Positions 1 to 64,000 of a stretch of 64,000 nt of DNA are shown here, in pieces. The stretch covers positions 9,701 through 73,700 of the forward strand of contig JAISJR010000006.1 of the NCBI GenBank assembly GCA_031261425.1. Direction: 5' to 3'. The position numbers were made by a program, and so were the translations under genes. The notes below the pieces were generated by a model. That model ran no database searches. It was not told the origin of the DNA and was given only the letters and a program-made list of their open reading frames with translations. This DNA is from Planctomycetota bacterium (lineage in GTDB: Bacteria > Planctomycetota > SZUA-567). The first letter of the stretch is position 1, and each line of letters opens with the position of its first letter.

Positions 1-493
1 TTGGACGCCGCCGGCAATTCGGGGCAATGCCGCTCGTTTAAGTCGCCGAGCAAATCCTGAAAGCGAAAACTCGCCGCGACGTATGCGCCGCCGGCTTTTT
101 GCGCGTGTTCGGCGATTAAATTTTGTAATTCGTCGCTCGGACGAAACAGTTCCGCGAACGCCGCGCCGTAATCCGCGCAACCGCAGTTGGTAAAAAGACA
201 AACCGGCGATTCTTTTCGGCTTAAAGCGGCGACGGCTTCCGCGAGTTCGTCCGCGCCGGCGTTAAGAAAATCGCGCGGACGGGTCTTGGCGGCGGCAGTC
301 GGCGTCCAATCGTAAGTATTCGGCAAGAGAAAATCGGTCAACGCGAACGGCGCGGTGAAATTGATTTGAAAGTTCAGCCCCTGCGCCTGACAAATCCGAT
401 ACAACGCGGCGATGCCGCGCAAGCGGTCGCTTAACCCGCCGGCGCGCTGACCGGTCGCCGTGTAAATAACTGTGGGGAGGTGGGAGGCAGTCA
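1..493 (-). CDS. Hypothetical protein, partial (3' end runs off the window); possible glycosyltransferase-like fold
   Basis: Minus-strand ORF starting at ATG 493 ('MTASHLPTVIYTATGQRAGGLSDRLRGIAALYRICQ...') with GC3-rich codon usage; it is missing from the ORF track because it runs off the edge. Confidence 0.45.
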
Positions 494-837
494 TCGTTTC
501 TTTTCTAAAAATGCGCGAAGCGCGACATCTAATCGCCCCGCAGGGGCGGCGCGTAACAGCCCAGCGCAACGCGCTGGGTAAAAACGCCCATAAAATTACG
601 CGCCCTGCAAGGGCAGTGCTAAAAATTTTCCACTGCCCTTACAGGGCGTCTGCATTTTCCGGCAACGCGAACCCAGCCCGCCGGAAAATCAAAGAGCCGA
701 TTTTCCTTTGGGCTGGGCTGTTACGCTCTGCCGCTTCGCGGCGTTTAGTGGAATTATCAAAATCACCGCCCCGTCAACCGGCGATACCGCCGCGCCTGCC
801 ACCCCTCCGTAGAACATACAAGAGGGGAATTTTACCG

Positions 838-2508
838 TTATGCCCCACTTCGCAAAAATTGTTCGGCGTAAAACTTCCAGATGGTTTTGGCGCCGCGCTC
901 GGCGCAGAGCGAAAACATCTGCCGCGCTTTTTCTTTTTGTCCGGCTTGCGCGAGCAACAACGCCACGCCGAAAGTTACGCAAATTTCATTCGGCGCGTGC
1001 CGCGCCGCGTTCGCCATCGCCGGCAACGCCTCGGCGTTTTTATCGTCCAACCAGAGCAGAAGCGCCAGCCGCCAATACGACAGCCAGACGCCTTTTTTTT
1101 CCTTTTCTTTCTCGACCTGTTTTTCCAATTGTTTGCGAAGCAGGGCGCGCATCGTCGGCGACAACGTTTTCAATTCCGGCGGGGCGAGCGACAACGCCGG
1201 ATTCTCCGCCAAATCCAGCGCCACGTGTTGCCCGAAAAACGCCAACTTTTCCGGCGGCATCGCGGCGGTTTCGCCCTGCGCCACCTGCGTCAGCCACTGC
1301 CGGTAATCGCGCTGAAAACTCTGCTGAAAATTGACCGCCGGAAACGCCGCTTTATAGGCGGTTTTTATCGCCGCCGCGTGTTGCAAACTGTCGAGCATCA
1401 TACTGAAATTGCCGACCGCGTTCGCCACCGCGTCGGCGGGTCCGTCCACCGGCGAGAGACCAATCACCAAACTGTCGCGGTCCCACTCATACACGCCGCG
1501 CCCGACAAACGGCGCCAACACCACCACCGGCGTCGCGTAACAATTGCGGTCGCACCAGCGCATTTTGTCGATGATTGCCGCCGTGTCCTGTCGCGTTACG
1601 CGGCGGCAGTAGTCGAGCAACACCGATTGCGAGCGCCGGACGCCGCCCGCCATCGCGCCGAGCGGAATAATCGTGCGCAAAAAACGCAGTTCGCCGCCCA
1701 AATAAGTCGTCAGCGCCGCCACGCGCGGGTCGCTTTCGGGGTCAATCGGGTCGTCAAATTCGTTCTCCGCCGCCACGATGACCGTCTTGCCGTCGTCGAT
1801 GGCGGCGAGCCACGCCTCGCGATAATTTTCGTCGATTTTTCCCCGAAGCGGCGTCGCCGGCAAAACGATTTTCGCCTGCGCGACCATTTCGCGCCGCAAT
1901 TTCGCGAGGCGGCTTCGCTGAATGAGCGCCGGTCGTTCGAGGCGGTCGCGCAGTCCGGCGCTCATCGTCGCGATTTGCTTGTCGAGGCGACCGCTGAGCA
2001 ACGCCTCCATCGCGGTCGCCGACACGCCGGGCAACTTCAATCCTTGCCCGCCGTTTTGCGTCGCGAAATAAGCGGCGATTGCCTGATACGGTTCGGCGAC
2101 ATCCGCCGCGCTTCGCTGATTTTCGGCGGTCGCCGCGACGGTGGCTTCGAGGTTAAACCGTTTGACGCGGTCGATGAGCCATTCGCTCAAATAAAAATGT
2201 TGCGGCAAGCCGGCGATGGATTTTTCCTGCTCCATTTCCGCTTCAAAATTTTCCGGCGCGTTGCCGACGAGGCGCGGGTCGAGCAAACCGAAATCCAACA
2301 ACCGCGCGTCGCGCTCGGAAAATTTCAGCGTCAAATCCGGCGTTATCGCGATGCTTTGCGCGACGACGGATTCGACCATCCGCCAATAAATCGCGTCCAA
2401 CGCGGCGGCGAGCGTCTGCTTTTCTTTCGCCGTCGCCGCCGTCGCGGGCGCGTCGCGCGCCGCGAGATACTTGACGATAAGTTCTTCTTTTTCGGAGGCG
2501 AGGGACAT
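838..2508 (-). CDS. Hypothetical protein with C-terminal TPR-like helical repeats
   Basis: 556-aa minus ORF with coding-like composition; the overlapping + ORF 472..2529 is Arg/Pro-rich antisense noise. Confidence 0.6.
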   Translation of the reverse strand: MSLASEKEELIVKYLAARDAPATAATAKEKQTLAAALDAIYWRMVESVVAQSIAITPDLTLKFSERDARLLDFGLLDPRLVGNAPENFEAEMEQEKSIAGLPQHFYLSEWLIDRVKRFNLEATVAATAENQRSAADVAEPYQAIAAYFATQNGGQGLKLPGVSATAMEALLSGRLDKQIATMSAGLRDRLERPALIQRSRLAKLRREMVAQAKIVLPATPLRGKIDENYREAWLAAIDDGKTVIVAAENEFDDPIDPESDPRVAALTTYLGGELRFLRTIIPLGAMAGGVRRSQSVLLDYCRRVTRQDTAAIIDKMRWCDRNCYATPVVVLAPFVGRGVYEWDRDSLVIGLSPVDGPADAVANAVGNFSMMLDSLQHAAAIKTAYKAAFPAVNFQQSFQRDYRQWLTQVAQGETAAMPPEKLAFFGQHVALDLAENPALSLAPPELKTLSPTMRALLRKQLEKQVEKEKEKKGVWLSYWRLALLLWLDDKNAEALPAMANAARHAPNEICVTFGVALLLAQAGQKEKARQMFSLCAERGAKTIWKFYAEQFLRSGA

Positions 2509-2577
2509 AGGCGGGCAATTAAGAATTAGAAAGTAAAAATTACGAATTACGAATTACGGCGCGAAGCGATTTCGATA

Positions 2578-2754
2578 ATCTCCGCTTAATTCCCCTCTAC
2601 GGAGGGGTGGCAATCGGCGGCTCTACCGCCGATTGACGGGGTGGTTTTTCGCGTTACCCCAGATTCCTTTGCGTGCTTATGGAGCAAAACGGGCAACCAC
2701 CCCGTCAGGCGAGATAGAGCGTTTCGCCTGCCACCCCTCCATAGAGGGGAATTT
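2578..2754. repeat. R5 structured element copy A (nested inverted repeats), sitting inside an R2-type palindrome
   Basis: Outer 24-bp perfect inverted repeat 'aattcccctctacggaggggtggc'/'gccacccctccatagaggggaatt', inner 'tgacggggtggtt'/'aaccaccccgtca', internal hairpins; related copies at 52501 and 57198. Confidence 0.8.
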
Positions 2755-2868
2755 AATTTGCCGCGCTTCGCGCAACTTTTAAGAACTTCGTAATTCGTAA
2801 TTTTTAATTCGTAATTTGAAACGGCGCTCACCGCGAGCGCCGACACTTACTCACAAACAGCGAATCGG

Positions 2869-4179
2869 TTACAACTTCCTCTCGCCGCCGACAAAGACCG
2901 CCGCCGGTTTGCCGCGCAATTTTTGTCCGTTCCACGGGCAATTTTTCGACTTCGATTTGAACTCGGCGGGGTTGACCGTCCATTCGCGCGTTAAATCCCA
3001 AAGCGTCAAATTCGCTTTCGCGCCGACGGATAAAGTTCCGCGCTCGCAACCGAGAATTTTCGCCGGCGCGGTCGTCATCGCCTCAATTACCCGCGCCAAA
3101 GGAATTTTTCCCGTGGCGACTAAATGCGTGTAAACGACGCCGAACGAGGTCTCCAAACCGAGCAAACCGAACGGCGCCTGCGCCATTTCGACTTCTTTTT
3201 CTTCTTGCAAATGCGGCGCGTGGTCGGAGGCAATCGCGTCAATCGTCCCGTCGGCGAGCGCCGCGACGCAGGCGTCAACGTCCGCCGCCGAGCGCAACGG
3301 CGGATTGACTTTATAGACCGGATTGAAACTCCGTAAATTCGCGTCCGTCAGCGTCAAATGGTGCGGCGTCGCTTCGGCGGTTACGGGCAGACCGGCGTTT
3401 TTCGCGGCGCGTAACATCGCGACGGCGCCGCGCGTGGAAATATGTTGCAAATGCAGCCGCGCGCCGGTGAGTTTTACCAACAATAAATCGCGGGCGACGA
3501 TGATTTCTTCGGCTTCCGCCGGAATACCGGGAAGTCCGAGTTCCGTCGCGACTTCGCCCTCGTTCATCACGCCGCCCGCCGCGAGCGACGGTTCCTCGCA
3601 GTGTTCGAGCAACGGTTTGCCGAGCATTTTGGCGTAGAGCAACGCTTGCCGCAACAGCGCCGCCGGACCGACCGCGCGTCCGTCGTCGCTGAACGCGACC
3701 GCGCCGCCCCGCGCCATATTCGCCATTTCCGCCAACCGCTCGCTCGCCCGACCGGCGGTAATCGCGCCGACCGCCAAGACCTCCGCCAGTTGCGCGGCGT
3801 GGGCTTCGCGGTAAATAAAATTGATGTCGGCTTCGGAATCAATCGCCGGTTCGGTGTTCGGCATACAGGCGACCGTGGTGAAACCGCCGGCAATCGCCGC
3901 CGCCGCGCCGGAGGCAATCGTTTCTTCGCTCTCGGCGCCGGGCTCGCGAAAGTGGACGTGCATATCAATCAGTCCGGGCGTAATCGTTTGACCGGCGGCG
4001 GAAAATTTTTCGACCGGCGCGGCGGCGGCGAGCGCGGCTTGCATTTGCGCCGCGCGGGCGGGCGTTCGGTCGTCGAGGGCTAAAATTTTGCCGTCGCCGA
4101 GAAGAATATCGGCGGGAACGTCGAACAACTTTTGCGCCGGGTCGATGACGCGCCCGCCGGTGATGAGCAGATGAGACAT
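2869..4179 (-). CDS. pyrC: Dihydroorotase
   Basis: 'DMHVHFREPG', 'SDHAPH' metal-binding motifs and full-length similarity to the class I dihydroorotase family; start at MSHLLITGG. Confidence 0.9.
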   Translation of the reverse strand: MSHLLITGGRVIDPAQKLFDVPADILLGDGKILALDDRTPARAAQMQAALAAAAPVEKFSAAGQTITPGLIDMHVHFREPGAESEETIASGAAAAIAGGFTTVACMPNTEPAIDSEADINFIYREAHAAQLAEVLAVGAITAGRASERLAEMANMARGGAVAFSDDGRAVGPAALLRQALLYAKMLGKPLLEHCEEPSLAAGGVMNEGEVATELGLPGIPAEAEEIIVARDLLLVKLTGARLHLQHISTRGAVAMLRAAKNAGLPVTAEATPHHLTLTDANLRSFNPVYKVNPPLRSAADVDACVAALADGTIDAIASDHAPHLQEEKEVEMAQAPFGLLGLETSFGVVYTHLVATGKIPLARVIEAMTTAPAKILGCERGTLSVGAKANLTLWDLTREWTVNPAEFKSKSKNCPWNGQKLRGKPAAVFVGGERKL

Positions 4180-4198
4180 AAACGCTCCTGAACAGTTC

Positions 4199-4316
4199 AA
4201 TTAACAATTAAAAATTAACAATTAACAATTGAGGAGTCATTGTTAAGACGGCGCGAAACGATTTTGAAAATAAGAACGCCACAATTTTTAATTGTCAATT
4301 GTCAATTGTTATATTG
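4199..4316. repeat. R2-type AT-rich palindromic element ('caattaacaattaaaaatt' arms)
   Basis: Inverted AT-rich arms 'caattaacaattaaaaattaacaattaacaattg' ... 'caatttttaattgtcaattgtcaattgtt' around a GC-containing core. Confidence 0.7.
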
Positions 4317-4372
4317 TGTATCTTGACGCTCGCCGCCGCTTACCTAAATTACACGCTTCGCTCATTTCGCGT

Positions 4373-4456
4373 GCGGAAGTGGCGGAACGGCAGACGCGCT
4401 TGGTTGAGGGCCAAGTGGGGCAACTCGTGGAGGTTCAAATCCTCTCTTCCGCACCA
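4373..4456 (+). tRNA. tRNA-Leu (anticodon GAG), class II with long variable arm, CCA encoded
   Basis: Acceptor stem gcggaag/cttccgc, discriminator A, CCA 3' end; anticodon stem cttgg/ccaag with loop 'ttGAGgg'; T-arm 'ggttcaaatcc'; long variable arm. Confidence 0.85.
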
Positions 4457-4604
4457 ATTCTTTTCGCGCCGGTTCACGGCTCGCCGGTTTATCGGCGCCT
4501 CGCGCTCGTTTTATCCAATCTCGTAAAAAGACGCCGGACAACTTTCGCGCCGCGCCGAACGCCGTATTATGCGGCAAGCGCGACGTTTCAACAAGGAGCG
4601 AACA

Positions 4605-5075
4605 ATGGAAATAACCAAAGTCGAAATCGGCAACCTGCAATTTGCCGCCGCGAAAATCACGCGACCGGACGCTTCGGCGGACGGAGCCGCCGGCGAAAAG
4701 GCGAACGCGGACAAAATCAAAAAAGAGTTGGCGGCGAAAACGGACAAAGCCCAAAAAGAATCGGCGGCGAAAGACGGGACCAACGCGGCGTTGGACGCGG
4801 CGCTGAAGGCAATGACCATCGCGGGGCGGATTGCCGACGGCGACCGCGTGCCGCCGCCGGACGAAGAATTTCTGCTTAATTACAACGCGAAATTGTATAT
4901 GAGCGTTAAAAGCATCGCCAAGAAAAAAGACGACCCCGCCGAACACGACAGTGTGTTGGCTGAGGAAAAAAGCGAAAGCGATGAAAGCGTCGAGGCGGCG
5001 GATATAGCGGCGGAAACGCCGGTCGCGAACGAGACGACCGTTGAAGCGGCAACGCCGGAGATTCCGCCGGCGTGA
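4605..5075 (+). CDS. Hypothetical acidic protein
   Basis: ATG preceded by AAGGAG 8 nt upstream; 'MEITKVEIGNLQFAAAKI...'; no recognisable domain. Confidence 0.6.
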   Translation: MEITKVEIGNLQFAAAKITRPDASADGAAGEKANADKIKKELAAKTDKAQKESAAKDGTNAALDAALKAMTIAGRIADGDRVPPPDEEFLLNYNAKLYMSVKSIAKKKDDPAEHDSVLAEEKSESDESVEAADIAAETPVANETTVEAATPEIPPA

Positions 5076-5116
5076 AAAGGTCCCGCCTTTCCTGTAAAAA
5101 TTATCAAGGTGCCGTT

Positions 5117-6748
5117 ATGCGCGCGTTTTACCGGTGGTTATTTTTGGCGTCCGCCGTGGTCGCGTCGGGGTTGCTCGCAACCGCATTGTTCGCGGCGGAG
5201 TCGCCCGCGCCCGTGTCGTCTGCAACCGCGTTGCCCGCAACTGCGTTGCCCGAACCGCCGGAGTGGGAAGACGCGGCGTTTATCGAAAAACTTATCGGCG
5301 CCACCGCCATCGACACGTTGGTTAATGAAAAAATCGCCCTGCCGCCGACCCTCGACCAAGCCGCCGAGCACCACGCGACGGCGTTGTCGTTGGACGCGGC
5401 GGTGTGGCAAGTCCTGCAAAATAACCTCAATCTCCAAAGCGTCCGGCTCGCGCCGGAAAAAAGCGAACAAGCCGTCCGCGCCGCGCGCGCCGCTTTCGAC
5501 CCGACGTTTTCCGCGTCCGCCGGTTACGACTTGCTCGACCATCAACATTCCGGCGCGACGGAAACCTACGGCAACGCCGCGTCCGGCGGCGTCGGCATTA
5601 CCGAGAAATTGCCGACCGGCACGACGGTGAAAGTCGGCGCCGATTGGAACGGTCAAGCCGCCGCGCCGCGCTCGCGCGGCGAATGGGAATTGTCCGGCGC
5701 CGGCAGCGTAACGCAAAAATTGTTGAAGGGGCGCGGGTTGGACATTAACTTAATTTCGGTGCGGCAGGCGCGGCTCGACGCGCAAATCAGCCGCTATCAA
5801 TTGCGCGACGCGGTCGAAGACGCGCTGGCGCAAACCGAGGACAATTACTGGGATTTGGTCTTGGCGCGGGAAGCCATCGTCATCCGGCAGGAAGCGTTAA
5901 ATCTCGCCGGCGAGCGTTTGCGCGAGACCGAAGAAAAAATCAACGTCGGCAAATTGGCGCCCGCCGACATCGCGCAAGCCCGCGGCGATGTTGCCGAAAA
6001 ATTCACCAATCTTCTCGCGGCGCGCCACGATTACGACCGCTTCTCATTAGAAATGTTAGCCCGCCTCAATCCGAGTAGCCGGCGCTTTCAGCCGCTCGCG
6101 GTGGCGGCGATGCCCGTCGCGCCCGTGGTGGAACTCGACCGTTTCCGCGACCACGTGGCGCTTGGACTGCGCGAGCGCCCCGACCTCAACGAAAGCCGAT
6201 TGCGGTTGCAACGCGGCGAACTCGAAGTCAAACGAACGCGCGACGGCTTGTTGCCGGATTTGGATTTGACCATCACGGTCGGCGGCGGCGGCGGCGGCAG
6301 TCGCGCCGGTTGGAACTGGACGAACAACGACGAATTCGCGGTCGGCGGACGCTTGGATTTTTCGCAACCGTTAGGGCGGCGGCAGGAAAAAGCCGCGCAT
6401 CGCCGCGCGGAAATCGACGCCGCGCAAGCGCGGTTGGCGTTGGAAAATTTGCAACTGCAAATCACGGTCGATATTCGCTTGCGCTATTTAAGCGTGAAAC
6501 GTTATCAGCGGGAAATCGCGACCACGGCGCTGGCGGTGAAGCAATACGAATTGGCGTTGGTGGCGATGCGGGAAAAATTTCGCGTCGGCGCGGCAACGTC
6601 GCTCGACGTGGCGACGGCGGAATTGCAATACACCGAAAGCCGCCTGCGCGCGGCGCAAGCGGTCATCAACACCATCAAAGAATTGACCGGACTTTATCGC
6701 GCCGACGGCTCGCTACTAACGCGGCGCGGCGTGCGGGTGGAGGAGTGA
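5117..6748 (+). CDS. TolC-family outer membrane efflux protein
   Basis: Signal peptide plus two tandem OEP-type helical/beta repeats ('LSLDAAVWQVLQNNLNLQ...', 'ARLDAQISRYQL...'). Confidence 0.8.
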   Translation: MRAFYRWLFLASAVVASGLLATALFAAESPAPVSSATALPATALPEPPEWEDAAFIEKLIGATAIDTLVNEKIALPPTLDQAAEHHATALSLDAAVWQVLQNNLNLQSVRLAPEKSEQAVRAARAAFDPTFSASAGYDLLDHQHSGATETYGNAASGGVGITEKLPTGTTVKVGADWNGQAAAPRSRGEWELSGAGSVTQKLLKGRGLDINLISVRQARLDAQISRYQLRDAVEDALAQTEDNYWDLVLAREAIVIRQEALNLAGERLRETEEKINVGKLAPADIAQARGDVAEKFTNLLAARHDYDRFSLEMLARLNPSSRRFQPLAVAAMPVAPVVELDRFRDHVALGLRERPDLNESRLRLQRGELEVKRTRDGLLPDLDLTITVGGGGGGSRAGWNWTNNDEFAVGGRLDFSQPLGRRQEKAAHRRAEIDAAQARLALENLQLQITVDIRLRYLSVKRYQREIATTALAVKQYELALVAMREKFRVGAATSLDVATAELQYTESRLRAAQAVINTIKELTGLYRADGSLLTRRGVRVEE

Positions 6749-6798
6749 ATTACGAATTAAAAATTACGAATTACGCGTAAGCAAATTTTAATTCTTAA

Positions 6799-7011
6799 CT
6801 CACGTTACGCGCCAAAAAATAGAAGCCACGAATGAACACGAAAAGAACTTAACACGAATTTTCACGAATTAGACGAATTAACACGAATTTTTTGTCCGTT
6901 CTCCGGCTCTTTATTTCGTGTAATTCGTGTAATTCGTGTAATTCGTGGACAAAAAATCTCTCTTTTTTATGCGTAAAAATTCGCGTCTTTTGGTTCACCG
7001 CATAACATCAG
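6799..7011. mobile_element. R4 MITE copy 1 (213 bp) with 7-bp TSD TTCTTAA
   Basis: Ends 'ctcacgttacgcgc...gcataacatcag'; identical 7-mer 'ttcttaa' at 6792-6798 and 7012-7018; inserted in AT-rich R2-type arms. Confidence 0.8.
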
Positions 7012-7090
7012 TTCTTAATTTTTAATTTTTAATTTGGCGCGGCGATAGATTCCATTGCCCGCCCCTCATTTACAAAAACGGAACTCACCT

Positions 7091-8692
7091 ATGCCTCTCG
7101 CAATAAAATTAACCGCCCTGTTGTGCGGCGCGGCGGTGATGGCGCTGGAAATGGTCGGCGTGCGGTTGCTCGAACCGTATCTCGGTAGCACCATTTACGT
7201 CTGGGGCGCGATTATCGGGATTTTTCTCGGCGCGTTGTCGCTCGGCTATTACCTCGGCGGCAATCTCGCCGACCGCTCGCCGAAATTTTCGACTTTATCC
7301 CTTTTGATTTTCGGCGCGGCGCTGTGGATTTTCGCCATTCCGCCGGCGTCCGGTTTCGTCGGCGAATGGGCGCTCGCGGCGTTCGCCGACCCGCGCTGGC
7401 AAGCGTTTTTCGCCGCGCTGATTTTGTATGCCGCGCCGAGCGTGTTATTGGGCGCGGTCAGCCCGTTTCTCGTGCGGCTCGCCGCGCGCGAGGTCGCGAA
7501 AATGGGACAAACCGCCGGCGGCATTTACGCGATTAGCACGTTCGGCTCGATTATCGGCACGTTTTTGGTGTCGTTCGTGTTGACCGAATACGTCGGCAGT
7601 ATGCGGATTACGTGGGGCATCGGCGCGGTTTTGTTGCTCGTCGCGGCGGGCGGTTGCGGCGCGCGTTATTGGGTGAAAGGCGTCGCCGTCGTCGCGTTGT
7701 TGACGGCGGGCGGATTTATCGCCGAGCAAGCGACGGCGGCGCAAGCCGTCGCCACCGGTTTCGGGCGCTCGCCGCAAGCCGCCGCGTGGCGCGAACGGGA
7801 GCAGGGCAAAAATTTGGCGACGCGCGAGTCGGCGTATCACCTCATCAACGTTTTCGACGGCAAATTCGATTTCAGCGACCGCGCGTTCACCGCCGGCGGC
7901 GCGCGTTATATGGTGTTCAACAACCAACTCGAAAGCGGCTGTTTGTTGGACGGCGGCGCGCCGACGGCGGCGACGGCTTGCGGCTATGTGAAATTGCTGT
8001 TTTTGGGCGCGCTTATCACCGGCGCCGCGCCGGAAAAAGTCGCGATTATCGGTTGCGGCGGCGGCGTGGGCGCGTTGATGTTTCGCGACGATTATCCCGA
8101 AGCGTCGCGCATCGACGTGGCGGATATTGACCCGGTGGTGTTTGAGTTGGCGGGAAAATTTTTCGGTTATCCCTATCCCGACCGCGCCGACGGCGTGATT
8201 CGCAGTTACGTGTCGGACGGGCGAAATTTTCTGCGCGGGGCGCCGGATAAAAATTGGGACTACCTCGTGTTGGACGCCTACACGGCGGGCGGGCGAATTC
8301 CGAAACATTTAATTTCGCGGGAATTTTTCGCGTTGGCGGAGCGCAAATTGACGGACGACGGCGTGGTGGTGGCGAACATCATCGGCGATTTCGGCGACGC
8401 GGGGCGTTTGCTTCGCGCCGTCGTCAAAACGGCGGGCGCGGTTTTCCGGCACGTGTATATTTTTCCGCGCCAATTAACCGGCGCGAGCAATATGTTGCTG
8501 GTCGGCTCCAATCACGCCGGCGACCGTCTGTCGCCGCGCGAATTACAAAGGCGTTTCGCGCAATTTAGCGGAACGCTCATCAAACAGTCGGTCGGCTACG
8601 CCGTCCGCAATTCTCCGGCGCAACCGTTAGACCTCGCCGCCGCGCCCCTCCTCACGGACGACTTCTGCCCGACCGACGGTATGTCCAACTAA
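7091..8692 (+). CDS. Fused polytopic membrane domain + spermidine synthase-like (aminopropyltransferase fold) protein
   Basis: N-terminal ~200 aa of hydrophobic helices; C-terminal 'VAIIGCGGGVGA...LVLDAYTAGG...VVVANIIGDF' class I MTase/spermidine synthase-type motifs. Confidence 0.75.
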   Translation: MPLAIKLTALLCGAAVMALEMVGVRLLEPYLGSTIYVWGAIIGIFLGALSLGYYLGGNLADRSPKFSTLSLLIFGAALWIFAIPPASGFVGEWALAAFADPRWQAFFAALILYAAPSVLLGAVSPFLVRLAAREVAKMGQTAGGIYAISTFGSIIGTFLVSFVLTEYVGSMRITWGIGAVLLLVAAGGCGARYWVKGVAVVALLTAGGFIAEQATAAQAVATGFGRSPQAAAWREREQGKNLATRESAYHLINVFDGKFDFSDRAFTAGGARYMVFNNQLESGCLLDGGAPTAATACGYVKLLFLGALITGAAPEKVAIIGCGGGVGALMFRDDYPEASRIDVADIDPVVFELAGKFFGYPYPDRADGVIRSYVSDGRNFLRGAPDKNWDYLVLDAYTAGGRIPKHLISREFFALAERKLTDDGVVVANIIGDFGDAGRLLRAVVKTAGAVFRHVYIFPRQLTGASNMLLVGSNHAGDRLSPRELQRRFAQFSGTLIKQSVGYAVRNSPAQPLDLAAAPLLTDDFCPTDGMSN

Positions 8693-8878
8693 ATAGACCG
8701 GTTCGACTTCGCGGCATCTTTTCGGCTGATTTTCCGTTCCGCCGCGGCAAAATTCCTCGCCATCCACCGGTCTAATCCCTCAACCACAATCGTTAAAGAA
8801 AATTTCCGCCAACGTCCGATAAACTGACGGGCGGCTGTCGCTTGGTGCCGTCCTCTTATCTTGACAGGAGGGACATCG

Positions 8879-11776
8879 ATGAATGCGGCTCGCCATTTTA
8901 TCGCCAAGTGCCGGCGGAAAGGTTACAGCGACGACAGAATTCGGACGGCGGCGGCGGGGAAATCCGTCATTTTGCGCGACGATATTCTCGCGCGGTTAGC
9001 CGCCAATCCGGCGGACAATTTTGAGGCGGCGGGCGACGAGGTCTTTGCCGTCGCCGAACCGACCGTCGCCTTGGCAAGCGAGAACCTCGACGAACCGGCG
9101 AGCGTTACCGCCGTCGCCACGGACGACGCGGATGACGCGGATGACGCGGATGACGCGGATGACGACGACGCCGTCGAAGCGGTTGCGGAAGAGGTCGCGG
9201 ATGTGAGCGTTGCGGCGGCGGACGCGCCGGTCGCCACGGTCGAACAAATTGACGATTTCCCGCCGCTCGACGCGGAGTTGACGGAGTCGCTTGCCCCCGC
9301 CGTCGAAGCGGAATCCGTCGAAGCGTCCGACGACCTCTACGCCGGCTTCGCCACGGGCGATGAAAGCGATTTTCGCGACGATGCCGCCGCCGAAGCCCCC
9401 GACGAATCCGCAAGCGCGCGCGCCGCTTCCGCAATTATCTCCGAGCATCTCCCCGCAATCACCGCGGAAATTATTTTGGCGATTACGCCGTCAAACGCGG
9501 CGACTCCGCCCGCGCCAACGCCGTTGGCGGACATAATTTTTACCATCGAAGAACGAGTCGATTTGGCGTCCGGCTTTTTTGACGACGCGCCCGTTGCGGC
9601 AATTTCGCCGGTGGCAATCGCCGCTACTGCGCAAGCCGCACCGGCGGAACCCGTTCCGGTGGAACCCGTCTCGACGATTCCCGCTTTGGCGGAGCAATTG
9701 GCGGCGCCATACGTCGCCAGCGGCGTGCCGGTGCCGCAATTGACAATTATCACGCCGGTCGCCATCTCGCTACCGAAAAAGCGGCGTAACAAAAACGACC
9801 GCGCGCGCCCGCTCAATCCGCCGTATGCGATTAGCCAAGACGAAACGAAAAAACGGTTGGAAAGTTTGCGCGCGCTCGACGCGGAATACGAAGCGTTAAT
9901 GATTGATTTTGCCGCCGAGTTGTCGGCGCAAAAAAACGACGATTGGCGCGGCGCGGTCGAGGACTTTGACGACCTCGCGCGTCCGGCGGCGGACGTGTTG
10001 CCGCTCGCGGCGGACGAAACCGAAGAATTGCGCTTGGAAAACGCCCGCTGGCAACGCGATTGGCAGGAGGCGGCGGACGGTTATTTGATGTTGACGCTCG
10101 AATTGCAAGCCGCGCGGGAAACCGTCGGCGCGCGCGACGCGCAAATCGCGCGATTGCAAGCGGCGGCGACGCTCGGGCAAACGGCGGCGTTGGCGGCAAT
10201 GGGCAATCGTTACGACGAAATCAAAGCGGCGAATGAAAACGAACTCGCCGAACTCTCGGCGTTGCGCGCGCAAATCGCGGCGGCGCAAGCGCGTTACGAC
10301 GAGCGGGAGCGCGAGATTGCGACGTTGCAAACGCGGTTGGCGGCACAGCAATGCGCGACGCAAATCGCCGAAACGCAAATCGAAGCCGAAACGCAAGCCC
10401 TCGCCGCCGGCAAGACGGCGAACGACAACTTGCGCTACGCGACCGCGCAACTTGAACGCGAAGTCGCGGCGGTGCGGCGGAGTTTGCTGGCGAACGACCG
10501 CGCGTTTATCGAACAGGCGGGCGAAACGCGGCGCTGGCGGCAGACGGCTGACGAAGCGTTGGACGACGCGGCGGCGGTGGCGGCGCTTAACGCCGATTTG
10601 AAACGGGAAAACGCGGCGTTGGCGCGGCAGACGGCGGCGACGGCGGAAGCGCTGACCGACGCGGCGGCAATCAACGCCGATTTGAAGCACGAAAACACGC
10701 TGTTGACGCGGCAGGCGGCGGCGTCAACGTGGAAAATGGAATCGCAATACGTTGACCAGTTGGCGGGCTTGAGCGCCGAATTTGAAGCGACGGCGGCGCG
10801 GCTCGCGCAAACGGAAGCGGAAAATTCGGCGATGAATATGAAGTTGGAAACCGTCAACTTGGCGATGGAAGTGATGAACGAACGCTACGAAGAATTGGAG
10901 CGCGAATACAACGTGTTGACCAACGAAACGGTGCCGAACTTACAGAAGGACAAAGAGGATTTGGTAACGCTCGTCGGCGACGAATTTTCGCGGGCGGAGG
11001 AATACGGGCGCGTGATTTCGGTCAAGAGCCGCCGTTCCTCTTACGCGATTGTCGCGGCGGCGGCGGCGTGCGTGGCGGTGGCGATTACGCCGTTTTTCGC
11101 GATGAGCGCGTGGGAGACGAAAGAGCGCGAATTGAAAAACGTTTACGCCGAAAAAATCGAAGTCGTCGAAGAGCGCCTCGCCGCCGAAAATCAACAACTG
11201 CTCGCGTTGCGCGACGAAAGAAACCATTGGCAGGCGGCGTTGGAACAGACCGGCGCCGAGCGGCAAACGTGGCGTCAGCGCGCCACGAATTTACAGGCGG
11301 AATTGCGGTCGAGCCGCGAAGAAATCGCGCAATTGAAAGAAATCGGCGCGGCGCGGGAAGTGGCGCTGACGCGCTGGCAGGAAGCGGCGCAAAAACGCGA
11401 AACGCCCGCCGAGGAAACGCCGGTGGCGAACGGCGAGCATTACAACGGCATTAGCGGCATCGACGAATGGCTCGACTCCTCGCGCCGGCAGTCGGCGCTA
11501 ACGGCGCGGGCGGAACCGGCGCTCGTCGCCGCGGACGCGGACGACGCGCTGACGGCGAGCGCCGGCATGGTGGAAATGAAAACGGTAATCGTGCGGCGGG
11601 GCGAGGGATTGAGCCAAGTCCTCTGGCGGGTGTGCGGGCGCAACAATCCGAAATTGGTCGCGCAAGTCGCCCGTTACAATCGCCTGCACGCCGACGCGAA
11701 AGGCAATCCGGTGCTGAAAGTCGGGCAGGAAATCCGCGTGCCTTCGGCGGCGAGCGTCGCGATGCTGACGAATTGA
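8879..11776 (+). CDS. Coiled-coil protein with acidic DDADDADD repeats, one TM helix and C-terminal LysM domain
   Basis: AGGAGG RBS before ATG 8879; long Ala/Gln/Glu-rich heptad region; C-terminal 'VIVRRGEGLSQVLWRVCG...LKVGQEIRVP' LysM-like. Confidence 0.7.
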   Translation: MNAARHFIAKCRRKGYSDDRIRTAAAGKSVILRDDILARLAANPADNFEAAGDEVFAVAEPTVALASENLDEPASVTAVATDDADDADDADDADDDDAVEAVAEEVADVSVAAADAPVATVEQIDDFPPLDAELTESLAPAVEAESVEASDDLYAGFATGDESDFRDDAAAEAPDESASARAASAIISEHLPAITAEIILAITPSNAATPPAPTPLADIIFTIEERVDLASGFFDDAPVAAISPVAIAATAQAAPAEPVPVEPVSTIPALAEQLAAPYVASGVPVPQLTIITPVAISLPKKRRNKNDRARPLNPPYAISQDETKKRLESLRALDAEYEALMIDFAAELSAQKNDDWRGAVEDFDDLARPAADVLPLAADETEELRLENARWQRDWQEAADGYLMLTLELQAARETVGARDAQIARLQAAATLGQTAALAAMGNRYDEIKAANENELAELSALRAQIAAAQARYDEREREIATLQTRLAAQQCATQIAETQIEAETQALAAGKTANDNLRYATAQLEREVAAVRRSLLANDRAFIEQAGETRRWRQTADEALDDAAAVAALNADLKRENAALARQTAATAEALTDAAAINADLKHENTLLTRQAAASTWKMESQYVDQLAGLSAEFEATAARLAQTEAENSAMNMKLETVNLAMEVMNERYEELEREYNVLTNETVPNLQKDKEDLVTLVGDEFSRAEEYGRVISVKSRRSSYAIVAAAAACVAVAITPFFAMSAWETKERELKNVYAEKIEVVEERLAAENQQLLALRDERNHWQAALEQTGAERQTWRQRATNLQAELRSSREEIAQLKEIGAAREVALTRWQEAAQKRETPAEETPVANGEHYNGISGIDEWLDSSRRQSALTARAEPALVAADADDALTASAGMVEMKTVIVRRGEGLSQVLWRVCGRNNPKLVAQVARYNRLHADAKGNPVLKVGQEIRVPSAASVAMLTN

Positions 11777-11821
11777 ATAAGGCGTGTCGGCGAGAGTTTT
11801 TAATGAGCGTTTAGCGATGAA

Positions 11822-11856
11822 AAAATCCGCGCCGCGGAGCGCGGATTTTTTATCAT
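11822..11856. terminator. Bidirectional rho-independent terminator
   Basis: 'aaaaaatccgcgccgcggagcgcggattttttat': GC stem with A-run 5' and T-run 3'. Confidence 0.7.
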
Positions 11857-12013
11857 ATAGTTTTCCAGAAAACCCAAATGGCGTTTGCCCCAATCCAGAT
11901 TATCACTAAACACATAAAACTTTACCCGCGCATATTTCATCAACCACCCGTCCGTCTTCGATTTTGCCGGTCATTGGCGCGCCTCCCTTGGTCGGTATGA
12001 ATAATTGAGTTTT

Positions 12014-12850
12014 TTATTTCGCTTGCCAGCGGAAGCCGTCGCCGCTTTTTTCGACCATACCGATGGCGGGGTAGTGCAAATGCATTCCGGCGACGGGGAT
12101 TTTTTCCCGCGCGACGTATTCTAAAATTTGCCGGCGGGTCGCGGCGGCGGCGACGGGGTCGGAGTCGTAAGTAACCGAGACCTCCGGCGCCGGAAATTGA
12201 ATCGCCTGCACGTGGAGCAAATCCCCCCAAATCAATAATTTTTCCCCGTTCGACTCCAACAAATAAACCGTGTGTCCGGGCGTATGACCGAACGCCGCAA
12301 TCGCGGTAATGCCGTCCGCCACCGGAACCGCCGCATCGAAAAACGCCGCCGGCTTGAACGTTCGCCAACGCCCGGCGTAGGGCGCGAGCGCGGCGACGGT
12401 GGCGGCATTGCCGTTGCCCCAGACCTGCTCCGGTTGCGATAAAAATAATTCCGCGTTCGGGAAACGCGCGACGCCGTCCGTTGACAAGCCGCCGACGTGG
12501 TCGCCGTGCGTGTGGGTGATAAGCACGGTGTTGACCTGTTCCGGCGCCACGCCGACGCCGCGCATTTCGTCGATAATCGCGCCGCCGAAACCGGTATCAA
12601 TCAGGATATTTTTCCCGCCGTTTTTCACGAGAAAGGCGTTGATTTCCAGCGGAAATTTTCCGTCCGGCAGATAACGTTTAATCGCGTCGCCGGCGTTGAC
12701 CAAAATTCCCGTCCCGCCGGTGCTTCGCGTTTCGACCAAAGTAAAGACCTCCATCGTCCCGACCTTGTAGGCATACACCATCTCGTCGGCGACCGCCCCC
12801 GTCGCCATCGCCGCCAACAACAAACCGCTCGCCAAAAGTGTTTTCATCGT
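12014..12850 (-). CDS. MBL-fold metallo-hydrolase (secreted)
   Basis: Signal peptide; 'ITHTHGDHVGG' HxHxDH motif. Confidence 0.85.
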   Translation of the reverse strand, partial: TMKTLLASGLLLAAMATGAVADEMVYAYKVGTMEVFTLVETRSTGGTGILVNAGDAIKRYLPDGKFPLEINAFLVKNGGKNILIDTGFGGAIIDEMRGVGVAPEQVNTVLITHTHGDHVGGLSTDGVARFPNAELFLSQPEQVWGNGNAATVAALAPYAGRWRTFKPAAFFDAAVPVADGITAIAAFGHTPGHTVYLLESNGEKLLIWGDLLHVQAIQFPAPEVSVTYDSDPVAAAATRRQILEYVAREKIPVAGMHLHYPAIGMVEKSGDGFRWQAK

Positions 12851-12900
12851 CGCTCTCCAATGAGTGGGCAGTAGAACAATTACCAATTAAAAATTACAAA

Positions 12901-13140
12901 CTCACGTTACGCGCAAAAAAAAGAGAAGCCACGAATGAACAAGAAAAGAACTTAACACGAATTTTCACGAATTAGACGAATTAACACGAAACCGAGCGAA
13001 GCGAAGGTTAGTGTGCTTTCCAAATTTTTTGTCCGTTTTCCGGCTCTTTAATTTCGTGTAATTCGTGTAATTCGTGGACAAAAAATCTCTTTTTTTTTAT
13101 TCGTAAAAATTCGCGTCTTTTCGTTGACCGCGTAACATCA
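12901..13140. mobile_element. R4 MITE copy 2 (240 bp) with 7-bp TSD TTACAAA
   Basis: 'ctcacgttacgcgc...gcgtaacatcag' flanked by identical 'ttacaaa' at 12894-12900 and 13141-13147; inserted into an R2 element. Confidence 0.8.
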
Positions 13141-13242
13141 GTTACAAATTAAAGATTGCGGAGTTTGATTTTTTAAATTCGCTTCGCGCACTTTCAACTG
13201 TCAACTGTCAACTGCCCACTGCCCACTGTCCACGGCGCCCCG

Positions 13243-16200
13243 CTACTTCTCCGCCCCATACCCTAACGCCTGCGCTTGCGCGCGATACGCCGCCGCTTTT
13301 TCCGCGTCTTTTTCCACGCCGAGTCCTTCGGCGTAAATTCGCGCCAACCGCGCGACGGCGCGCGGGATTTTTTTCTCGGCGGCTTTTTCATACCACGCGC
13401 GGGCTTGCGCGTAGTCCGGCTCGCCCGTCCAACCGTTGTCGTAACTCAAACCCAAGTTCAGCATCGCGTTGCCGTCGCCCGCCTCCGCCGATTGGCGATA
13501 CCACTCCATCGCTTTTTCTTTGTCCGCCGCCGTGCCGCGACCGGTGAAAAACGCCACGCCCAAACTGTTCATCGCCGCCGCGTTGCCCGCCTCCGCCGCC
13601 TGTTGGTAATACTGAAACGCCGGCGCGTAGTCCTGGTTATGATTGTAAAGGTTCGCGAGATTGTTGAGCGCTTCGGCGCGCGCCGCCGGAGGCAAGCCGT
13701 CCGTTTCGACCGCCCGCTTCAAATCGACCAACGCCAATTCCCACTTGTTTTGCGTCATTCGCGTTTTGCCGCGCCAATAAAACGCCTCCGCCGACTGCGG
13801 GTTTAAGTCCAGCGCGTTGCCGAACAGTTGTTCCGCCGCCGCGAAATTTTTCGCCGCCAGCGCCCGCCGCCCTTCGTTGACGAGGAGCGCCGCCTGCTCG
13901 GCGTTGCTCTCGCCTTCAAGCGCCTCGTTTTCCTGCGGCGAGGGCGGCAACAGCGGCGGCGCGTCGTCGCGCGGTTTTTCGCGCGCCACGCGGTCAAGCA
14001 ACGCCAGCGTTTCCGCGTCGTTGGCGTAGCCGCGCAATTTCAGAATCTCGCGGAAAATCGCCTCGGCGACTTCGTATTGTTTCATCGCCAGCGACCGCCG
14101 CCCTTCGCCGAGCATCGCCTGATACTCCGCCGCCTGCGTCGCCTGTTGCCGGTCGTATTCGGAAATCGCGACGCCCTGCAAGTCCATTTTTTCGCCGTCG
14201 CGGTTAAATTCTTTACCCTGCGCCTTGCACGCCGACTCCAACAGCGTCAGCGCCTGCTCGTCGTCCTCGAAACCGGACAGGCGCAACGCCGCGCGCGCCA
14301 GCGTTTCGCCGCGGATGAAATTACCGGAGCGGAGCGCGTCGCGCGTTTCGTTCAACAATTCGTTAAATTCGGCGCGTTGTTGCGGCGTCGCGGCGTCGCG
14401 AATTTCCGGCTGTTGATTGTTCGCCGCCGCCAAGCCGCGTTTCGCCGTCGCGTCGTTTTCGTAGCCCTTTAATTTCCGCGCCAACTCAAACGTCCGCGTC
14501 GCGTCAACCCACGATTTTTCTTTCAGATAAACCTTGCCGCTGAAAATCAATTTGTCGTAGAGTTCGCGATTTTTCTCGCGCTGTTGCGCCAAATTTTCCG
14601 GCGAATTTTGGCTTTCGGTCAAACGGTCGGTCGCCATTTTCAACAGCGCCGTCGCCGCCGCGTCGTCCTTAAAATCCTTCCACTGCAAAACGTTGTTCAG
14701 CAATTGCACCGCCGCGTCGAATTTGCCGTCGTCCATAAATTGCTTGGCTTGCGTCATCGCCAAATTGTAAGTCGCCATATCGCGCTCCGAGCCGGCGCCG
14801 ATTTTTTCGTCGGTTTCGCGTTGTTGTTGCCGGTCGTGTTCGTATTGCGCGATGTTGCCGCCGAGTTGCGGCAACGCTTCGTTCGCCGCGCCGTCGAGCG
14901 TCAGCGCGTAGCGGTAAAGATACGCGCCGGCGACCCATTGCCGGTCGCGCAATTGCGAGGTGGCGTTGCTCAACACGGCTTCAAAATCGGTGAACTTGAC
15001 CGCGTCGCCGAGTTTGCGTTTGGCTTCGAGCGCGCGGTTTAAGCCGTCCACGGCTTGCGCGTCGTCGGCGATGCCCGGAATGACCAACGCCAACTGAAAC
15101 GCCTGTTCCGCGTAGCCCCAATTTTGCAAGGCGAGATTTTTCCGCCCTTCGTCGAGCGCCGCCTGATAAAAACGCTGACGCTCCGGCGTGGGCGCAACTT
15201 GCGTTTTTGGCGGCGCCGCCGGACGCGCGGACGCCGCCGCCGCCGGACGCGCGGCGGGCGCGACGAACTCGTCCGCGGACGCATCCGCGCCGAGCGACTC
15301 GGCGAGCGCCGGATTGACTTTTTCCAAGCCGGCGGCGGGACTCTTCGGCGACGCCACCGGCGCGTCCGCGGCGAGAAGCAGATTTTGCACTTTGCCGGTC
15401 GTGGCGGTTACGCCGCGATTGGCGGTCGGGTCGTCCAAATAACCGGGCAACTGCAACGCCAGCGCGTAATGGCGCGAGGCGGCGATAAGTTCGCCGGCGC
15501 GCTCCTGCCGCTCCGCCAAGTTAATCAGATAGCGATAAGGCGCGGAAAAATCCGGCGCCGCCGGCGCGGTCGGTCGCGGCAACGGCAGACGCAGAATCTC
15601 CGGCACGAGCGCCGTAAAAGACGGCAACGCCAGCGCGAACTCTTCGTTTTGGTCTTCCTGTCCGCCGGCTTGTTCCAAATAACGCGCGGCTTGATTCGGG
15701 TCTTTCGGCACGCCGCGCCCGCGCTGATACATATCGGCGAGACGCGCCGCGGCGCGAACGTCCCCGCGCTCGGCGGCTTGGGTGAAATAATTCGCGGCAA
15801 GCGCGTAATCGCGATTGACGCCGGCGCCGCGAAAATACATCAGCCCGTTGTTGAACAGCGCGACCGGCAAATCGCCGGCGCCGGTCAACAATTCGCGCGC
15901 CTGTTCGTAGTCGCGTTTGACGCCGCGACCGGTGAGATAACACACGCCCAGATTGTTTTTCGCCAGCGCGTCGCCGAGTTGCGCGGCGGCGGCGAACGCG
16001 GCGGCGGAGCGTTCGTTGCTCACCTGCCCGCGCAGTTTGCGCCGCTTTTCGGTCAGCCCCAAACCGCCGTCGTAATAAATGTAGCCCTGCACGACGGCGG
16101 CGGACGCGCTCGCCGGCGACGCGCTCGCCGGCGACGCACTCGCTAGCGCGGAATTTTTATATTTTTCAATCCAGTCCAACGCCGCGTCGTAAGCGCGGGC

Positions 16201-19051
16201 GTCCAACGCGAGCAACGCCTGCGCCAAAAGCGCGGGCGCGAAATTCGCGTCGCCGGCGAGGGCTTCGTTAAATTGCGTCTCGGCGTTTTTCGGGTCGGCG
16301 GCAAGCGCGAACAACACGCCGCTCGCCCACCGCCACGCCGCCGGTTGCGCGGCGCCCGTCGCGCCGGAGGCGAAAGTCGCGGCGGCGTCCGCGTATTTTT
16401 CCTGCGTGATTTGCTCCCGTGCGAGCGTCATTTGGTCGGCTAAATCCGCCGCGCGCGCCCCGTTCGCGCCGACGGCGACGGCTTGCAACACGTCGATTAA
16501 CGGACGCTCGTCCGGCGCGACTTGCGCGGCGAGCGCGGTTAATTTTTCCGCCGCCGCCGCGTAGTCCCGATTGCGCCAGTCGCGCAACACCGCCATCAAG
16601 GCGGCATAAACCGGCTCGCGGCGATTGGCGTCGCTCTGACCGGCAATCGCTTTTTGCCGTCCGGCTAACGCCGTTTCGTCGCCCGCGTAACCCGGAATCG
16701 TCAACGCCCGCGCGAAAACGCGCTCGCTGTCCGACCAGCAACCGGCAAGCAACAACTCGTTGCCGCGCCGCATCAATTCGTCGAATTGCGCATCGCCGCC
16801 ATCATCCTTCCCAATGCTCTCTTCCCTTTTCCCTTTTCCCTCTTCCCCTTTTCCCTCTTCCCTTTTCCCTTTTCCCTCTCTACTCGCCGCCTCCGCCAAC
16901 CGTTTCCCGCGAAGCGCGACTTCGTTTTTTTCGTAACCCGGCACCGCTAGCGCCAAATTGAAGACCTCGATAGCGGCGAGATAATCCTTTTGCGCGAGAA
17001 GTTTTTGCGCCTCGACGAGCGCCGCGTTGAAACTGCCGGCGCGGTCGGCGTCGGGATTGGGGTTTTGACTTGCCGCCGTCCGCACTTGTTCGCGCAAGCG
17101 CAACGCCTGCGGATTGTCGCCGTAGCCCTCGACGCTGAGCGCCCACGCGCACGCCAATTCCGCGTCTTCGTATTTTTGCGCGGCGAGATTCTGCTCGGCT
17201 TCTTTCAGCGCGGACCTGAATTTGCCGGCGCGCGCCTCGGCGAGAACTTTTTGTATGTCGGCGTCGGCGGCGTCAATGCCCGCGAGCAACGCCGTTTCCG
17301 CGTCGGTGTATTTTTGCGCGGCGAGCAATTCGCCCGCCTGTTGCAACAACGCGGCTTTACGTTCTTGTTTGGCGAGACCGTTTTGCGCGGCTTGTTTCAG
17401 TCCGGCGATTTCCGGCGCGTCGCTCCCCGCTTCGTTAAATTTCGCGAGCGCTCCGGCGTAATCCCGCTCCCGCATCAGCGCGTTGCCCTCGGCAATTAGT
17501 TGAGACGCGGCGGATTCCGCCTGCACTGCCGCCGGCAGAGACGCCGCAACCGTCGCCGATGGAATCGCGGGCAACCCTTCGTCCAATTCAAAATCCGGCG
17601 TCGCGTTCGCCGAAACCGTGCCGGTCGCCGGAACCGCGTCGTCGTCCAACTCCAAGTCCGTTGCGTCCGCGCCAACCGTCGCGGTCGGAACCGCTTCGGG
17701 AATCGCCGGCAAGTCGGACAATAAATCAAATTCCCCTCCCGCCCCTCGATTTTCCGCCAACATTATTTCGTCTTGCGGCAGTTCGTCGCGCGACGACTCG
17801 TCGCGTAGCGACCTCACCGGACGCGCGGACGCCGGCGGAATGTCAATGCTCACTTCGTTGGCTTGCGGGCTTGCCCAATCGTCGGCGATGCTTAACGCTA
17901 TTTTCTCCGCCGGTTTTTGCGGCGAAAACGCAAAACCGCCGATGATAAAGGCGAAAAATAAAACGGCGGCAACGCCCGCGTAGCGCCAAAGATTTCTTTC
18001 TCGCGCCGGCGCGGGCGCGGCGTCTTCGACCGGCGCGGGCGGCGCGTCGTCAATCAGCGCGGGCGGCGCGGGCGGCGCGGACGGGAAAAGATTGCCGATA
18101 TTCCGCGTCTCGTCGTGATGCCAACTACATTCGACTTCGGCGGCGACGCTTTCTTCGGCGAGAAATTTATCGAGGTCGGCGGCAAGTTCGCCCACCGAGG
18201 CGTAGCGCGTTGCCATCGCGCCGACGACGATATTGGCAAGCCGCGGCGGCACGGTCGGCGGCAACGCGACGCCGCCGTTTAACAGCGCCAAAAATTCCGA
18301 CCGGTCGGCGGCGCCCGCAAACGGATGTTCGCCCACGGCGAGGAAATACAAAATCGCGCCGAGCGCGTAAATATCGCCCGCGACCGTCGGTTCGCCGCCG
18401 CGCAAAATCTCCGGCGCGACATAACCGAACCGCGCGGGCGAAAACGCCGTTTCGTCATCGACTAACGGCGCGATGCCGGTGAGCAACAACCGCGCGTCAT
18501 TGGCGGCAAGCCAGATATTTTCGGGACGCAAATCGCCGTGATAAAATTCGCGCGCGTGCAGATAGGCAACCGCGTCAAGCGCGCGGCGCAGACCGGCGAG
18601 TTTTTGCGGTAGAGGCAACGCGGCGGCGTCGGCGGGCGCGAAATTTTCGAGCGGCGCTAGCACGACAAACGGCGCGGACGCGGCGTCGCGCTCCGGCGCG
18701 GCGAAAAGCCAATTGAGGCGCGGATGGCGCAAATAGACCAAATTGGCGGCGTCGCGCTGAAACCGTTGCCGGTCGGCGAGTTCGTTGGCGCGGAAAAGCC
18801 AGACCTTGCCCGTCGGCAGAGGCAGATTTTGCGCGGCGAGCATTGAGCGCAACGTCGCGGGCGACATCGACGCGAACGCGGAGCGCAACCGGCGCGCGGC
18901 GGCGGCGCGCTCGCCTATCGGCGTCGCGGCGTCAACCTGACTGTAAGCGTAAAGTTCCGCCGCGTCAAAATCGTCGGCGACCGCGGCAAAGAGCGAGCCC
19001 AAACGCAAATTGCGGAGCAAAGTTTGCTTGGCAAACATAATAGTCCCCATC
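13243..19051 (-). CDS. Giant membrane protein: degenerate protein-kinase-like N-domain + TM + ~1500 aa of TPR/Sel1 repeats
   Basis: 'HGDLRPENIW' catalytic-loop-like and 'FGYVAPE' APE motifs but no Gly-loop/VAIK and no DFG ('TGIAP'); one TM helix; long TPR and C-terminal Sel1-like repeats; start codon uncertain (19038 or 19051). Confidence 0.75.
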
Positions 19052-19198
19052 GTTTTCCGGTGAACGCGCGCCGGACGCGAACTTGCCGCGCGCAAGAAAA
19101 GAAACAAGAAAAAAAACAAGGACAAGTGTATGAAAAAATCGCCGAAATCTAACGAAATTTTCAACTTTTTGCGGAGTGATAATTTAGCCGCCGGTCGG

Positions 19199-19942
19199 CT
19201 ACTTTCTCTCCCGCCGCCAATTCCAATCTTCGTTGTCGTATTTTTCTCGGCGCAATTTTTCGGCGGCGACCGGCGACATCGGCGGCGCGACGCGCCAATT
19301 TAATTGCCGCGCTTCCGCGGCGAGCGCCGCGGCGACTTCGCCGACCGTCAATTGCCGTCCGGCGACCGTCGAAAGCGCCACGCAAAAATCGCCGTGCGCG
19401 CGTCCGGCGCGATAGTCCGGCGCGACCGACGGATACCGCAAATAACGCGACAACAACGCCAAATCCGCCGCCGCCAAGAGCGCGCCGTGCACTAAAATCG
19501 CCGACCGCTTGCGCAGTTGCGCCGTGCCGCAAAATTTTTTCCCCGCGCCGTCCCCAACGGTCAAGTCCGACACGCCGCTCATCATAACTTTTTGCCCGCA
19601 TATTTTTGCCGCCGCCGCGCCGACCGGCGCGAGAAGCGTCTGAAAACTTTCGCGAATCCCCGGCGCGTCGCCGCCGGCGACGACGGGCGTTAAAATTTCA
19701 AAACATAAAATTCCGGCGCCCAACAGCACCGCGCCGCCGCCGGACTGCCGGCGATAAAGCCGAACGCCGTCGGCGCGCAAATTTTCGGCGACGACTTCCC
19801 GCGCGGCGTTTTGCGCCAGCCCGACCGCCACCGCCGCGGCGTCGGCTTGCCAAAAATAAATTTCGGTTTGCGCCACGCCGGCGGCGCACCGCGCCTCGCC
19901 GAACGCCAACGCCGCCGCCACCGGTAAAATTTCCACGTTCAT
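19199..19942 (-). CDS. Lipoate-protein ligase / octanoyltransferase family protein (BPL/LPL catalytic domain)
   Basis: 'RRQSGGGAVLL' signature of the LplA/LipM/BirA catalytic fold. Confidence 0.7.
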   Translation of the reverse strand: MNVEILPVAAALAFGEARCAAGVAQTEIYFWQADAAAVAVGLAQNAAREVVAENLRADGVRLYRRQSGGGAVLLGAGILCFEILTPVVAGGDAPGIRESFQTLLAPVGAAAAKICGQKVMMSGVSDLTVGDGAGKKFCGTAQLRKRSAILVHGALLAAADLALLSRYLRYPSVAPDYRAGRAHGDFCVALSTVAGRQLTVGEVAAALAAEARQLNWRVAPPMSPVAAEKLRREKYDNEDWNWRRERK

Positions 19943-20062
19943 AATTTTTGCGCCAAGCATAGAATTGAGCCGCGCCGGATTTTAACCGTCGGCGCCGCAA
20001 ATTTTAATTGTTAATTTTTAACGGTTATTTACCGTATGCGTCAACCTCTTCGGGAGCAAAAA

Positions 20063-20602
20063 ATGAAAAAGATGCGAAGCACGACGATTATTTCGGCGCG
20101 GCGCGGCGGGAAAGTCGCGATTGGCGGCGACGGGCAAGTATCGCTCGGCGACACGGTGTTGAAAAGTTCGGCGCGGAAAATTCGCGAATTGATGAACGGC
20201 AAAGTGCTGGTCGGCTTTGCCGGCGCGACGGCGGACGCCTTCACGTTGCTCGAACGCTTCGAGGAAAAACTCGGCGAATACCCGAACAACGTTCGCCGCG
20301 CCGCGATTGAAATGGCGAAATTGTGGCGCACCGACCGCGTCCTGCGCCATCTCGAAAGTATGATGATTGTGATTGACCGCGACTATTCGCTGATTCTCGG
20401 CGGTAGCGGCGACGTGATTGAATCCGACGACGACATTCTGGCAATCGGCTCCGGCGGGCAATTCGCGACGGCGGCGGCGCGGGCGCTGATGCGCCACACT
20501 GCATTGGACGCCGAACAAATCGTCCGCGAATCCCTGAAAATCGCCGGCGAAATCTGCGTCTATACCAACGACCAAATCATCGTGCAGACGCTTGGCGAAT
20601 AG
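20063..20602 (+). CDS. hslV: ATP-dependent protease subunit HslV
   Basis: '[35 protein letters not shown]...' N-terminal Thr nucleophile region and full-length HslV similarity; precise start ambiguous. Confidence 0.85.
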
Positions 20603-20629
20603 AGTTCAGAGTTCAGAGTTGAAAAAGAT

Positions 20630-20832
20630 GCTCTATTCAATTGCCACGCCTTTTAAGGCGTGGTAGGCGGTCAAAAAAAAGAAAGGGCTTTAGCCCAAAA
20701 TAAAAAATGCGGTCTCATTCCACCGGCTTTAACCGAACAATTGTTCGGGGCTAAAGCCCATTTATTTTTTCTGACCGCCCACGAAAAAACCGCCCCGTTA
20801 AAGGGCGGTTTTATCAATTCGTTGCAACTCGC
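20630..20832. repeat. R3 element, degenerate copy (left 21-bp TIR intact, right end decayed)
   Basis: Begins 'gctctattcaattgccacgcc'; internal 'gggctttagccc...ggggctaaagccc' hairpins match complete copies at 34186 and 44479. Confidence 0.65.
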
Positions 20833-20866
20833 GAGCATCCGGTTACGCCGTCGGGGCGCCGAATCG

Positions 20867-21718
20867 TTACCGCTGGATGCCGCCGCCATAATAGCCGTAT
20901 TTAACGCGGAAATTTTCTTGCGCCGCGCTTAATTTTTCCCAAAGATATTTGTCGCCGGACAACGCCGCGGTGATTTTCTCTCGCTCTTCCACGCTTAAAA
21001 AAGTCCGTCCGCCGCTCGGGTCAGCGCTTCTAATGCCGACTTGATAAACGGCGGCGCGATTGAAACTCTGGGCTTGCACCGAAGCGTATTTGGCAAGTTC
21101 GGGATTGACGCCCGCGTTTTTCAATTTTTTTCGCACGTAATCAAAAAGCGCGTCGCGCTCCGCCATACTCTCAAATTCCATATCCGTAAAAAAATTGTCT
21201 TGCACCGTTTCGACGAATTGCCCGTTGCGCTCCGCCACCGTGTGGCTCCAACCCTTGGCGTCGGGAAGCACTCGCGAAATTTCTTGCAATACCTCGCGGT
21301 GATACACCGAGTCGTAAACACCGTTAGGTATGCGCGGGTCGCCGCCGCCGGCGTTCCGCGCGGCAATTTCGGCAAAGTCATAGACCTGGTTTTCGTCGAG
21401 CGTTACCACGTATGCCGGTTCATTCCACAGCGACGGTTTTTCCGCGCTCGCTTCCGGTTTCAACATTCGCAAAATGCTGTGCGTTTTTATATCGCCGCGC
21501 AACGCCGCCGTGATTTCGTCTTTGTTCGCGACGTCGCCGAGAACTTTAACCTTGCCGTTTTCGTCGAGGTCAAGCGAAAACTCGCCTTCGGCTTTGACGC
21601 CGGCGCGTTCCAACACCGCCGCCGCGTGGTCAGCCAAGACGTCTTCGACGCCGCGCGGTTTGACGGTCGCTTGCTTGTAATAATTGACGTAATCGCTCGC
21701 GTTTATGGAGTTAGACAT
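20867..21718 (-). CDS. Hypothetical protein, paralog A of a tandem pair (repeated 'ITAALSGD' motif)
   Basis: 283-aa ORF clearly homologous to 22866..23789 ('LDLDENGKVKVLGD', 'KITAALSGDKYL'). Confidence 0.65.
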   Translation of the reverse strand: MSNSINASDYVNYYKQATVKPRGVEDVLADHAAAVLERAGVKAEGEFSLDLDENGKVKVLGDVANKDEITAALRGDIKTHSILRMLKPEASAEKPSLWNEPAYVVTLDENQVYDFAEIAARNAGGGDPRIPNGVYDSVYHREVLQEISRVLPDAKGWSHTVAERNGQFVETVQDNFFTDMEFESMAERDALFDYVRKKLKNAGVNPELAKYASVQAQSFNRAAVYQVGIRSADPSGGRTFLSVEEREKITAALSGDKYLWEKLSAAQENFRVKYGYYGGGIQR

Positions 21719-21989
21719 TTTCTCGCCTCCTGAATAATTGATTTGATACCATCCTCTTCCGAAGAATAAAACTCTATCGAATTTTTATTACGGAAGAGGA
21801 CAAAATTAGGATAAATAATGAATTTATTTTTCCTGATCGGATACTTGTTTCTCATCTGGCGTATTCGCCGGCGTGAAAATTGGTCTCGCCAGAAAATTAC
21901 GTTTGTCTTCTCTTGACGATAGATTTTTATGTTCGTCGGACAATGAATTTTCAACCACGACAGGTGATTTAGATTCTATGTCTGTCTTT

Positions 21990-22140
21990 CGAGATATACG
22001 GCGGCGCGTTTTGCTTCTTTAATTAAAAATCGGGACCACGTTAAAAAAAAAAGTAAAATTTTTCAGAATGGTTTTTATTGACCGCGCAAGGCGGGGCGAC
22101 CGGCGAAGATTTTATTAAACAGGTCTAATCGCCGAAATTC
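21990..22140. repeat. Duplicated ~150-bp 5' block, copy 1 (second copy at 23829..23975)
   Basis: Near-identical 'cgagatatacggcggcgcgttttgcttctttaattaaaaatcgggaccacgtt...atggtttttattgaccgcgcaaggcggggcgaccggcg'. Confidence 0.75.
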
Positions 22141-22251
22141 GCCAATAAATCGCGATTTATCGTCTTGACAATCGCGGTGTTTATTTATCCAATTCACGCC
22201 TCGTTTTTTCGCGCGAGGATTATTCCGTCCGATAAATACAACGGTAAAAAA

Positions 22252-22560
22252 ATGGAATTTGACGAAGACGAATTTGCGTGGAGCGAGTGGAAAAATCGCG
22301 TTAATCGGCGCAAACACGGAATTTCATTTGCAGAAGCCGTTGAAATTTTTGCCGACCCGCATTTGTTGGAAGTTCCCGACGAGGAACATTCAATCAATGA
22401 GGAACGTTATATTTGTTACGGCTGTATTGATGATTTGATTTTGGCGGTCGTGATTGCCGATACCGGCGAACAGACGCGGCTAATTTCGGCTCGCCGCGCC
22501 TCCCCCCACGAAGAGAAAGTTTATTATGCCTATTACCGCGCCGCGCTTGGCGGAAATTAA
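22252..22560 (+). CDS. brnT: BrnT-like (DUF497) ribonuclease toxin
   Basis: 'MEFDEDEFAWSEWKNRVNRRKHGISFAEAVEIF...ISARRASPHEEKVY' matches the BrnT/DUF497 pattern. Confidence 0.7.
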   Translation: MEFDEDEFAWSEWKNRVNRRKHGISFAEAVEIFADPHLLEVPDEEHSINEERYICYGCIDDLILAVVIADTGEQTRLISARRASPHEEKVYYAYYRAALGGN

Positions 22561-22723
22561 AGCGTTCAAAAATGTCGATTTTTCCGATTGTCCGCCGCTC
22601 ACCGGCGAACAGGCGGCGCGGTTGCGTCCGTCGCGACACCGCGAACGCGCCGCCGCGCATCGTTTAGCGCGGCAAATGGCGGAAGCCGCCGCTTTCGGCA
22701 AAGAGGAGGTCTTACTGCGATAA
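22526..22723 (+). CDS. Putative BrnA-like antitoxin partner (weak)
   Basis: Small ORF overlapping the 3' end of brnT, contains 'KNVDFSD' like BrnA N-termini; start may be TTG 22547. Confidence 0.35.
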   Translation: MPITAPRLAEIKAFKNVDFSDCPPLTGEQAARLRPSRHRERAAAHRLARQMAEAAAFGKEEVLLR

Positions 22724-22740
22724 ATTTAGCGTTTAGCGTT

Positions 22741-22838
22741 AGACAAACACGCCGTCATCGTCTTCGACGCCGCGCGGTTTGGTCGTCGCTTGCTTGTAGT
22801 AATTGACGTAATCGCTCGCGTTTATGACGTTAGACATT
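22741..22838 (-). pseudogene. N-terminal fragment of a third copy of the 20867/22866 paralog family
   Basis: Minus strand encodes 'MSNVINASDYVNYYKQATTKPRGVEDD...', near-identical to paralog A N-terminus including its RBS region, then breaks off. Confidence 0.55.
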
Positions 22839-22865
22839 TTCTCGCCTCCCGAACAACCCGACTTA

Positions 22866-23789
22866 TTACGCCATCTGAATACCGCGCTTACTCACGCCGT
22901 TATGCATTCCGTAAATATCCCGCATTTGGGCGGCATACTTGTTTTGCGCGGACACCAAACTATCAAGAAGATATTTATCGCCGGACAGCGCCGCGGTGAT
23001 TTTTTGCTTTTCGTCGTCGCTCAACGGCGCGTAATGAGCCGCGTTCGCGACGATTTCATAGCGGTCGCTACGCCAATCATAATTGAGGTCTAACGTCGCG
23101 CGCTTGACGACTTCCGCGTCGATACCCGCGTTTTGCAGTTTTTTCAGCGTGTAATCGAAAAGTTTTTCGCGCTCGTCCATACTGTCAAAATCCATTCCCG
23201 CGAAAAAAATGTCTTCCCGCTTTTCCAACCACTGGTCGTTGGCGATGTCATTGACGTTGCGATGTAGCCAGCCGCGGTCTTCGACTTCCCATAAATGTTC
23301 CGGCTGACGTTTTTCCACCTCTTTGAATACTTCTCGCAGGTAATGTTGTTGATACAGTTTGTCCAAAAGCGCGTTGCCGCCGGCGTAAGGCGCCGGCGTA
23401 TCGGCAAGCCGGTGAACGCCCTCGCTGAGGTCAACGATGCTGGAACGCGAGTCCCACAGCGACGCATTTTCTGCGTCCGCCGAATTTTCAACCGCCGGCG
23501 CGGGCTTTAACCAACGCAAAATGCTGAGGGTTTTCATATCGCCGCTCAACGCCGCCGTGATTTCGTCTCGGTTCGCGGCGTCGCCGAGAACTTTGACCTT
23601 GCCGTTTTCGTCGAGGTCAAGCGACAAGTCGCCGGCGTTTTTTATGCCCGCGCGTTCAAGCACCGCATTGACGTGCGCGTTCAAACTTTCTTCGACATTG
23701 CGGTATTGGGACGCCGGTTTTTCGAGAACGGCAAGGACGTAATTGTTCAGATAACCGTTTGCCGCCGGCAACATTTGGTTGGGTATCAT
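22866..23789 (-). CDS. Hypothetical protein, paralog B of tandem pair
   Basis: 307-aa ORF homologous to 20867..21718. Confidence 0.65.
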   Translation of the reverse strand: MIPNQMLPAANGYLNNYVLAVLEKPASQYRNVEESLNAHVNAVLERAGIKNAGDLSLDLDENGKVKVLGDAANRDEITAALSGDMKTLSILRWLKPAPAVENSADAENASLWDSRSSIVDLSEGVHRLADTPAPYAGGNALLDKLYQQHYLREVFKEVEKRQPEHLWEVEDRGWLHRNVNDIANDQWLEKREDIFFAGMDFDSMDEREKLFDYTLKKLQNAGIDAEVVKRATLDLNYDWRSDRYEIVANAAHYAPLSDDEKQKITAALSGDKYLLDSLVSAQNKYAAQMRDIYGMHNGVSKRGIQMA

Positions 23790-23960
23790 TGTTGTTTCTC
23801 CTCCGCCGAAAAAATCAACCCCATCAACGAGATATACGGCGGCGCGTTTTGCTTCTTTAATTAAAAATCGGGACCACGTTAAAAAAAATTAAAATTTTTC
23901 AGAATGGTTTTTATTGACCGCGCAAGGCGGGGCGACCGGCGGAGATTTTATTAAACCGGG

Positions 23961-25613
23961 CTAATCGCCAATCAGCCGCGCCATCGTCGTCAGCGCGGTC
24001 AAGCCGTAGGCGCGGGCGACTTCCGACAGGCGCGTCAGCGCGGCGGCGCGGGCGTTTTTGTCCGGCGCGTCGATGACGGTTTGCAAAATTTCCAGCGCGT
24101 AGCCGTAAGCCCACGCCGCCCGCAAGTCGTTCGCGGCGGGATTAACCGCGCTCGCCGCCGGACGAAAATAAAATTCGCGCGGCGCGGCGTTCAAACCCGC
24201 CACACGAATAACGGCGCGCTCGCTCAACGCCCCGCGCCCGCGCAATATAAGCGGTTGTCCCCGATACAAATTCGGCAACACCCGCGGAAAAACCGCATCG
24301 GTGCCGGTGCAATTCGCCGCGCAAGCGAACAACACCGGCGCTTCGTAGGCGCGAAAAAAATCCCGCATTTCCGCCGCCGCCGTCGCCGTCGAAGTTTGCC
24401 GCCGGAAAAAACCGCGCGACCGATACGCCAACAATTCCAACAAATCCGCCCTGCCCTTGTCGCCGACCATAAACGTAAAAATCGAAAAATGGTCGCGTTG
24501 CGCGCGGCTAAAATCCTTGACCAACTGCCGGACTTCCTTCACCCCGTAATTGGCGAAGCCGTCCGTGATTAAAAATATGTTGCACGGGCGTCCGTCGTCG
24601 CTCTGCCGCGCCAAAATCATCTGCGTAACGCGGAACAAATCCGTCATATACTCGCCGCTCGGACGCGAGAAAAATCTTGACAAACTCGCCGGTATTTCTC
24701 CGGCGGGCAAAAAGTCGGGACTGAACCGATGCACGCGCTCGCTGAATTTGACGACGTTCCAGCGGTCGCCCGCCGGCAAAGTTTGCAGATAATCGCCAAT
24801 CGCCTCGCGCATCGCGCGAATGGCGTCCGACGAAATGCTTTGACTCACGTCCAACAAAAACAACACGTCTTTGGCTAACGCCGGCAACGCGCTGTCCGCG
24901 CGCACCGTCAGCGACAATTGAAAATACGGCGACGGGTCGGCGGCGGTCGGCGGCGCGTAAAAAAGTTGCGCCGTCAAATCGTTTTCGAGCGACCGGCGCT
25001 CAGACACGGGCGGCGGCAACACCGGCATCGGCGCGGCGGGCTGAAAATCGGGCTGAACATCAAACTGAAAATTTTCCGGCGACGGCGGCGACGGCGGCGG
25101 CAACGCGAAAACCGGCGCCGACCAATGCAACGGCGGCGGCGGATTGTCGTTCCGCCCGGACAAGACCAACTGTTTTTCCACCGGCGCGAGGTATGAATCG
25201 GTCGCCGGACGGCGCAGTTCCGGCGACGCGACGACCGGCGCGGGCAACCAATTTTTTCCCGCCGCCGCCGGCGGCAGATTTAACGCCGGTAACGGCGGCA
25301 CGGCTAACGCCGCGGGCATGGCGACCGGCGGCAATTCCGGCAAATGCGCGGCGGGAAGCGACGGTAAGTTTTCCGCCGCGCGATAATTGCCCTGATAAAA
25401 ATTTTCCGGCAACGCGGGCGCGGTCAACGCGGGCGCGGGCGAAGCGGGCGGGGGCGGAAGCGGCGTTAAATCGACGGCGAAAAGACGCTCGACCTGAACG
25501 CGAAAATTATCCACGTCCCACATCACCCAATAACCGGCGAGCAACAATAAAACGGTCATCGCCGCGAGCGCGGCGCCGAACGCGACGGCGGCATCGGAAC
25601 GAGGGGCAGGCAT
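23961..25613 (-). CDS. von Willebrand factor type A domain membrane protein with Pro-rich linker
   Basis: N-terminal TM; MIDAS 'DVSQSIS' (DxSxS) and VWA fold. Confidence 0.75.
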   Translation of the reverse strand: MPAPRSDAAVAFGAALAAMTVLLLLAGYWVMWDVDNFRVQVERLFAVDLTPLPPPPASPAPALTAPALPENFYQGNYRAAENLPSLPAAHLPELPPVAMPAALAVPPLPALNLPPAAAGKNWLPAPVVASPELRRPATDSYLAPVEKQLVLSGRNDNPPPPLHWSAPVFALPPPSPPSPENFQFDVQPDFQPAAPMPVLPPPVSERRSLENDLTAQLFYAPPTAADPSPYFQLSLTVRADSALPALAKDVLFLLDVSQSISSDAIRAMREAIGDYLQTLPAGDRWNVVKFSERVHRFSPDFLPAGEIPASLSRFFSRPSGEYMTDLFRVTQMILARQSDDGRPCNIFLITDGFANYGVKEVRQLVKDFSRAQRDHFSIFTFMVGDKGRADLLELLAYRSRGFFRRQTSTATAAAEMRDFFRAYEAPVLFACAANCTGTDAVFPRVLPNLYRGQPLILRGRGALSERAVIRVAGLNAAPREFYFRPAASAVNPAANDLRAAWAYGYALEILQTVIDAPDKNARAAALTRLSEVARAYGLTALTTMARLIGD

Positions 25614-25795
25614 TGCGGGGCATCTCCGAATGAGCGGTGGGTTTTCCTCGCCAAAATTGCGCGAAAAAAATCAATTTTTTTTATTCGGTAACGGTTGAAT
25701 CGGCGTCGGACAATCTTACACTTCGCGCCCGTTTTGCGGGGACATTACCGTTTGTTTTTTAACCGAGTTATCTTTCAGGAAAGAGGGTATTATCT

Positions 25796-26014
25796 ATGGC
25801 TACCACCAAAAAAACGCCGGCGGCAAAAGCCCCCGCGAAAAAAACAGCGGCGACGAAAGCGCCCGCGAAAAAAGTAGCGGCGGCAAAAGCCCCCGCGAAA
25901 AAAGCGACCGCCAAAGCGCCGGTCAAGAAAGTCGAAAAGAAAGTGGAAAAAGTCGCCGCGTCCAAAGCGCCGGCGAAAAAATGCACGACCTCCTGCGGTT
26001 GCAAAAAGAAATAA
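25796..26014 (+). CDS. Histone H1-like Lys/Ala-rich nucleoid protein (KAPAKK repeats)
   Basis: RBS 'aaagaggg' before ATG; 'TKKTPAAKAPAKKTAATKAPAKKVAAAKAPAKKATAKAPVKK'; followed by a terminator at 26037. Confidence 0.6.
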   Translation: MATTKKTPAAKAPAKKTAATKAPAKKVAAAKAPAKKATAKAPVKKVEKKVEKVAASKAPAKKCTTSCGCKKK

Positions 26015-26036
26015 TTTTTTGCGACGCCGCAAAACA

Positions 26037-26072
26037 AACCCGCGCCGATGTCCCCCGGCGCGTTTTTTGTTG
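26037..26072 (+). terminator. Rho-independent terminator
   Basis: 'cgcgccgatgtcccccggcgcg' stem followed by 'ttttttgtt'. Confidence 0.7.
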
Positions 26073-26094
26073 GTTGGAGTTGACCCTCTAAATA

Positions 26095-26212
26095 CGAATT
26101 AAAAATTACAAATTAAAAATTAAAAATGATGGAGTTTGATTTTCAAATTGCGCGAAACGAATTTGAGAATCAAACTCCGCAATTTTTAATTGTGAATTTT
26201 TAATTGTGAATT
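26095..26212. repeat. R2 element (complete)
   Basis: 'aattaaaaattacaaattaaaaattaaaaat' - 'ggagtttgattttcaaattgcgcgaaacgaatttgagaatcaaactcc' - 'gcaatttttaattgtgaatttttaattgtgaatt'. Confidence 0.8.
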
Positions 26213-26215
26213 GCC

Positions 26216-27307
26216 CTACCCGAATTTTCCGCTCGCGATTTTGCCGAAACATTCCAACAACTTCGCCGAGACGACGCGCGAGGAAAATTCTTTTTCGACG
26301 CGCGAGCGCGCGTTATACGCCAGCGCCGCCCGCTTCGGCGGATTTTTCAGCAAGTCGCTAATCGCCTCGCTCATCGCTTTCGCGTCCTGACTTTTCACCA
26401 ACAAACCGGTTTCGCCGTCTTTGACCAAATCGAAAATGCCGCCCACGCCGCTCGCCACCACCGGCACGCCGCTCGCCATCGCCTGCAACACCGACAAGCC
26501 GAACCCCTCGCGATGCGTCGGCTCCACAAAAACGTCGATGTTCATCAGATTGTGCGAGCCGCCCATCGTGCTGAACGAAAACGTCAGCCGGTTGTCGATG
26601 CCAAGACCCCCGGCTTCGTCGCGCAAATACTGTTTGTCCGCGCCCTCGCCCATAATCAAAAATTCGACGTCAAAGCCCTGCGCAATCACTAACGCCGCCG
26701 CTTTGAGAAAATCGCGTTGCCCTTTGTTTTCGGCTAACGTGCCGTAAGTGCCGACGACCAACGTCCGCGTTTTTTGGTCCGCGTTGACGAGCAGACGCGA
26801 CGGGGACGCCGGAAACTGCCGCAGGTCCAAACCGTTCGGCACGATAAAAATGCGCTCTTCCGGCAGACGCAAATGCAAAATCAGCGGCGTGCGAATCGCG
26901 TCCGACAAGGCGACGACGCCCCAGTTGACTTGATTCAACGGCAGTTTGCGCAGATATTTTTCGCCGTCGGTGCGGTTGACCGTCAGCGCCAGCGGCGCGC
27001 CGCAACGCTTCGCGACGGGGACGCCGAGCGCCGCGACTTCGACGCAAGTCGTGTTGACGATTTCCGGCTTAAACGCGCGCGTTAGTTTGCGCCCGCGCCA
27101 GTCGAACCAGCCGCCGAGTCCGGGCAGGACGTATTCGGAAATTTTGCGCGCGTCGATTTGGCGGAACATTCCGACCCGCTCGCCGCCGCGCGGCGCGACG
27201 ACCATTATTTCACAACCGGCGGCGACTAAATCCGGCAACAGATTCAGCGTGGCGAACGCCGCGCCGGAGAGACCGAAATCGGGAAGGATTTGCAGGATGC
27301 GCTTCAT
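26216..27307 (-). CDS. Glycosyltransferase family 4
   Basis: GT4 C-terminal fold ('...EGFGLSVLQAMASGVPVVAS...'). Confidence 0.8.
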   Translation of the reverse strand: MKRILQILPDFGLSGAAFATLNLLPDLVAAGCEIMVVAPRGGERVGMFRQIDARKISEYVLPGLGGWFDWRGRKLTRAFKPEIVNTTCVEVAALGVPVAKRCGAPLALTVNRTDGEKYLRKLPLNQVNWGVVALSDAIRTPLILHLRLPEERIFIVPNGLDLRQFPASPSRLLVNADQKTRTLVVGTYGTLAENKGQRDFLKAAALVIAQGFDVEFLIMGEGADKQYLRDEAGGLGIDNRLTFSFSTMGGSHNLMNIDVFVEPTHREGFGLSVLQAMASGVPVVASGVGGIFDLVKDGETGLLVKSQDAKAMSEAISDLLKNPPKRAALAYNARSRVEKEFSSRVVSAKLLECFGKIASGKFG

Positions 27308-27387
27308 AGGTAGAGTTTTTTTTTAGAGTTTAGAGTTGAGATCTGAGAGTTGAGAGTTAAGAGTGATGACGTTTGGCGTTCGACTAA

Positions 27388-27510
27388 TGAATTAAAAATT
27401 ACAAATTAAAAATTAAAAATTTCGGATTGATTATCAAAATTGCGCAAAGCGAATTTGAAAATCAAACTCCGTCATTTTTAATTTTTAATTTTTAATTTGT
27501 AATTGGAAAC
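27388..27510. repeat. R2 element (complete), preceded by an R1 heptamer arm 27309-27367
   Basis: Same arms and hairpin core as 26095. Confidence 0.8.
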
Positions 27511-27513
27511 GCT

Positions 27514-28284
27514 CTAACCGTCGTCGGACAAAATGACTTCCGCCGCCGCGTCGCCCATAATTTGGCGGATTTGGGCGGCGGTCGCTTCGGCGCGCGCGCT
27601 GACATAATACTCGATGCCGCCGGCTTCCGACCAATGATTTGCCGCGAGCAACCGTTTTACCTGTCGCGCAATCGCCGGCGCGGGGTCGATGAGATTGATT
27701 GACCGACCGGCGACTTCGCGAATCAGCGGCGCAATCAGCGGGTAATGCGTGCACGCCAAAACCAATTGGTCAACGCCCGCCGCGCGGAGCGGCGCGAGCC
27801 ATTTTTCCAACGCCGGACGCAACTCGTCCGCCGCGCCGTTTTCAATCATCGTCGCGAGCGCCGGACAGACCTGCTCGAAAATTTTTACGCCGCCGGCGAA
27901 CCGCTCGACGACGCCGGCGTAAGGCGCGCCGCGCAACGTGCCGGGCGTGGCTAAAATGCCGATTTTACCGGCGCGGGTTTTCGCCGCCGCCGGTTTGATT
28001 GCCGGCTCCATCCCGACGAACAGCGTTTGCGGAAATTCCCGGCGCAACGGATACAGCGCCGCCGCCGTCGCCGTGTTGCAGGCGATGACCACGATTTTGA
28101 CGCCGCGCGCCAGCAAGAATTGCGTGATGCGCCGCGCGAGAATTAAAATCTCGGCGAAGTCGCGCTCGCCGTAGGGCATCCGCGCGGTGTCGGCAAAATA
28201 CCGCAGACGCTCGCGCGGCAGTTCGCGCCGGATTTCCCGCAACACCGACAAACCGCCGATGCCGGAATCAAAAACGCCAATCAT
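27514..28284 (-). CDS. murI: Glutamate racemase
   Basis: 'IGVFDSGIGGLSVL', 'VIACNTA', 'LACTHYP' motifs. Confidence 0.9.
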   Translation of the reverse strand: MIGVFDSGIGGLSVLREIRRELPRERLRYFADTARMPYGERDFAEILILARRITQFLLARGVKIVVIACNTATAAALYPLRREFPQTLFVGMEPAIKPAAAKTRAGKIGILATPGTLRGAPYAGVVERFAGGVKIFEQVCPALATMIENGAADELRPALEKWLAPLRAAGVDQLVLACTHYPLIAPLIREVAGRSINLIDPAPAIARQVKRLLAANHWSEAGGIEYYVSARAEATAAQIRQIMGDAAAEVILSDDG

Positions 28285-28290
28285 TTTTGT

Positions 28291-28446
28291 CAGAGTTGAG
28301 AGTTTAGAGTTCAGAGTTGAGAGTTGAAAGTTTAGAGTTGAAAGTTGAAAAAAAGGATTAGGGGCAAGGGTTAGGGGTTAGAGGCGAAATTGCCCCCCTG
28401 TTCTCTCTCTTAACTCTCAACTCTAAACTCTCAACTCTGAACTCTC
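28291..28446. repeat. R1 heptamer-array palindrome with G-rich variable core
   Basis: Left '(agagttg/agagttt/agagttc)n', right '(caactct/aaactct)n', core 'aggattaggggcaagggttaggggttagagg...cccccc'. Confidence 0.8.
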
Positions 28447-28695
28447 CAATTGGCTCATCATCGCGTCCACGCTCGCGAAAACCGGCTGTTTTCCCGCCGC
28501 GATTTCCTTTCGCAAAGCGTTTATTTCTCCGCCTATGGTGTCGAGATACTTTTTCGGATACACCACGACCGGCATCGCCCAAATAACCCCGTCTTTTTCA
28601 AAAAAATCCAATTTGTCGCCAATGGTCAAACCCAATTTGGCGACAATTTCTTCCGGCAGAGTAATTTGCGATTTCGAGCATAATTCCGCGATCAT
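28423..28695 (-). CDS. AbrB/MazE/SpoVT-type swapped-hairpin DNA-binding protein (small)
   Basis: 'SKSQITLPEEIVAKLGLTIGDKLDFFEKDGVI' AbrB-fold signature; C-terminal ~8 aa and stop are encoded inside the R1 repeat. Confidence 0.55.
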   Translation of the reverse strand: MIAELCSKSQITLPEEIVAKLGLTIGDKLDFFEKDGVIWAMPVVVYPKKYLDTIGGEINALRKEIAAGKQPVFASVDAMMSQLESSELRV

Positions 28696-28748
28696 AATTG
28701 TCTCCTCCCGCCTCTAAACTTTCAACTCTCGACTCTCAACTCTGAACG

Positions 28749-29852
28749 CTAATCCACCACCAAGTCCGCCTGAATCGCGTCGGCGCGTTTGAGTTCGACT
28801 AAAATGTTGATGACGTCCTCGGTGGTGCAACGCATCGCCATCAACGTATCGACCAACGATTGCAACGACCGCCGCCCGCTCCCGCCGGATTCGTTGTGTC
28901 CGAACAAATCAACGAGCGCGCGCGGCGTGTCGTTTTCGAGCGTGTAAGCCGGCGGGCGATTTTCGCCGCCGTCCTGCAACGTAACGGTGCGCCCCTGATA
29001 GGTGATGAAGCCGGGCTGAATCCCGATGTTGCCGGTAATCACCGCCGCGCCGGTCGAGCGGTTGATGCGAATCCGCGCCACCGCTTCAATCGGCACTTCG
29101 CCGTCCAAAATCGCCGCGATGTAATCGACTTTGCGCTTCATATATTGGTCGGGAATCCGCACCAGCACCATTCCGGCGTCAATCGCTTTCGCCACTTTCG
29201 GCGTGTTGTCGGCGCCGTCGCTCGAAAAGCCGGTTTGTTGCTGATAGTTCGGATTGGTTTTCGGGTCTTTGTTGATGTTGTTCTCAATCATCATCGCGTC
29301 CATATAGTTCGGCGATTTCAGCACCAAACGGAAAAAACCGTTTTGGTCCACGACCGTCCGGTTGAGCATTTCGCCGTTCAGCACCTGCCCGCCTTCCTGC
29401 ACGATGCCAATCGTCGGCGTGCCGCCGACCATCACCCGCCCGCTCGCCCACACCAACGCCTGCTCGTCCTCGGAGCGGAATTTTAGCGACGTGCCTTTCA
29501 GCGAGCCGTCGCGAAGATTGCTCGCGTCGCCAATCGAACTGACGCGAATCGGAATCCGGTCGCCGGGGCGGGCGAACGGCTGAATTTCGGCTTCAATCCG
29601 CACGACGGCGATATTTTTCAATTTCAAATCGGTGGTCGAAAAATTGAAATTATTCGCCGCGAAATACTTCTGCAACATAATGCCGGCGTTCTTGGCGCTG
29701 TCGCCGGTGCCGTTCAGTCCGACGACGATGCCGATGCCCTCGACGTGCATCGGGTCGGCGTTGAGCAAGCGGCAGACCTGCCGGATTTTTTGCGCGTTCG
29801 CCGCCGGCGCGACGGCGCACAGCAAGAGCAAGATGATGAGGTAGCGTTTCAT
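28749..29852 (-). CDS. flgI: Flagellar P-ring protein FlgI
   Basis: Signal peptide; 'GIVVGLNGTGD' and full-length FlgI similarity. Confidence 0.9.
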   Translation of the reverse strand: MKRYLIILLLLCAVAPAANAQKIRQVCRLLNADPMHVEGIGIVVGLNGTGDSAKNAGIMLQKYFAANNFNFSTTDLKLKNIAVVRIEAEIQPFARPGDRIPIRVSSIGDASNLRDGSLKGTSLKFRSEDEQALVWASGRVMVGGTPTIGIVQEGGQVLNGEMLNRTVVDQNGFFRLVLKSPNYMDAMMIENNINKDPKTNPNYQQQTGFSSDGADNTPKVAKAIDAGMVLVRIPDQYMKRKVDYIAAILDGEVPIEAVARIRINRSTGAAVITGNIGIQPGFITYQGRTVTLQDGGENRPPAYTLENDTPRALVDLFGHNESGGSGRRSLQSLVDTLMAMRCTTEDVINILVELKRADAIQADLVVD

Positions 29853-29871
29853 CGTGAAATCCTTTTCCATA

Positions 29872-29985
29872 CAGAGTTAAGCGTTGAGAGTTTAGAGTTG
29901 AGCAGAGGTCGCGCTTCGCGCATTATTAAAATAACTCCACTGCTCAACTCTCAACTCTCAACTCTCAACTCTAAACTCTACTCTT
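29872..29985. repeat. R1 heptamer-array palindrome (canonical core)
   Basis: 'agagtttagagttgagcagaggtcgcgcttcgcgcattattaaaataactccactgctcaactctcaactct...'. Confidence 0.85.
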
Positions 29986-30753
29986 TTAGAACGGCTTAAA
30001 TTTATTGACGACTTTGGCGAGCCATCCTTGGCGGATGCTGTCCGAGACCTCGCCTTTGCCGTTGAACGCGATGCGCAAATTCATCACGCGCTCGCCGGGG
30101 ACTTCGGAATTTTCATTCAGGTCGTTCGGGTCCACCACGCCGGAAAACAGCACGTCTTGCGTTTCGTCGTTGATGCGAATTTGTTTGCGCGCCTCCACGA
30201 CCAAATGACCGTTGGGCAAAACCTCGACGACGTTGCCGCTTAATTTGGTGGTGAACGTGCCGGTGCGGTTGGTTTTGCCTTCGCCTTTGTGCTCCATTTC
30301 GGCTTCAAAGTTGACCTGCGCGTAGTTGTCGCCGGTTTGCGCGGCGTCGATACTGCCGTCGGCGCTGGTCATCGAATACGGTTTTAACACGCGGTCGCCG
30401 TTGGCGTTTCGCCCGAGTTTGAACCAATTCTTCAAATTGATGAGATTGCTGTTTTGGGATTTCAATTCGTTTTTCGCCTCGATTTTCGTGTCGGTTTTTT
30501 CATCGACGAGAAACGTTACGCGGTCGTGGACTTTATTGGCGCGCGGCTTGACTAATTCGTTGATGTCGGCGCGGTAAGCGTGAAAAAATTTCGCCGCCGT
30601 GCGCTCTTCCGCCAGCGTCGTTTCAATCGCTTCCTCGTCGAGCGTTTTGCGCGCCATCTCGGCTTTGGAAATCGGCTCATACTCCCGATAGACATCGGCG
30701 GCGGCGGCGGTCGCGGTGAAAATCAGCGACAGCGCAATGATGGTTTTCGACAT
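29986..30753 (-). CDS. flgH: Flagellar L-ring lipoprotein FlgH
   Basis: Signal peptide; 'LSGNVVEVLPNGHLVVEARKQIRINDETQ' FlgH core. Confidence 0.85.
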   Translation of the reverse strand: MSKTIIALSLIFTATAAAADVYREYEPISKAEMARKTLDEEAIETTLAEERTAAKFFHAYRADINELVKPRANKVHDRVTFLVDEKTDTKIEAKNELKSQNSNLINLKNWFKLGRNANGDRVLKPYSMTSADGSIDAAQTGDNYAQVNFEAEMEHKGEGKTNRTGTFTTKLSGNVVEVLPNGHLVVEARKQIRINDETQDVLFSGVVDPNDLNENSEVPGERVMNLRIAFNGKGEVSDSIRQGWLAKVVNKFKPF

Positions 30754-30772
30754 TTTTAATCCCCCCGTTTTT

Positions 30773-31867
30773 TTAATTGCCCGACCGCACCAACTCCGCC
30801 GTGCCGCGTCCGGTCAGCCGGACTTTGTAAGTGCGTTTGCCGTCGCCGGCGCTTTGCACCGTGATATAGTCGCCGACTTTGCCGCCGCTGACCGCGACCG
30901 TTCGCTCTTCGATGACGAAGCCGTCGCCGCCGGCGCGGACAATCACCTCGTCGCTTTTTTTGACGATTTCCGGCGTGCCGAAATCCGCCGCCGACAGCGG
31001 CGCGCCGGCGCGCAAGGCGCGGCGACATTCGCGTCCGCGCAACGACGCCAGCGTCAGCCGTTCGGGGCGCGTGCCGGCGTATTTTTCAAATTGCATCGCA
31101 ATATCGCCGTCGCCGATAATATCGCCCGCGTTCATCGACCGCGCCAAAACCGGCGTGCTTAATTCGACCTCGACAAACATTTCCGCCGTGCCGTAATCGC
31201 TGAGGTTGCCCTGACCGTCGTAGGTCGTCAGGTCAACCACGAGCCGCCCCGGAATCCGCCCCTGCCGCACGCCGGTAATTTCCAGCGTTTCATAATCCTT
31301 GCGCGTCATCGTTACGCGCCGCACGTCGATTTTCGCCCGCGCCTCAATGCCGCTGAATTCATTGTCAATAAATTTGTCGAGCGATTTTTTCAACGCCTTT
31401 TCGGTCTTGGCGTCCACCGCGCCGGGGCGCTCCGCCCGTTGCGCCGGAATGACCGCGATTGCCGGGGTTGGTTTTGCCGCCGCCCCCACGACCGGCAACG
31501 CTTTTGCCGGCAGATTAGTCGTCGCCGGATTCGGTTTGTTCGCGCTATTTGCCGCCGGCGCCGGCGGACGGGCGGCGACGGTAACGCAGACCTTTTCACT
31601 GCCGGCGAAAACGACGTCGCGGTCGAGTCCGAGCGTCCGCAGACGCTCGCGCAGTTCGGGGCGCGTGAACGTTTTTTGTCCGCCGCGCGCCGGCGCGGGC
31701 GCGAGAAATTGCTTCCTAATCAGCGTCGCGTGGTCGCCGCTAATCGCGCCGAGGTCGGCGAAACAGATGTATTCGCTCCCCGCCGTCGCGACCTCCGCGA
31801 GCGTGATGACCGTGTCGGCGAAAGCGGCGGGAGCGAGAGTCAGGAGTAGCGCGAGAACTTTTTTCAT
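30773..31867 (-). CDS. flgA: Flagellar basal-body P-ring formation chaperone FlgA (SAF domain)
   Basis: C-terminal 'LRGRECRRALRAGAPLSAADF...VKKSDEVIVRAGGDGFVIEERTVAVSGGKVGDYITVQSAGDGKRTYKVRLTG' matches FlgA/SAF. Confidence 0.7.
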   Translation of the reverse strand: MKKVLALLLTLAPAAFADTVITLAEVATAGSEYICFADLGAISGDHATLIRKQFLAPAPARGGQKTFTRPELRERLRTLGLDRDVVFAGSEKVCVTVAARPPAPAANSANKPNPATTNLPAKALPVVGAAAKPTPAIAVIPAQRAERPGAVDAKTEKALKKSLDKFIDNEFSGIEARAKIDVRRVTMTRKDYETLEITGVRQGRIPGRLVVDLTTYDGQGNLSDYGTAEMFVEVELSTPVLARSMNAGDIIGDGDIAMQFEKYAGTRPERLTLASLRGRECRRALRAGAPLSAADFGTPEIVKKSDEVIVRAGGDGFVIEERTVAVSGGKVGDYITVQSAGDGKRTYKVRLTGRGTAELVRSGN

Positions 31868-31888
31868 TGGTCTATTCCATTGTTTAAC

Positions 31889-31992
31889 AGAGTTTGGAGT
31901 TAAGAGTTTAGAGTTTAGCAGAGGTGGCGCTTCGCGCATTTTTAAGATAACTCCACTGCTCAACTCTAAACTCTGAACTCTAAACTCTATCT
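31889..31992. repeat. R1 heptamer-array palindrome (canonical core)
   Basis: '...gagtttagcagaggtggcgcttcgcgcatttttaagataactccactgctcaactctaaactct...'. Confidence 0.85.
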
Positions 31993-32787
31993 CTTTAACG
32001 ACGCCACGGTCTGCAACATCGAGTCCGCCGTTTGGATGGTGCGCGAGTTAAATTCGTAGGCGCGCTGGGCGCTAATCATATTGACCATTTCCGTCACGGC
32101 ATCGACGTTGGAACCCTCAATCCAGCCGCCCTGCACCGTGCCGAAACCGGCGTCGCCGGGGTTGCCCGCCGTCGCCGGACCGGACGCGGCGGACTCAAAC
32201 CACAGGTTGCCGCCCTCGGCGTGCAGTCCCGCCGGATTGATAAAATTATAGACGCCGACGCGCGGTCCGACTTGCTGAATGGCGCCGTTTTCATCGACGT
32301 ATTGCAGTTGTCCGCCCGGCGTGAAAGTTACGTCGCGCGCGCCGGTCGGCAGTCCGGCAATCGGCGGATTTAACGGATAGCCGGAGGAGTTACGCACTTC
32401 GCCGTTGTTGTCCACGGTGAACGAGCCGTCGCGGGTGTAGGCGATGCGTCCGTCCGGCATCGTCAGCGAAAAAAACGAAGTCGTGTCGGTAATCATCAAA
32501 TTCGTCGGCACGCCGGTTTGAAGCGGGTTGCCCATCACGAAAACCGGCGTGGTGGCGGCGAGGCGCACGCCGTTGCCGATTTCGACGCCGACCGGAATGT
32601 TGACGCCGGGGTCGGCGCCCTGAATACCGGCGGCGCGCACCGTTTGATAATACAAATCCTGAAAATTCAGGTGGCGCTTTTTGTAGCCGTTCGTATTGAC
32701 GTTGGTCAGGTCGTGCCCGATGGAGTCGATGAAATCCTGCATCGCGTTCATCCCCGTCGCGCCCGTCCATAAACTGCGAATCATCAT
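31987..32787 (-). CDS. flgG: Flagellar basal-body rod protein FlgG
   Basis: 'MIRSLWTGATGMNAMQ' N-terminus and C-terminal 'MVNMISAQRAYEFNSRTIQTAD' rod-protein motif. Confidence 0.9.
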   Translation of the reverse strand: MMIRSLWTGATGMNAMQDFIDSIGHDLTNVNTNGYKKRHLNFQDLYYQTVRAAGIQGADPGVNIPVGVEIGNGVRLAATTPVFVMGNPLQTGVPTNLMITDTTSFFSLTMPDGRIAYTRDGSFTVDNNGEVRNSSGYPLNPPIAGLPTGARDVTFTPGGQLQYVDENGAIQQVGPRVGVYNFINPAGLHAEGGNLWFESAASGPATAGNPGDAGFGTVQGGWIEGSNVDAVTEMVNMISAQRAYEFNSRTIQTADSMLQTVASLKR

Positions 32788-32812
32788 TTGGGTATCCTCC
32801 TTTTTTGAAGAA

Positions 32813-32917
32813 CAGAGTTGAGAGTTGAAAGTTTAGAGTTGAGCAAAGGTCGCGCTTCGCGCATTTTTAAGATAACTCCACTGCTAAACTCTCAACTCTA
32901 AACTCTCAACTCTCTCT
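32813..32917. repeat. R1 heptamer-array palindrome (canonical core)
   Basis: Same arms and core. Confidence 0.85.
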
Positions 32918-33747
32918 TAACCGGCTCTCGCCGTCAGGCGCGACAGCGCCTGTCCGAGCGTTTGGTCTTGCATCGTGATAAACCGCATATTCAACTCAAA
33001 CGACCGGTGCGCGTTAATCATATCCACCATTTCATAGACCGGATTCGTCGCCGATTGTTCGAGCAGTCCCGACTTCGTGTCGGCGGTGCGGTTGACGGTG
33101 TCGAACGTCAATTCGTAATTAATCGTTTTATCCGGCACGTATTGATTGTTGCCGAGTTGGCGCAACGCGAAGTGGGCTTCTTCTTTGGTAATCGACGCCA
33201 GCCCGACTTGTCCCAACACCGCGTTGTCAACAAAGTCGTTGGTGACGGTAACGACGCCGTTGTCGCCGACTTTATAGAAGCCCTGCGAGCCGGTGAGTTG
33301 GATAGGTCCGCCGCCGCCGTCCAGCACCAAATCGCCGTCGGTGGTCACCAACATTCCGTCTTCGGCGCGCATAAACGTCCCGTTGCGCGTGTAGCGAACG
33401 TCATCGTCGGCGGCGTCGCGCGGGCGCACCATAAAAAAACTGACGCGGCTACGGTCTTTGTCGTTAATCGCCATATTCAGCGGATTGTCGGTGGTAACGA
33501 CCGGACCGGGCGTAAAGTCGGTCGTCGTGCGGTCCATCCACGCGCCGCCGCCGGTTTTTTCGAGTATCACGTCGATTTCGCGCCGCCCGTCGCCTTTGAT
33601 GACGCTTTCGGCGGGCACGTCGCGGAAAATGGAAAAATTCGGCTTGAAGCCGTCGGTGTTGGCGTTGGCGAGATTGTTGGAAACGGTCTCGTGCCGCGCC
33701 ATCTCGCACGTCGCGCCCATCGTCGAAAGATACATACCGTTAATCAT
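32917..33747 (-). CDS. flgF: Flagellar basal-body rod protein FlgF
   Basis: Rod-protein N-terminal 'LSTMGATCEMARHETVSNNLANANTDGFK' and C-terminal 'MVDMINAHRSFELN' motifs. Confidence 0.85.
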   Translation of the reverse strand: MINGMYLSTMGATCEMARHETVSNNLANANTDGFKPNFSIFRDVPAESVIKGDGRREIDVILEKTGGGAWMDRTTTDFTPGPVVTTDNPLNMAINDKDRSRVSFFMVRPRDAADDDVRYTRNGTFMRAEDGMLVTTDGDLVLDGGGGPIQLTGSQGFYKVGDNGVVTVTNDFVDNAVLGQVGLASITKEEAHFALRQLGNNQYVPDKTINYELTFDTVNRTADTKSGLLEQSATNPVYEMVDMINAHRSFELNMRFITMQDQTLGQALSRLTARAG

Positions 33748-33775
33748 TTTTTACTCGTTTCGTTGTCGGCAAGCA

Positions 33776-33898
33776 ATTGAAAATTAACAATTAACAATTG
33801 TGGAGTTTGATTTTTAATTCGCTTCGCGAAATTTTGACCGCGAACGCCTCAATTGTGAATTGTTAATTGTCAATTGTTAATTGTTAATTGTTAATTCT
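33776..33898. repeat. R2 element
   Basis: 'caattgaaaattaacaattaacaattg' - 'tggagtttgatttttaattcgcttcgcgaaattttgaccgcgaacgcctc' - 'aattgtgaattgttaattgtcaattgttaattg...'. Confidence 0.8.
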
Positions 33899-34185
33899 CT
33901 CTCAATCGCCGTGCCATTTTCGCCGTTTGGCGCATCTCATCGGTTAAAGTTGAAAAATCCGCCGCGTGGTCTATCGGCAAAAACCGGCAAAAAGAATAGA
34001 AAAATTTCCGAACAAAGTTTGCGCGGCGGGAATAAATATCTGCAAGTTTTTTTTGCGGCGGCGATGATTTTATTTACCGGCAGGCAAAAATTGCCTGTTG
34101 CGCGTTTTTTCATTTGGCTTGTTTCTTATCTCGCGGAGGCACGGAGAACACGGATAAATTCAATTATTGGTGGATGCTCTATTCA

Positions 34186-34358
34186 ATTGCCACGCGCTTT
34201 AGCGCGTGGTTAGCGCTCCCGCTAAAATGGGCTTTAGCCCAAACCATAATTTGGCTAAAGCCGATGGAATTTAGACCACGTTTTTTATTTTTGGGCTAAA
34301 GCCCATTTCTTTTTTGACCGTCAACCACGCCTTAAAAGGCGTGGCAATTGAATAGAGC
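34186..34358. repeat. R3 element, complete copy with perfect 21-bp TIRs
   Basis: 'gctctattcaattgccacgcg...ggcgtggcaattgaatagagc' with internal 'gggctttagccc'/'gggctaaagccc' hairpins. Confidence 0.85.
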
Positions 34359-34691
34359 AACCGCGTTTTGCCACCGCCGTTTTGGAAGCGGAGAAAAACT
34401 TCGGCGCCGGGCTTTTTACCCCGCGCCGGAATAATTTTAACTCGTAATTTTCAGTGTTTTAAGCGTCTATTTTTCACCTCGCCAATCGTCCGCGCCGCCA
34501 ACTCACGCCGAAAACTTTGAGAAAAATTAAATTTCTTGCTTGCGAAAACAGTTGAATGACCTAAATTAGCAATGTCGGCGGTGGAAGCGACGAAAAAGGT
34601 GAAAATGTGATAAAAATGCGTCCCGCGCGGTAAAAACGGTTGACGCGCCAAACTTTGGTCGGATTTCTTTGTTTTTTTTATTTTTTTTTAC

Positions 34692-34704
34692 GGGGGGGGG
34701 GGGG
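34692..34704 (+). promoter_or_regulatory. Homopolymeric G13 tract, preceded by T8-A-T9, 5 nt upstream of the GT4 start codon
   Basis: 'gttttttttatttttttttacgggggggggggggagttATG'. Confidence 0.7.
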
Positions 34705-34708
34705 AGTT

Positions 34709-35893
34709 ATGAGAATCGCGATGTTTTCGTGGGAGTCACTGCACTCAATTTTTATTGGCGGTTTGGGCGTGCACGTTACGGAACTTGCCGCCGGCTTGGA
34801 ACGCCGCGGGCATGAAGTGCATTTGATTACCCGCCGCAAAGCCAACCAAAATCCGTATGACTTGGTTGACGGCGTCCATTATCATCGTATCGACCACGAG
34901 GTTACCGGCGACGATTTTGTGGTGTCGATGGACAAAATGTGCCAATCGATGGCGGCGAAATTTCGCGATATTACCACGTTGGTCGGGCATTTCGATTTGC
35001 TCCACGCGCACGACTGGCTGACCGGCAACGCGATGAAATACTCGATGCAAACGTTCGGCACCAAAGGCATCCTGTCGATGCACTCCACCGAATACGGGCG
35101 CGACGGCAACGTGTTTTATGACGGGTTTGCCCGCGAAGTCCGCGACTGCGAAGCCGAAGCGTGCTTCCACGCCGACCAAATCATCTGCGTCAGTTCGTTC
35201 CTCGCCGAAGAAGTCGAACGCATTTACGCCGTGCCGCACAACAAAATTCACGTGGTGCCGAACGGCGTCAACTATCACGCTTTCGACGGTTTCATCGACC
35301 CCGCCGCCGTCAAAACCGAATACGGCATCGCCCCGATGGCGCCGACGGTTTTCGCCGCCGGTCGGATGAGTTTGCAAAAAGGTATGGATATGTTGGTCGA
35401 AGCCGTGCCGATGGTCTTGGCGAGTTATCCCGAAACGAAATTCGTCATTTCCGGTAGCGGTCCCGAAAAAGACAACGTCGTGCGCATTGCCAATCAAATC
35501 GGCGTCAGCGATTCCGTCATTTTCCTCGACGCGCTTCCGCGTCACAAATACATCGACTTGGTGCGCGCGGTGGACCTCGTCGCGGTGCCGAGCCGCAACG
35601 AACCGTTCGGTATCGTCATTCTGGAAGCGTGGGCGGCGGGCAAACCGGTGGTTACGACGACCGTCGGCGGTCCGCGCGAATTTGTGTGGCACAATGTCAA
35701 CGGTTTCCACGTGGACGCGAATCCGGGCGGCTTGGCGCACGGCATCGGCTCGCTCTTGGCGGACCACGACCACTGCCGCGCTCTCGGTCTGAACGGGCGC
35801 AAAGCGTGCGAAGATATGTTCAACTGGGACAACGTCGCGCAATACACCGAAGGCGTCTATCAATACGTGTTGGACAACAGTTTCGCCTACTAA
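34709..35893 (+). CDS. Glycosyltransferase family 4 (glycogen-synthase-like fold)
   Basis: 'MRIAMFSWESLHSIFIGGLGVHVTELAAGLERRGHEVHLIT' GT4 N-domain; C-terminal 'EPFGIVILEAWAAGKPVV'. Confidence 0.8.
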   Translation: MRIAMFSWESLHSIFIGGLGVHVTELAAGLERRGHEVHLITRRKANQNPYDLVDGVHYHRIDHEVTGDDFVVSMDKMCQSMAAKFRDITTLVGHFDLLHAHDWLTGNAMKYSMQTFGTKGILSMHSTEYGRDGNVFYDGFAREVRDCEAEACFHADQIICVSSFLAEEVERIYAVPHNKIHVVPNGVNYHAFDGFIDPAAVKTEYGIAPMAPTVFAAGRMSLQKGMDMLVEAVPMVLASYPETKFVISGSGPEKDNVVRIANQIGVSDSVIFLDALPRHKYIDLVRAVDLVAVPSRNEPFGIVILEAWAAGKPVVTTTVGGPREFVWHNVNGFHVDANPGGLAHGIGSLLADHDHCRALGLNGRKACEDMFNWDNVAQYTEGVYQYVLDNSFAY

Positions 35894-35957
35894 TCGACTC
35901 GATTTGCGGTCTAAAAATAAAAAATGCCACGCCGTTTTGTTCGGCGTGGCATTTTTT

Positions 35958-37506
<1,549 letters not shown>

Positions 37507-37515
37507 ACATTAAAA

Positions 37516-37827
37516 TTAACCGGCATTTCGCTCAAATAAAATTTTGCCGACGCGCCGGATATGGTCGCGCAACGCGGGGTTGTCAAGGTGCGCCCAGAGA
37601 TTCGCGTCCAATTTGTAGGGGAGCAACAAGTCGTCGATTTCGTCTTCGATTTTGCCTTTAACGGTCAAGTTCAAACCGTCGCCGAAAAGCGTCAAGTCGA
37701 TGTCGGAGTATTTCTGAAAATTGCCTTTGGCGCGCGAGCCGTATAAAACGACTTTTTCGACTTCGCCGTGCGCGGCAAAGACGGCTTGCATTTGACAAAT
37801 TTCCGTGTCGGTCAAACCGTAGCGCAT
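37516..37827 (-). CDS. Nucleotidyltransferase-domain protein (MNT, HI0073 family)
   Basis: 'LYGSRAKGNFQKYSDIDL' GSx(n)DxD NTase motif; overlaps the upstream HepT-like gene. Confidence 0.75.
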   Translation of the reverse strand: MRYGLTDTEICQMQAVFAAHGEVEKVVLYGSRAKGNFQKYSDIDLTLFGDGLNLTVKGKIEDEIDDLLLPYKLDANLWAHLDNPALRDHIRRVGKILFERNAG

Positions 37828-38246
37828 TTCCGCTCCATCGTTTTCTGAAATTTCGCCAACCGCGGCGCGTATTGAGTAATGATTTTTTGTCCGACGGCTT
37901 CCGCGACGGCGTTATTGTAAGTGTGCGAGGTCTCGTTGCGACTGCGAATCATCGCCATCCAGACCTCGCCGTCGTCAATCAATTTCAGCGCGAGCGCTTC
38001 CCGCGTGGCATCGCGCGAGCCGCCGACCGCGTTATTGCCCTGATACGCGGCGTAGTCCTTCATCACATTCCACGCCAATTCGTGCGTGTATTCAAACCGT
38101 TGGACTAATCCTTCGCGGGCAATTTCCATCAGCCGCGCGTCGTCGGCAAACAGATGGTTGCCGACCAAGTCAACCGCGTCTTGCAATTTCGCCAACGCTT
38201 TGCGGTAATTGTCAAAACGTTGCGTCCAGCGGATATCGTCTTCCAT
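37812..38246 (-). CDS. Nucleotidyltransferase substrate-binding protein (HepT-like, HI0074 family)
   Basis: 'RSRNETSHTY' Rx4HxY motif; 'GLVQRFEYTHELAWNVMKDY' family signature. Confidence 0.75.
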   Translation of the reverse strand: MEDDIRWTQRFDNYRKALAKLQDAVDLVGNHLFADDARLMEIAREGLVQRFEYTHELAWNVMKDYAAYQGNNAVGGSRDATREALALKLIDDGEVWMAMIRSRNETSHTYNNAVAEAVGQKIITQYAPRLAKFQKTMERKCATV

Positions 38247-38249
38247 CGT

Positions 38250-38972
38250 TCACTCCTCAAAAATTCGCGCCAGCCATTCCGGCGTCAGTTCGATTTTTGG
38301 CGCGTCCGGCGCGAGAACACACCACACCGGCAAGCCGGTAATTTCGGCGATGACCTGCATATTATCGTTCGCCAACGTGTCCGCGAGCGCGTCGTCGAGC
38401 GCGTTCGCCGCGCCGCCGCCGCTCGCGCGAAAGCGATTGAAAACCAAACCGCGGACGATGCCGCGCCGTTGCAGATATTCCGCCGTCAGCACGAAATTAT
38501 TTATCGCGCCCAAGCCGACCGTGCCGACGATGACCGTCGCGAGTCGCAATTCTTTAATCACTTCCGGCAACATCAGCGTCGAGCGCCCGTCGCGCCGGAG
38601 CGGGCAAACGATGCCGCCGCTTCCTTCGACGACCACGTATGCGTATTCGCGGCATATTCGCGCGTAATCGGCGCGAATTTTCGCCAAATCCGGCGGAGGA
38701 CCTTCAAGCCGCGCCGCGAGATGCGGCGACACCGCCGCTTCGTAAATATACGAAACCAGCGTGTTCGGCGGCGCGGACAAACCGGCGATTTTCGCCACGC
38801 GCTCGGCGTCGCCGGCGACGAGCCGCCCGTTCGCATCGCGCGCGTTGCCGCTGGCGGCGGCTTTGTAGTAACCGGCGTTCAGTCCCGCCTCGCGCAGGGC
38901 TTTGACCAACAGCGCGGCGAAATAGGTCTTGCCGGCGTCGGTGCCGGTGCCGGTGATGAAAATCGCGGGCAT
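38250..38972 (-). CDS. bioD: Dethiobiotin synthetase
   Basis: 'IFITGTGTDAGKT' P-loop and BioD fold. Confidence 0.8.
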   Translation of the reverse strand: MPAIFITGTGTDAGKTYFAALLVKALREAGLNAGYYKAAASGNARDANGRLVAGDAERVAKIAGLSAPPNTLVSYIYEAAVSPHLAARLEGPPPDLAKIRADYARICREYAYVVVEGSGGIVCPLRRDGRSTLMLPEVIKELRLATVIVGTVGLGAINNFVLTAEYLQRRGIVRGLVFNRFRASGGGAANALDDALADTLANDNMQVIAEITGLPVWCVLAPDAPKIELTPEWLARIFEE

Positions 38973-39006
38973 AGATGTCTCTCGATGGCGGAGAATTCGT
39001 CTCGCG

Positions 39007-39330
39007 TTACTTTTTGTTTTCAGGATACAGCACGGTCAGCATTTTGCCGACGCGCAGGTATGAGGCATACATTCCCGCGACCGCGCCGAGCGTGATTGCA
39101 ATCGCCATTCCCCAGCCGCCGGTGCCGAGGTAACGGTTGGCGAGCCACCCCGCGCCCGCGAACATCAGCACCATCGTTACGAAAAAGACGCCGATGCCGG
39201 TGGTCATTCCCAAAAAACGCGCCGGATTGACATACGTGTCGTTCGCCTCGGCGTTGCGCGCCTCGGCGTCGCGCGCGGACTCGTCCGGCGCGGGCGACGT
39301 TTTTTTTTCCGCGGTATTTTCGAGATTCAT
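39007..39330 (-). CDS. Small membrane protein, AtpZ/AtpI-like (weak)
   Basis: Two hydrophobic helices after an acidic N-terminus. Confidence 0.45.
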   Translation of the reverse strand: MNLENTAEKKTSPAPDESARDAEARNAEANDTYVNPARFLGMTTGIGVFFVTMVLMFAGAGWLANRYLGTGGWGMAIAITLGAVAGMYASYLRVGKMLTVLYPENKK

Positions 39331-39429
39331 TCCGTCCCCCTATTATTTTCGCGTGGCGATATTAGAATCCGCCCGATTGGTCAACATTCCATCATTCTCC
39401 GCCGTTCCCATTGTCCCCGCGCGAAACCT

Positions 39430-42400
39430 ATGTGCAACGACCGCGACTATAAATTAAGCCGTTTCGGCAAAATCGCTCTCGCCAAGCATTATTTGACGGC
39501 GGCGGATTTGCAGGAATGCGTCAACATTCAGGAAAAATACGAGGAAGCGAACCGTCCGGTGCCGCAACTCGGCGCCATCGTCATCGCCAAAAAATTTATG
39601 ACCGGCGAGCAGGTCGCCGAAGTGTTGCGTCTGCAAAACGAAGAACTCCACGCCAAGGCGAGCAACCAAAACATCCAGCGCCGCTACCAGCCCGGCGAAA
39701 TTATTTTTTCCGAAAACGACGACAACCACGATTTGTTTTTGTTGCGGCGCGGCGCGATTGAATTTTATCACAACAAGGTGTTGGTCGAAGTGCGCTCCGG
39801 CGAAAACGTCTATTTCGGCGTCGCCGGTTATATGCTCAAAAAACCGCGCTACGCCACCATCGTCGCCAAGACCGCCTGCGACGTGTTGCAAATTTGCGAG
39901 GAGAACGCCAACGCGCTGTTCAAGATGCGCCCCGATTTGGCGTTCCGGCTGACCGCCACCATCGCCCATTCGCTCCAAAAGAACGTTGACGCCTACTCGC
40001 AAATTATCGCCGCCTTGCCGCCGGAAATTGTCAAGCGCGCCGCCGCCACGGTTACCGCCAACGTCGAGGTCTCGCCGCCGGCGGTGTTCGAGCGAGCCGC
40101 GCCCGACCCCGAAGTGGTCGGCATCAAAATGCCCGCGCCCGCCGCGCCGGTCGCGCCCGCGCCGCCGGCAAGCCGAGTTGCCGACGACGAATTGGCGTTC
40201 AACGACGACGACGACGATGCGCCGCTCGCCGCGCCCGTAGCGGCGACGCTTGCATCGGCGACGCCCGTGTCGGCGACACCCGTGTCGGCGACGCTTGCAT
40301 CTGCGATGCCCGCCCCCACTCCGCCGCCTGCGGATTTTTTCTCGTCGCCGATTCCCGACAGCGCGTTGCCGCCAAGCGAACCGTTGCCCGACGAGGCGGA
40401 CAAGGAAGTATTGCCGGACGACGAACCGCCGACAGTCGCGCCGGACGCCGCGCCGAAACCGGCGGCGTCACCCGCGTCACCCGCGCCGGTCGCGCCGGTC
40501 GCGCCGCCAACTCCGCCGGTTAAACCGGTTAAAACAGAGAGCGTCGCCGCGCCAACGGATACCGCCGACGCTCAAGAAACCAACGGCGCCAACGCTCTGC
40601 TGGCGGAAATCAAGCGTCTCCAACCGAAACCGTTGGCGCGCGACGCGCTGAAAGGCGTGGAAAAGCGCATCGGGCTGTATTTGGAAATTGAAAAATTGGA
40701 AGCGCAACGCGGCGAGTTGGAGAAGAAATACTCCGACGCGTCCGAGAGTTTCAAAATTGAAATCGCGCGGCAACGGCGCGAATACGTCAAAATTCCGAAA
40801 ACCGATATTCTGCAAACGCAACTCGAAAAACTCCGCGATAAACTCGCTTACTCGCCGGACGCCGACGCGGCGGCGAAAGCCGCGACGGTCATCATCCCCT
40901 CCGCCGGAGCGCCCGCCGCCGCCGCGCCGGAAAAAACGCCGGAAGAAGAAGCGCAGGAGCGGTTGGAAAAAATTAAAAAAGCGCTGTTCAAACAATTCGG
41001 CGCGGCGGCGGAAACTCTCGACCCCAGCGACTTTTCCGATATGGAAATCGCCGACGAACCGGAAGAAGACGCGGAGGGGACCGACGCCACGCCCGCGGCG
41101 GCGCCCGCGGCGTCCGCCGAAGTCGCCGCGCCGAAGCCGAAATTGCCGCCGCTGACGCGCGATATGCGCGAGTTGCTGACCATCGCCGTGCAACAAAAAG
41201 AACTGCTCCTCAAACGCGCCGCCGAAACCGGCAAATTGTTGCGGTCCTGCGCGGCGTCCTGCGACAACGAGCCGTTCTTTCAGATTTTGCGCGAACTGCA
41301 TCTCGACCCCGAACCGGTTTTCGGTTGGGGAATGTTGTTGCTCGCGCTGAAAGAATACGGCGAGACCGCCAACAACAATATCAAAGCCGGACGCAAGCGC
41401 ACCGCCGAATTGAACGACCCGAAAAACGCGCCGCCGAAAAAGAAAGCCGGCTTTTTCTCTTTCGGCAAAAAGAAAGGCGACGAACCGGACGAAAAGGAAA
41501 AAGAATTGGCGGCAATCGCCGCGGCGGAAATCCACTGGAAACTCGTGGCGACCAACGTTACGCGCGACGCCGCCTCCGACGAGCCGGAAATGGTCGCCGC
41601 GTTCTGGGACTTATACGAAAAATTAGGTCTGCAATACGTGGGCGGCATCGCGGGCAAAGCGGGCGTGTTCGCGCGCGCCTATCTGCGCTGGGGAATGCTC
41701 GGCGCCACCTCGCGGTGGCTGACGCCGGACCAATTGCAAACGCTCGTCGAGGATTGTTTTCCCGCGCCGGAGCGACCGACGAACCGGCTGGAAGAAACGG
41801 CGATTTATTACGCCGACGAAGTCATTTTTTTCACGGCGAAGGGCTTTTTGCCGCCGTCGTCGAACGAGGACTTGGAATTAAATCACCGCAATTCCAAGGA
41901 GTGGAAAATCGACCGCGCGTGGCGGAAACTCGTCAACTGCGGCGCCTACAACACGGCGCTGGCGCAAATTCTCGAACAGCAACAAAAACTCATCGACGAG
42001 GCGCGCGCCAACATTGAAAGTTTCAACGCGATGATTGAAAAAACCAAAGCGTCGAACAATCCCGATAAAAAGAAAATTATGGTCAAGTTGCGCGACCAAT
42101 CGCAAAACGACAAAATCAAAGCCGCGCGCGCCGAAAAAATCGTCGAGCAGTTGCGCGGCAAAACCCTGCCCTTTAATGAAGAGGAAATGTTGCGCAGTCG
42201 CGAGCAATTGGCGGAATTTTCCGTGGAAAAGCCGGAAGAGTTGGCGTTAGCCAAACACGAAATCGGCTGTTTGCGCCGCAACGCTCGTTTAGTGGCGAAA
42301 CTGAAAGAGCCGTTTTTGCCGTTCTCGTTGCGCGACCGGTTTAAGCCGGATATGGGGTGCGCCAGCACCCGCGCCGCGATGCTGGCGATGATTGACGACG

Positions 42401-42930
42401 TGGAAAAACGCGACCCGATTATTTTTTTGGAGCCGCTGATTCCCAACGCGAAAAAGATACATCAGGTTTATATGCGGCGCTCGCCGGTGATGATTCTCGC
42501 GCCGGCGGGCGGCGTGATGGGCTTCGTGATGGCGCCGCGCCAGAGTTCGGAAGGCGGGCGGTTCATTCTGCCGGCGTATGTCGAGCGGGCGAATATGCGC
42601 GAAGAGATTTTGTGGTCAACCTTGTCGGATTTCCGCTTCGACACCAGCAAGGCGTCGGCGGGCGCGGATTTGATGACCAGCGACACGCTCGTCGCCAAAT
42701 ATATGGAAGTGCGGTGGAATTTGCGCAAACGCGAGCGCGAGGCGCGGCAAAAAGCCGGTATTTATATGGAAGAAAACGAGCGCACGAATCTCCGCCGTCA
42801 CTACGCGATTTATATGAAGTCGGCGTTCGACGCGGGCAAACAGTTGTTCTTCAAATGCCCCGAACTCTACGAACTCGTCATCAACAAATTCATCGACTTG
42901 CCGGCGGGACAAACGATACTGAAACGGTGA
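39430..42930 (+). CDS. Large multidomain protein: N-terminal cyclic-nucleotide-binding-like domain, Pro/Ala-rich linker, coiled-coil and uncharacterised C-terminal half
   Basis: 'FLLRRGAIEFYHNKVLVEVRSGENVYFGVAGYMLKKPRYATIVAKTACDVLQI' cNMP-binding/Crp-like beta-barrel pattern. Confidence 0.65.
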   Translation: MCNDRDYKLSRFGKIALAKHYLTAADLQECVNIQEKYEEANRPVPQLGAIVIAKKFMTGEQVAEVLRLQNEELHAKASNQNIQRRYQPGEIIFSENDDNHDLFLLRRGAIEFYHNKVLVEVRSGENVYFGVAGYMLKKPRYATIVAKTACDVLQICEENANALFKMRPDLAFRLTATIAHSLQKNVDAYSQIIAALPPEIVKRAAATVTANVEVSPPAVFERAAPDPEVVGIKMPAPAAPVAPAPPASRVADDELAFNDDDDDAPLAAPVAATLASATPVSATPVSATLASAMPAPTPPPADFFSSPIPDSALPPSEPLPDEADKEVLPDDEPPTVAPDAAPKPAASPASPAPVAPVAPPTPPVKPVKTESVAAPTDTADAQETNGANALLAEIKRLQPKPLARDALKGVEKRIGLYLEIEKLEAQRGELEKKYSDASESFKIEIARQRREYVKIPKTDILQTQLEKLRDKLAYSPDADAAAKAATVIIPSAGAPAAAAPEKTPEEEAQERLEKIKKALFKQFGAAAETLDPSDFSDMEIADEPEEDAEGTDATPAAAPAASAEVAAPKPKLPPLTRDMRELLTIAVQQKELLLKRAAETGKLLRSCAASCDNEPFFQILRELHLDPEPVFGWGMLLLALKEYGETANNNIKAGRKRTAELNDPKNAPPKKKAGFFSFGKKKGDEPDEKEKELAAIAAAEIHWKLVATNVTRDAASDEPEMVAAFWDLYEKLGLQYVGGIAGKAGVFARAYLRWGMLGATSRWLTPDQLQTLVEDCFPAPERPTNRLEETAIYYADEVIFFTAKGFLPPSSNEDLELNHRNSKEWKIDRAWRKLVNCGAYNTALAQILEQQQKLIDEARANIESFNAMIEKTKASNNPDKKKIMVKLRDQSQNDKIKAARAEKIVEQLRGKTLPFNEEEMLRSREQLAEFSVEKPEELALAKHEIGCLRRNARLVAKLKEPFLPFSLRDRFKPDMGCASTRAAMLAMIDDVEKRDPIIFLEPLIPNAKKIHQVYMRRSPVMILAPAGGVMGFVMAPRQSSEGGRFILPAYVERANMREEILWSTLSDFRFDTSKASAGADLMTSDTLVAKYMEVRWNLRKREREARQKAGIYMEENERTNLRRHYAIYMKSAFDAGKQLFFKCPELYELVINKFIDLPAGQTILKR

Positions 42931-43020
42931 GGAGATAGAGTTTAGAGTTTAGAGTTGAGAGTTGAGAGTGCGCGAAGCGAATTATAAAAATAAAACTCCG
43001 ACAGCCGCCCTGTAAGGGCG

Positions 43021-43250
43021 AAATATATTAGCCCAGGGTAAGCGGCGACGTTCTATCAGCCGCGCCACCCTGGGTAAAAGGTCGCGAAGCGACCATCCGA
43101 CAGTCCCGCCGTTAGGCGGCATTTCGACGCGGAGCGTCGATTTAGCGCGGCAAAGAACGCCGCGGGACTGTCGGATTGATTATTAAAATAACCGCTACCC
43201 AGGGTGGCGGCGCAAAGCGCGCGCGCCTTACCCTGGGCTAATATATTTCG
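43021..43250. repeat. Unique ~230-bp nested palindrome (multi-level inverted repeats)
   Basis: 'aaatatattagcccagggtaagcg...cgccttaccctgggctaatatattt', 'gccaccctgggtaa/ctacccagggtggcg', 'ccgacagtcccgc/gcgggactgtcgg', inner hairpins 'ggtcgcgaagcgacc', 'cgacgcggagcgtcg'. Confidence 0.8.
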
Positions 43251-43330
43251 CGCTTTCAGCGCGACGGTCGGAACGATTTATCAAGAATTTCCCGCCGCCG
43301 CGCGGCGGCGGGCTGATGGAGGCAAAAAAA

Positions 43331-44329
43331 ATGAGCAAAAAATTTTCCCTGATGAGCGTCGGGTCGCCGATTACGGATTACTTGGCGCGGGTGAGCGACG
43401 ATTTTCTGCGGCAGAACGTCGGCGGCGAGAAAAACGGCATGCGCCTCATCGACAGCGCGCAGATGGCGGAGTTGCTCGGCAAACTGCCGGACGCCTACGT
43501 CTCCGCCATCGGCGGCTCGGCGATGAACACCGCGCGGGCGCTGGCGCGATTGGGCGTCGCCACTTGCGGTCTGGGCAAAGTCGGCAACGACGAAACGGGT
43601 CGGCATTACGTCAAGAAAATGGCGAACGCCGGCGTCAGCCCCGCGAAATTCAAATACGCGGGTTTTTGTCCAAGCGCGCGCTGTTTGAGTTTAATCACGC
43701 CCGACGCCGCGCGCACCTTGCGCACCGACCTCGGCGCGGCAAGCAAACTGTTGCCGGCCGACCTCGCCGCCGCGGATTTCGCCGACGCCGACCACGTTTA
43801 TATCGAAGGTTATTTGTTATGGAATCAGCCGCTCGCCGAGCGGCTTTTCACGCTGGCGCGCGACGCCGGTTGCGAGATTTGCCTGAATTTCGGCTCGTTT
43901 GAAATGGTGCGCCAGTTGCGTCCGCAATTGCAAACGTGGTTGCGCGATTACGTTGACGTCGTGTTCGGCAACCTCGAAGAAGCGCGCGAGTATTTTGGCG
44001 ACCGAGGCGGAAACGCCCAAGAAATGGCGCAGAGTTTAATGACCGTTTGCGGTTGCGCGGCGGTAACCGACGGCGCGAACGGCGCGGTTGTCGCCGAAGC
44101 CGGCGAAGCGACCACGCATTGTCCGGCGCAAACGCCGACGGAGTTGGTCGACACCACCGGCGCGGGCGATTTCTGGGCGGCGGGATTTTTATACGGACGC
44201 ATCAAAAATTACGACCACGCCCGCTGCGGACAAATCGCCGCGGCGCTCGCCCGCGAAATCATCGCCGTCGCCGGCGTGGAATTGCCGGCGGAGAAATGGG
44301 AGGCGTTGCGGAGTGAAATTAAAAATTAA
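43331..44329 (+). CDS. PfkB-family carbohydrate/nucleoside kinase
   Basis: 'DTTGAGDFWAAGFLYG' PfkB signature. Confidence 0.8.
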   Translation: MSKKFSLMSVGSPITDYLARVSDDFLRQNVGGEKNGMRLIDSAQMAELLGKLPDAYVSAIGGSAMNTARALARLGVATCGLGKVGNDETGRHYVKKMANAGVSPAKFKYAGFCPSARCLSLITPDAARTLRTDLGAASKLLPADLAAADFADADHVYIEGYLLWNQPLAERLFTLARDAGCEICLNFGSFEMVRQLRPQLQTWLRDYVDVVFGNLEEAREYFGDRGGNAQEMAQSLMTVCGCAAVTDGANGAVVAEAGEATTHCPAQTPTELVDTTGAGDFWAAGFLYGRIKNYDHARCGQIAAALAREIIAVAGVELPAEKWEALRSEIKN

Positions 44330-44478
44330 AAACTCGTGTTACGCGCAAAAATAAAATCCCCCGATTTATCAGGCAAAGAAGCGTCGTCCGCAGATAACGC
44401 GGATAACTACAAAAAAAACGTTTTTATCCGCGCTAATCCGCGTTATCCGCGGACAAAGTTCTTCGGGGCAACCGCAAC

Positions 44479-44617
44479 GCTCTATTCAATTGCCACGCCC
44501 TTTAGGGCGTGGTCGGCGCTGGAAAATGACCGGCTTTAGCCGAATGGTTTATTTGGGCTAAAGCCCTTTTCTTTTTTGACCGTCCACGCCCTAAAGGGCG
44601 TGGCAATTGAATAGAGC
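44479..44617. repeat. R3 element, complete copy
   Basis: Perfect TIRs 'gctctattcaattgccacgcc'/'ggcgtggcaattgaatagagc'. Confidence 0.85.
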
Positions 44618-44650
44618 GACCGCGTAAATTTGGGTTGACCGCGTAACTCG

Positions 44651-44760
44651 AGTTAAAAATTACAAATTGTGGAATGGACTTAAAAATTGCGCGAAGCGAA
44701 TTTGAAAATCAAACTCCAACATTTTTAATTTTTAATTTTGAATTTTTAATTCGTAATTAT
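44651..44760. repeat. R2 element
   Basis: 'aaaaattacaaattg...gcgcgaagcgaatttgaaaatcaaactccaacatttttaatttttaattttgaatttttaatt'. Confidence 0.8.
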
Positions 44761-45686
44761 TTTCCGCCGTCCGTCGGCGCGGCTTCGATGAGGCCGCCGA
44801 GCGGATTGTCCGCCGGCAAGGCGACGGTGGCTTTGTTTTTCAGAATGGCTTCGAGCGCGTCGAGCCGGCGCAGGAAAATCGCGAGTTGCGGATTCTGCTT
44901 AAATTCCCGATAGAACTCCGCCGCCGCCGCGTCGCCCTCGCCTTTGATTTGCCGCGCTTTCGCCGTCGCTTCGCTTAACAAATTTTGCTTTTCCAAATTG
45001 GCGCGACTGACGATTTTTTTCGCCTCTTCTTTTCCCGCCGTAACGTTGCGCTCCGAGTGCGTCTGCCGCTCTTTAATCATCCGCGCGTTGATTTCTTTAA
45101 TCGTGTCTTTCGGCAACGCCAACCGCGTGATGAACACTTTATCGACGGCAATCCCGTAATCCGACTTTTGCAAATCGCTCTGAATTTGCCGCAACAGCGC
45201 GGTTTCGACCTGCGCGAAAGTCGCCGCCTGTTCGGGACGGTCGCTGACCAAATCCGTCAACGCGAAACTACTGACGACCGTCTGCCGCGCGCCGCGCGCC
45301 AAACTGCTCAACATCTTCGCGGCGTTGGCTTCGCTTCGCCAGCCGGAATCGTTCGCCATTCGCCGCAGATATTTTTCCGCGTCGCTGACGCGCCACGCCA
45401 TCGCCAGCGTCAAATAAATGTGATTCTGGTCGCGCGTCGTAACGATTTCGGTGTTTTTGATTTCCAGCGCGCGGAGGCGCGTATCGACTTTTTCGACGCG
45501 CTCGATGCCGGGCGGCAGACGGAAATACGCGCCCGGAATTTTTTTCACGCCGCCCTCGCGAATGCCGCCGAAAGTATAAACGACGGCTTGCTCGCCCTCG
45601 TTGACCGTAAAAGTCAAACACACCGCCGCCAGCAAAACCACTAACGCCGCCGCGACCGCGATAGTCCACGCCCGTTGGTTGTTCAT
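44757..45686 (-). CDS. SPFH/band-7 protein (HflC-like)
   Basis: N-terminal TM plus SPFH domain ('VNEGEQAVVYTFGG...'). Confidence 0.75.
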   Translation of the reverse strand: MNNQRAWTIAVAAALVVLLAAVCLTFTVNEGEQAVVYTFGGIREGGVKKIPGAYFRLPPGIERVEKVDTRLRALEIKNTEIVTTRDQNHIYLTLAMAWRVSDAEKYLRRMANDSGWRSEANAAKMLSSLARGARQTVVSSFALTDLVSDRPEQAATFAQVETALLRQIQSDLQKSDYGIAVDKVFITRLALPKDTIKEINARMIKERQTHSERNVTAGKEEAKKIVSRANLEKQNLLSEATAKARQIKGEGDAAAAEFYREFKQNPQLAIFLRRLDALEAILKNKATVALPADNPLGGLIEAAPTDGGK

Positions 45687-45718
45687 TTTCTTCCTCGCTT
45701 GGTGAAAAGAATTAACCG

Positions 45719-46129
45719 TTAAAAATAGTCGTTTGCGCGTTGCCGATAATACTCCAAGAAATCGTGGGGATTCATCACCGGAGATTCGCGCGGATAATGT
45801 TTCAGATTGCCGGTAACTAAAATTGCCCCGTAATGTTTGGCGGTGTCATAAAAAATGCGGTCGGTGTTATCGTCCATCGCAAAAACGCTACTGCGCGGCG
45901 GGACGGCGTTTATCCATAAGGAAGAAACTTTGTTCAGAACGCCGTCAATCTGTCCGCGACTAAGTTTGAATTTGGGGCGGTTTAGAACTCGTTCGTATTC
46001 GGCGAATATCGGCGGACAATAATAAACCTCAAACTCGCTCCGCCACGCCAAAGCCAGCGCTTGGGCTGGACTGCCGCCGACCGAAAGCATTGCGGAAATA
46101 ATGATGTTGGTATCAAAGACCGCTCGCAA
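45719..46129 (-). CDS. PIN-domain protein (VapC-like toxin)
   Basis: 'AVFDTNIIISA' PIN N-terminal motif; likely TTG/alternative start overlapping the upstream small ORF. Confidence 0.7.
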   Translation of the reverse strand: MRAVFDTNIIISAMLSVGGSPAQALALAWRSEFEVYYCPPIFAEYERVLNRPKFKLSRGQIDGVLNKVSSLWINAVPPRSSVFAMDDNTDRIFYDTAKHYGAILVTGNLKHYPRESPVMNPHDFLEYYRQRANDYF

Positions 46130-46319
46130 GTTGCTCCCTCCGCATTTCCCGGCGAACTTCGGCAATTTCGGCGTCGATGTCTTCCATAGTCATCCGGTCA
46201 AGACCGTTGCGACGGGACTGTTCCTGTATCTCCCTAAACAATTGCAAAATGTCCGTTTCGTCTTTTTCGGCGACCCGATAAGGTCGTTTTTTTAATAGCG
46301 CGGTCAATGTGGCGTTCAT
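46113..46319 (-). CDS. Putative antitoxin partner of the PIN protein
   Basis: 68-aa ORF immediately upstream and overlapping the PIN gene; Arg/Glu-rich. Confidence 0.45.
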   Translation of the reverse strand: MNATLTALLKKRPYRVAEKDETDILQLFREIQEQSRRNGLDRMTMEDIDAEIAEVRREMRREQLASGL

Positions 46320-46389
46320 CGTTTGTCCCCTTGCGATTAGAACTGTTCGATAATCTCCGCGCTTTCAGCGCGACTGTCGGAGAATATCT

Positions 46390-46450
46390 ACGCTTCGCGA
46401 ATTTGAAAATCAAACTCCAACATTTTTAATTTTGAATTTTTAATTGCTCT
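46390..46450. repeat. R2 half-element
   Basis: 'gcttcgcgaatttgaaaatcaaactccaacatttttaattttgaatttttaattg'. Confidence 0.7.
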
Positions 46451-46976
46451 TACAGCAATTCGTCTTTGGTGAAAATCGCCGACAGCGAGTAGCCCCGCGC
46501 CGCCAACGCTTCGCGTCCGCCGTCGAGCCGGTCAACCAACGCGACGACGCCGCGAATCTCGACGGGACAGGTCTCCAACACGCGGTCGATGGCTTGGAGC
46601 GAACTGCCGCCGGTCGTCACCACGTCTTCGATAATCGCGACCTTTTCGCCGGCGATTAAGTCGGGACCTTCAATCCATTGCGCCGTGCCGTGTTTTTTCG
46701 GCTCTTTGCGCACGATGAAACCGGTGTAAGGCGCGCCGGCGTCGAAACTGAGCGCCACAATCGCGCCGATGAGCGCGTCGGCGCCGAGCGTCATGCCGCC
46801 GACGCGGGTTACGCCGAGCGGTTTTAGCCGGTCGAGAAAAATCCGCGCCGCGAGATTGAGCGCTTCGGGACGGAGCGTCGTCGTTTTGCCGTTGATATAA
46901 AAATCGCTTTTTTTGCCCGACGCGAGCGTGAAATCGCCGCGCAGAAAATCAATCTGTTTTTGCAGACGCAGTTTGC
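46450..46976 (-). CDS. pyrE: Orotate phosphoribosyltransferase
   Basis: 'VAIIEDVVTTGGS' PRPP-binding motif. Confidence 0.9.
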
Positions 46977-47045
46977 GGTCGTCCATTTTTTTCTCTCCGG
47001 TGAAAAATCGCGGTAACGAAATCGTCGGTTTATAGCCGATACAGT

Positions 47046-47187
47046 ATCCGCTTTTAGAGTTGAGAGTTAAGAGTGGAAAGTTGAAAGAGTGGAATTTAAG
47101 CGGATTGGCGGTCAAATATACGCGAAGCGATTTTTACCGTCAAACTCCACCATTGTTAATTGTGAATTTTTAATTGTTAATTGTGCA
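47046..47187. repeat. Composite R1 left arm + R2 right arm
   Basis: 'tagagttgagagttaagagtggaaagttgaaagagtgg...tacgcgaagcgatttttaccgtcaaactccaccattgttaattgtgaatttttaattgttaattg'. Confidence 0.7.
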
Positions 47188-47198
47188 AAGGGGAAAAA

Positions 47199-48335
47199 AT
47201 GCGTTACGCACTGTTAATCGCCGACGGCGCGGCGGATTATCCGCAACCGGAATTGGGCGGCAAAACGCCGCTGGCGGTCGCCGACAAACCGGCGATGGAT
47301 TATATCGCCAGCCACGGTTACGCCGGACAAGCCGCCAACATTCCCGCCGGTTTGGCGCCCGGCTCGGACATCGCCGCGCTGTCGATACTCGGCTACGACC
47401 CGCGCGTCTATTATTCCGGTCGCGCCCCGCTCGAAGCCGCCGCGCAAAAAATCACGCTTTCCCCGACCGAAACCGTTTTTCGCGCCAACACCGTAACCGT
47501 TCGCGACGGCGTTATGGCGGACTTCGCCGGCGGACATCCGAAAGACGCCGACGTGTTTCCGCTGATTGACTATCTCGCCGAAAATTTGCAAATCCCCGGC
47601 GTGAAATTATATCGCGGCGTCAGTTATCGCCATTTGTGCGTCATCGACGGACTGACCGCCGTCGCCGCCACCACGCCGCCGCACGATATTTCCGGGCAAA
47701 CCGTCGCGGCGCATTTGCCGGACGATGCCGTTCTCAACCGCGTTATGAACCGGACGGCGGAATTATGGCGCGAGAAAAACGCGCCGTTCACGCAACTTTG
47801 GCTCTGGGGCGGCGGCAAAACGCGCGCGCTCCCAACGTTTGCCGATTTGTATCATTTGCGCGGCGGAATGATTAGCGCGGTGGATTTACTGCGCGGCATC
47901 GCGACGTTGGCGGGGTTGGAAATTATTCCGGTCGCGGGCGCGACGGGTTTTTACGACACTAATTATCGAGGTAAGGGCGAGGCGGCGCTGGCATTTTTGC
48001 GCCGTCACGATTTTGTCGTCGTGCACGTCGAGGCGCCGGACGAAGCCGGACACAACGGCGACGCGAAGGAAAAAATTCGCGCCATTGAAAACTTTGACCG
48101 CTTCATCGCCAAGCCGTTGTTGGACGAAGCGAAACGGTCGGGCGATTTGCGGTTGTTGGTGTTGCCCGACCACCGCACGCCGCTGAATTTGCGGACGCAC
48201 AGCGCCGAGCCGGTGCCGTTCGCGCTATACGGCGCCGACATTTCGCCGCGCCCAATCGCCGCCTTCACCGAAGCGGCGGCGGCAAACAGTCCGGTCGTCG
48301 CCGGACAGGATTTGATAAAATTGCTGTTGGCGTGA
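47199..48335 (+). CDS. apgM: Cofactor-independent phosphoglycerate mutase, archaeal/ApgM type
   Basis: 'MRYALLIADGAAD' N-terminus and full-length ApgM-family similarity. Confidence 0.8.
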   Translation: MRYALLIADGAADYPQPELGGKTPLAVADKPAMDYIASHGYAGQAANIPAGLAPGSDIAALSILGYDPRVYYSGRAPLEAAAQKITLSPTETVFRANTVTVRDGVMADFAGGHPKDADVFPLIDYLAENLQIPGVKLYRGVSYRHLCVIDGLTAVAATTPPHDISGQTVAAHLPDDAVLNRVMNRTAELWREKNAPFTQLWLWGGGKTRALPTFADLYHLRGGMISAVDLLRGIATLAGLEIIPVAGATGFYDTNYRGKGEAALAFLRRHDFVVVHVEAPDEAGHNGDAKEKIRAIENFDRFIAKPLLDEAKRSGDLRLLVLPDHRTPLNLRTHSAEPVPFALYGADISPRPIAAFTEAAAANSPVVAGQDLIKLLLA

Positions 48336-48658
48336 ATGAAAGATAGAGCCGGTCTAATCAGCGCGACGTCGTCCAGATTTTCAACAATCCCAACTAGCGA
48401 TATTGTTTGCCGCTCGTCCGCCGCGTGATTTTCAACAGCGGCGCTCCGCAAAAATTATATTTGATTTTCTCGCCGCCGTCGCTTTGCGTGATTGACCAAA
48501 CGCTGAATTTTCCCCATTCGCCCCACGAATAAATTTTTTCATAGATGTTTTTTTTTGCGGGTGTTGCCAACTCGCGCCGCCCCACTCGTTCGCCGAAACC
48601 GCTTTTTTGTATGGAATTTTCCTTTGACGAAGGTGGTAAAAAAACGGTCGATGGCTCT

Positions 48659-50050
48659 TCACGGCTCATAAATTTCCAACAGCAAGCATCCCACCGCGGT
48701 GGCGCCGACTTTGCCGAGCGCCGTCTCGAACAGCGGCGCGCCGGCGTTCGGCGACCACGCGCCGCGATAAAAACCGCCGTCGCTTTGCGCGTGGACGGTC
48801 GCCGCTTCCAACGGTTTTTTCAGCGCGTCCCAGTATTTGCCGCCCGCCGCGAACATTCCCGCCGCCAAGCCATACCAGCCGATGAAACTTTCGTCCGCGT
48901 TCGCCTCGCCGGGCAACCATTGTTTGGCGATAAATTCTTCGGCGAGTCCGCGCCACTCGCTACTTTCCAACGCGACCAAACCGGCGAGCGCCAGCGCCGA
49001 CGCGGCGCGGTCGGGCGCGCCGTTGGCGAACGCGACGTAGAGTTGCGCGTTATCTTTTTCGGGGCGCAACGCGCCGCGCCAATAACCGGCGGCGTAATCC
49101 AACACGCGGCGGTCAAAACCCGCGCCGGCGCGCGCCGCCGCCGCCCGCGCCGCCGTCAAGGCGCCGACCCACAAACCGGTGGTAAGCGCGTCCGCCGTTT
49201 TGTCGCCGTTTTTTTCGCTCCAACCGCCGCTGTTTAATTGCGTTTTCCGCCCGAGGTCGAGGAGTTCTTGCAAGCGCGCGCCGAGCGCGTCGTCGTTTTG
49301 CCGGCGCGCTTCGGCGAACGTCCACGCCGTCAACGCCAATTCGCGTGGCGGCAAATTGTGCAAGGCGTCGCCTTGTCTCAGCAGGAAGTTTTGCGCCGCC
49401 GCCGCCGCCGCGCGATAGTCCGCGCCGCCGCCGAGCAACGCGCGCCACGCGAGCGCCGTCGCCGTAAGGTCGTTGCCGCGTCCGGCGTATTTATAAGTGT
49501 TCCAACCGCCGTCGTCTTCCTGCGTTTTCGCCAACCACGCCAAACCGTTCGCGAGGGCTTGCGCGCCGCGCGCCGTGCCGCCGCGTTTTTGGCGCTCGGA
49601 CTCCGCGCGCGAATTCTCGCGGCTCGGTAAAATCAGCGTCGGCGTCAGCGATTCGCCGCCGCCGCGCGTTCCGATCGCAAGCGGTTCCGCCCAATCCCAG
49701 CCGGCGTCGTCCGCCGCCGGCGCGTCAAGGTCCAACAGCGGCGCCATCAGCGGTTCCGTTTTCGCCGGCGCATCGTCCGCGTCCGGGTCGGCGATAAAAT
49801 CCTTTAACGAGGCGGCGGCTTCGGTTTCCGGCAACGATTCTTCGAGCGGAATTTGCGGGTCGATATGAATGACGTGGCGCACGAAAGCGCGGGTTTCCGG
49901 CAAAAACGCGATAAGAAACATCAGCGCTAAAAAATGCAACGCCAGCGAGCCGCAATACCACGGCGCGGCGTGCAGTTGGCGTTTGACGAAACCGAACCAA
50001 TTGCCTTCGGCTAATTGACGGTAACACTCGACGATGCGGACGTCGGACAT
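48659..50050 (-). CDS. Membrane-anchored protein with prenyltransferase/squalene-cyclase-like alpha-alpha-toroid repeats
   Basis: N-terminal TM; repeated 'GGW' aromatic repeat motifs. Confidence 0.55.
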   Translation of the reverse strand: MSDVRIVECYRQLAEGNWFGFVKRQLHAAPWYCGSLALHFLALMFLIAFLPETRAFVRHVIHIDPQIPLEESLPETEAAASLKDFIADPDADDAPAKTEPLMAPLLDLDAPAADDAGWDWAEPLAIGTRGGGESLTPTLILPSRENSRAESERQKRGGTARGAQALANGLAWLAKTQEDDGGWNTYKYAGRGNDLTATALAWRALLGGGADYRAAAAAAQNFLLRQGDALHNLPPRELALTAWTFAEARRQNDDALGARLQELLDLGRKTQLNSGGWSEKNGDKTADALTTGLWVGALTAARAAAARAGAGFDRRVLDYAAGYWRGALRPEKDNAQLYVAFANGAPDRAASALALAGLVALESSEWRGLAEEFIAKQWLPGEANADESFIGWYGLAAGMFAAGGKYWDALKKPLEAATVHAQSDGGFYRGAWSPNAGAPLFETALGKVGATAVGCLLLEIYEP

Positions 50051-50065
50051 TTTTGTTTCCTGACG

Positions 50066-50222
50066 AAAATTTAGAGTTGAGAGTTTAGAGTTCAGAGTTT
50101 AGAGTTTAGAGTTGAAAGTTGAGAGGTAAAAGGTAAAAGGTAAAAGGGAAAAAATAAGAGGCAAAAGAAATTGTCATCTCAACTCTCAACTCTTAACTCT
50201 AAACTCTCAACTCTCAAAAAAA
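50066..50222. repeat. R1 heptamer-array palindrome with A-rich variable core
   Basis: Left arms x6, core '(aggtaaa)3 gggaaaaaataagaggcaaaagaaattgtcat', right arms x6. Confidence 0.85.
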
Positions 50223-51533
50223 ATGTCATTGCCGGTGCAGATACTAACTTTCGGTTGTCAGATGAACAAACTCGATTCCGAGTTGATGACCGAGGCGTTG
50301 TGCGCGGCGGGCTATGAAATCGTCGCCGACGAAGCCCTCGCCGCCGCGATTATTTTCAACACTTGCGCCGTGCGCGAACACGCCGAGGAGCGCGTGCTTC
50401 AGCGCGTCCGCCAACTCAAAAATAAACGCGCCGTCGTCGTCATCGCCGGTTGCGCGGCGGAGCGGCTCGGCAAAACCATTTTCGCCAAACTGCCGCAAGT
50501 CCGCGTCGTGTGCGGCACCCGCTATTTTCCCGACATCGCCGACTTGCTCGCCCGCGCTTTCGCCGGCGAGCGTCTCGCCGCGATTGGCGACGGTCAACTC
50601 GCCGCCGCGGGCGCGTTCGCCGCGCATTCGCGCCCGCGTCATCACGGCATCAAGGGCTTCGTGTCGGTGATGCGCGGTTGCGATAATTTTTGCGCGTATT
50701 GCATCGTGCCCTACGTGCGCGGACGGGAAGAGAGCCGTCCGGCGGCGGCAATCGTCCGCGAAACCGCCGCGCTCGCCGAGCGCGGCGCGATTGAAATCAC
50801 GCTCCTCGGACAAAACATCGACGCTTACGGCAAAGGACAAAATTCGTCGTTCGCGGCATTGTTGGCGCAACTTGACGACGAAATTTCGCCCCGCGTCAAA
50901 CGCTTCCGTTTTGTAACGAGTCATCCGCGCGACCTCACCGAAAAGTTGGCGCGAACGATTGCCGACCGTCCGCGCTTGGCGGCGCATTTGCATATGCCGG
51001 CGCAGTCCGGCTCCAATCAAATTTTGGCGAAAATGAAACGCGGCTACACGCGCGAAATTTACGACGAGCGGTTGCGGATGATTGCCGACGTTTTGCCGGA
51101 GGCGTCGGTGGTCAGCGATTTTATCGTCGGCTTCCCCGGCGAAACGGCAGACGATTTTGCCGCGACGGTAGCCCTCGTTGAACAAGCGCGTTTTCAGACC
51201 GCCTACGTTTTCAAATACTCGCCGCGCCCCGGCACGTGGTCGGCGGAAAATCTGCCGGACGACGTTCCGCTCGCGGTGAAAAAAGAGCGCAATTTGCGTC
51301 TGTTAAAAGTTCAGGAGGTCGTCAGCCGCGAGCGGCACGCGGCGTTAATCGGGCGCGAAGTCGAGGTCTTGGTCGAGGGCTTATCGACCACCGACGCGAC
51401 GAAAATGAGCGGGCGGACGAGCAATAATCTGAACGTCGTTTTTCCGCTGACGGCGGGCGTCGCCGCGGGCGATTGGGCAAAAGTTAAGGTTACCGGCAGT
51501 TCGCCGCTAACGCTCAAAGGAGAGAGAGTTTAG
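50223..51533 (+). CDS. miaB: tRNA-2-methylthio-N6-dimethylallyladenosine synthase (radical SAM MTTase)
   Basis: UPF0004 N-domain Cys triad and 'CDNFCAYC' radical-SAM motif, TRAM C-terminus. Confidence 0.9.
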   Translation: MSLPVQILTFGCQMNKLDSELMTEALCAAGYEIVADEALAAAIIFNTCAVREHAEERVLQRVRQLKNKRAVVVIAGCAAERLGKTIFAKLPQVRVVCGTRYFPDIADLLARAFAGERLAAIGDGQLAAAGAFAAHSRPRHHGIKGFVSVMRGCDNFCAYCIVPYVRGREESRPAAAIVRETAALAERGAIEITLLGQNIDAYGKGQNSSFAALLAQLDDEISPRVKRFRFVTSHPRDLTEKLARTIADRPRLAAHLHMPAQSGSNQILAKMKRGYTREIYDERLRMIADVLPEASVVSDFIVGFPGETADDFAATVALVEQARFQTAYVFKYSPRPGTWSAENLPDDVPLAVKKERNLRLLKVQEVVSRERHAALIGREVEVLVEGLSTTDATKMSGRTSNNLNVVFPLTAGVAAGDWAKVKVTGSSPLTLKGERV

Positions 51534-51628
51534 AGTTTAGAGTTGAGAGTTGAGAGAGTGGAGTTTTATTTTTAAGATGCGCGAAGCGCAACCTCTGCTC
51601 AACTCTAAACTCTCAACTCTAAACTCTG
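51525..51628. repeat. R1 heptamer-array palindrome (canonical core), overlaps the miaB 3' end
   Basis: 'gagagtttagagtttagagttgagagttgagagagtggagttttatttttaagatgcgcgaagcgcaacctctgctcaactctaaactct...'. Confidence 0.85.
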
Positions 51629-51637
51629 AAAAAAAGA

Positions 51638-52413
51638 TGTATCACTTCCTCGACTGCGGCGACCGGCGGCGGTTAGAAAATTTCGGCGGCGTCATTTGCG
51701 ACCGTCCCGCGCCGACGGCGACCGGCGCGCGGCGCGCGCCGGAACTTTGGCGACAGGCGACGCTGATTTACGACGGCGAGAAATGGCGCGGCGCGCCGCC
51801 GCCCGTTTGGCAATTTGCGGACGATGCCGCGCCGACGCGGTTACAATTATATTTGGGCGCGCGGGGGCAAGTCGGATTTTTCCCGGAACAAATTGCCAAT
51901 TGGCGGTGGTTGGCAGAAATCGTCGCGCCCAACGCCGGAATGAAAGTGTTAAATTTATTCGCGCACACCGGCGGCGCGACGTTGGTCTGCGCGGCGGCGG
52001 GCGCGGCGGTTTGCCACGTGGACGCGGCGGGCGCGGCGGTCAAACAAGCGCGGCGCAACGCCGCGCTTTCGGGCTTGGGGGACGCGCCAATTCGCTGGCT
52101 CGTTGACGACGCCTGCCAATTTTTACGGCGCGAAATTAAGCGCGGCAATTTTTACGACGGCATAATTCTCGACCCGCCGGCGTTCGGGCGTTGCGGCAAA
52201 ACGCTGTGGAAATTATCGCGCGATTTGCCGGAGTTGTTGCGCCTCGTCGCGCGCGCGTTGTCGCCGGCGGCAAAATTGGTGCTGTTCACCTGCCACGCGC
52301 CGGACTGGTCGGACGACCTTTCAGCGTATTTTCCGGCGGCGAAAATCGCAACGACGCCGCTAACCGCCGGCGGGAGATTGCCGCTCGGTCAAGCGCGGCG
52401 GATTACCTTTTGA
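51638..52413 (+). CDS. Class I SAM-dependent methyltransferase (RlmI/RlmK-like)
   Basis: 'VLNLFAHTGGATL' and 'ILDPPAFG' motifs. Confidence 0.7.
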
Positions 52414-52414
52414 A

Positions 52415-52500
52415 GAGCAATTAACAATTAAAAATTCACAATTAACAATTTGTGAAATAATTGTCGGAGTTACGCGAAGCGATTTTGATAATCAATCCAC
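52415..52500. repeat. R2 left half, interrupted by R5 copy B
   Basis: 'caattaacaattaaaaattcacaattaacaatttgtgaaataattgtcggagttacgcgaagcgattttgataatc'. Confidence 0.7.
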
Positions 52501-52696
52501 TTAAATTCCCCTCTACGGAGGGCTGGGGCGGACTATCCGCTGGCAGTCCGGCGCGGTTTGCCGGACTGACGGGGTGGTTGCTCGCGTTATCCCGGATTTC
52601 GCAACGCGATTTTTGGGTATAACAGCAACCACCCCGTCATCGCGACGATACTACTGTCGCGATGCCACCCATCCGTAGAGGGGAATTAAGCGGAGA
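52501..52696. repeat. R5 structured element copy B
   Basis: Same nested TIR architecture as copy A; shares the 'cagtccggcgcggtttgccggactg' hairpin with copy C; right end 'ggggaattaagcggag'. Confidence 0.8.
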
Positions 52697-52726
52697 TTAT
52701 TCAGGTCTATTGTATAGGAGAAAAAT

Positions 52727-53767
52727 ATGTCCCTCGCCGCCGCGCTCACCGCGCCTGCCGACCGGAAAATGCTCGGCATTTTGCAAAAAATCACGCCGCT
52801 CGGCTGGGCGGCGAAAGAAATCACCCGCCGCCGTTATGAAAAATTTGCGCGTTTGGCGCTCATCGGCGCCGGCGGCGCGGTTACCCGCGCCACCCTGCCG
52901 CGCTTGTGGCAATTGGCGAACGGCGTCGCGGAAAAACTCGAAGTCGTTTGTCCCGAAATCTATATCGCCGACGCGCCGACCGTCGCCGCCAAAATCATCG
53001 GCGAAGAACAGCCGCTTTTAATGTTGCAGCGCGGGGCGCTCGCGCTGGACGAAAAAATGATGACCGTGTTATTGGCGCACGCGCTGACCGCGCTCGTCTG
53101 CGGGCATCCGCCGTATTTGGCGACGCGCGATTTGACGGCGGCGGCGGCGGATAATTTGGGCTTGTTCAAAGGCGCGACGGCATTGCCGCGGATGTTGTTG
53201 GAAGAATGGTTTTACGCCGCCGAAATGTCCGGCGACCGCGGCGCGTTATGGGTAACCGGCGACGTGGATTTAGTGCTGGAATTTTTGGGACCGCCGTCGG
53301 CGTGGGGCAAAATTCCGGCGAGCGAGTTAATCGCGCAGGGCGAGCGTTATTTGACCGCGTATCGCGAAACGCCGGCGTGTCCGCTGTTTCGCACGTGGTC
53401 GAATTTGTATTTCAATTTGCCGCGCTACGGTTTGCGGGCGGCGGAAATTAAAAAATGGGCGGACAGCGCCGAATACGCCCAATTGCGCGGCGACGAAAAA
53501 ACGGCGGCGGAGCCGGTTTATTGGGGCGCGTTTGCCGGCGATTTATCGGAAATGGAACTCGCGGCGGGCGGAGAAAATGATTTATGGTCGGAGACGCCGG
53601 ACGACCTGCGCTCGGCTGGCGACTCGCGCTCGGCTACCGACTTGCGGTCGGCTACCGACTATTTTGACGCACTCAAAAATGAAGCGCAACACCTCGCCGC
53701 CGCCGCCGCCGACTTCGCCAAAACCGGCGCCGGGGCGGTGAGTATGTGGCTGAGGAAAGCCAATTAA
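52727..53767 (+). CDS. Hypothetical protein
   Basis: 346-aa ORF with coding-like composition; no recognisable motif. Confidence 0.5.
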   Translation: MSLAAALTAPADRKMLGILQKITPLGWAAKEITRRRYEKFARLALIGAGGAVTRATLPRLWQLANGVAEKLEVVCPEIYIADAPTVAAKIIGEEQPLLMLQRGALALDEKMMTVLLAHALTALVCGHPPYLATRDLTAAAADNLGLFKGATALPRMLLEEWFYAAEMSGDRGALWVTGDVDLVLEFLGPPSAWGKIPASELIAQGERYLTAYRETPACPLFRTWSNLYFNLPRYGLRAAEIKKWADSAEYAQLRGDEKTAAEPVYWGAFAGDLSEMELAAGGENDLWSETPDDLRSAGDSRSATDLRSATDYFDALKNEAQHLAAAAADFAKTGAGAVSMWLRKAN

Positions 53768-53886
53768 CAATTGACAATTAACAATTAACAATTAAGAAAT
53801 TTGATTATCAGATTTACCGTGCGCCATTTTGACAATCTACTCCTCAATTGTTAATTGTTAATTGTCAATTGTTAATTGTAATTGCC
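53763..53886. repeat. R2-type AT-rich palindrome
   Basis: 'caattaacaattgacaattaacaattaacaattaag...ctcaattgttaattgttaattgtcaattgttaattgtaattg'. Confidence 0.8.
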
Positions 53887-53887
53887 G

Positions 53888-54778
53888 TTACGCCCGCGGG
53901 TGGAAATCGTGGTAAGTGTCGAATTTGCGGCGGTCGTGGACGTGAGTGTAAATTTCCGTCGTCGCCAAATCGACGTGTCCCAACATTTCCTGCACCGCGC
54001 GCAAATTCGCGCCGCCGGCGAGCAGGTGCGTCGCGAAACTGTGGCGCAATAAATGCGGATAGACCTTCTTCGCAATGCCGGCGCGTTTGGCGCCGGCGCG
54101 CACGATTTCATAGAGATTTTCCCGGCACATTTTTTTGCCGCGGCACGACAAAAAGGCGAACGGTTGTTGATGAAACCGGTCTAATTTCGGGCGGACGTTT
54201 TGCAAATAATTTTCTAACGCCGCCGCCGCCGGCTCGCCGAACGGCGCGACGCGGTCTTTCGTTCCCTTGCCGCGCAAGCGCAACGTCCGCGCCGGCAAGT
54301 CAATCATCCGCAAGCGCAAATCGCAAATTTCCGAGACGCGCGCCCCGCTGGCGTAAAACATTTCCAACATCGCGCGATTGCGAATCGCCAAATCACCCGT
54401 TGCTTCTCCGGCAACGCGCAACATTTTTTCGATTTCGGCGGGCGACAATTCGTCCGGCAAATAGCGGTCAAGTTTCGGCTGGTCGAGATGGTCGCAGGGA
54501 TTGTCGGGGCGGATTTTTTCGGTCAGACAAAACTTGAAAAATTGCCGCACGGTAACCAGATGCCGCGCGCGGCTGGCGGGCGCCAAACCGCGGTCGGCGA
54601 GATAGCCCGCGAAAGCGACGACATCCTCGGCAGTAATCGCGGCGATTTCGGCGCGCGCGCACTCCGCCATATAAGCGGAAAAATCCGCCAAATCGCGCTC
54701 ATACGCCTGCAACGTATTCTTCGCCAAGCCGCATTCAACCTGTAGATGCAATAGAAAATCCTTGCCGTGCGGGAGCAT
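53888..54778 (-). CDS. xerD: Tyrosine site-specific recombinase XerD/XerC
   Basis: N-terminal 'FLLHLQVECGLAKNTLQAYERDL'; catalytic 'HLLRHSFATHLL...GH...TEIYTHV' with RHRY residues. Confidence 0.85.
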   Translation of the reverse strand: MLPHGKDFLLHLQVECGLAKNTLQAYERDLADFSAYMAECARAEIAAITAEDVVAFAGYLADRGLAPASRARHLVTVRQFFKFCLTEKIRPDNPCDHLDQPKLDRYLPDELSPAEIEKMLRVAGEATGDLAIRNRAMLEMFYASGARVSEICDLRLRMIDLPARTLRLRGKGTKDRVAPFGEPAAAALENYLQNVRPKLDRFHQQPFAFLSCRGKKMCRENLYEIVRAGAKRAGIAKKVYPHLLRHSFATHLLAGGANLRAVQEMLGHVDLATTEIYTHVHDRRKFDTYHDFHPRA

Positions 54779-54824
54779 TGGAGGAGCCGTTTTTAAGGGA
54801 ATTAAAAATTACGAAAATGAGGAA

Positions 54825-55066
54825 CTCACGTTACGCGCAAAAAAAAAAGAGAAGCCACGAATGAACACGAAAAGAACTTAACACGAATTAACACGAATTA
54901 GACGAATTAACCCGAAACCGAGCGAAACGAAGGTTAGTGGGCTTTCCAAATTTTTTGTCCGTTTTCCGGCTCTTTAATTTCGTGTAATTCGTGTAATTCG
55001 TGGACAAAAAATCTCTTTTTTTTATTCGTAAAAATTCGCGTCTTTTCGTTGACCGCGTAACATCAG
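54825..55066. mobile_element. R4 MITE copy 3 (242 bp) with 7-bp TSD TGAGGAA
   Basis: 'ctcacgttacgcgc...gcgtaacatcag' flanked by 'tgaggaa' at 54818-54824 and 55067-55073. Confidence 0.8.
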
Positions 55067-55081
55067 TGAGGAATAAGGACT

Positions 55082-56965
55082 TTACGCCCCCGCCACCAAT
55101 TTCGCGGCGCGTTGCAGAAACGCCGCCGGGTCTTTGATTTTGCCGCCGGACGCAATCACCGCGCCGTCGAAGAGCAAGCGCAAATCCTCCGTCGCCGCGT
55201 TTTTGTCCGCCGTTAATTTCGACCGCAACGCCGCGATTGCCGCGTGGTCGGGGTTGATTTCCAGCACCAATTTCCGCTCCGGCGCCGCCTGCCCCAACTC
55301 GCGCAACAGCCGCTCCATCTGCGCCCCGATTTGCCCCTCTTCGCCGATTAAACAAAGCGGACTCGATTTCAGCCGCGCCGACAGGCGCGTTTCGGCGATT
55401 TCGTCGCCTAACGTTTCTTTGATGAACGCCAATAAATCCTTGTTGTCTTTTTCGCGCTGTTCTTTTTCCGCCGCCGGCGTTTCGTCTTTCGCCGCGAGTT
55501 CGCCGCGGTCAATCGCTTTCAACTTTTTGCCTTGGTATTCCGGCGCCGCCGCGACGACCGTTTCATCGACCGGGTCGGTCATAATCAGCACTTCGTAACC
55601 GCGCTCGCGGAAATACTCCATATACGGCGAATTTTCGACCATCGCGCGATTTTCGGCAATCATATAGTAGATTTCTTCCTGCCCCGCCGGCATCGCTGCG
55701 ACATATTGCGCCAGCGTTACGTTTTCCCCGCCCGCGCGCGTGGACGGATACAGCAATAAATCAAGAAGCGACTCGCGATTTTCAAAGTCGCCCATCAAGC
55801 CGGATTTCAACATCACGCCGAATTGCGCCCAAAATTTAAGATACGTTTCGTTTTCTTTTTCCAACATTTCCTTGAACGTGGCGAAGAGGCGCGAAACGAG
55901 CGCCTTGCGAATTTTGTGCAGTTGCCGGTCTTCCTGCAACATTTCGCGCGAGACGTTGAGCGGCAAATCGGAACTGTCCACCACGCCGCGCACGAACGCA
56001 AAATACGGCGGCAACAGTTTGTCGCACTCTTCGGTGATGAACACGCGGTTGACGTAGAGTTGCAAGCCGTGGCGCTGTTCGCGCATAAAAAAGTCGGACG
56101 GGCGGCGCGCCGGAATAAACATCAGCGCCTTAAATTCCTGCGCGCCCTCGGCGGCGAAAGGAATCGTTTTCAACGGCGCGTCGAAATCGTGCGAAATGTG
56201 CTTGTAAAATTCGGCGTATTCCTCGTCTTTGACCTCGCTTTTGGCGCGAAGCCAAATCGCCTGCCGCGAGTTGACGATGTCTTCCTTGTGTTCGATTTCG
56301 TCGGTTTCCTTGCCGTCTTTATCGCGCTTTTTTTCGTCGGTAACGAGGACGACGGGATACTCGATAAAGTCGGAAAATTTTTGCACCAGCGAGCGTAAGC
56401 GCCACGTTTCGGCGAACTCGCTTTCGTCGTCGCGCAAGTGCAAAATGATGGTCGTGCCGCGTTTGTCGCGTTCCGCCGCCTCAATGGTGAAACTGTCTTC
56501 GCCGGAAGAAGTCCATTTCGTCGCCGCGGTTTGGCGCGGCGCGCGCGTGATAACTTCGACCTTATCGGCGACCATAAACGCCGAATAAAAACCGACGCCG
56601 AACTGCCCGATTAAGTCAACGTTTTCGGACTTCGCCTGTTTCATTTTTTCGAGGAATGCTTTGGTGCCGGAGCGGGCGATGGTGCCGAGGTCGTTGATGA
56701 GCGTTTCGCGACTCATGCCGCAACCGTTGTCGCTAATGGTGAGCGTTTTCGCCGCCGCGTCGGGAATGATTTTAATTTGAAAATCGGCGTCGCCCTCGGC
56801 GAGTTCGGCGTCGGTGAGCGCGTCGAAGCGGATTTTGCCGATGGCGTCGGCGGCGTTGGAGATGAGTTCGCGCAAGAAAATTTCTTTGTGCGAATAGAGC
56901 GAGTGGACGATGATTTCCATCACTTGTTTGAGTTCGGCTTTGAATTCCATTTTTTCGGCGGACAT
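55082..56965 (-). CDS. htpG: Molecular chaperone HtpG (Hsp90)
   Basis: 'IIVHSLYSHKEIFLRELISNAADA' GHKL ATPase N-domain and full-length Hsp90 similarity. Confidence 0.95.
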   Translation of the reverse strand: MSAEKMEFKAELKQVMEIIVHSLYSHKEIFLRELISNAADAIGKIRFDALTDAELAEGDADFQIKIIPDAAAKTLTISDNGCGMSRETLINDLGTIARSGTKAFLEKMKQAKSENVDLIGQFGVGFYSAFMVADKVEVITRAPRQTAATKWTSSGEDSFTIEAAERDKRGTTIILHLRDDESEFAETWRLRSLVQKFSDFIEYPVVLVTDEKKRDKDGKETDEIEHKEDIVNSRQAIWLRAKSEVKDEEYAEFYKHISHDFDAPLKTIPFAAEGAQEFKALMFIPARRPSDFFMREQRHGLQLYVNRVFITEECDKLLPPYFAFVRGVVDSSDLPLNVSREMLQEDRQLHKIRKALVSRLFATFKEMLEKENETYLKFWAQFGVMLKSGLMGDFENRESLLDLLLYPSTRAGGENVTLAQYVAAMPAGQEEIYYMIAENRAMVENSPYMEYFRERGYEVLIMTDPVDETVVAAAPEYQGKKLKAIDRGELAAKDETPAAEKEQREKDNKDLLAFIKETLGDEIAETRLSARLKSSPLCLIGEEGQIGAQMERLLRELGQAAPERKLVLEINPDHAAIAALRSKLTADKNAATEDLRLLFDGAVIASGGKIKDPAAFLQRAAKLVAGA

Positions 56966-57197
56966 AATTTTTCCCTCCTGTGATAAGATGACGGTCGCCG
57001 CGCATAAACAATCTTTGTGCCAAAAGCGGACGGGCGTTTTTTCGCGGGAAATCGCGGCGGAAGGCGCGACGGGAGGCGGTCAAAATGACCGGCGCGGACG
57101 GGCGAGAGCGTCCATATTGAGAACGCGAAAACGGCGAGCCGGCGCATAATTTAATCAACTTTTCAACCGCCGGCGAACGATAAACAGAACTACTCTT

Positions 57198-57370
57198 ATT
57201 CCCCTCTATGGAGGGGTGGCAGTCCGGCGCGGTTTGCCGGACTGACGGGGTGGTTGACGATTATACCCCAGAATCGCGCTATGGAATTTGGGGCAACGCG
57301 AAAAACCACCCCGTCAATCGGCGGCTTAACCGCCGATTGCCACCCCTCCGTAGAGGGGAATTAAGCGGAG
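57198..57370. repeat. R5 structured element copy C
   Basis: 'attcccctctatggaggggtggc...gccacccctccgtagaggggaattaagcggag' with inner 'tgacggggtggtt/aaccaccccgtca'. Confidence 0.8.
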
Positions 57371-57399
57371 GTTATTCAACTCAAATAAGGAACCCCCCG

Positions 57400-57885
57400 A
57401 TGAAAACTTGGTTTTTACTTGCGTTGGCAGTGGTGTTGACCGGTTGCGGCGGGTCGATTTTGAGCCAATTCGCCGGCGAGTGGGGGCAATTCTCGGACGA
57501 CCGCAACGACGTTACGGCGATTCGCGCCGGTATGCGCACGACCGACATTTTGCCGAAAATCGGCAAGCCGGAAAAAATCGAAGCCGGCGAAAACATCTAT
57601 GCCGGCTGGCAGGAATGGATTTATCCGACCGGCAGTTTGTTGGTTTATCGCGGGGAAGTGAAGCAGGTCTTCGCCGAGACGCGCGACGCCGACACAATGG
57701 CGAAATTGGCGAAAGCCAACGCCAAGGGCTTTGACCTCGGCTTTGAGAGCGACAAAAAAGAAAACAAAAAGACCAAAGAAGAAGAACTCGCCGAACAAGA
57801 AAAAATGATGTGGGGCGTCAATGAAAAAACGAAAAACAATAAATATCGCGAACTCGACCGCGACGGATTTAGCGCGGTGAAATAA
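57400..57885 (+). CDS. Lipoprotein (possibly BamE/SmpA-OmlA-like)
   Basis: 'MKTWFLLALAVVLTGCGG' lipobox; the earlier ATG at 57208 lies inside R5 copy C. Confidence 0.55.
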   Translation: MKTWFLLALAVVLTGCGGSILSQFAGEWGQFSDDRNDVTAIRAGMRTTDILPKIGKPEKIEAGENIYAGWQEWIYPTGSLLVYRGEVKQVFAETRDADTMAKLAKANAKGFDLGFESDKKENKKTKEEELAEQEKMMWGVNEKTKNNKYRELDRDGFSAVK

Positions 57886-57886
57886 G

Positions 57887-57987
57887 AGTTAAAAGTTGAG
57901 AGTTGAGAGTTGAGCGGAGGTTGCGCTTCGCGCATTTTTAAGATAACTCCACCGCTAAACTCTAATCTCTTAACTCTAAACTCTGCT
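57887..57987. repeat. R1 heptamer-array palindrome (canonical core)
   Basis: 'agagttaaaagttgagagttgagagttgagcggaggttgcgcttcgcgcatttttaagataactccaccgctaaactctaatctcttaactctaaactct'. Confidence 0.85.
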
Positions 57988-57998
57988 CACGAATCACT

Positions 57999-58610
57999 AT
58001 GCAAAAATTCGACATCAAAAAAATCCTGCTGACGGTGCTTGCGGGCATCTCTTTGCCGCAGGTGCGGCGGCTGATTTTTTTGATCTTCGGCATCGCGATT
58101 GCGGCGATTATCACGACGATGGCGGTGGTGCTGATTGCGGAGTGGGAGGACGAAGACACGACGGCGCTCGGCAAAGAACGGTTGCAGACGCTTTACGCGG
58201 CGGTGAAGAAATTTCAGTCCGAAGAATACTTCGCGCGTCCGCCGAAAAATTTAACCGAATTGTTGGATTTGCCGCCACGCGCGGCGCGCGAGCCGGAAGT
58301 CGTCCCGCTACTCGCGGACGCCGCCGCCTTGCGCCTGCCGCGCGCGGCTTCCGCCGCCGACGAGTCCGATTTTTGGCTCGTGCCGTATTACGATTTTTCG
58401 CTCCCCGCCAACGCGATTATTTTGTTAGACCGTCCGGGAAATTACGCGCGCGGCGGACACCTCGTGTTCAACGACGGCACGCTGATTTTTTTGAGCGCGT
58501 CCGCCGCCGATTACCGGCGTTTCGCGCAGGCGGTAATGGAGCGCCGCGACCGCGATTTTGTGCGGGCGCAATCCGCCGGTTGCTCTATCGTCGGTTTCAA
58601 GAGCAATTAA
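57999..58610 (+). CDS. Hypothetical membrane-anchored protein
   Basis: N-terminal TM helix, coding-like composition. Confidence 0.5.
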   Translation: MQKFDIKKILLTVLAGISLPQVRRLIFLIFGIAIAAIITTMAVVLIAEWEDEDTTALGKERLQTLYAAVKKFQSEEYFARPPKNLTELLDLPPRAAREPEVVPLLADAAALRLPRAASAADESDFWLVPYYDFSLPANAIILLDRPGNYARGGHLVFNDGTLIFLSASAADYRRFAQAVMERRDRDFVRAQSAGCSIVGFKSN

Positions 58611-58736
58611 CAATTTACAATTTACAATTAACAATGGTGGAGTTTTTATTGGCAAATCCGCAAGCGCTCGCGAAGCGAATCTTTGACCATAAAACTCCGC
58701 AATTGTTAATTGTTAATTGTGAATTGTGAATTGTTC
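58604..58736. repeat. R2 element
   Basis: 'caattaacaatttacaatttacaattaacaatggtggagtttttattggcaaatccgcaagcgctcgcgaagcgaatctttgaccataaaactccgcaattgttaattgttaattgtgaattgtgaattg'. Confidence 0.8.
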
Positions 58737-59704
58737 TTTCGGACGCCATACGCCATATAGCCCGCCAGCAACAAAAACACGCCGCCCGCAAACGCCAAGC
58801 GTCCGCCGGTTGAAAGTTCGCTCTGGCGCAAAAAACTTTCGATGAGCGCCGCGAGCAAAACCAAAATCGCCACGCCCAACGCGCCGCTCAACACTTCGCG
58901 CCCGCACGCCCGCAAACTCGCCAAGCGCGAGCGATAACCGGGCGCGATAATCGCCCGCGCCAACGCCAACCCGAAACCGCCGCACAACACCACCGCGCCG
59001 AGTTCGGGAATGGCGTGCGGCAGAAACCACGCCCACGTTTCGGCGTAAATGCCGTGACTGTGATACAGGTGCAAAAACGCGCCGATGAGCATCCCGTTGT
59101 AAAAAATCAACAACACCGTCGGCGCGCCCAACAACAGCCCCGACACCAACGTGAACAGCGCCACCCGCAAATTGTTGACGAACAGCAACGCCGAAAAAAA
59201 CGCTTTTTCTTGATTGCCGTCGTCGCGACCGGCGCGCAAGACCGCCTCCAACGTTTCGCGTTCCGCGCCGGGCGCGCGCGGGTCTTCGATGCCGTAAGCG
59301 TCGCCGGTCAGAAACGTGTAGGCGACGAGCGGGTCGCGCTCAATCAGCGCGTAACTCGCGCCGATGCCGCCGAGCATAATCAGTAGCGCCAACAAATGCG
59401 CGCGCCAATGCGCCGCAAGAATTCGCGGCAGGGTCGCGCCGAAAAAACTGCCGGCGCCCCGCCCCGAACGGGCGGGCGGCGTGTAAATGACGCTGTGCGC
59501 CGCCGCGACGAGTTGATTGAGATATTGTTGGAGCGCGGCGTCGGTCGTGCGGGCTTCGATTTGCGCCAAGTCGGCGGCGGCGCGGCGATAAAGATAATCA
59601 AACCGCCATAATTCGGCGGCGGACAAGCCGCGCCACGCGCGCGCCCGCGCCGTCAACGTCGCGAGTTCAGCCCAGTCCTGTCGGCGGCGCGTGCGATTGG
59701 TCAT
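58706..59704 (-). CDS. Polytopic membrane protein, SpoIIM/DUF95-like (weak)
   Basis: Cytoplasmic N-domain then ~5 TM helices. Confidence 0.45.
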   Translation of the reverse strand: MTNRTRRRQDWAELATLTARARAWRGLSAAELWRFDYLYRRAAADLAQIEARTTDAALQQYLNQLVAAAHSVIYTPPARSGRGAGSFFGATLPRILAAHWRAHLLALLIMLGGIGASYALIERDPLVAYTFLTGDAYGIEDPRAPGAERETLEAVLRAGRDDGNQEKAFFSALLFVNNLRVALFTLVSGLLLGAPTVLLIFYNGMLIGAFLHLYHSHGIYAETWAWFLPHAIPELGAVVLCGGFGLALARAIIAPGYRSRLASLRACGREVLSGALGVAILVLLAALIESFLRQSELSTGGRLAFAGGVFLLLAGYMAYGVRKNNSQFTINN

Positions 59705-59904
59705 AGCGATTGAAAAGTTAAGAGTTTAGATTCAAGCAGTATAGTCGCGCCCCGAGTAGTCAGGTATAGCGTTAGTTAAACTCGCGCGAAGCGAAGCGGT
59801 TAAACCAATCAAATTAACGCAAAAAATCGGTTACACTTGCGTCCTTTCGGCGACTATAAGTTGTAAGCAAATTTTTCGCCCACCTCTTTTACAAGGACGC
59901 CCCG

Positions 59905-62361
59905 ATGAAAAACATCCTCCTCGCGCTGTGGTTCGCGCTTCTGCCCTTTGCGCCGGCAAATGCGGCAAACGCGGCGGACGACGACTATCCGAAATCATTG
60001 TCTCTGCCCGCCGGCGAGTTGTCGATTTATCGCCCGCAACCCGAAGAATTAAGCGGGACGACGTTGAAATCCCGCGCCGCCGTCGCGTTCACGCCGTCCG
60101 GCAAAACCGACAAGGAATTCGGCGCGGCGTGGTTTGCCGCCGAACTCGACAGCGACCGCGACGAGCGTCTGGCGACCGTGCGGAAAATCGCGATGACCAA
60201 ACTGAAATTCGCCGACGCGACCGCGCTCGACGCCGAAGCGATTAAAATTTCTTTCAACGCGCTCGCCGCGCCGTCGTCGTTCAAAATTTCGCTCGAAGAT
60301 TTGACCGCCGCGTTGCGGGCGGCGGCGGACGACGAAAATATCCGCCACGACCCGCCGAAAATTTTTGTCCGCCGCGCGCCGGCGATGCTCGTCGTCGTGG
60401 ACGGCGACCCGCAGTATTCGCCGGTGGAAAATTCCGCCGTGTTGCAACTCGTCAATTCGCCGTTCGGCATTTTTTTGCTCGATAAAAAATACTATCTCGC
60501 CGGCGGGACTTCGTGGTTCGCCGCGCCGGCGCTCGCCGGCAAATGGCGCGCGCTCGCCGCCGAAAAAGTTCCCGCCGCGATTATTTCAGCGGCGGCGGAC
60601 GACGTCGTGATGCCGAGCATCGCCGCCGCGCCGGAAATTATCGTCAGCACCGAACCGGCGGAGTTAATCGAAATCGACGGCGCGACGCGAATGTCGCCGC
60701 AAAACGGCAATTTAATGAAAGTAACCAACAGCGAAAACACGTTGTTCTACGACGCCGGTAGCGGCAAGTATTTTGTGCTGTTGTCGGGGCGGTGGTTCGC
60801 GAATAAAGAATTGAGCGAGAAAAATTGGGCATATGTCGAAGCCGACGCGCTACCGGCGGACTTCCAAAAAATTCCGGCGAGCGACGAAAATTTTGCCGCG
60901 CGCGCGGCGGTGGCGGGAACGGACGAAGCGGTCGAGGCGGCGATGGACGCGCAGATTCCGCACACGACAAAAATTTTGCTGAAAGACGCGCCCGTCGTAA
61001 CCGTCGAATACGACGGCGACCCGCAATTTGCGACCGTCGAAAACTCCGCCGTGCGTTATGTCGTCAATGCGTCGCAACCGGTTTTTTACTATCAAAACTT
61101 GTATTACGCTTGCGTGAACGGCGTGTGGTATGCCGGCGCGACGCCGCATTTATGGACGGTTTGCGCGGTCGTGCCGGACGCGCTGTATCAATTGCCGCCG
61201 AGTCATCCGTATTACTACACGCGCTACGTGTATGTCTATGAGCGGTCGCCGGAATACGTCATCGTCGGCTACACGCCGGGTTACACCGGCAGTTTTTACT
61301 ATCGCGGCGTCATCGTCTATGGCACCGGTTATTACTATCGCCCGTGGTATCGGCACCGGTATTTTCCGCGCCCCTACACTTTCGGTTTTCGCGCCGCCTA
61401 TCACAGTTCTTCGGCGGATTGGTTTTTCGCGATTGGCCGGCGGAGTTCGAGCGGCTTTTTCGCGGTGAATTTCCGTCGCGACGCCTACGCCGGCAATTGG
61501 TGGGGACCGCAACGCTACCGCGATAGCAACCTCAATTTTTTCGCCGACGCCAACCGGCGCAACGTGTATGACGACGCGCGACGCGACCGCCCCGCTCCGC
61601 GTCCGGTGTTGCGCCCGCGTCCCGCGCCGGTCGTCGCGCGGCATAACGAGCCGCGTTCCGCCGCCCCCGTAGTGCGCGATAACGTCCGCGAGAGCATTAT
61701 GACCGACCGTAGCGGCAACGTGTATCGGCGCGGCGAAAACAACCAATGGCAACAACGGCAAAACAACGGCTGGGTGAACCGCGCCCCGCAATACAGCGAG
61801 CAGTCGGTAGTGAGCAGTGAAACCCGTCAAGCGCCACCGGCGAAAAACAGCGGGCAGTCGGCAGTGAGCAGTGGGCAGTCAACCCGTCAAATCGAACCGG
61901 CGAGAAACAGTGGGCAGTCAGCAGTGAGCAGTGGGCAGTCGGTAACCCGCCAAGCGGAACCGAATCGTCAACGCGAATCGGCGCAACCGCGTAAAGAAGA
62001 ATCGGTGAAACCGCGCCAACCGGAACCGGCGCGGCAACCGGCGACTCCGAAACCGACGCCGATAACTCGTCAAGCCGAACCGGTGAGAAACAGTGGGCAG
62101 TCGGCAGTGAGCAGTGAAACCCGTCAAGCGCCACCGGCACGACAACCGGCGACTCCGAAACCGACGCCGATAACTCGTCAAGCCGAACCGGTGAAACGAC
62201 AAGCGATTCCGGCGACTCGCCAAGCGGAACCGGCGGCGCCGGAACGGCAACAGAAAGTGGCGCGGAGTCGCGCGGAGAGCGTGGAAGACGAAGCGGCGGC
62301 GCAAGACCGCTCCAATAAGCGCGCGGAAAATTTCAAGCGCGACCGCGGCGGGAAGAATTAG
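59905..62361 (+). CDS. Secreted protein with internally duplicated domain, Tyr-rich segment and C-terminal tandem repeats
   Basis: Signal peptide; 'DGDPQYSPVENSAVLQLVNSPFGIFLLDKKYYLAGG'/'DGDPQFATVENSAVRYVVNASQPVFYYQNLYYACVNG' duplication; Tyr-rich 'YYTRYVYVYERSPEYVIVGYTPGYTGSFYYRG'; C-terminal 'NSGQSAVSS..TRQAEP' repeats. Confidence 0.65.
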   Translation: MKNILLALWFALLPFAPANAANAADDDYPKSLSLPAGELSIYRPQPEELSGTTLKSRAAVAFTPSGKTDKEFGAAWFAAELDSDRDERLATVRKIAMTKLKFADATALDAEAIKISFNALAAPSSFKISLEDLTAALRAAADDENIRHDPPKIFVRRAPAMLVVVDGDPQYSPVENSAVLQLVNSPFGIFLLDKKYYLAGGTSWFAAPALAGKWRALAAEKVPAAIISAAADDVVMPSIAAAPEIIVSTEPAELIEIDGATRMSPQNGNLMKVTNSENTLFYDAGSGKYFVLLSGRWFANKELSEKNWAYVEADALPADFQKIPASDENFAARAAVAGTDEAVEAAMDAQIPHTTKILLKDAPVVTVEYDGDPQFATVENSAVRYVVNASQPVFYYQNLYYACVNGVWYAGATPHLWTVCAVVPDALYQLPPSHPYYYTRYVYVYERSPEYVIVGYTPGYTGSFYYRGVIVYGTGYYYRPWYRHRYFPRPYTFGFRAAYHSSSADWFFAIGRRSSSGFFAVNFRRDAYAGNWWGPQRYRDSNLNFFADANRRNVYDDARRDRPAPRPVLRPRPAPVVARHNEPRSAAPVVRDNVRESIMTDRSGNVYRRGENNQWQQRQNNGWVNRAPQYSEQSVVSSETRQAPPAKNSGQSAVSSGQSTRQIEPARNSGQSAVSSGQSVTRQAEPNRQRESAQPRKEESVKPRQPEPARQPATPKPTPITRQAEPVRNSGQSAVSSETRQAPPARQPATPKPTPITRQAEPVKRQAIPATRQAEPAAPERQQKVARSRAESVEDEAAAQDRSNKRAENFKRDRGGKN

Positions 62362-62375
62362 GGAAAAGAAAGATT

Positions 62376-62419
62376 AAGTGTTTTAAGAATCTTCAGATTC
62401 TTCAGATTCTTAAAACACT
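62376..62419 (+). terminator. Rho-independent terminator / palindrome
   Basis: 'gtgttttaagaatcttcagattcttcagattcttaaaacac'. Confidence 0.6.
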
Positions 62420-62436
62420 TAATCCCCTTTTACGCA

Positions 62437-62931
62437 TTATTTTGCCGGTTTCAACGATTTGACGATGCTTTCTATCGCTTTGGCGTGAACTTTTTCGGAT
62501 TCGTCGGTGGAGAAACTCAGAATTAACGACGCCATGCCGCTACCTTCTTTCGCGACGACTAAGACGCTGACATTTACCGCGTCGCCGTCCATTTCGCCGG
62601 TGCCTTCGGTCAACCACGCGTGAAAGCCGTTAATATCGACCGGTTCCTGATTCCATTCCTGCGTTGCCTCAAAATCTTTCACGATTTTGTCAAGTTCCGG
62701 CGCCAGTTCTTCCATTGCCGCGCTGAAATCGTCTGCCGCGACGCTCATAATGACTATCCCGCAACTTTCGTCCGCCGACAACGCCGACACGACATCCTCC
62801 ACTTCGACCTTCCAATCCTGCGGAAACGTAATCGACAAGGCGGGAGTTTTCTTCGGGAAAATCACCTCGGCGCCCAAAATCACGCCATTCAACGCGATTA
62901 ACGCACATACCGCCACCAAGAACTTTTTCAT
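62437..62931 (-). CDS. Secreted hypothetical protein
   Basis: Signal peptide 'MKKFLVAVCALIALNGVILGA'. Confidence 0.55.
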   Translation of the reverse strand: MKKFLVAVCALIALNGVILGAEVIFPKKTPALSITFPQDWKVEVEDVVSALSADESCGIVIMSVAADDFSAAMEELAPELDKIVKDFEATQEWNQEPVDINGFHAWLTEGTGEMDGDAVNVSVLVVAKEGSGMASLILSFSTDESEKVHAKAIESIVKSLKPAK

Positions 62932-63215
62932 TCGCTTCTCCTACATAAAAAATAGCGCGACCACCGCGCTGACCTCACTTATTCTATGCGCCAAACGCGG
63001 CGCCGTCAAATCACGGTTTGCGCGATAGATTGCCGTTACAAAAGTGAAAATCTCGCTTACCGGCGCCGATTTCTTTCAGGCGGAAAGAATTGGAAATGCT
63101 CGACATTAGAAATGCTCCATTCAATTGATAACGGCTTTTTTCTTTTGGCGTAACATTTAACGGCGCGTATGCTTCGCCGGCAAAAATAGGTCTAACCTCA
63201 CATAAAGGGCTACCG

Positions 63216-64000
63216 ATGACCGAGAAAATTTCACCGACTAACGACTTGGCGTTTAAGAAAATTTTTGCCAGCGAAAAAGACAAAGATGTCTTGGCGGGTT
63301 TGGTCAACGATTATTTCGGCTATCACCTCACCGCCGCGGAAATCGAACTCCGCAATCCATACAGCATTGAGGCGTATCGCGAATTTTTGCGCGACGGTTC
63401 CGGCGCGGGCGCGGCGAAGTTGCGGCAAACCGCGCGCGATATTACCGCCGTGCTGAAACCGCAAGACGCCGATTTCACCGCCGAATTACAGATAAATAAA
63501 GAGTATCATTTTCTCCCGCGCTCGTTGTATTATCCCTGCGACCTTTTTTGCGACGGGTATAATCAGTTTCCACCGCCCAACGCGGCGGGAAAAATTGACC
63601 GTTATGCGTCGCTTCGTCCGGTGTTGTCGCTGAACATTACGAAGTTTAATTTGTTTCCCGATGACGACGATGCGTGGCGGATTTTTGAATTGTATGACGT
63701 GCGCCATCAGCGGAGTTTTCCGAAAAATTATTTACGAATTGCGTATTTTGAATTGCGCAAAAAGAATTTTGCCAACGATAATCAGCGTTATTGGCGGGAT
63801 TATTTTTTGAGCGGCGCGGTGGCGGAGTCGGCGCCTGAACATATCCGCCGCGCGGCGCGATTACTTGAAGCGGTGAACTTTACGGAGGAGGAGCGCAAAA
63901 TGGTATCGTTAGAAGAAAAAGCCCTCGCGACTTACGAGGCGGAGATGGTCTATGCTTGCGGCGAAGCCGAAGCCAAAGGCGAAGCCAGAGGCGAAGCCAA
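63216..64000 (+). CDS. PD-(D/E)XK nuclease-family transposase (Rpn-like), partial at window edge
   Basis: N-terminal 'PTNDLAFKKIFASEKDKDVLAGLVN' characteristic of the Rpn/PDDEXK transposase family; the ORF continues to the end of the window. Confidence 0.65.
   Translation, partial: MTEKISPTNDLAFKKIFASEKDKDVLAGLVNDYFGYHLTAAEIELRNPYSIEAYREFLRDGSGAGAAKLRQTARDITAVLKPQDADFTAELQINKEYHFLPRSLYYPCDLFCDGYNQFPPPNAAGKIDRYASLRPVLSLNITKFNLFPDDDDAWRIFELYDVRHQRSFPKNYLRIAYFELRKKNFANDNQRYWRDYFLSGAVAESAPEHIRRAARLLEAVNFTEEERKMVSLEEKALATYEAEMVYACGEAEAKGEARGEA

Follow-up and report, generated by a model that had tools for sequence, protein, structure and literature searches.

We consider it likely that the repeat R5, which occurs in three full copies in the 64-kb stretch of Planctomycetota DNA analyzed here (the window), is a gene-less, non-autonomous member of a family of palindromic cassettes, the full-length members of which carry a gene for a DUF559 nuclease. 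The arms of R5 are homologous to those found on either side of DUF559 genes in many phyla, and the words of these arms shift with the protein clade. Near-identical copies occupy several loci within one genome, and presence or absence of the element varies at orthologous sites in close relatives.

Architecture and setting of the window copies

The copies are located at 2588-2753 (copy A), 52504-52687 (copy B) and 57198-57362 (copy C). The initial annotation had reported all three, and they are indeed present when trimmed to their conserved ends. R5 is noncoding, has a size of 165-185 nt and is mirror-symmetric, being composed of two inverted arms around a centre of ~48 nt. In an alignment of the arms from both strands, the order is AATT, a hairpin (CCCCTC-N4-GAGGGG), TGGC, a variable mini-hairpin (~25 nt in the window arms) and the inner box TGACGGGGTGGTT. 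The 3' stem of the outer hairpin runs on as GGGGTGGC in the window arms.

Copy A extends from AATT to AATT. Its left outer hairpin, CCCCTC-TACG-GAGGGG (2592-2607), continues with its 3' stem into the first G-rich box, GGGGTGG (2604-2610). The left mini-hairpin, CAATCGGCGG-ctcta-CCGCCGATTG (2611-2635), is followed by the left inner box TGACGGGGTGGTT, which is the second G-rich box (2634-2646). The variable centre of 48 nt (2647-2694) corresponds to the position of the DUF559 gene in related units. On the right side, the inner box AACCACCCCGTCA (2695-2707), a variable mini-hairpin, CAGGCGA...TCGCCTG (2706-2730), and the outer hairpin CCCCTC-CATA-GAGGGG (2734-2749) follow. In copy B, the outer hairpins (52508-52523 and 52668-52683) have one substitution each, the mini-hairpins are found at 52544-52568 and 52638-52664, and the inner boxes (52567-52579 and 52627-52639) enclose the centre (52580-52626). 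The corresponding features of copy C are the outer hairpins at 57201-57216 and 57343-57358, the mini-hairpins at 57220-57244 and 57315-57339, the inner boxes at 57243-57255 and 57304-57316, and the centre at 57256-57303. A seventh, degenerate arm was found on the reverse strand (765-834) with a profile built from the six arms (nhmmer E-value 8e-10). It consists of CACCGCCCCGTCA, a hairpin and TGCCACCCCTCCGTAGA[acatacaa]GAGGGGAATT, and is directly beyond the stop codon of a gene encoded on the same strand (838-2508).

The inner inverted repeat (TGACGGGGTGGTT/AACCACCCCGTCA), which had been described as such before, is identical in all six window arms. When up to two mismatches are permitted, it has 9 matches in the window (1.08 expected). 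The outer 22-mer has 6 matches (0.00 expected). The outer repeat of 24 nt, itself a local palindrome (CCCCTC-N4-GAGGGG), had been called perfect. This is an overstatement: 23 of the 24 positions agree in copies A and C, and copy B has three substitutions and an insertion of 17 nt. This insertion (GGCGGACTATCCGCTGG, 52527-52543) is confined to the left arm of copy B, where it makes an extra small hairpin. The apparent shuffling of small hairpins between copies turned out to be an effect of orientation, copy A merely being inverted relative to copies B and C. Once A is inverted, the left mini-hairpin of C is that of B and its right mini-hairpin is that of A, as had been proposed; the latter stem is that of the left mini-hairpin of A as it is read in the window.

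Copy A is located between a 556-aa gene without known function and an amidohydrolase gene, copy B between a SAM methyltransferase gene and a gene without known function, and copy C between htpG and a lipoprotein gene. Each copy ends 37-79 nt upstream of a start codon (39 nt upstream of the ATG at 52727 for copy B; 37 nt upstream of the lipoprotein gene ATG at 57400 for copy C), and the three downstream genes are unrelated to each other. The true start of the lipoprotein gene is at 57400 and not at the ORF start at 57208. Spurious small ORFs or N-terminal extensions beside or across the elements are seen in the window (2586-2846, reverse strand; 57208-57885, forward strand) and in a related locus (L110, 5914-6063). 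Public short-read (Logan) contigs of the source organism break at R5.

The window contains a second abundant family of palindromic intergenic repeats, which consist of a 7-bp tandem array (AATTAAA, AATTGTT and AACTCTC types), a core (GGAGTTTGATTTTCAAATT-GCGCGAARCG-AATTTGARAATCAAACTCC) and an inverted array. Examples are found at 26090-26215, 58604-58734, 27389-27510 and 44650-44760, and further ones at 47084-47187, 53761-53880, 33767-33898 and 4198-4318; 7-bp arrays are present in most intergenic regions of the window. Copy A is at the apex of one such larger palindrome (2537-2568 and 2764-2817). To its left, an array (2537-2557) is followed by GGCGCGAAGCG (2558-2568); to its right, CGCTTCGCGC (2764-2773) is followed by an inverted array (2790-2817). 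The motif ctccgcttaatt, which flanks R5 and had been taken for an extension of the outer repeat, is found on one side only of each copy and is the junction motif of the 7-bp-array family. It is attributed to this neighbouring repeat family or to the target and not to R5, because relatives keep ctccgcttaatt beside a solo hairpin. On a metagenome contig (L122; Ga0123356_10141492, ~1032-1379), inverted 7-bp arrays, (AATGCAG)n, are found on both sides of a DUF559 cassette, so that 7-bp-array palindromes accompany an R5-type element outside the window genome, too. A separate repeat of ~250 nt, rich in short repeats of the ACGAATTAACACGAA type, has three copies (~6783-7039, 12885-13142 and 54809-55067) that are 94-97% identical.

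DUF559 genes between related arms

Relatives of R5 were searched for with a pattern of two inner boxes, 35-65 nt apart, in the contigs of one genome per species. This resulted in at least 107 loci, compared to ~2 matches expected by chance (our own estimate). The outer hairpin (CCCCTCC-loop-GGAGGGGTGG) recurs in nearly all of the loci listed, together with a mini-hairpin and the mirrored arrangement of the arms. They are from Acidobacteriota (Pyrinomonadaceae, Blastocatellia, Chloracidobacterium and 'gp5'), Bacteroidota (Chryseobacterium, Emticicia and Flavobacteriales), Burkholderiales (Proteobacteria), Cloacimonadota and termite-gut MAGs. Another locus listed is from Pseudonocardia (L051), and one from Kineococcus (L077) looks like a chance match. 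Cores are inside open frames of at least 150 codons in 51 of 110 cases, compared to 82% for random positions, in what is a crude test on GC-rich DNA. Phages and plasmids were considered as carriers, and the case for either is weak. One viral contig has a full core and 35 have single arms, one of these 35 with the gene; a relative was found in 36 of 72,556 plasmid records, always with less than 60% identity.

Clustering of the ORFs from the loci listed revealed a group of proteins of 115-185 aa that adjoin the element in two phyla. These are DUF559 proteins (PF04480; Pfam E-values 1e-15 to 1e-30), with a Vsr-like PD-(D/E)XK nuclease domain. A DUF559 gene is nearby in 13 of the 107 loci listed; the nucleases encoded between the two inner boxes have a size of 115-145 aa. 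The clearest cases of a gene between the arms are four loci from Chryseobacterium (L013, 4150-4690; L030, 700-1240; L052, 6310-6845; L085, 4951-5490) and one from Crocinitomicaceae (L020, 2658-3295); a locus from Acidobacteria (L012) has the gene and keeps the start-side box only. In units that retain the box, the distance from one inner box to the gene start is 20-31 nt (examples from Bacteroidota and Acidobacteriota); in L013 and L085, the gene extends at its 3' end up to the inner box on the opposite side. In gene-bearing units inspected by eye, the inner G-rich box is 3-9 nt before the ATG and resembles a ribosome-binding site. In a termite-gut MAG (L107), the outer hairpin is identical to that of the window (CCCCTCTATGGAGGGGTGGC); there, the gene is placed after a complete short element and has a downstream arm only.

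In Chryseobacterium, units with and without the gene share the same arms and occur in tandem. In L013, the centre of the short copy resembles both ends of the long-copy centre, which fits internal deletion. The tandem arrays (L085, 4430-5520; L013, 3820-4900) have repeated spacers of ~100 nt, and they adjoin the same gene in seven Chryseobacterium loci. Judged from its sequence, this gene (661-671 aa) presumably codes for urocanate hydratase. Single arms upstream of DUF559 genes are often tandem-duplicated or nested (L117, L119 and L121); in L119, one arm interrupts the mini-hairpin stem of another.

The gene is also found between the same arms in two cultured species, Thiothrix nivea DSM 5205 and Advenella alkanexedens. 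The T. nivea cassette (L195, 1380-2100) is embedded in a type I restriction-modification operon; it has the gene for the specificity subunit on one side and an MNT/HepT pair on the other, and the methylase gene is downstream of it. Endomicrobia, Firmicutes, Verrucomicrobiota, and Beta- and Gammaproteobacteria have close homologues that are 60-70% identical. By tblastn, a DUF559 gene was found neither in the window (64 kb) nor in the loci of its relatives (18-19 kb), and a remnant of such a gene is not recognizable in the centres of the window copies. DUF559 is the only gene found between matching ends; a transposase gene was not encountered at this position in any genome examined.

We know of no biochemical activity for DUF559 proteins of the cassette kind. 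The nuclease profile matches PDB entry 3hrl (E-value 1.7e-26) and the catalytic domain of I-Bth0305I (3r3p; E-value 6.6e-7). The latter is a homodimeric homing endonuclease that is most specific for a pseudopalindrome of 14 bp with the cut at its centre (PMC3239194).

In a reverse test, DUF559 genes were retrieved from metagenome contigs by protein similarity alone, without any DNA pattern, using an alignment of seven cassette proteins as query. DUF559 relatives were present in 563 of 600 candidate stretches, and the best 80 of these 563 were kept. Flanking inverted repeats exceed the 99th percentile of control ORFs in 66% of the best 80 DUF559 genes. The median score for flanking repeats is 37.5, compared to 16 for control ORFs of the same loci (Mann-Whitney p = 8e-21). 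An upstream C-rich/G-rich hairpin was found for 66 of 78 DUF559 genes, and the word of its 3' stem recurs before the start codon in 33 of the 66 hairpin-bearing loci. The exact words GGGGTGG/CCACCCC are used in 21 of 25 loci with at least 50% protein identity but in 14 of 53 loci below this level. There, the design is the same and other words replace them, as in AATTCCCCCTT-aagaa-AGGGGG-agt-AAGGGGGTTGTT-ATG ... AACAACCCCCT-ttat-CCCCCTT-ttct-AAGGGGGAAAT. Since word use tracks protein identity, the arms change together with the protein. The profile of the six window arms, which is insensitive because the mini-hairpins vary, has 19 matches in 280 kb of DUF559 loci. Of these, 12 are directly beside a DUF559 gene and in the expected orientation (best E-value 5.5e-10). 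The chance rate of such gene-adjacent matches is ~9%, giving p near 1e-8 by our own binomial estimate.

Turnover of copies and the origin of the palindromes

The HtpG of the window is 100% identical to that of a Planctomycetota MAG, and three 'Planctomycetales' assemblies (GCA_025997475.1, GCA_026001765.1 and GCA_026001705.1) encode an HtpG that is 96% identical to it. At the site of copy C, these relatives have just GCTTAATT-CCCCTCCATAGAGGGG-AATAAGAG, a single hairpin of 16 nt. The window has 141 additional nt, bounded by a 6-nt direct repeat (CCCCTC) that is element sequence. Outgroups (HtpG 72-73% identical), consulted for polarizing this polymorphism, have neither synteny nor the element. 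Therefore, insertion and deletion between the 6-nt repeats fit the copy C site equally. The reverse situation is found at a second site, where the relatives have a full B-like copy between a 161-aa and a 201-aa gene and the window (57886-57998) has a different repeat module in its place. The position of copy B corresponds to the right-hand 7-bp array of another palindromic element in one relative (L112). Since the window and L112 do not agree in gene order there, an empty site cannot be defined for copy B. The break in gene order coincides exactly with copy B (window 52727-54778 vs. L112 9483-10880): in the window, genes of 346 aa and 296 aa are placed between the methyltransferase gene and htpG, and the relative has an RND membrane-fusion gene there.

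In an acidobacterial genome (gp5 AA68), at least six copies that are nearly identical were found, each at a locus of its own (L011, L015, L017, L061, L062 and L081). They have a unit of ~330 nt in common whose ends are the two halves of a palindrome (CCCCTCCTAA...TTAGGAGGGG), which is what insertion into the loop of a solo hairpin would produce. R5 copies come and go among close relatives. A consistent target-site duplication was found neither at copies A-C nor by comparison of the filled and empty copy C site. The TA/TTA duplication hinted at by the initial annotation is accordingly unsupported; the flanks of the copies have no consistent direct repeat, and the AATT belongs to the end that is conserved across phyla.

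The main rival explanation is that the palindromes came first. They would be REP-like sequences, kept or spread by the host or by another enzyme and perhaps serving as a protein-binding site or mRNA stabilizer, and DUF559 would be a later parasite, a free-standing homing endonuclease with their centre as its target. Several observations agree with this. Gene-less copies far outnumber gene-bearing ones (the 13 in 107 loci listed given above), the window and the loci of its relatives have no DUF559 gene, and the nearest relative of known function is a homing endonuclease. In addition, palindromic intergenic modules of other kinds abound in the window genome, and R5 and these modules replace each other. 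The geometry of the cassettes points the other way, however. The gene starts 20-31 nt past the inner box and extends to the opposite box in L013 and L085, and in L013 the short centres resemble the ends of the long unit after trimming. Furthermore, the arm words shift with the protein clade, which fits a protein that recognizes its own arms. We thus regard a palindromes-first origin as unlikely and prefer the interpretation of R5 as a gene-less cassette.

Covariation had been proposed to indicate selection on structure, either of a mobile element with terminal inverted repeats or of an expressed RNA. That pairing is kept despite sequence change is borne out by the data. In an ungapped set of 19 arms, compensatory changes are found in 5 of 6 mini-hairpin pairs. 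The covariation score is 0.529, compared to 0.123 for shuffled sequences (none of 500 shuffles was as high) and at most 0.121 with slid partners. For 143 distinct mini-hairpin segments, the mean folding energy is -6.8 kcal/mol, compared to -2.9 kcal/mol for shuffles, and their stems fill the whole interval between the two boxes. Single strands of R5 are predicted to adopt a four-way-junction fold, with z-scores of -11.6 to -13.6 for the three copies. Fold energies are -67 kcal/mol for copy C as DNA, and -133 and -112 kcal/mol for copies B and A as RNA.

A structured RNA that is expressed and selected for its fold, as a cis-regulatory 5' leader or as a small RNA, might be suspected from this very stable predicted fold (-112 to -133 kcal/mol as RNA, z ~-13), from the covarying mini-hairpins, from the location of all three copies 37-79 nt upstream of a start codon and from the inner G-rich box 3-9 nt before the ATG in the gene-bearing units inspected by eye. 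Both strands fold equally well, however. Mini-hairpins contain 62 G-T pairs on one strand and 77 on the other, so that G-T versus A-C reveals no strand asymmetry, and the conserved words are strictly mirror-symmetric. At the gathering threshold, Rfam finds one tRNA only in the window and nothing in three gene-bearing loci (L195, L196 and L085); an E-value scan of copy C returned only sub-threshold matches to generic long-hairpin miRNA models. The hairpins are not followed by a U-tract. There is no relationship between the downstream genes, and the same lipoprotein gene is preceded by the element in the window but by just the 16-nt hairpin in the relatives. Given the lack of strand bias, the symmetry, the Rfam result, the unrelated downstream genes and the variable presence of the element, covariation does not point to RNA. 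Selection for RNA is unnecessary to explain the copies, and we consider this interpretation quite improbable. Being located 37-79 nt before start codons, the window copies are nevertheless probably transcribed as part of leaders.

Proposed mechanism and relation to known systems

In the cassette, each arm comprises three copies of one half-site. A C-rich and a G-rich half-site form the outer palindrome of 16-20 bp (CCCCTC-N4-GAGGGG), and the second G-rich half-site (GACGGGGTGG) comes after the variable mini-hairpin. The arms are inverted around a centre that is either ~50 nt long or is the nuclease gene. From these features we infer how R5 moves. The nuclease, probably a dimer, would recognize the palindromic half-sites and cut there. 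The element may then spread or be lost via break repair, by homing-like copying into a solo palindrome or, alternatively, by cut-and-rejoin at the two outer palindromes. The single palindrome at the empty copy C site, compared to two at the filled site, fits such cutting and copying without proving it, and the same applies to the split palindrome that bounds the gp5 AA68 unit. The window copies may depend on a nuclease that is encoded elsewhere in the genome, or they may be recent relics; a trans-acting nuclease in the source genome is assumed.

Our best reading is that R5 works like a MITE or a REPIN, yet is tied to a DUF559 nuclease and not to a transposase. MITEs, including the Correia elements of Neisseria, are noncoding, have terminal inverted repeats, are intergenic and often found in leaders, and are variably present among strains. 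Their short copies look like products of internal deletion from a longer coding unit. R5 is similar in being noncoding, in having a size of ~165-185 bp with 24-nt ends that agree at 23 of 24 positions, and in occurring as three copies plus one arm in 64 kb. It differs in having neither a target-site duplication nor a DDE transposase parent. Each of its ends is a palindrome in its own right, and one such palindrome stays at the empty site. It is thus highly improbable that R5 is a fragment of a classical transposase-encoding IS or an ordinary MITE that originates from such an IS and is mobilized by it, even though it is small and intergenic, with inverted ends, several copies and variable presence, because it has no target-site duplication, DUF559 is the only gene between matching ends in any genome and no larger element with R5 ends (AATTCCCCTC...GAGGGGAATT) surrounds the copies in the window. 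Of the proposals in the initial annotation, mobile DNA with terminal inverted repeats is supported by the inverted ends, the variable presence and the ends shared with gene-bearing units. Recognition by a transposase is not, given the DUF559 partner and the missing target-site duplication. The proposed expressed structured RNA is not favoured by the findings described above, and R5 is not part of any known IS.

In BIMEs, intergenic regions are built from interchangeable palindromic modules. This resembles the alternation of R5 with palindromes having 7-bp tandem-array arms in this genome, but the sequences are unrelated and the phylum is different. R5 also differs, as judged by eye, from integron attC sites: its ends are AATTCCCCTC and not RYYYAAC...GTTRRRY cores, and there is no integrase among the listed neighbours. 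Compared to the proposed DUF559 cassette family itself, all six window arms have the arm design, and the absence of an ORF between the boxes makes the copies the gene-less form.

The likeness to REPIN/RAYT systems is close. Short extragenic palindromes are paired in inverted orientation into a long hairpin (PMC3116915, PMC3337134), there are many gene-less copies per genome as well as tandem clusters, and a single small gene of nuclease type is flanked by the same units. The partner here is, however, a Vsr-like DUF559 protein of the PD-(D/E)XK type and not an HUH/Y1 transposase. An R5 arm consists of three half-sites and a freely varying mini-hairpin. There is no conserved GTAG tetranucleotide, and the loop and foot of R5 vary by lineage (TACG, TTACGAA, TTT, TGT and others). 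REPIN-RAYT systems have been described as mostly vertically inherited (PMC3116915, PMC3337134). The 60-70% identity of cassette proteins across phyla points to horizontal spread.

The cassettes share the Vsr-like nuclease fold (3r3p, E-value 6.6e-7) with I-Bth0305I, a member of the Vsr-like 'EDxHD' homing endonucleases (PMC3239194). A homodimer with a pseudopalindromic target, as reported for this enzyme (PMC3239194), would suit the outer palindrome of R5. Unlike enzymes of this type, the cassettes are not located in introns or inteins, have their own structured inverted arms and yield gene-less miniatures that are scattered in intergenic DNA. The cassette protein is devoid of the large N-terminal DNA-binding region of I-Bth0305I.

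It is tempting to speculate further. DUF559 cassettes may constitute an undescribed class of selfish elements, consisting of a minimal Vsr-like nuclease and two mirrored arms with three half-sites each. Such elements would move by cutting a palindrome of 16-20 bp, with a single palindrome representing the empty and two the filled site, would spawn R5-like miniatures and would have spread horizontally through at least eight phyla. We consider this proposal plausible but somewhat short of probable. In the literature outside subscription journals, searches for the conserved words and for DUF559, PF04480, ycjD and Vsr-like units resulted in no description of such arms around DUF559 genes, of a mobile DUF559 unit or of its miniature derivatives. 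Surveys of PD-(D/E)XK nucleases merely list DUF559 beside Vsr.

If the cassette interpretation is correct, a major branch of DUF559 would obtain a selfish-element context, via its covarying palindromic arms and gene-less copies. To our knowledge, this very large protein family is without an assigned role; its members are publicly named 'endonuclease domain-containing protein' or 'very-short-patch-repair endonuclease'. DUF559 nucleases would be a third kind of partner enzyme for bacterial miniature repeats, beside DDE transposases and RAYTs. The cassettes would also explain why contigs of metagenome assemblies recurrently break and why spurious small ORFs are predicted in them. In the source genome, the leaders of at least three genes carry a very stable structure that was recently gained or lost. 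The window copies may thus affect the expression of the genes downstream of them.

Follow-up and report, generated by a model that had tools for sequence, protein, structure and literature searches.

How did a family of short non-coding elements come to lie, each between two identical 7-mers, at three places in one stretch of planctomycetal DNA? The initial annotation of this stretch (64,000 nucleotides, hereafter the window) had described three related non-coding elements, R4, with imperfect TIRs and internal repeats, and reading of the sequence and alignment both bore out that description. R4c1 extends from 6799 to 7011 (213 bp, 38% GC), R4c2 from 12901 to 13141 (241 bp), and R4c3 from 54825 to 55066 (242 bp), all three in one orientation (plus strand); the end of R4c2 had been set one base short, at 13140. 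The 13-bp termini are imperfect inverted repeats, CTCACGTTACGCG on the left and CTGATGTTACGCG on the right (right end given as the reverse complement), which match at 10/13 positions. A terminus search placed the left terminus of R4c1, CTCACGTTACGCG, at 6799 to 6811 on the plus strand and its diverged right terminus, CTGATGTTATGCG, at 6999 to 7011 on the minus strand, and this pair has one mismatch more than those of the other copies. In the interior, CACGAAT-type repeats run direct through the left half (in R4c1, 6826 to 6889, plus strand) and inverted, as ATTCGTG, through the right half (6913 to 6948, plus strand, with a period of 9). R4c2 and R4c3 are 96% identical in the alignment; R4c1 is without the 34-bp central block of these two copies and carries one extra 9-bp AATTCGTGT unit. 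The GC content of R4 is 38%, compared to 57% in the window as a whole.

The count of three copies in 64 kb stands for R4 itself, but a fourth element with the same terminus had been missed. This element, X4 (320 bp, 44333 to 44652, plus strand), was found by a mismatch-tolerant terminus search; its termini, CTCGTGTTACGCG and CTCGAGTTACGCG, match at 12/13 positions, and its interior is unrelated to that of R4. Indeed, the CTSNNGTTACGCG terminus occurs 7 times in the window, with 0.06 to 0.08 occurrences expected, an enrichment of about 100-fold. In all, the analysis covered ~190 kb of sequence from this clade. It included loci of close relatives with an HtpG that is 96% identical (MAGs GCA_025997475.1, GCA_026001765.1, and GCA_026001705.1 and several Logan contigs) and L029, a fully syntenic 21.6-kb locus located by its homologue (94% identical) of the gene at 7091 to 8692. 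Neither R4 nor X4 occurred in 59 kb from loci of the relatives, and two siblings were present: Y (373 to 388 bp; L023 4138 to 4525, L025 5415 to 5787, and L026 5369 to 5741), which is flanked on both sides by TTTTTAA and has termini complementary at 12/13 positions, and Z (284 bp; L029 9644 to 9927). One terminus, 13 bp of the form CTC-NN-GTTACGCG, is carried by four unrelated interiors, those of R4, X4, Y, and Z, with sizes of 213, 241, 242, and 320 bp for R4 and X4 in the window and 284 to 388 bp for the siblings in relatives. R4 and X4 further have 19-bp asymmetric ends in common (left …GCGCAAAAA, right …GCGGTCAAC), and since asymmetric ends of ~19 bp are kept across two interiors, the two look like derivatives of one parent, moved by one transposase.

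Two of the siblings are shells with secondary insertions, since nested repeats (a 150-bp palindrome in X4 and a 280-bp repeat in Y) lie inside them. Sequence comparison identified the repeat in X4 (44476 to 44625) as P1, a GC-rich palindrome of ~150 bp with arms CTCTATTCAATTGCCACGCCCTTTAGGGCGTGG…, which also occurs alone, without CTC…GTTACGCG termini, at 20630 to 20783 and 34176 to 34366 in the window, at L025 410 to 561, and at L029 2426 to 2478, 3711 to 3768, and 5541 to 5741. Another family of palindromic repeats, P2 (~280 bp), makes up the interior of Y (L023 4227 to 4504); P2 stands alone upstream of pfkB in the window (42997 to 43284) and is also present at L029 7172 to 7471. The GC content of X4, Y, and Z (50 to 63%) is explained by nested GC-rich palindromes.

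All four window elements (the three R4 copies and X4) are intergenic. R4c1 has an OEP/TolC-like gene on one side and a spermidine-synthase-like gene on the other; R4c2 precedes the start codon of a probable MBL-fold gene by 47 bp and is contained in the arm of a heptamer-array/core unit; and R4c3 lies between the start of a xerC/D-like recombinase gene and the stop codon of htpG, where it adjoins a two-unit heptamer array with neither a core nor a second arm. The genes next to different R4 copies are unrelated to each other. The stop codon of pfkB (TAA, 44327 to 44329) lies inside the left duplicate of X4, and its protein is therefore unchanged. None of these elements disrupts a gene, and no regulatory role is indicated.

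The heptamer-array/core units are a feature of this DNA in their own right. Nearly every intergenic region of the window holds a long imperfect palindrome (41 segments, e.g., 4195 to 4317, 26088 to 26213, 27385 to 27511, 33772 to 33903, 53758 to 53884, and 58598 to 58740), built from inverted arms of 7-bp tandem repeats around a palindromic core of ~60 nt, GGAGTTTGATTTTCAAATT-GCGCGAAGCG-AATTTGAAAATCAAACTCC. The arms are of the types AACAATT…/…AATTGTT, GAGTTGA/CTCTCAA, and CAGTTGA/CTGTCAA. Such units are present in relatives at 94 to 96% identity and absent from those at 65 to 73%, and they look more unusual than R4 itself.

When the flanks of each window element were matched, n = 7 alone gave exact identity, and this was so for all four. 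The duplicated heptamers are TTCTTAA for R4c1 (6792 to 6798 and 7012 to 7018), TTACAAA for R4c2 (12894 to 12900 and 13142 to 13148), TGAGGAA for R4c3 (54818 to 54824 and 55067 to 55073), and TTAAAAA for X4 (44326 to 44332 and 44653 to 44659); exact 7-bp duplications that differ between the R4 copies, as initially reported, were thus confirmed. Taking the siblings into account, five of the six independent insertions have an exact 7-bp repeat, with five different 7-mers, four of which lie in period-7 arrays. The reconstructed targets are aa TTCTTAA tt, aa TTACAAA tt, aa TGAGGAA ta, aa TTAAAAA tt, and aa TTTTTAA tt, and their consensus is an 11-bp palindrome, AA/TTNNNAA/TT (AATTNNNAATT; slashes mark the borders of the duplicated heptamer), which sharpens the AT-rich target preference proposed earlier. 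A symmetric preference of this kind would be expected from a dimeric transposase. Two consecutive AATTNNN heptamers make up exactly this target, and the elements sit in array arms because such heptamers supply it. The view that all three R4 copies sit in the arms of array/core units (termed R2 by the initial annotation) is right for R4c1 and R4c2, but R4c3 is merely beside a two-unit array. The elements are also not tied to a larger unit, since an R2 core is lacking at R4c3 and most arrays are free of R4.

The description of the duplications as clean applies to R4c3 but not to R4c1 and R4c2, where a confound had been overlooked. Four insertions (R4c1, R4c2, X4, and Y) are embedded, in a single phase, in period-7 arrays of AATTNNN. 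At 14% of positions in such arrays, and at 22% if the TTNNNAA phase is counted, a heptamer is followed by an identical one. The array itself thus partly mimics a duplication, and a single in-array 7-bp duplication is weak evidence. If gene conversion or recombination among array/core units had spread the elements, the flanking 7-mers would simply be neighboring units, and the single phase as well as the frequency of identical neighbors would fit. Moreover, the number of array units varies between genomes independently of insertions, as in the left arm at the Y site. However, TGAGGAA, which flanks R4c3, is not an array unit and is the sole duplication outside the array phase, and adjacent identical 7-mers make up only 0.56% window-wide. 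Also, four exact in-array matches would be expected jointly at ~0.2^4 by chance. Past the 7-mers, the flanks of the R4 copies are unrelated in the alignment, and the copies thus have no larger recombined unit in common.

The second clean case is the Y site, for which a filled and an empty allele could be compared. The empty target of Y lies at 58621 to 58627 in the window (TTGTAAA on the minus strand) and is filled in L023, L025, and L026. The window allele reads …AATTGTT AATTGTA AATTGTA AATTGTT AATTGCT…, and the relatives read …AATTGTT AATTTTT AA[Y]TTTTTAA TTGTG AATTGTT AATTGCT…; the heptamer counts of the two alleles are equal only once Y and one TTTTTAA are removed. In view of R4c3 and the Y site, a pure array artefact is rejected, and we consider it very unlikely that recombination between arrays produced these flanks. 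Together with the joint improbability of the four in-array matches, the same two cases lead us to regard the 7-bp duplication as real on the sequence evidence, albeit less clean than first described.

At the sites of R4 itself, the comparison of filled and empty alleles that the initial annotation had proposed was possible only in part. The only empty site for R4 is site 2 (R4c2): in L029, ~31 bp separate the MBL and kinase genes, and both R4 and the whole array/core unit (window ~12887 to 13235) are absent. This is not a precise empty or excised allele, since the host array unit is missing as well, but it supports a lineage-specific gain of R4. At site 1, Z abuts the left target TTCTTAA in L029, as R4c1 does in the window, in the opposite orientation; the flanking 7-mers of Z agree at 4/7 positions, the right flank being the one that departs. 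This would fit either a hotspot that was used twice, which it suggests, or an older, decayed insertion. At site 3 (R4c3), the window and the relatives cease to be homologous at the stop codon of htpG, and the empty-site test is therefore uninformative. In the relatives, this stop codon is followed by a convergent gene for an RND membrane-fusion protein, and in the window (53888 to 55084) by R4c3 and then the xerC/D-like gene, a rearrangement breakpoint beside a mobile element. An apparent solo end at L025 7266 turned out to belong to a 52-bp segment that is conserved in the relatives, lacking in the window, and mutated in its core in L023, and we do not count it as clean evidence. The element content differs among genomes that are 94 to 96% identical at the protein level, which points to recent transposition and makes the elements strain-level markers; both the terminus and the heptamer arrays are absent from relatives whose proteins are 65 to 73% identical. 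The superfamily is real and recently active. Insertion mediated by a transposase, as had been proposed, was upheld by the TIRs, the variable 7-bp duplications, the shared termini with unrelated interiors, the polymorphism of Y, and the absence of R4 at site 2.

Alternatively, R4 could be immobile and conserved for a function, e.g., as a terminator, a regulatory site, or the gene of a structured RNA. It is intergenic, has the same orientation in three copies, and contains internal motifs that could bind a protein; its single-strand folding is modestly more stable than that of shuffled sequences (z = -3.0). For X4 the corresponding value is z = -13, because of the nested 150-bp palindrome. However, an Rfam scan of the window gave no family match in R4, a promoter/terminator consensus scan of R4c3 found nothing, and the neighboring genes are unrelated. 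R4 is absent at the orthologous site in the 94% relative and from the 59 kb of relatives' loci, and an exact 19-mer search did not find R4 or X4 in any species-representative genome. A function would, moreover, leave the TIRs and the variable duplications without explanation, and we regard it as extremely unlikely to account for R4. A product encoded by the elements was not apparent either: the longest stop-free stretches confined to them (60-bp flanks included) are ~40 to 69 aa, and a joint query with the six-frame translations of R4 and X4 gave no protein-database match at E <= 0.001.

That a tyrosine recombinase, e.g., the xerC/D-like enzyme next to R4c3, inserted the elements with the 7-bp repeat as crossover region is scarcely credible, although a Phage_integrase-family gene (53888 to 54778) lies only 46 bp from R4c3, tyrosine recombinases cut 6 to 8 bp apart, which fits a 7-bp repeat, and synteny with the relatives breaks at R4c3: site-specific recombination needs an identical overlap in element and target, so that the copies should share one flanking 7-mer, but the duplicated 7-mers differ between copies (five different ones in all), no recombinase is near the other three window elements, and the 296-aa protein has an ordinary XerC/D architecture.

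Transposition therefore remains the preferred reading, and R4 is very probably a family within a small superfamily of type II MITEs, i.e., non-autonomous cut-and-paste elements, in an uncultured Planctomycetota lineage. We assign them to type II because the families have only their ends in common. Prokaryotic MITEs are typically <500 bp long, have TIRs of ~4 to 30 bp and target-duplication repeats, contain no transposase gene, and lie in AT-rich intergenic DNA, and reviewed examples of type II are Correia/NEMIS of Neisseria, RUP of pneumococcus, the QMITEs of Coxiella, and the Sulfolobus SM elements (PMC10969869). The R4 superfamily has the length, the TIRs, the duplications that differ between copies, the absence of coding capacity, and the AT-rich intergenic insertion sites of a MITE; mobility is evident from the filled and empty sites of the sibling Y and in part for R4 itself. 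Like type II MITEs in general, it is AT-rich and hairpin-prone, young copies have target duplications, and different families resemble each other only at their termini. The duplication is 7 bp long in the R4 superfamily, whereas that of Correia and RUP is TA. The superfamily also differs from the listed MITEs in that its palindromic target of 11 bp is found in heptamer arrays that occur genome-wide and in that its host belongs to an uncultured Planctomycetota lineage. REP/BIME elements (RAYT, IS200/IS605-like) are abundant short palindromic intergenic repeats, and the heptamer-array/core units as well as P1 and P2 are closer to this class than R4 is. REPs are not known to have target duplications or TIRs of the R4 kind, whereas R4, X4, and Y have both. 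A full-text search of the paper collection consulted found no description of a MITE for Planctomycetota, and the present elements thus add a superfamily with a defined terminus, duplication length, and palindromic target for this phylum. Beyond these points, R4 is an ordinary mobile element of a known kind.

CTC-NN-GTTACGCG ends together with a 7-bp duplication provide a search key for the partner transposase. A Pfam scan of the proteins of the 30 largest window ORFs found no transposase among them; a low-GC ORF at 34640 to 35893 was identified as a glycosyltransferase. The ~125 kb of relatives' loci likewise yielded no transposase bounded by these termini, and neither the window nor these loci contained inverted terminus pairs with IS-like spacing and a matching 7-bp duplication. 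An apparent inverted pair in L018 (Ga0137405_1298571) was rejected, since this contig is perfectly palindromic about its centre and thus an assembly artefact. With the left end CTCRYGTTACGCGCAAAAA as query, an exact search across 185,579 species-representative genomes gave four single chance matches in coding DNA of unrelated MAGs. The right end GTTGACCGCGTAACWYSAG had 16 chance matches in metagenomes, and scans of viral contigs with the element ends revealed nothing relevant.

None of the published end consensuses of the IS4 family that were consulted matched CTC-NN-GTTACGCG (PMC2266710). The ISPepr1 subgroup of this family has duplications of 7 to 8 bp, apparently favors AT-rich targets, and has 5'-CT ends with the consensus YT-AA-YTT---A (De Palmenaer et al. 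2008, PMC2266710). R4 and X4 are similar in their 7-bp duplication, their AT-rich targets, and their 5'-CT ends. Compared to the consensus position by position, the R4/X4 ends have CT in 8/8 cases, A at position 4 in 6/8, and YT at positions 7 and 8, and they mismatch at positions 5, 9, and 13. An IS4-family, ISPepr1-like transposase is thus a possible, though doubtful, candidate for the partner; because the end consensus is matched only in part and the searches brought up no single-ORF DDE transposase with a YREK motif, as expected of such a parent, we treat ISPepr1 as a lead and not as an assignment. The conserved asymmetric ends of R4 and X4 (~19 bp) also recall the outside and inside ends of Tn5. 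Other IS groups with duplications of 6 to 8 bp in ISfinder, namely, ISDol1, IS21, IS982, and IS1016, are possible parents as well.

On this basis, we infer the following route of insertion. Acting in trans from a gene outside the element, elsewhere in the genome, a DDE transposase would bind the ~19-bp ends as a dimer, excise the element, and attach it by its 3' ends to the two strands of the target at points staggered by 7 bp. Repair of the gaps would then produce the 7-bp duplication. The AATTNNN heptamer arrays would offer a target every 7 bp and act as landing pads. The length of the duplication equals the period of the arrays (7 bp each), and arrays and termini co-occur in one narrow clade. 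Could the arrays themselves have grown partly by footprints, with each insertion and excision at AA/TTNNNAA/TT adding a 7-bp unit and regenerating the target? We consider such growth most improbable; the simpler reading of the coincidence is that the arrays serve as landing pads.

The superfamily also accounts for breaks in short-read contigs of this organism at R4 sites. When window proteins were looked up by exact match to find strain variants, two were on record and two were not, and the former yielded only contigs of SRR14710919 that end inside R4, 14 to 27 nt into R4c2 and R4c3. This is expected, since a multi-copy repeat breaks short-read assembly.

A few further observations concern the sequence around the elements. 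Just left of R4c1, where an array meets its core, the palindrome AATTACGCGTAAGC (6767 to 6782) resembles two fused terminus cores (TTACGCG/CGCGTAA), but this could be chance, as AATTACG is also an array unit. Two paralogous genes at 20867 to 21718 and 22866 to 23789 have a 219-nt stretch that is 77% identical and no Pfam match, and both lie in a stretch of lower GC content (49 to 53%, 20 to 24 kb). Finally, tandem repeats of ~15 to 30 nt at 25803 to 25981, in the VWA-domain gene at 23961 to 25613 or its upstream region, encode a lysine/alanine-rich repeat.

Follow-up and report, generated by a model that had tools for sequence, protein, structure and literature searches.

RESULTS

Organization of the locus. 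The window, a stretch of 64,000 nucleotides from a Planctomycetota bacterium (contig JAISJR010000006.1), contains two paralogous genes, here referred to as P1 and P2, which lie downstream of and in the same orientation as a gene for a VWA-domain protein, and upstream of these is a gene for a GT4 glycosyltransferase (Table 1). The gap between P2 and P1 is made up of ~1.1 kb of patchwork DNA, in which a predicted BrnT toxin gene and a small overlapping open reading frame, orf65, are encoded on the opposite strand. All features described in an initial annotation, which was made from the sequence alone, were found at approximately the coordinates given there. Independently assembled contigs from the Logan collection (SRR14710919) matched the window at 100% and reproduced all the new junctions, with one contig (L010) reading from P2 through the stub and the cassette into block B, one (L006) from block B through the AT-rich spacer into P1, and one (L015) from the VWA gene into block A. 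The flagellar genes flgF/G/A/H/I are located 5 to 10 kb upstream of the locus; a role of the P proteins in flagella was considered and dropped, as flagellar genes occur in none of the relatives' loci examined.

Table 1. Features of the P1/P2 locus, in order of position within the window
Feature	Position	Strand	Description
Likely P1 terminator	20790..20815	-	GC-rich hairpin (ccgccc..gggcgg) followed by a T run; palindrome also listed on the + strand
P1	20867..21718	-	283 aa; soluble, acidic (pI 5.2), without a hydrophobic segment
98-nt direct repeat, resident copy	21640..21737	-	P1 ribosome-binding site and first 26 codons
AT-rich spacer	21738..21989	.	252 nt; GC about 0.36; many hairpins
Block B (duplicate)	21990..22141	-	152 nt; last 9 nt of the VWA gene and downstream spacer
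brnT-orf65 cassette	22151..22758	+	608 nt; own upstream region with a TTGACA box and a ATCGCGAT palindrome
BrnT-family toxin (predicted)	22252..22560	+	102 aa; 22252 is the likely true start
orf65, putative short antitoxin	22526..22723	+	65 aa
Stub	22739..22856	-	Duplicate 5' end of P1 (22759-22856), reading into the cassette end; 32-codon ORF at 22739-22837
P2	22866..23789	-	307 aa; paralog of P1
Block A (original)	23828..23969	-	3' end of the VWA gene and spacer upstream of P2
VWA gene	23961..25613	-	Membrane-anchored proline-rich VWA-domain protein; upstream of and in the same orientation as the P genes
GT4 glycosyltransferase	26216..27307	-	

Two local duplications flank the cassette. A segmental duplication or recombination involving the toxin module had been proposed for this region, and the repeats that were found beside the brnT cassette, one of 98 nt and one of 152 nt, agree with it. 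The ~150-bp block that had been described as a 5' region shared by the paralogs is indeed present twice, but it consists of the 3' end of the VWA gene and the adjoining spacer and is not a conserved leader of the paralog family. It starts with the final 9 nt (ggcgattag) of the VWA gene, and it lies 39 nt upstream of the P2 start in the case of block A and 272 nt upstream of the P1 start in the case of block B. The two copies are 96 to 100% identical, differing by four substitutions (positions 22053, 22106, 22121, and 22123 of block B) and a 2-nt indel in a poly(A) tract, with no difference at all over stretches of 61 and 52 nt; a 28-mer from the block occurs only at these two sites in the whole window, with 0 expected by chance. 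An RNA element within the block was also considered and rejected (folding z-score of +0.10 and no Rfam hit).

Similarly, the supposed 5' fragment of a third paralog does contain an open reading frame of 32 codons, but it proved to be a 98-nt duplicate of the 5' end of P1 itself. The two copies of this repeat are 92% identical, including the Shine-Dalgarno sequence, and the copy in the stub meets the brnT cassette exactly at 22758/22759. The divergence of the 98-nt repeat (8%) and that of the block (~3%) did not differ significantly (Fisher p = 0.14), and the two duplications need not share the date of one event.

The AT-rich stretch reported previously was likewise recovered, with a GC content of 0.36 to 0.39 between positions ~21700 and 22100 compared to 0.60 to 0.68 in the flanking genes. 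The spacer gave folding z-scores of -4.45 and -3.37, one per strand, and neither a homologue nor an Rfam hit was found for it. In a scan for sigma-70 promoters and terminators, sites were no more frequent than in shuffled sequence.

The brnT-orf65 cassette. The BrnT protein matched Pfam family PF04365 (DUF497) over all 77 profile positions (1-77/77) with 85.4 bits (cutoff, 34.5) and an E value of 3e-24, and it also matched phrog_4399, annotated as "ribonuclease toxin" (E value of 1.5e-18), and PDB entry 7vd7, annotated as "toxin" (E value of 1e-7). The start of orf65 overlaps the 3' end of brnT by 35 nt in a bicistronic, toxin-first order; the identification of a BrnT toxin gene and a small overlapping reading frame between the paralogs was thus correct. 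Over 618 nt, the cassette is 92.9% identical to sequences in three other Planctomycetales assemblies (L012, L013, and L014), in which genes for 102 and 65 amino acids with the same overlap are flanked by LRR_5 and ankyrin genes. This occurrence amid unrelated genes indicates that the cassette is mobile. The same homology sets the limits of the cassette independently and places them in exact contact with the 98-nt repeat on one side and 9 nt from block B on the other. The GC3 value is 0.49 for BrnT, 0.64 for P1 and P2, and 0.72 to 0.78 for the neighboring genes, and, as judged from these sequence comparisons, the toxin cassette is a recent arrival.

The orf65 protein matched no Pfam family even at an E value of 10 and hence did not match the profile of the BrnA antitoxin family (PF14384); a tblastn search of 72,556 plasmids and a search of PDB also gave no hit. 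A BrnA-like motif (DFSDIPELTxE) is nevertheless visible in an alignment of its N terminus, where hhalign paired 22 columns with an E value of 3.7e-4 and a probability of just 37%. The C-terminal region RLDxDVxxW...GYQTRxNxxLR, which was taken from three aligned plasmid BrnA proteins, is absent from orf65 and from its homologue P0024, which is 91% identical; both proteins stop after 65 aa. No codon position is favored by the substitutions that separate the cassette copies (counts of 5/3/4 for BrnT and 3/3/5 for orf65), which suggests that the cassette may be decaying.

P1 and P2 belong to a very rare protein family. The P1 and P2 proteins are 44% identical (E value of 4e-67), and the motifs quoted for the pair in the initial annotation are found in both. 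Its view of the pair as uncharacterized was upheld: neither protein had a match in Pfam, NCBIfam, PHROGs, PADLOC, or the PDB sequences, and neither could be assigned to a described family by profile libraries or solved structures. An AlphaFold model reached a pLDDT of 70 when built from 11 sequences, compared to 51, and unusable, when built from two, and comparison of the former with known folds gave no significant match. When 1.84 billion proteins were scanned exhaustively with HMMER, 11 hits, at least one of them spurious, were obtained at an E value of ≤1e-3; the family is thus very rare, with ~10 relatives per 1.8 billion representative proteins. Word-index protein searches with P1 alone and with the 11-sequence alignment returned P1 and P2 themselves and nothing further, scans of metagenome contigs for peptide patterns and for the block sequence gave no match, and no family members were found in phage, plasmid, and viral contig collections. 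Members whose taxonomy could be placed are mostly from Planctomycetota. Membership is borderline for P0011 and P0019 (E value of 3.6e-4), and an Akkermansia match (L005) was discarded as a chance motif inside an unrelated 642-aa secreted protein. One relative adjoins a serine recombinase gene on a contig of 2.5 kb (L003). P0004, P0012, and a 731-aa protein of L001 are long relatives, and Big_1-like genes, besides GT4, are noted as neighbors of family members. An internal duplication in P1, relating the N-terminal module to the C-terminal ITAALxGD helix, was not retained, the hhalign match being weak (E value of 6e-4 and probability of 29%).

A tandem pair of family members is also present in locus L001, and gene order alone points to a possible further one in locus L009. 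A search for VWA homologues in related loci found none. In another genome (L016 and L017), the gene immediately upstream of that for the distant family member P0019 encodes a GT4 protein 48% identical, across its full length, to the one in the window, which suggests that the P genes are probably resident at this locus; the GT4 link comprises two loci, and one of them is connected through this borderline member.

Synonymous divergence between P1 and P2 is uneven. The dS value is 0.26 in codons 30 to 82 compared to 0.9 to 2.1 elsewhere, and identical residues use the same codon in 83 to 94% of cases in this tract compared to 17 to 67% in most other windows of the alignment. This suggests that a tract of ~160 nt encoding the N-terminal module has been homogenized between the two genes by gene conversion, although constraint at the nucleotide level could partly account for the low dS value.

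DISCUSSION

The anatomy of the locus, the identities of its repeats, the presence of the cassette in other genomes, the heterogeneity of dS, and the rarity of the family are, in our view, probably accounted for by an old tandem gene pair, a recent patchwork insertion around a brnT cassette, and a separate gene conversion; the order and mechanism of these events are inferences, as a single genome does not fix the order. P1 and P2 would be an old pair of genes for soluble acidic proteins built of helix, β-hairpin, and helix-helix modules, originally arranged downstream of the GT4 gene in the order VWA, spacer, P2, 28 nt, and P1. Illegitimate recombination or template switching would then recently have placed ~1.1 kb of DNA at codon 27 of P1. 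Followed along the minus strand, on which the P genes are transcribed, this insert would begin with the self-contained 608-nt brnT-orf65 cassette in the orientation opposite to that of the P genes. After ~9 nt of filler would come the 152-nt duplicate of the VWA 3' end with its spacer, then 252 nt of foreign DNA rich in AT and in hairpins, and finally another copy of the P1 ribosome-binding site and first 26 codons. As a result, P1 would have remained intact with a new upstream region, P2 would have been left intact, and a dead stub of 32 codons would have been created. The conversion of the ~160-nt N-module between P1 and P2 would be a separate event. Just as simply, a circular unit of 1,838 bp, composed of block, P2, stub, and cassette, could have been integrated by recombination at the block.

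The locus provides a clean, base-resolved case of a minimal toxin-antitoxin cassette landing inside a gene and dragging along copies of nearby sequence, with the target gene P1 being rebuilt intact despite the insertion and acquiring new sequence upstream. Real as the rearrangement is, it is an ordinary one and does not overturn current understanding. Its value is that of a catalogue entry and of a lead for structural and functional work on the P family and the short BrnT partner, and it flags a nearly invisible protein family, with a possible link to a glycosyltransferase, in the poorly understood cell biology of planctomycetes.

It is conceivable that the linear order reflects a choice made by the assembler across the repeat, that the true order is VWA, block, AT-rich spacer, and P1, and that the 1,838-bp block-P2-stub-cassette segment is circular, is tandemly amplified to a variable copy number, or belongs to a co-occurring strain. 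The exact 61- and 52-nt runs shared by the block copies would permit this, and all three Logan contigs end inside the block, ~30 nt into these runs, so that short k-mers cannot link across it. However, the four differences and one indel are scattered along the length of the block, and ordinary reads of 100 to 150 nt are thus able to phase the copies. In addition, the original assembler produced a single contig of 73.7 kb, the junctions of the stub with the cassette and of the cassette with block B lie within one independent contig, and a circle of 1.8 kb would be without a replication gene. We therefore regard an assembly choice as improbable. The idea that the entire P1/P2 locus, rather than the cassette alone, is a foreign islet of recent acquisition appears slightly less improbable, yet still unlikely. 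The GC3 value of the P genes below that of their neighbors, the extremely patchy distribution of the family, and the serine recombinase beside the L003 relative are in its favor, but P1 and P2 split long ago in this lineage or else came in together, a GT4 gene also precedes a family member in another, distant genome, and the phage, plasmid, and viral collections are without family members. Thus, of the recent acquisition that had been suggested for the locus, the part concerning the cassette stands (93% identity elsewhere and a GC3 of 0.49), whereas the P genes look resident (dS of about 1 to 2 and GT4 synteny).

The stub and blocks could also be viewed as substrates for recurrent recombination or conversion that varies or switches the expression of P1 and P2, comparable to antigenic variation from silent cassettes. 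Such a programmed locus would fit with the gene conversion signature, with direct repeats of 98 and 152 nt flanking exchangeable segments, and with the recurrence of tandem paralogs in the family (L001, and L009 by gene order only). However, there is a single short stub, which copies the 5' end that looks least variable, the converted tract is a conserved module and not one of the variable regions, and neither invertible repeats nor a nearby recombinase was found, making this very unlikely. Least plausible of all, and hardly credible to us, is that the P genes and the toxin-antitoxin cassette form one functional unit, such as a defense or addiction island with the P proteins as effectors or sensors. 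Their physical interleaving and the GC content of the entire 3.3-kb region, which is below that of the flanks, speak for it, but the copies of the cassette in three other genomes are not accompanied by P genes, no BrnT gene is present in any relatives' locus examined, none of the proteins has a PADLOC hit, and the cassette runs antisense to the P genes, which it interrupts. Most likely, brnT-orf65 and the P genes have no functional tie.

The BrnT/BrnA type II toxin-antitoxin system was described for Brucella abortus by Heaton et al. in 2012, as summarized in PMC5086665, and according to PMC5086665, the RNase activity of B. abortus BrnT requires Asp6, Glu7, Lys9, Arg41, and Glu78. As in BrnT/BrnA systems, the toxin gene found here comes first and is followed by a small overlapping gene, with overlaps of 23 to 59 nt in plasmid brnTA loci compared to 35 nt in the cassette, and orf65 may share the BrnA-like N-terminal DFSDxPxLTxE motif. 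Unlike BrnA, which has about 105 aa, orf65 has only 65 aa and lacks the C-terminal region seen in the three plasmid proteins; autoregulation through DNA binding may therefore be lost or achieved otherwise. Most likely, the cassette functions as an addictive pair of an RNase toxin and a short antitoxin, the latter putatively being orf65.

Small toxin-antitoxin cassettes that bear their own promoter, for example, those in chromosomal integrons, move between chromosomal contexts. Like these, the cassette described here forms a discrete ~600-nt unit, the homology of which stops sharply at its edges, with 93% identity across unrelated neighborhoods of related genomes. It differs from an integron gene cassette in that no integron integrase is adjacent and in that its insertion was accompanied by local duplications and filler DNA, features more in keeping with illegitimate recombination than with site-specific integration. 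No mobile machinery was found near the locus; the sole integrase-family gene in the window, which is XerC/D-like, is located 30 kb away at positions 53888-54778.

As for the P proteins, we infer that they are most likely nonenzymatic scaffolds or adaptors tied to envelope or glycan biology. A broader reading, which we put forward as speculative and rather doubtful, would combine two proposals: that P1 and P2 represent an undescribed modular family, mainly from Planctomycetota, with a fold that has no solved counterpart, tandem pairs evolving partly in concert, and a functional coupling to a specific GT4 enzyme, for instance, in a glycosylated or glycan-organizing component of the envelope or surface; and that orf65 represents a BrnT antitoxin of a new, minimal class in which the DNA-binding half of BrnA has been lost. 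Partial concerted evolution through gene conversion is a general phenomenon among tandem paralogs, and likewise, the synonymous sites of P1 and P2 are saturated save for the one ~160-nt tract.

Organization of the locus

P1 and P2, the tandem members of a rare uncharacterized family, share 44% amino acid sequence identity across their full length (E value of 4e-67), and both contain the motifs that the initial annotation had quoted for them. Strong Shine-Dalgarno sequences precede both genes, and P1 is followed by a GC hairpin and then a T run. The stretch described as AT rich is readily recognizable, with a GC content of 0.36 to 0.39 across approximately 21700-22100 versus 0.60 to 0.68 in the flanking genes.

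Features of the P1-P2 locus and of the surrounding window, with the matching Logan contigs
Feature	Position	Strand	Description
VWA-domain gene	25613-23961	minus	first in P-gene transcription order
Block A	23828-23969	minus order	starts with the last 9 nt of the VWA gene (ggcgattag)
Block A to P2			38 nt, ribosome-binding site inside
P2	22866-23789	minus	307 aa; from ORF list and sequence
P2 to stub			28 nt, ribosome-binding site inside
Stub	22759-22856		98 nt, P1-like; next after P2 in minus-strand order
TA cassette	22758-22151	antisense to P genes	adjoins stub
brnT	22252 (most likely start)	plus	102 aa; PF04365, E 3e-24; between P1 and P2
orf65	22526-22723	plus	65 aa; 35-nt overlap with brnT
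Filler			~9 nt, between cassette and block B
Block B	21990-22141		ggcgattag at start, as in block A
AT-rich DNA			252 nt, between block B and P1 ribosome-binding site
P1	20867-21718	minus	283 aa; from ORF list and sequence
Probable terminator			3' of P1, then hslV on opposite strand, converging on P1
Logan contig L015	26122-23912		VWA gene into block A
Logan contig L010	23857-22076		block A, P2, stub, cassette, into block B
Logan contig L006	22019-20685		block B, AT-rich spacer, to P1
GT4 gene	26216-27307		glycosyltransferase
Histone H1-like ORF	25796-26014	plus	72 aa
Flagellar basal-body cluster	28749-33747	minus	FlgF-like, FlgG, FlgA, FlgH, FlgI
1973-aa ORF	13243-19164	minus	apparent kinase-like and TPR/Sel1-like regions
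Palindromic repeats	4198-4316, 20628-20783, 26087-26217, 33774-33883, 34131-34359, 44448-44783, 47102-47184, 52413-52500, 53755-53885, 58590-58735		REP- or MITE-like

The direct repeat of approximately 150 nt is present as annotated. Four substitutions and a 2-nt poly(A) indel separate its copies, which are identical in runs of 61 nt and 52 nt, and a 28-mer from it occurs at just two sites in the 64-kb window, where none is expected by chance. Since the last 9 nt of the VWA gene open both copies, the block is, as judged by its sequence, a duplicated VWA 3' end with the downstream spacer; what had been taken for a leader specific to the paralogues is copied local DNA. In the same way, the fragment reported as the start of a third copy does exist and holds a 32-codon ORF (22739-22837), but the 98-nt stub is 92% identical to 21640-21737, comprising the P1 ribosome-binding site and first 26 codons, and is best described as a duplicate of P1's own start and not as a third paralogue. 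The two repeats have diverged at 8 of 98 positions (stub) and approximately 5 of 152 positions (block), which is not a significant difference (Fisher p = 0.14).

The AT-rich spacer (21719-21995) folds far better than shuffled sequence (z scores of -4.45 and -3.37 for the two strands) and contains two adjoining hairpins, 21752-21800 and 21805-21837, which directly precede the P1 ribosome-binding site. A search for homologues of the spacer and a comparison with Rfam gave no match.

Three Logan contigs, independently assembled from SRR14710919, match the window at 100%, and every unusual junction thus falls within sequence that was assembled separately. All three break off approximately 30 nt into an exact run of the block, which is how an assembler with a k of 31 breaks at a repeat; thus, it is the original MAG contig (73.7 kb) that provides the linkage across both blocks. 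This dependence leaves room for a chromosome that reads VWA-block-AT-rich DNA-P1, with the block, P2, stub, and cassette forming a 1838-bp circle or tandem unit elsewhere. However, the stub-cassette and cassette-block B junctions are both contained within a single Logan contig, and we consider such an arrangement very unlikely.

The brnT-orf65 cassette

A BrnT toxin gene and a small overlapping ORF are located between the paralogues, as had been proposed. The toxin scores above the Pfam gathering threshold (PF04365), has a solved homologue (7vd7; E value of 1e-7), and on sequence criteria qualifies as BrnT. The arrangement is like that of annotated plasmid brnTA pairs, in which the toxin gene also comes first and has an overlapping partner. 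The Brucella BrnTA proteins are a co-expressed pair that forms a 2:2 complex, which binds and represses its own promoter (PMC5086665), and the toxin-first overlapping layout seen here is consistent with a co-expressed pair. The partner itself is less typical: orf65 appears to have the N-terminal "DFSDxPxLTxE" motif in common with three aligned BrnA proteins but nothing more, and the C-terminal "RLDxDV...GYQTRxNxxLR" region conserved in those three is absent. It had no Pfam match even at an E value of 10, no tblastn match in plasmids, and no PDB match, and an hhalign comparison with BrnA gave an E value of 3.7e-4 but just 37% probability over 22 columns. For these reasons, we refer to orf65 as a putative short antitoxin, which resembles a BrnA partner by position but is not placed in the BrnA family.

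A homology search with orf65 recovered one relative, P0024 (65 aa, 91% identical), from "Planctomycetales bacterium" assemblies (GCA_026001705.1, GCA_026001725.1, and GCA_026001765.1). The layout on these contigs is identical, with a 102-aa BrnT, a 65-aa ORF, and an equal overlap, and LRR_5 and ankyrin-repeat proteins flank the pair. Window positions 22151-22758 share 92.9% DNA identity with a 618-nt segment of these contigs, with a sharp drop at both ends; the right boundary (22758) touches the 98-nt repeat exactly, and the left one is separated from block B by 9 nt. The only other coding match is at 43016-43254 (77% identity), the rest being short intergenic repeats. In addition, GC3 is 0.49 for BrnT versus 0.72 to 0.78 in neighbouring genes. 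Because of this high identity in another context, the sharp ends, the sparse other matches, and the low GC3, we regard the cassette as a recent, horizontally mobile arrival. Upstream sequence belonging to the cassette itself includes a TTGACA box and a ATCGCGAT palindrome.

Between window positions 22252-22723 and positions 9727-10198 of L012, one of the Planctomycetales loci, BrnT has 12 nucleotide and 7 amino acid changes and orf65 has 11 and 6, respectively. By codon position, these substitutions number 5/3/4 in BrnT and 3/3/5 in orf65, and both frames are intact. This spread gives no clear sign of purifying selection between the cassette copies; with substitutions so even, the TA genes appear to be under relaxed constraint or, possibly, diversifying selection. 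The LRR and ankyrin-repeat proteins at L012 are encoded at 7290-9323 and 10473-10955. Host-associated bacteria typically encode proteins of these kinds, a hint at a eukaryote-associated lifestyle in this lineage.

History of the locus

Values of dS between P1 and P2, calculated by the Nei-Gojobori method, are 0.26 for codons 30-82 (N-module), 2.1 for both the N terminus and the middle, 0.9 for the C-domain, 1.0 for the C-terminal motif, and 1.4 for the tail. Consistently, identical residues use the same codon in 83 to 94% of cases in the N-module versus 17 to 67% in most windows elsewhere. Protein-level selection is unable to lower dS, and the simplest reading of the dip is a gene-conversion tract of approximately 160 nt; nucleotide-level constraint on the N-module would be an alternative.

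The block, the 98-nt repeat, and the cassette bear out the initial suggestion of segmental duplication or recombination involving a TA module. We propose that the ancestral order was VWA-spacer-P2-P1 and that one complex event, or a few closely spaced ones, put the cassette into P1 at codon 27. Inserted along with it would have been a copy of the VWA 3' end together with the spacer, a foreign AT-rich stretch of 252 nt, and another P1 start. Illegitimate recombination or replication template switching would be a plausible route, because the abutting modules, short filler, and duplicated local sequence fit. No recombinase was found near the locus; the window consists of ordinary chromosomal DNA, and its single XerC/D-like gene is 30 kb distant. 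Both the rearrangement and the toxin are further cases of already known types, and the P family is an orphan.

The P protein family

P1 and P2 (locus tags LBP75_00630 and LBP75_00645 in the source Planctomycetota MAG) had no match in Pfam, NCBIfam, PHROGs, or PADLOC, in keeping with their description as proteins of unknown function. Their pI is approximately 5, and hydrophobic segments are absent (maximum Kyte-Doolittle 19-residue average of 0.57). A word-index search of 5.8 billion proteins recovered P1 and P2 alone, and exhaustive scanning with HMMER across 1.84 billion cluster representatives yielded 11 proteins at an E value of ≤1e-3. One of these, the repeat protein P0007, is probably spurious, and an Akkermansia match reflects a chance motif resemblance.

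The real relatives are mostly longer (186 to 855 aa) and acidic, with abundant Ser, Asn, Asp, and Glu, and gave no significant Pfam or NCBIfam match, the Pfam hits being subthreshold only. They have in common an unstructured N terminus with a "G-x-Y" motif, a well-conserved N-module ("LxLDLDENGKIxVxGxxxNKDEIxAAL-GD"), which is repeated within the long relatives, and a "WxxxAYxVxLS" strand. The C-terminal part of P1 ("F...F.S..ER..LF.Y...KL..AG" followed by "KI..L.GDKYL") is also found in P0003, P0004, P0006, P0009, and P0010. Each P protein contains the "ITAALxGD" motif twice, detectable also at the DNA level, and the profile-profile match for an internal duplication is weak. The AlphaFold pLDDT was 51 with two sequences and 70 with an 11-sequence alignment, the latter model being confident at 25-88 (helix, beta-hairpin, and two helices) and 150-277 (two beta-hairpins with helices), with a disordered linker at 89-148. 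Our best guess at function would be a nonenzymatic, modular scaffold or an adaptor acting in envelope or glycan biology, a speculative assignment of low probability drawn solely from composition, modular build, and the neighbouring GT4 and VWA genes.

One relative is encoded on OZ223208.1, the 3.56-Mb chromosome of another Planctomycetota MAG. Tandem pairs also occur elsewhere: L001 has two adjoining members (838 and 731 aa), and at L009 a split member is followed by an uncharacterized 717-aa gene that may be a second one. Upstream of the members at the low-GC loci L001 and L002, secreted proteins of approximately 500 aa with faint Big_1 signals are encoded; the two are homologous (28% identical to each other; E value of 3e-11). 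L009 has a similar 506-aa upstream neighbour, likewise with a faint Big_1 match. These proteins (approximately 460 to 530 aa; L001 6333-7721, L002 6168-7766, and L009 6293-7813, with faint Big_1/MG4 signals) are distinct from the VWA protein and may be conserved partners of the long-form members. On a 2.5-kb contig (L003; 46-1787 and 2100-2558), a protein closely related to P0005 is encoded right after a large serine recombinase and a small ORF that is helix-turn-helix-like, so mobile DNA may carry some members of the family. The binning of this contig as Desulfobulbaceae is doubtful.

The sole conserved neighbour involving the window is GT4, for which a full-length homologue (48% identical) is encoded directly upstream of the distant member P0019 at L016 and L017. 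By this synteny, the P genes appear to be residents of their present site, and the recent acquisition initially suggested for the locus would hold for the cassette and not for them.

Other features of the window

A Lys/Ala-rich ORF resembling histone H1 (pI of 10.5, repeated AKAPAKK), which had no Pfam match, lies in the interval from GT4 to the VWA gene and is oriented opposite to both. The 1973-aa ORF appears, by eye, to have a protein-kinase-like N-terminal region and long TPR/Sel1-like arrays. The flagellar cluster is located 5 to 10 kb upstream of the locus, with a racemase-family gene and GT4 in between. Palindromic intergenic repeats of approximately 70 to 135 nt are scattered through the window and are also present in the Planctomycetales loci L012, L013, and L014; in L012, one copy closely precedes the brnT cassette.

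Follow-up and report, generated by a model that had tools for sequence, protein, structure and literature searches.

REP, BIME and REPIN sequences are high-copy, short, imperfect palindromes that are extragenic, lie mostly just downstream of open reading frames and occur within operons. Two inverted units make a long hairpin, no target duplication accompanies them, and the sets of copies are lineage-specific. REPs also serve as targets of insertion sequences (PMC3733652, PMC3116915), and the definition of REPs and REPINs includes a GTAG or CGTC tag that marks one end of the palindrome (PMC3733652). Bacterial MITEs (Correia/NEMIS, Nezha, RUP) are 100-300 bp long, intergenic and bounded by terminal inverted repeats; they show presence/absence polymorphism in close strains, and can overlap the ends of ORFs and sit in promoter regions. 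In 2008 Elhai et al. reportedly described the small dispersed repeats (SDR) of Nostoc punctiforme, hairpin-forming sequences of 21-27 nt nested in tandem heptamer arrays and in MITEs, which we take to be the nearest precedent for a core within heptamer repeats. The cyanobacterial STRR and TAACTGA repeats, finally, are tandem 7-bp units in 2-13 copies, intergenic and carrying stop codons in forward orientation, with variant units mixed, unit number varying among relatives and adjoining spacers tending to be rearranged (PMC4679880). TAACTGA repeats are reported from Beggiatoaceae, cyanobacteria and Bacteroidetes, Planctomycetota not being among the reported hosts; the arrays are direct, mostly end 1 nt upstream of start codons, and form an inverted pair in 1 of 170 sets (PMC4679880).

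The elements analysed here come from 64,000 nucleotides of a planctomycete contig (the window). Save for the differences given below, they share the traits just listed for REPs, MITEs and STRRs: they are high-copy extragenic palindromes mainly 3' of ORFs, they bear terminal inverted repeats in the form of inverted heptamer arms, and they contain tandem 7-bp direct arrays in intergenic DNA. Unlike REPs, they have arms in the form of variable tandem heptamer arrays and an AT-rich conserved part, the GC mini-palindrome standing apart from it at the centre; no RAYT was found in the sequence examined, and none of the 44 copies listed carries the GTAG/CGTC tag, be it in the conserved half GGAGTTTGATTTTCAAATTCGC or in the variable one. 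Unlike MITEs, they show no target-site duplication at two filled/empty comparisons, and their 'TIRs' are minisatellite arrays whose unit sequence and number vary between copies; two families nested among them, R4 and R5, are conventional MITEs and contrast with the R2 family treated here. Unlike STRR and TAACTGA repeats, the arrays are paired in inverted orientation on either side of a conserved core and directly adjoin stop codons, and their units are AATTAnn or AGAGTTn, not TAACTGA/CCCCAGT. Compared with the SDR of Nostoc punctiforme as reported, the core is longer (about 50 nt) and modular, and the flanking arrays are inverted. We found nothing on these assemblies in the literature.

A modular superfamily of heptamer-armed palindromes

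The R2 copy under study is complete, with left arm, core and right arm in 119 bp (26097-26215), and lies between the stop codon of a GT4 glycosyltransferase gene (26216-26218, minus strand) and a conventional terminator. Its left arm (26097-26127, plus strand) holds 4.4 tandem heptamers AATTAAA/AATTACA. The core (26131-26178) runs from the conserved half GGAGTTTGATTTTCAAATT through GCGCGAAACG to the near-complement AATTTGAGAATCAAACTCC. The right arm (26181-26215, plus strand) is made of 5 inverted heptamers AATTTTT/AATTGTG and stops directly at the GT4 stop codon. As single-stranded DNA the element is predicted to fold at -29.2 kcal/mol (z -7.6).

The sequence-only reading had defined the family by AT-rich arms around a perfect 48-bp hairpin with a GCGAAGC loop. 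The arms are borne out: when up to 3 mismatches are allowed, the 18-mer AATTAAAAATTACAAATT matches 50 times, at about 17 loci, where 0.13 matches are expected. The hairpin is no family hallmark, since it occurs only once (26131-26178, minus strand), and there with 2 mismatches, one in the stem and one in the loop of the 48-nt core, which reads the degenerate GCGAAAC instead of GCGAAGC. Across the window and 90 further loci, the conserved 19-mer is found on both core halves in this copy alone. Judging from the orthologues, a core with the conserved half on both sides is a derived state.

More generally, the arms of R2 are tandem 7-bp units AATTAnn at left and their complement, inverted, at right. 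R2 and the 'R1' elements with AGAGTTG arms are sub-types within one modular superfamily, whose modules follow in the order heptamer array, half-core, GC-rich mini-palindrome GCGC-GAA-GCGC, half-core and inverted array. Put differently, a half-element consists of an A-R-T-T-R-n-n heptamer array and a half-core starting GGAGT, and two such halves are joined head to head. The superfamily occupies 27 loci and 3982 bp of the window, that is, 6.2% of its length and 38% of its intergenic DNA; Tandem Repeats Finder and a custom period-7 scan together count 37 AT-rich arrays of period 7. Units are diverse (AATTAAC, AGAGTTG, CAGTGGG, AGTTGGT), number 2 to 13 per array and form stepwise gradients within arrays, and arms are sometimes unequal or missing. 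The polarity is invariant, with the purine-rich arm 5' and the pyrimidine-rich arm 3'. Whole elements fold with z between -3.7 and -11. Hybrids occur as well, with different, non-complementary arm families on the left and on the right, and a locus-specific mirror symmetry of arms does not hold as a general rule: in 143 of 354 cross-locus pairings the score equals or exceeds that of the own-locus pairing, so that the hairpin may not be needed for every copy.

The 22-nt conserved half is identical in the 16 MS499-59 loci listed and in 3 window copies, while the adjoining arms differ; it holds a small palindrome of its own, TTTGA-TTT-TCAAA, and its conservation is one of sequence rather than structure. 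Elements lie at a median of 1 nt from stop codons, overlapping the stop in 10 of 25 cases, and leave a median of 21 nt before start codons. They also occupy divergent (promoter) and convergent spacers, and their orientation relative to the neighbouring genes is roughly balanced (about 14:11). The outer boundaries share neither an insertion target or flank motif nor a duplication. Matches to sigma-70-like promoters in the arms are weak, with 9 of 12 positions only (12 against 5.4 ± 2.4 expected).

A typical R2 copy (27390-27507) reads arm, variable half, GCGCAAAGCG, conserved half (AATTTGAAAATCAAACTCC) and arm; each of the three sister genomes has this orthologue, with arms that differ by whole heptamers. 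Between it and the GT4 start codon stands a lone AGAGTTG-type array (27325-27364) whose unit number varies among the three genomes. Another R2, with a degenerate core (4198-4310), lies in the divergent spacer beside tRNA-Leu, and at 33775-33899 the conserved half is followed by CGCTTCGCG and a diverged second half, between asymmetric arms of 3 and 7 units. The copy at 53761-53880, between a hypothetical gene and an XerD-like gene, has perfectly mirrored arms of 33 bp around a core that lacks GCGAAGC. Both ORFs flanking an R2 with a longer core (58604-58735) terminate within its arms.

R1-type elements are found between flgH and flgI (29873-29980, with AGAGTTG / CAACTCT arms and a one-sided core), between flgG and flgA (31889-31989), between a flgF/G-like gene and flgG (32814-32914), at 35956-36107, with arms of 3 and 13 units beside a conventional terminator (35919-35957), and at 51524-51627. 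Two further elements have R1 arms: one with a G-rich core (28290-28446), and one with an (AGGTAAA)n array at its centre (50073-50217), which fills a divergent spacer down to 22 and 5 nt from the two start codons. At 47056-47185 an R2-type core is framed by an AGAGTTG-type left arm and a TAATTGT-type right arm, and at 46392-46448 only half an element is present, composed of the mini-palindrome, the conserved half and the right arm.

The DNA mini-hairpin d(GCGAAGC) melts at 76.5 °C; as RNA it is far weaker, loops of TTC are not stable, and single-strand replication origins are known to carry the motif (PMC13037366). In the present family the exact motif lies inside the central GCGC-GAA-GCGC module. 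The motif, as GCGAAGC or GCGAAAGC, is present in most members, with 18 intergenic copies of CGCGAAGCG; the locus under study reads GCGCGAAACG. GCGAAGC is over-represented in intergenic DNA (25 against 3.7 expected, with a maximum of 11 in 300 simulations) and not significantly so in the window as a whole (47 against 36.7, 7 of 100 shuffles reaching at least the observed count). It is common to R1 and R2 not as an independent recurrence but because their cores are homologous: the R1 core consensus also matches the second halves of R2 at up to 4 edits, with 0 matches in the shuffled control. Related GAA-triloop hairpins, CGCGCT-GAA-AGCGCG and GGTCGC-GAA-GCGACC, recur in these spacers. Relative to the other parts of the core, the GAA motif can point either way; its strand is split 9:9 between the two strands of the window, so that a signal for lagging-strand priming was rejected and no part in replication is indicated. 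The halves of 22 distinct cores show neither conserved pairing nor any compensatory change.

Turnover in sister genomes and nested MITEs

We compared three sister genomes, namely that of the window, MS499-59 and a third, in about 230 kb in total and with no outgroup; the assemblies other than the window's are GCA_025997475.1 and GCA_026001705.1. At the site under study R2 is present in the window and in MS499-59 and absent from the third genome, with clean edges and no target duplication. A second element, the hybrid at 12878-13233 (AATT-type left arm, conserved half, CAACTGT/CCCACTG right arm), is wholly absent from the orthologous site of MS499-59, again with no duplication. At both empty sites the flanking genes are intact. 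Whole elements, arms included, thus come or go as units at the 3' ends of genes; with two polymorphic sites and no outgroup, gain and precise loss are not distinguishable there.

Where an element is shared, its parts change. Orthologous arms differ by exact 7-bp steps, and turn over fast enough for orthologues to carry different heptamers. Between the copies at the site under study, the loop has been inverted and a different left half-core has taken the place of the other. At the MS499-59 site orthologous to 51524-51627, the element itself is retained with a similar core, and both arms have switched to the CAATTAA type. One orthologous pair differs in the presence of the core, which the MS499-59 copy has and the window copy, with its AATT arms (6748-7037), lacks. 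Two synteny breaks and a 3.3-kb islet coincide with elements, the breaks falling at their edges; MS499-59 synteny breaks, for example, at the R1-armed element 28290-28446.

The density of arrays is 5.7-6.1 per 10 kb in the three genomes. Relatives whose GT4 orthologue is 45-54% identical have 0 arrays in 63 kb (three loci), and none in a further 10-kb locus. Searches with the core in metagenome and viral collections returned 40 and 2 matches, respectively, none of them in an element context and all of them chance matches; BLAST against plasmids and phages gave no match. On these comparisons, the family appears to be lineage-specific, confined to one small group of sister planctomycete genomes.

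R2 had also been proposed as either a landing pad for R4 and R5 or the ancestral scaffold of composite elements. Both MITEs are indeed found within the R2-type elements named in that proposal (2517-2819, 12878-13233, 52418-52700 and 54800-55073), and in two more (6748-7037 and 44316-44761). R5 is a true TIR MITE that duplicates 5 bp of its target: TCTTA at 6798-7012, in the coreless element; TACAA at 12900-13142, in the hybrid; TAAAA at 44332-44653, in the left arm of the R2 at 44316-44761; and GAGGA at 54824-55067, after a two-unit AATT array and just outside it. R4 ends are regularly preceded by a GCGCGAAGCGC module. At 2517-2819, AATT arms and two GCGCGAAGCGC modules surround an R4 MITE (2586-2756), and at 52418-52700 the left half of an R2 is fused to another (52501-52689).

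AATT-type heptamer arms hold 3 of the 4 window copies of R5, and about 7 of 8 independent events overall, while AATT arrays make up only 15-25% of the suitable AT-rich intergenic target sites. The enrichment has P of about 0.01-0.05 in the window alone and of 1e-5 to 4e-4 overall, a figure that includes loci chosen for containing R2. The landing pad is partly supported, in that R5, a MITE unrelated to R2, prefers the extremely AT-rich AATT arms as an insertion site; R2 itself and AT-rich heptamers are not separable as the target. The ancestral scaffold is not needed, since removing R5 and one copy of the duplication restores an ordinary R2 (e.g., at 44316-44761), which makes the R5 composites secondary insertions.

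Probable mobile DNA and competing explanations

We favour, with a probability of about 0.6, the view that the superfamily is non-coding, non-autonomous, palindromic selfish DNA of a REPIN/MITE-like kind with minisatellite arms, which colonises intergenic spacers. Its arms would change by replication slippage. Template switching across the hairpin, together with exchange or gene conversion between copies, may account for half-core replacement and loop inversion, and could have turned the copy under study into a near-perfect hairpin. The GCGAAGC strand may form an unusually stable mini-hairpin in single-stranded DNA and so nucleate the structure. Spread would depend on an enzyme supplied in trans. 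Pfam and NCBIfam scans of 40 window proteins contain no transposase, RAYT or other candidate mobilising enzyme, the gene lists of two sister-genome loci include no transposase, and no cognate autonomous insertion sequence with the same ends was seen in about 230 kb of the three genomes. As only these 230 kb were examined and no enzyme was found in them, we infer transposition rather than observe it.

The placement of the elements, tight to stops and with a gap before starts, is consistent with tolerated selfish DNA. Against the selfish view stand the near-saturated spacers, the retention of elements despite arm turnover, the invariant polarity and the filled divergent promoter spacers; a structure used by the host would show the same. 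The restriction of the period to 7 is not explained by slippage alone.

An RNA-level structure used by the host, like REP/BIME of E. coli, is the first alternative to weigh, and we hold it to be unlikely. Such a hairpin would protect mRNA from 3'-5' decay, provide an RNase III-type site, or bring stop and start together at its base. It would suit the elements inside the flgF/G-flgG-flgA-flgH-flgI cluster, whose genes are probably co-transcribed, their start about 1 nt from stops and end about 21 nt before starts, the predicted RNA hairpins (about -22 to -70 kcal/mol), the element kept at an orthologous site though its arms are wholly replaced, and the lack of orientation bias, as a palindrome works as a hairpin either way. 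However, only 4 of 11 cases favour the sense RNA over the antisense in stability (p = 1), and the cores are devoid of compensatory changes. Many arms are non-complementary, as in the hybrids, and elements sit in divergent and convergent spacers too; two sites are empty in sister genomes with the flanking genes intact, and it is the DNA form of the GAA mini-hairpin that is stable, not the RNA form. With Rfam 15 at gathering thresholds, the whole window yields tRNA-Leu only; a permissive scan adds sub-threshold matches to generic hairpins, at most 29.5 bits against cut-offs of 61.7-200 over the element under study. We thus rejected a structured RNA or sRNA, there being no Rfam family, no sense-strand bias and no covariation. 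Should the elements affect transcripts, as long hairpins in 3' UTRs and intercistronic spacers, this would probably be incidental and not the raison d'être of the family.

It is distinctly improbable that the heptamer arms are made or maintained by a dedicated activity, or the elements used by the host, instead of being passive products of slippage. In the former case, an enzyme acting on hairpins or single strands would recognise the 22-nt half and the GAA mini-hairpin, and would add or remove 7 bp on both sides. In the latter, the elements would punctuate gene boundaries genome-wide: after each ORF the purine-rich arm would give stops in all frames, a hairpin would keep neighbouring genes apart, and the pyrimidine-rich arm would form the approach to the following start codon.

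We are more doubtful of arrays of binding sites for a DNA-binding protein, whether nucleoid-associated, partition-like or regulatory, in which the heptamers of both arms would serve as repeated half-sites and the centre as a bend or recognition module, a layout comparable to the heptamer boxes around a central site in plasmid centromeres. The strict 7-bp register, with A-R-T-T-R-n-n retained through turnover, argues for it, as does the fact that three units (21 bp) span two helical turns; so do the occupied divergent promoter spacers and the palindrome of the 22-nt half, conserved in sequence and not in structure. Yet the heptamer sequence varies widely, arrays range from 2 to 13 units with unequal or missing arms, the sites are dispensable in sister genomes, and no candidate protein was found.

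A bidirectional intrinsic terminator, with a hairpin followed by U-rich heptamers (AAUUUUU) on both strands, is very unlikely. The 3' arm of R2 is T-rich after the hairpin on either strand, and many copies lie right after stops, some of them between convergent genes. But conventional terminators adjoin both the R2 under study and the element at 35956-36107. The terminator beside R2 (26041-26062), bidirectional with a GC stem flanked by A and T runs, is separate from it and is kept in all three sister genomes, including the third, where R2 is absent. A consensus terminator scan calls this one and 35919-35957 and none of the elements; another terminator lies at 11826-11856. R1 arms (CAACTCT) yield no U-tract, and elements stand between genes of the flagellar cluster. 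A terminator function of R2 was rejected on these grounds.

Integron attC-like sites separating gene cassettes can be dismissed. The layout does run gene-element-gene-element, the palindromes are imperfect and 100-130 bp long, one tyrosine recombinase is encoded between two R2 copies, and the heptamers loosely resemble the 7-bp attC core GTTRRRY. But this sole recombinase is XerD-type, with 324 bits on the XerD model, and its 137 and 86 bits fall far below the cut-offs for integron integrases (265 and 435). What the elements flank are large housekeeping genes, kept in synteny and pointing in every direction, and attC sites lack tandem heptamers.

Implications for planctomycete genomes

The elements matter in practice: they break assemblies, give stop codons to truncated ORFs and mislead the calling of start codons, and they mark hot spots of MITE insertion and rearrangement. 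Since a terminator role is unlikely, annotating them as terminators should be avoided. If the arms did prove to be built by a dedicated enzyme, the elements would be a new class of self-extending palindromic mobile DNA.

With 38% of spacer DNA belonging to one modular repeat superfamily, the window presents an extreme intergenic colonisation in a little-studied phylum. It combines two phenomena usually described apart, palindromic REP/MITE-like elements and tandem heptamer repeats. Since the three-genome comparison displays gain and loss of units, 7-bp stepping, loop inversion, half-core replacement and arm switching, the family is a useful natural system for the co-evolution of palindromes and minisatellites in bacteria.

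Architecture of the flagged element and its family

The flagged element, at 26097-26215, adjoins a GT4 glycosyltransferase gene on the minus strand (26216-27307). Its left arm is built of 4.4 tandem heptamers (AATTAAA/AATTACA), its 48-nt core reads GGAGTTTGATTTTCAAATT-GCGCGAAACG-AATTTGAGAATCAAACTCC, and its right arm, of five inverted heptamers (AATTTTT/AATTGTG), ends flush with the GT4 stop codon. The sequence-only reading had seen in this family a perfect 48-bp hairpin with a GCGAAGC loop; the sequence it quoted matches the flagged locus only, on the minus strand, with two mismatches, one in the stem and the other turning the loop motif into GCGAAAC. The conserved 19-mer occurs here on both sides of the core, with no second such copy in the window and 90 fetched loci. 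The AT-rich arms of R2, the sub-type with AATTAnn heptamers, are real: an arm 18-mer gives 50 matches against 0.13 expected. Nearby, 25796-26014 encodes a 72-aa lysine/alanine-rich, histone-H1-like protein with AAKAPAKK repeats and a C-terminal CTTSCGCKKK, kept in all three sister genomes and without Pfam or NCBIfam match.

Scanned for period 7, the window shows 37 AT-rich heptamer arrays, which pair around a core, the purine-rich array 5' and the pyrimidine-rich one 3'. R2 and R1, the sub-type with AGAGTTG arms, are variants of one scheme. Units of both fit A-R-T-T-R-n-n, single arrays contain stepwise gradients (CAATTAA>GAATTAA>GAATTGA; AGAGTTG>AAAGTTG>GAAGTTG>GAAATTG), and hybrid elements carry different arm types on their two sides (e.g. 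47056-47185). On the GAA strand, a typical R2 runs arm, variable half (consensus GGAGTAATTATCAAAATT), GCGCGAAGCG, conserved half (AATTTGAAAATCAAACTCC), arm. By sequence similarity, the R1 core is a one-sided homologue of the R2 core; its consensus also matches R2 variable halves within four edits, with no match in shuffled sequence. The GCGAAGC motif common to both cores reflects their common descent. Its recurrence, claimed earlier, stands for intergenic DNA, where it is enriched about 7-fold (25 versus 3.7 expected, at most 11 in 300 simulations) and its one-substitution variants are depleted, but not for the window as a whole (47 versus 36.7). The 22-nt conserved half is identical in 16 listed MS499-59 loci and three window copies, with divergent arms. 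Folded as single-stranded DNA, whole elements give long predicted hairpins (-18 to -36 kcal/mol, z -3.7 to -11); complementarity of the arms is generally not locus-specific.

At 36017-36107, 13 perfect CAACTCT units face only three left-arm units, an extreme asymmetry, and this array overlaps the 3' end of a GT2 gene (36100-37506). The G-rich, telomere-like stretch AAGGATTAGGGGCAAGGGTTAGGGGTTAGAGGC (28353-28385) forms the centre of an AGAGTTG-armed element and may be capable of forming a G-quadruplex. At 50124-50152, and at 6096-6169 of comparison locus L010, an (AGGTAAA)n or (AGGGAAA)n array replaces the core between AGAGTTG and CAACTCT arms; such central arrays reach about ten units and have no inverted partner. 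The same AGGGAAA unit recurs on the coding strand (TTCCCTT in the window) as a period-7 array, 16822-16877, inside a 1973-aa Ser/Thr-kinase/Sel1-type ORF (13243-19164); MS499-59 also has the region, its beginning differing in sequence, and the orthologues measure 1950 and 1956 aa. ORF 8861-11776 holds in-frame coding tandem repeats (9120-9164 and 9600-9700; counterpart at ~3100-3200 of L005), of five GGATGACGC units and of an 18-nt GTCGAAGAC type, whose copy number differs between window and MS499-59.

Distribution and change among three sister genomes

The conserved 19-mer occurs chiefly in "Planctomycetales bacterium MS499-59" (BNUQ01), a separate assembly whose genes are 89-96% identical to those of the window, itself from a Planctomycetota MAG; the remaining genome matches are single chance matches. 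A third sister genome (BOAH01) was reached via the GT4 protein cluster. All three genomes carry 5.7-6.1 arrays per 10 kb, against none in 63 kb (L045, L047, L048) of the closest relatives beyond these, with a GT4 that is 45-54% identical; a further 10-kb locus (L046) likewise lacks arrays, for a total of 73 kb. Scans of metagenome and viral sequence gave matches without element context only, and plasmid and phage BLAST no match to the family.

The flagged site is empty in the third genome (GGTAGGG-TAAT-CGGTCAACTCC). The whole element, arms included, is present in the window and MS499-59, where it follows the GT4 stop codon by a few nucleotides; comparison of filled and empty sites reveals no target duplication. 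The two copies agree in the right arm and right half-core save for exactly one heptamer. Their central loops are inverted relative to each other (CGTTTCGCG versus CACGAAGCG), and the left half-core is replaced, which leaves the window copy as the only self-complementary one. The near-perfect hairpin thus represents a local, derived state.

All three genomes share the R2 upstream of GT4. Its conserved half has hardly changed; its arms and the neighbouring CAACTCT array vary by whole heptamers, MS499-59 and the third genome being exactly one unit apart, and synteny breaks at its outer edge. The composite element 12878-13233 is missing from MS499-59. At the site orthologous to 51524-51627, the core is similar in window and MS499-59 and the arms differ on both sides, being AGAGTTG-type in the former and CAATTAA-type in the latter. 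The VWA/proteasome-like spacer contains an R2-like element in MS499-59; the third genome adds an R4 MITE, accompanied by a GCGCTTCGCGC module and five further units, and the window has instead a 3.3-kb low-GC islet. This islet (20623-23960, ~51% GC), missing from both sister genomes, encodes a BrnT-family toxin (22165-22560) and two ORFs without Pfam match, and one of its edges adjoins a heptamer array (20601-20620).

R5 and R4 insertions

R2 had also been proposed as a landing pad for other elements, a claim that is partly supported. R5 is a conventional MITE with 5-bp duplications and ends ACTCACGTTACGCG... and ...CGCGTAACATCAGT, which adjoin AATT-type heptamers in about nine of ten cases; its removal restores an ordinary R2, e.g. 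at 44316-44761. AATT arrays make up 15-25% of suitable AT-rich intergenic sites, yet received three of four R5 insertions in the window (P ~0.01-0.05) and seven of eight overall (P 1e-5 to 4e-4), a set that includes loci chosen for containing R2. None lies in the equally abundant AGTT-type arrays. A preference for R2 as such is inseparable from one for the extreme AT-richness of its units.

R4 ends are consistently preceded by a GCGCGAAGCGC module. CCGACAG-CGCGCTGAAAGCGCG, another repeated module in the form of a GAA-triloop hairpin, lies at 42972-43100, 46340-46375 and L004 ~3130-3200; in two loci it is followed by a larger palindrome (…CAGCCCAGGGT…ACCCTGGG…) and the perfect hairpin GGTCGC-GAA-GCGACC (43078-43092). 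The dispersed module TTGCTCnCTCTTGGTTATCGAACAGGTCTAnT adjoins R2 cores or R4 ends (46345-46365, 52690-52715; L018 ~6995-7040, L004 ~3535-3580, L036 ~7905-7950, L091 ~9830-9870) and may be an extended R4 end or a separate small repeat.

Nature and placement of the elements

Taken as a whole, the elements are lineage-specific, modular palindromic repeats of non-coding DNA, most likely (roughly 60%) selfish and spread in trans. Whole units are gained or lost without duplication, the three genomes leaving the direction unpolarised; arms step by 7 bp, the loop inverts and a half-core gets replaced. Arm changes would stem from slippage within the heptamer arrays; template switching across the hairpin, together with exchange or conversion among copies, would account for the core changes, and an enzyme acting in trans for the spread; no mobilising enzyme was found in ~230 kb of the three genomes. 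The central GCGC-GAA-GCGC fits the unusually stable d(GCGAAGC) DNA mini-hairpin. The latter has a melting temperature of 76.5 °C, with a much weaker RNA counterpart and no stability in TTC loops (PMC13037366); this makes a single-stranded DNA intermediate more plausible than a role as RNA.

The main rival, an RNA hairpin of the REP/BIME kind used by the host, appears unlikely. Several results speak against a strand-specific RNA: relative to co-directional genes, the conserved half takes its two orientations in a ratio of ~14:11, sense RNA is more stable than its antisense counterpart in just 4 cases out of 11 (p = 1), and 22 distinct cores yield only a weak local hairpin (-4.9 kcal/mol) without compensatory pairs; Rfam has no family for the elements. 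Arrays that serve to bind proteins are less probable still. A terminator role is very improbable: conventional GC-stem/T-run terminators adjoin elements (26041-26062, 35919-35957, 11826-11856) and persist where R2 is absent, the bidirectional one downstream of the flagged element is kept in all three genomes, and a terminator scan calls no element. Integron attC sites were rejected as well, the sole tyrosine recombinase being XerD-type, as were REPs in the strict sense, given the missing GTAG or CGTC tag, and classical MITEs, given the missing target duplication.

REP/REPIN elements are nevertheless among the nearest known kinds. Niche, hairpin dimer layout and absence of duplication are shared with them; the present elements differ in lacking the tag, in having heptamer arms, and in that no RAYT was found in the ~230 kb of the three genomes. 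Bacterial MITEs are also among the nearest kinds, as are the small dispersed repeats of Nostoc, which Elhai (2008) reportedly found nested in heptamer arrays. A further near kind, the tandem heptamer repeats that lie between genes in cyanobacteria, Beggiatoaceae and Bacteroidetes, consists of direct arrays preceding start codons (PMC4679880). The literature yielded no account of a conserved modular core flanked by inverted heptamer-array arms, whether in Planctomycetota or elsewhere.

The elements occupy 27 loci and 3982 bp, amounting to 6.2% of the whole window and 38% of the DNA between its genes, alike in co-directional, convergent and divergent spacers. Their neighbours are ordinary housekeeping genes, and three R1 elements separate genes of a flagellar cluster (flgF/G-like, flgG, flgA, flgH, flgI). 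The median gap to a stop codon is 1 nt, with the stop within the first heptamers in 10 of 25 cases, and the median distance to a start codon is 21 nt. Such placement, flush with stop codons yet at a distance from start codons, is the pattern expected from purifying selection acting on insertions that are tolerated. Several ORFs run into heptamer arms and end on an array-supplied TAA (e.g. 58706-58735, 53761-53767), and longest-ORF start calls also extend into elements (e.g. 30773-31963, 51550-52413). With ORFs reading into elements in this way, automated annotation of this genome will misplace gene ends.
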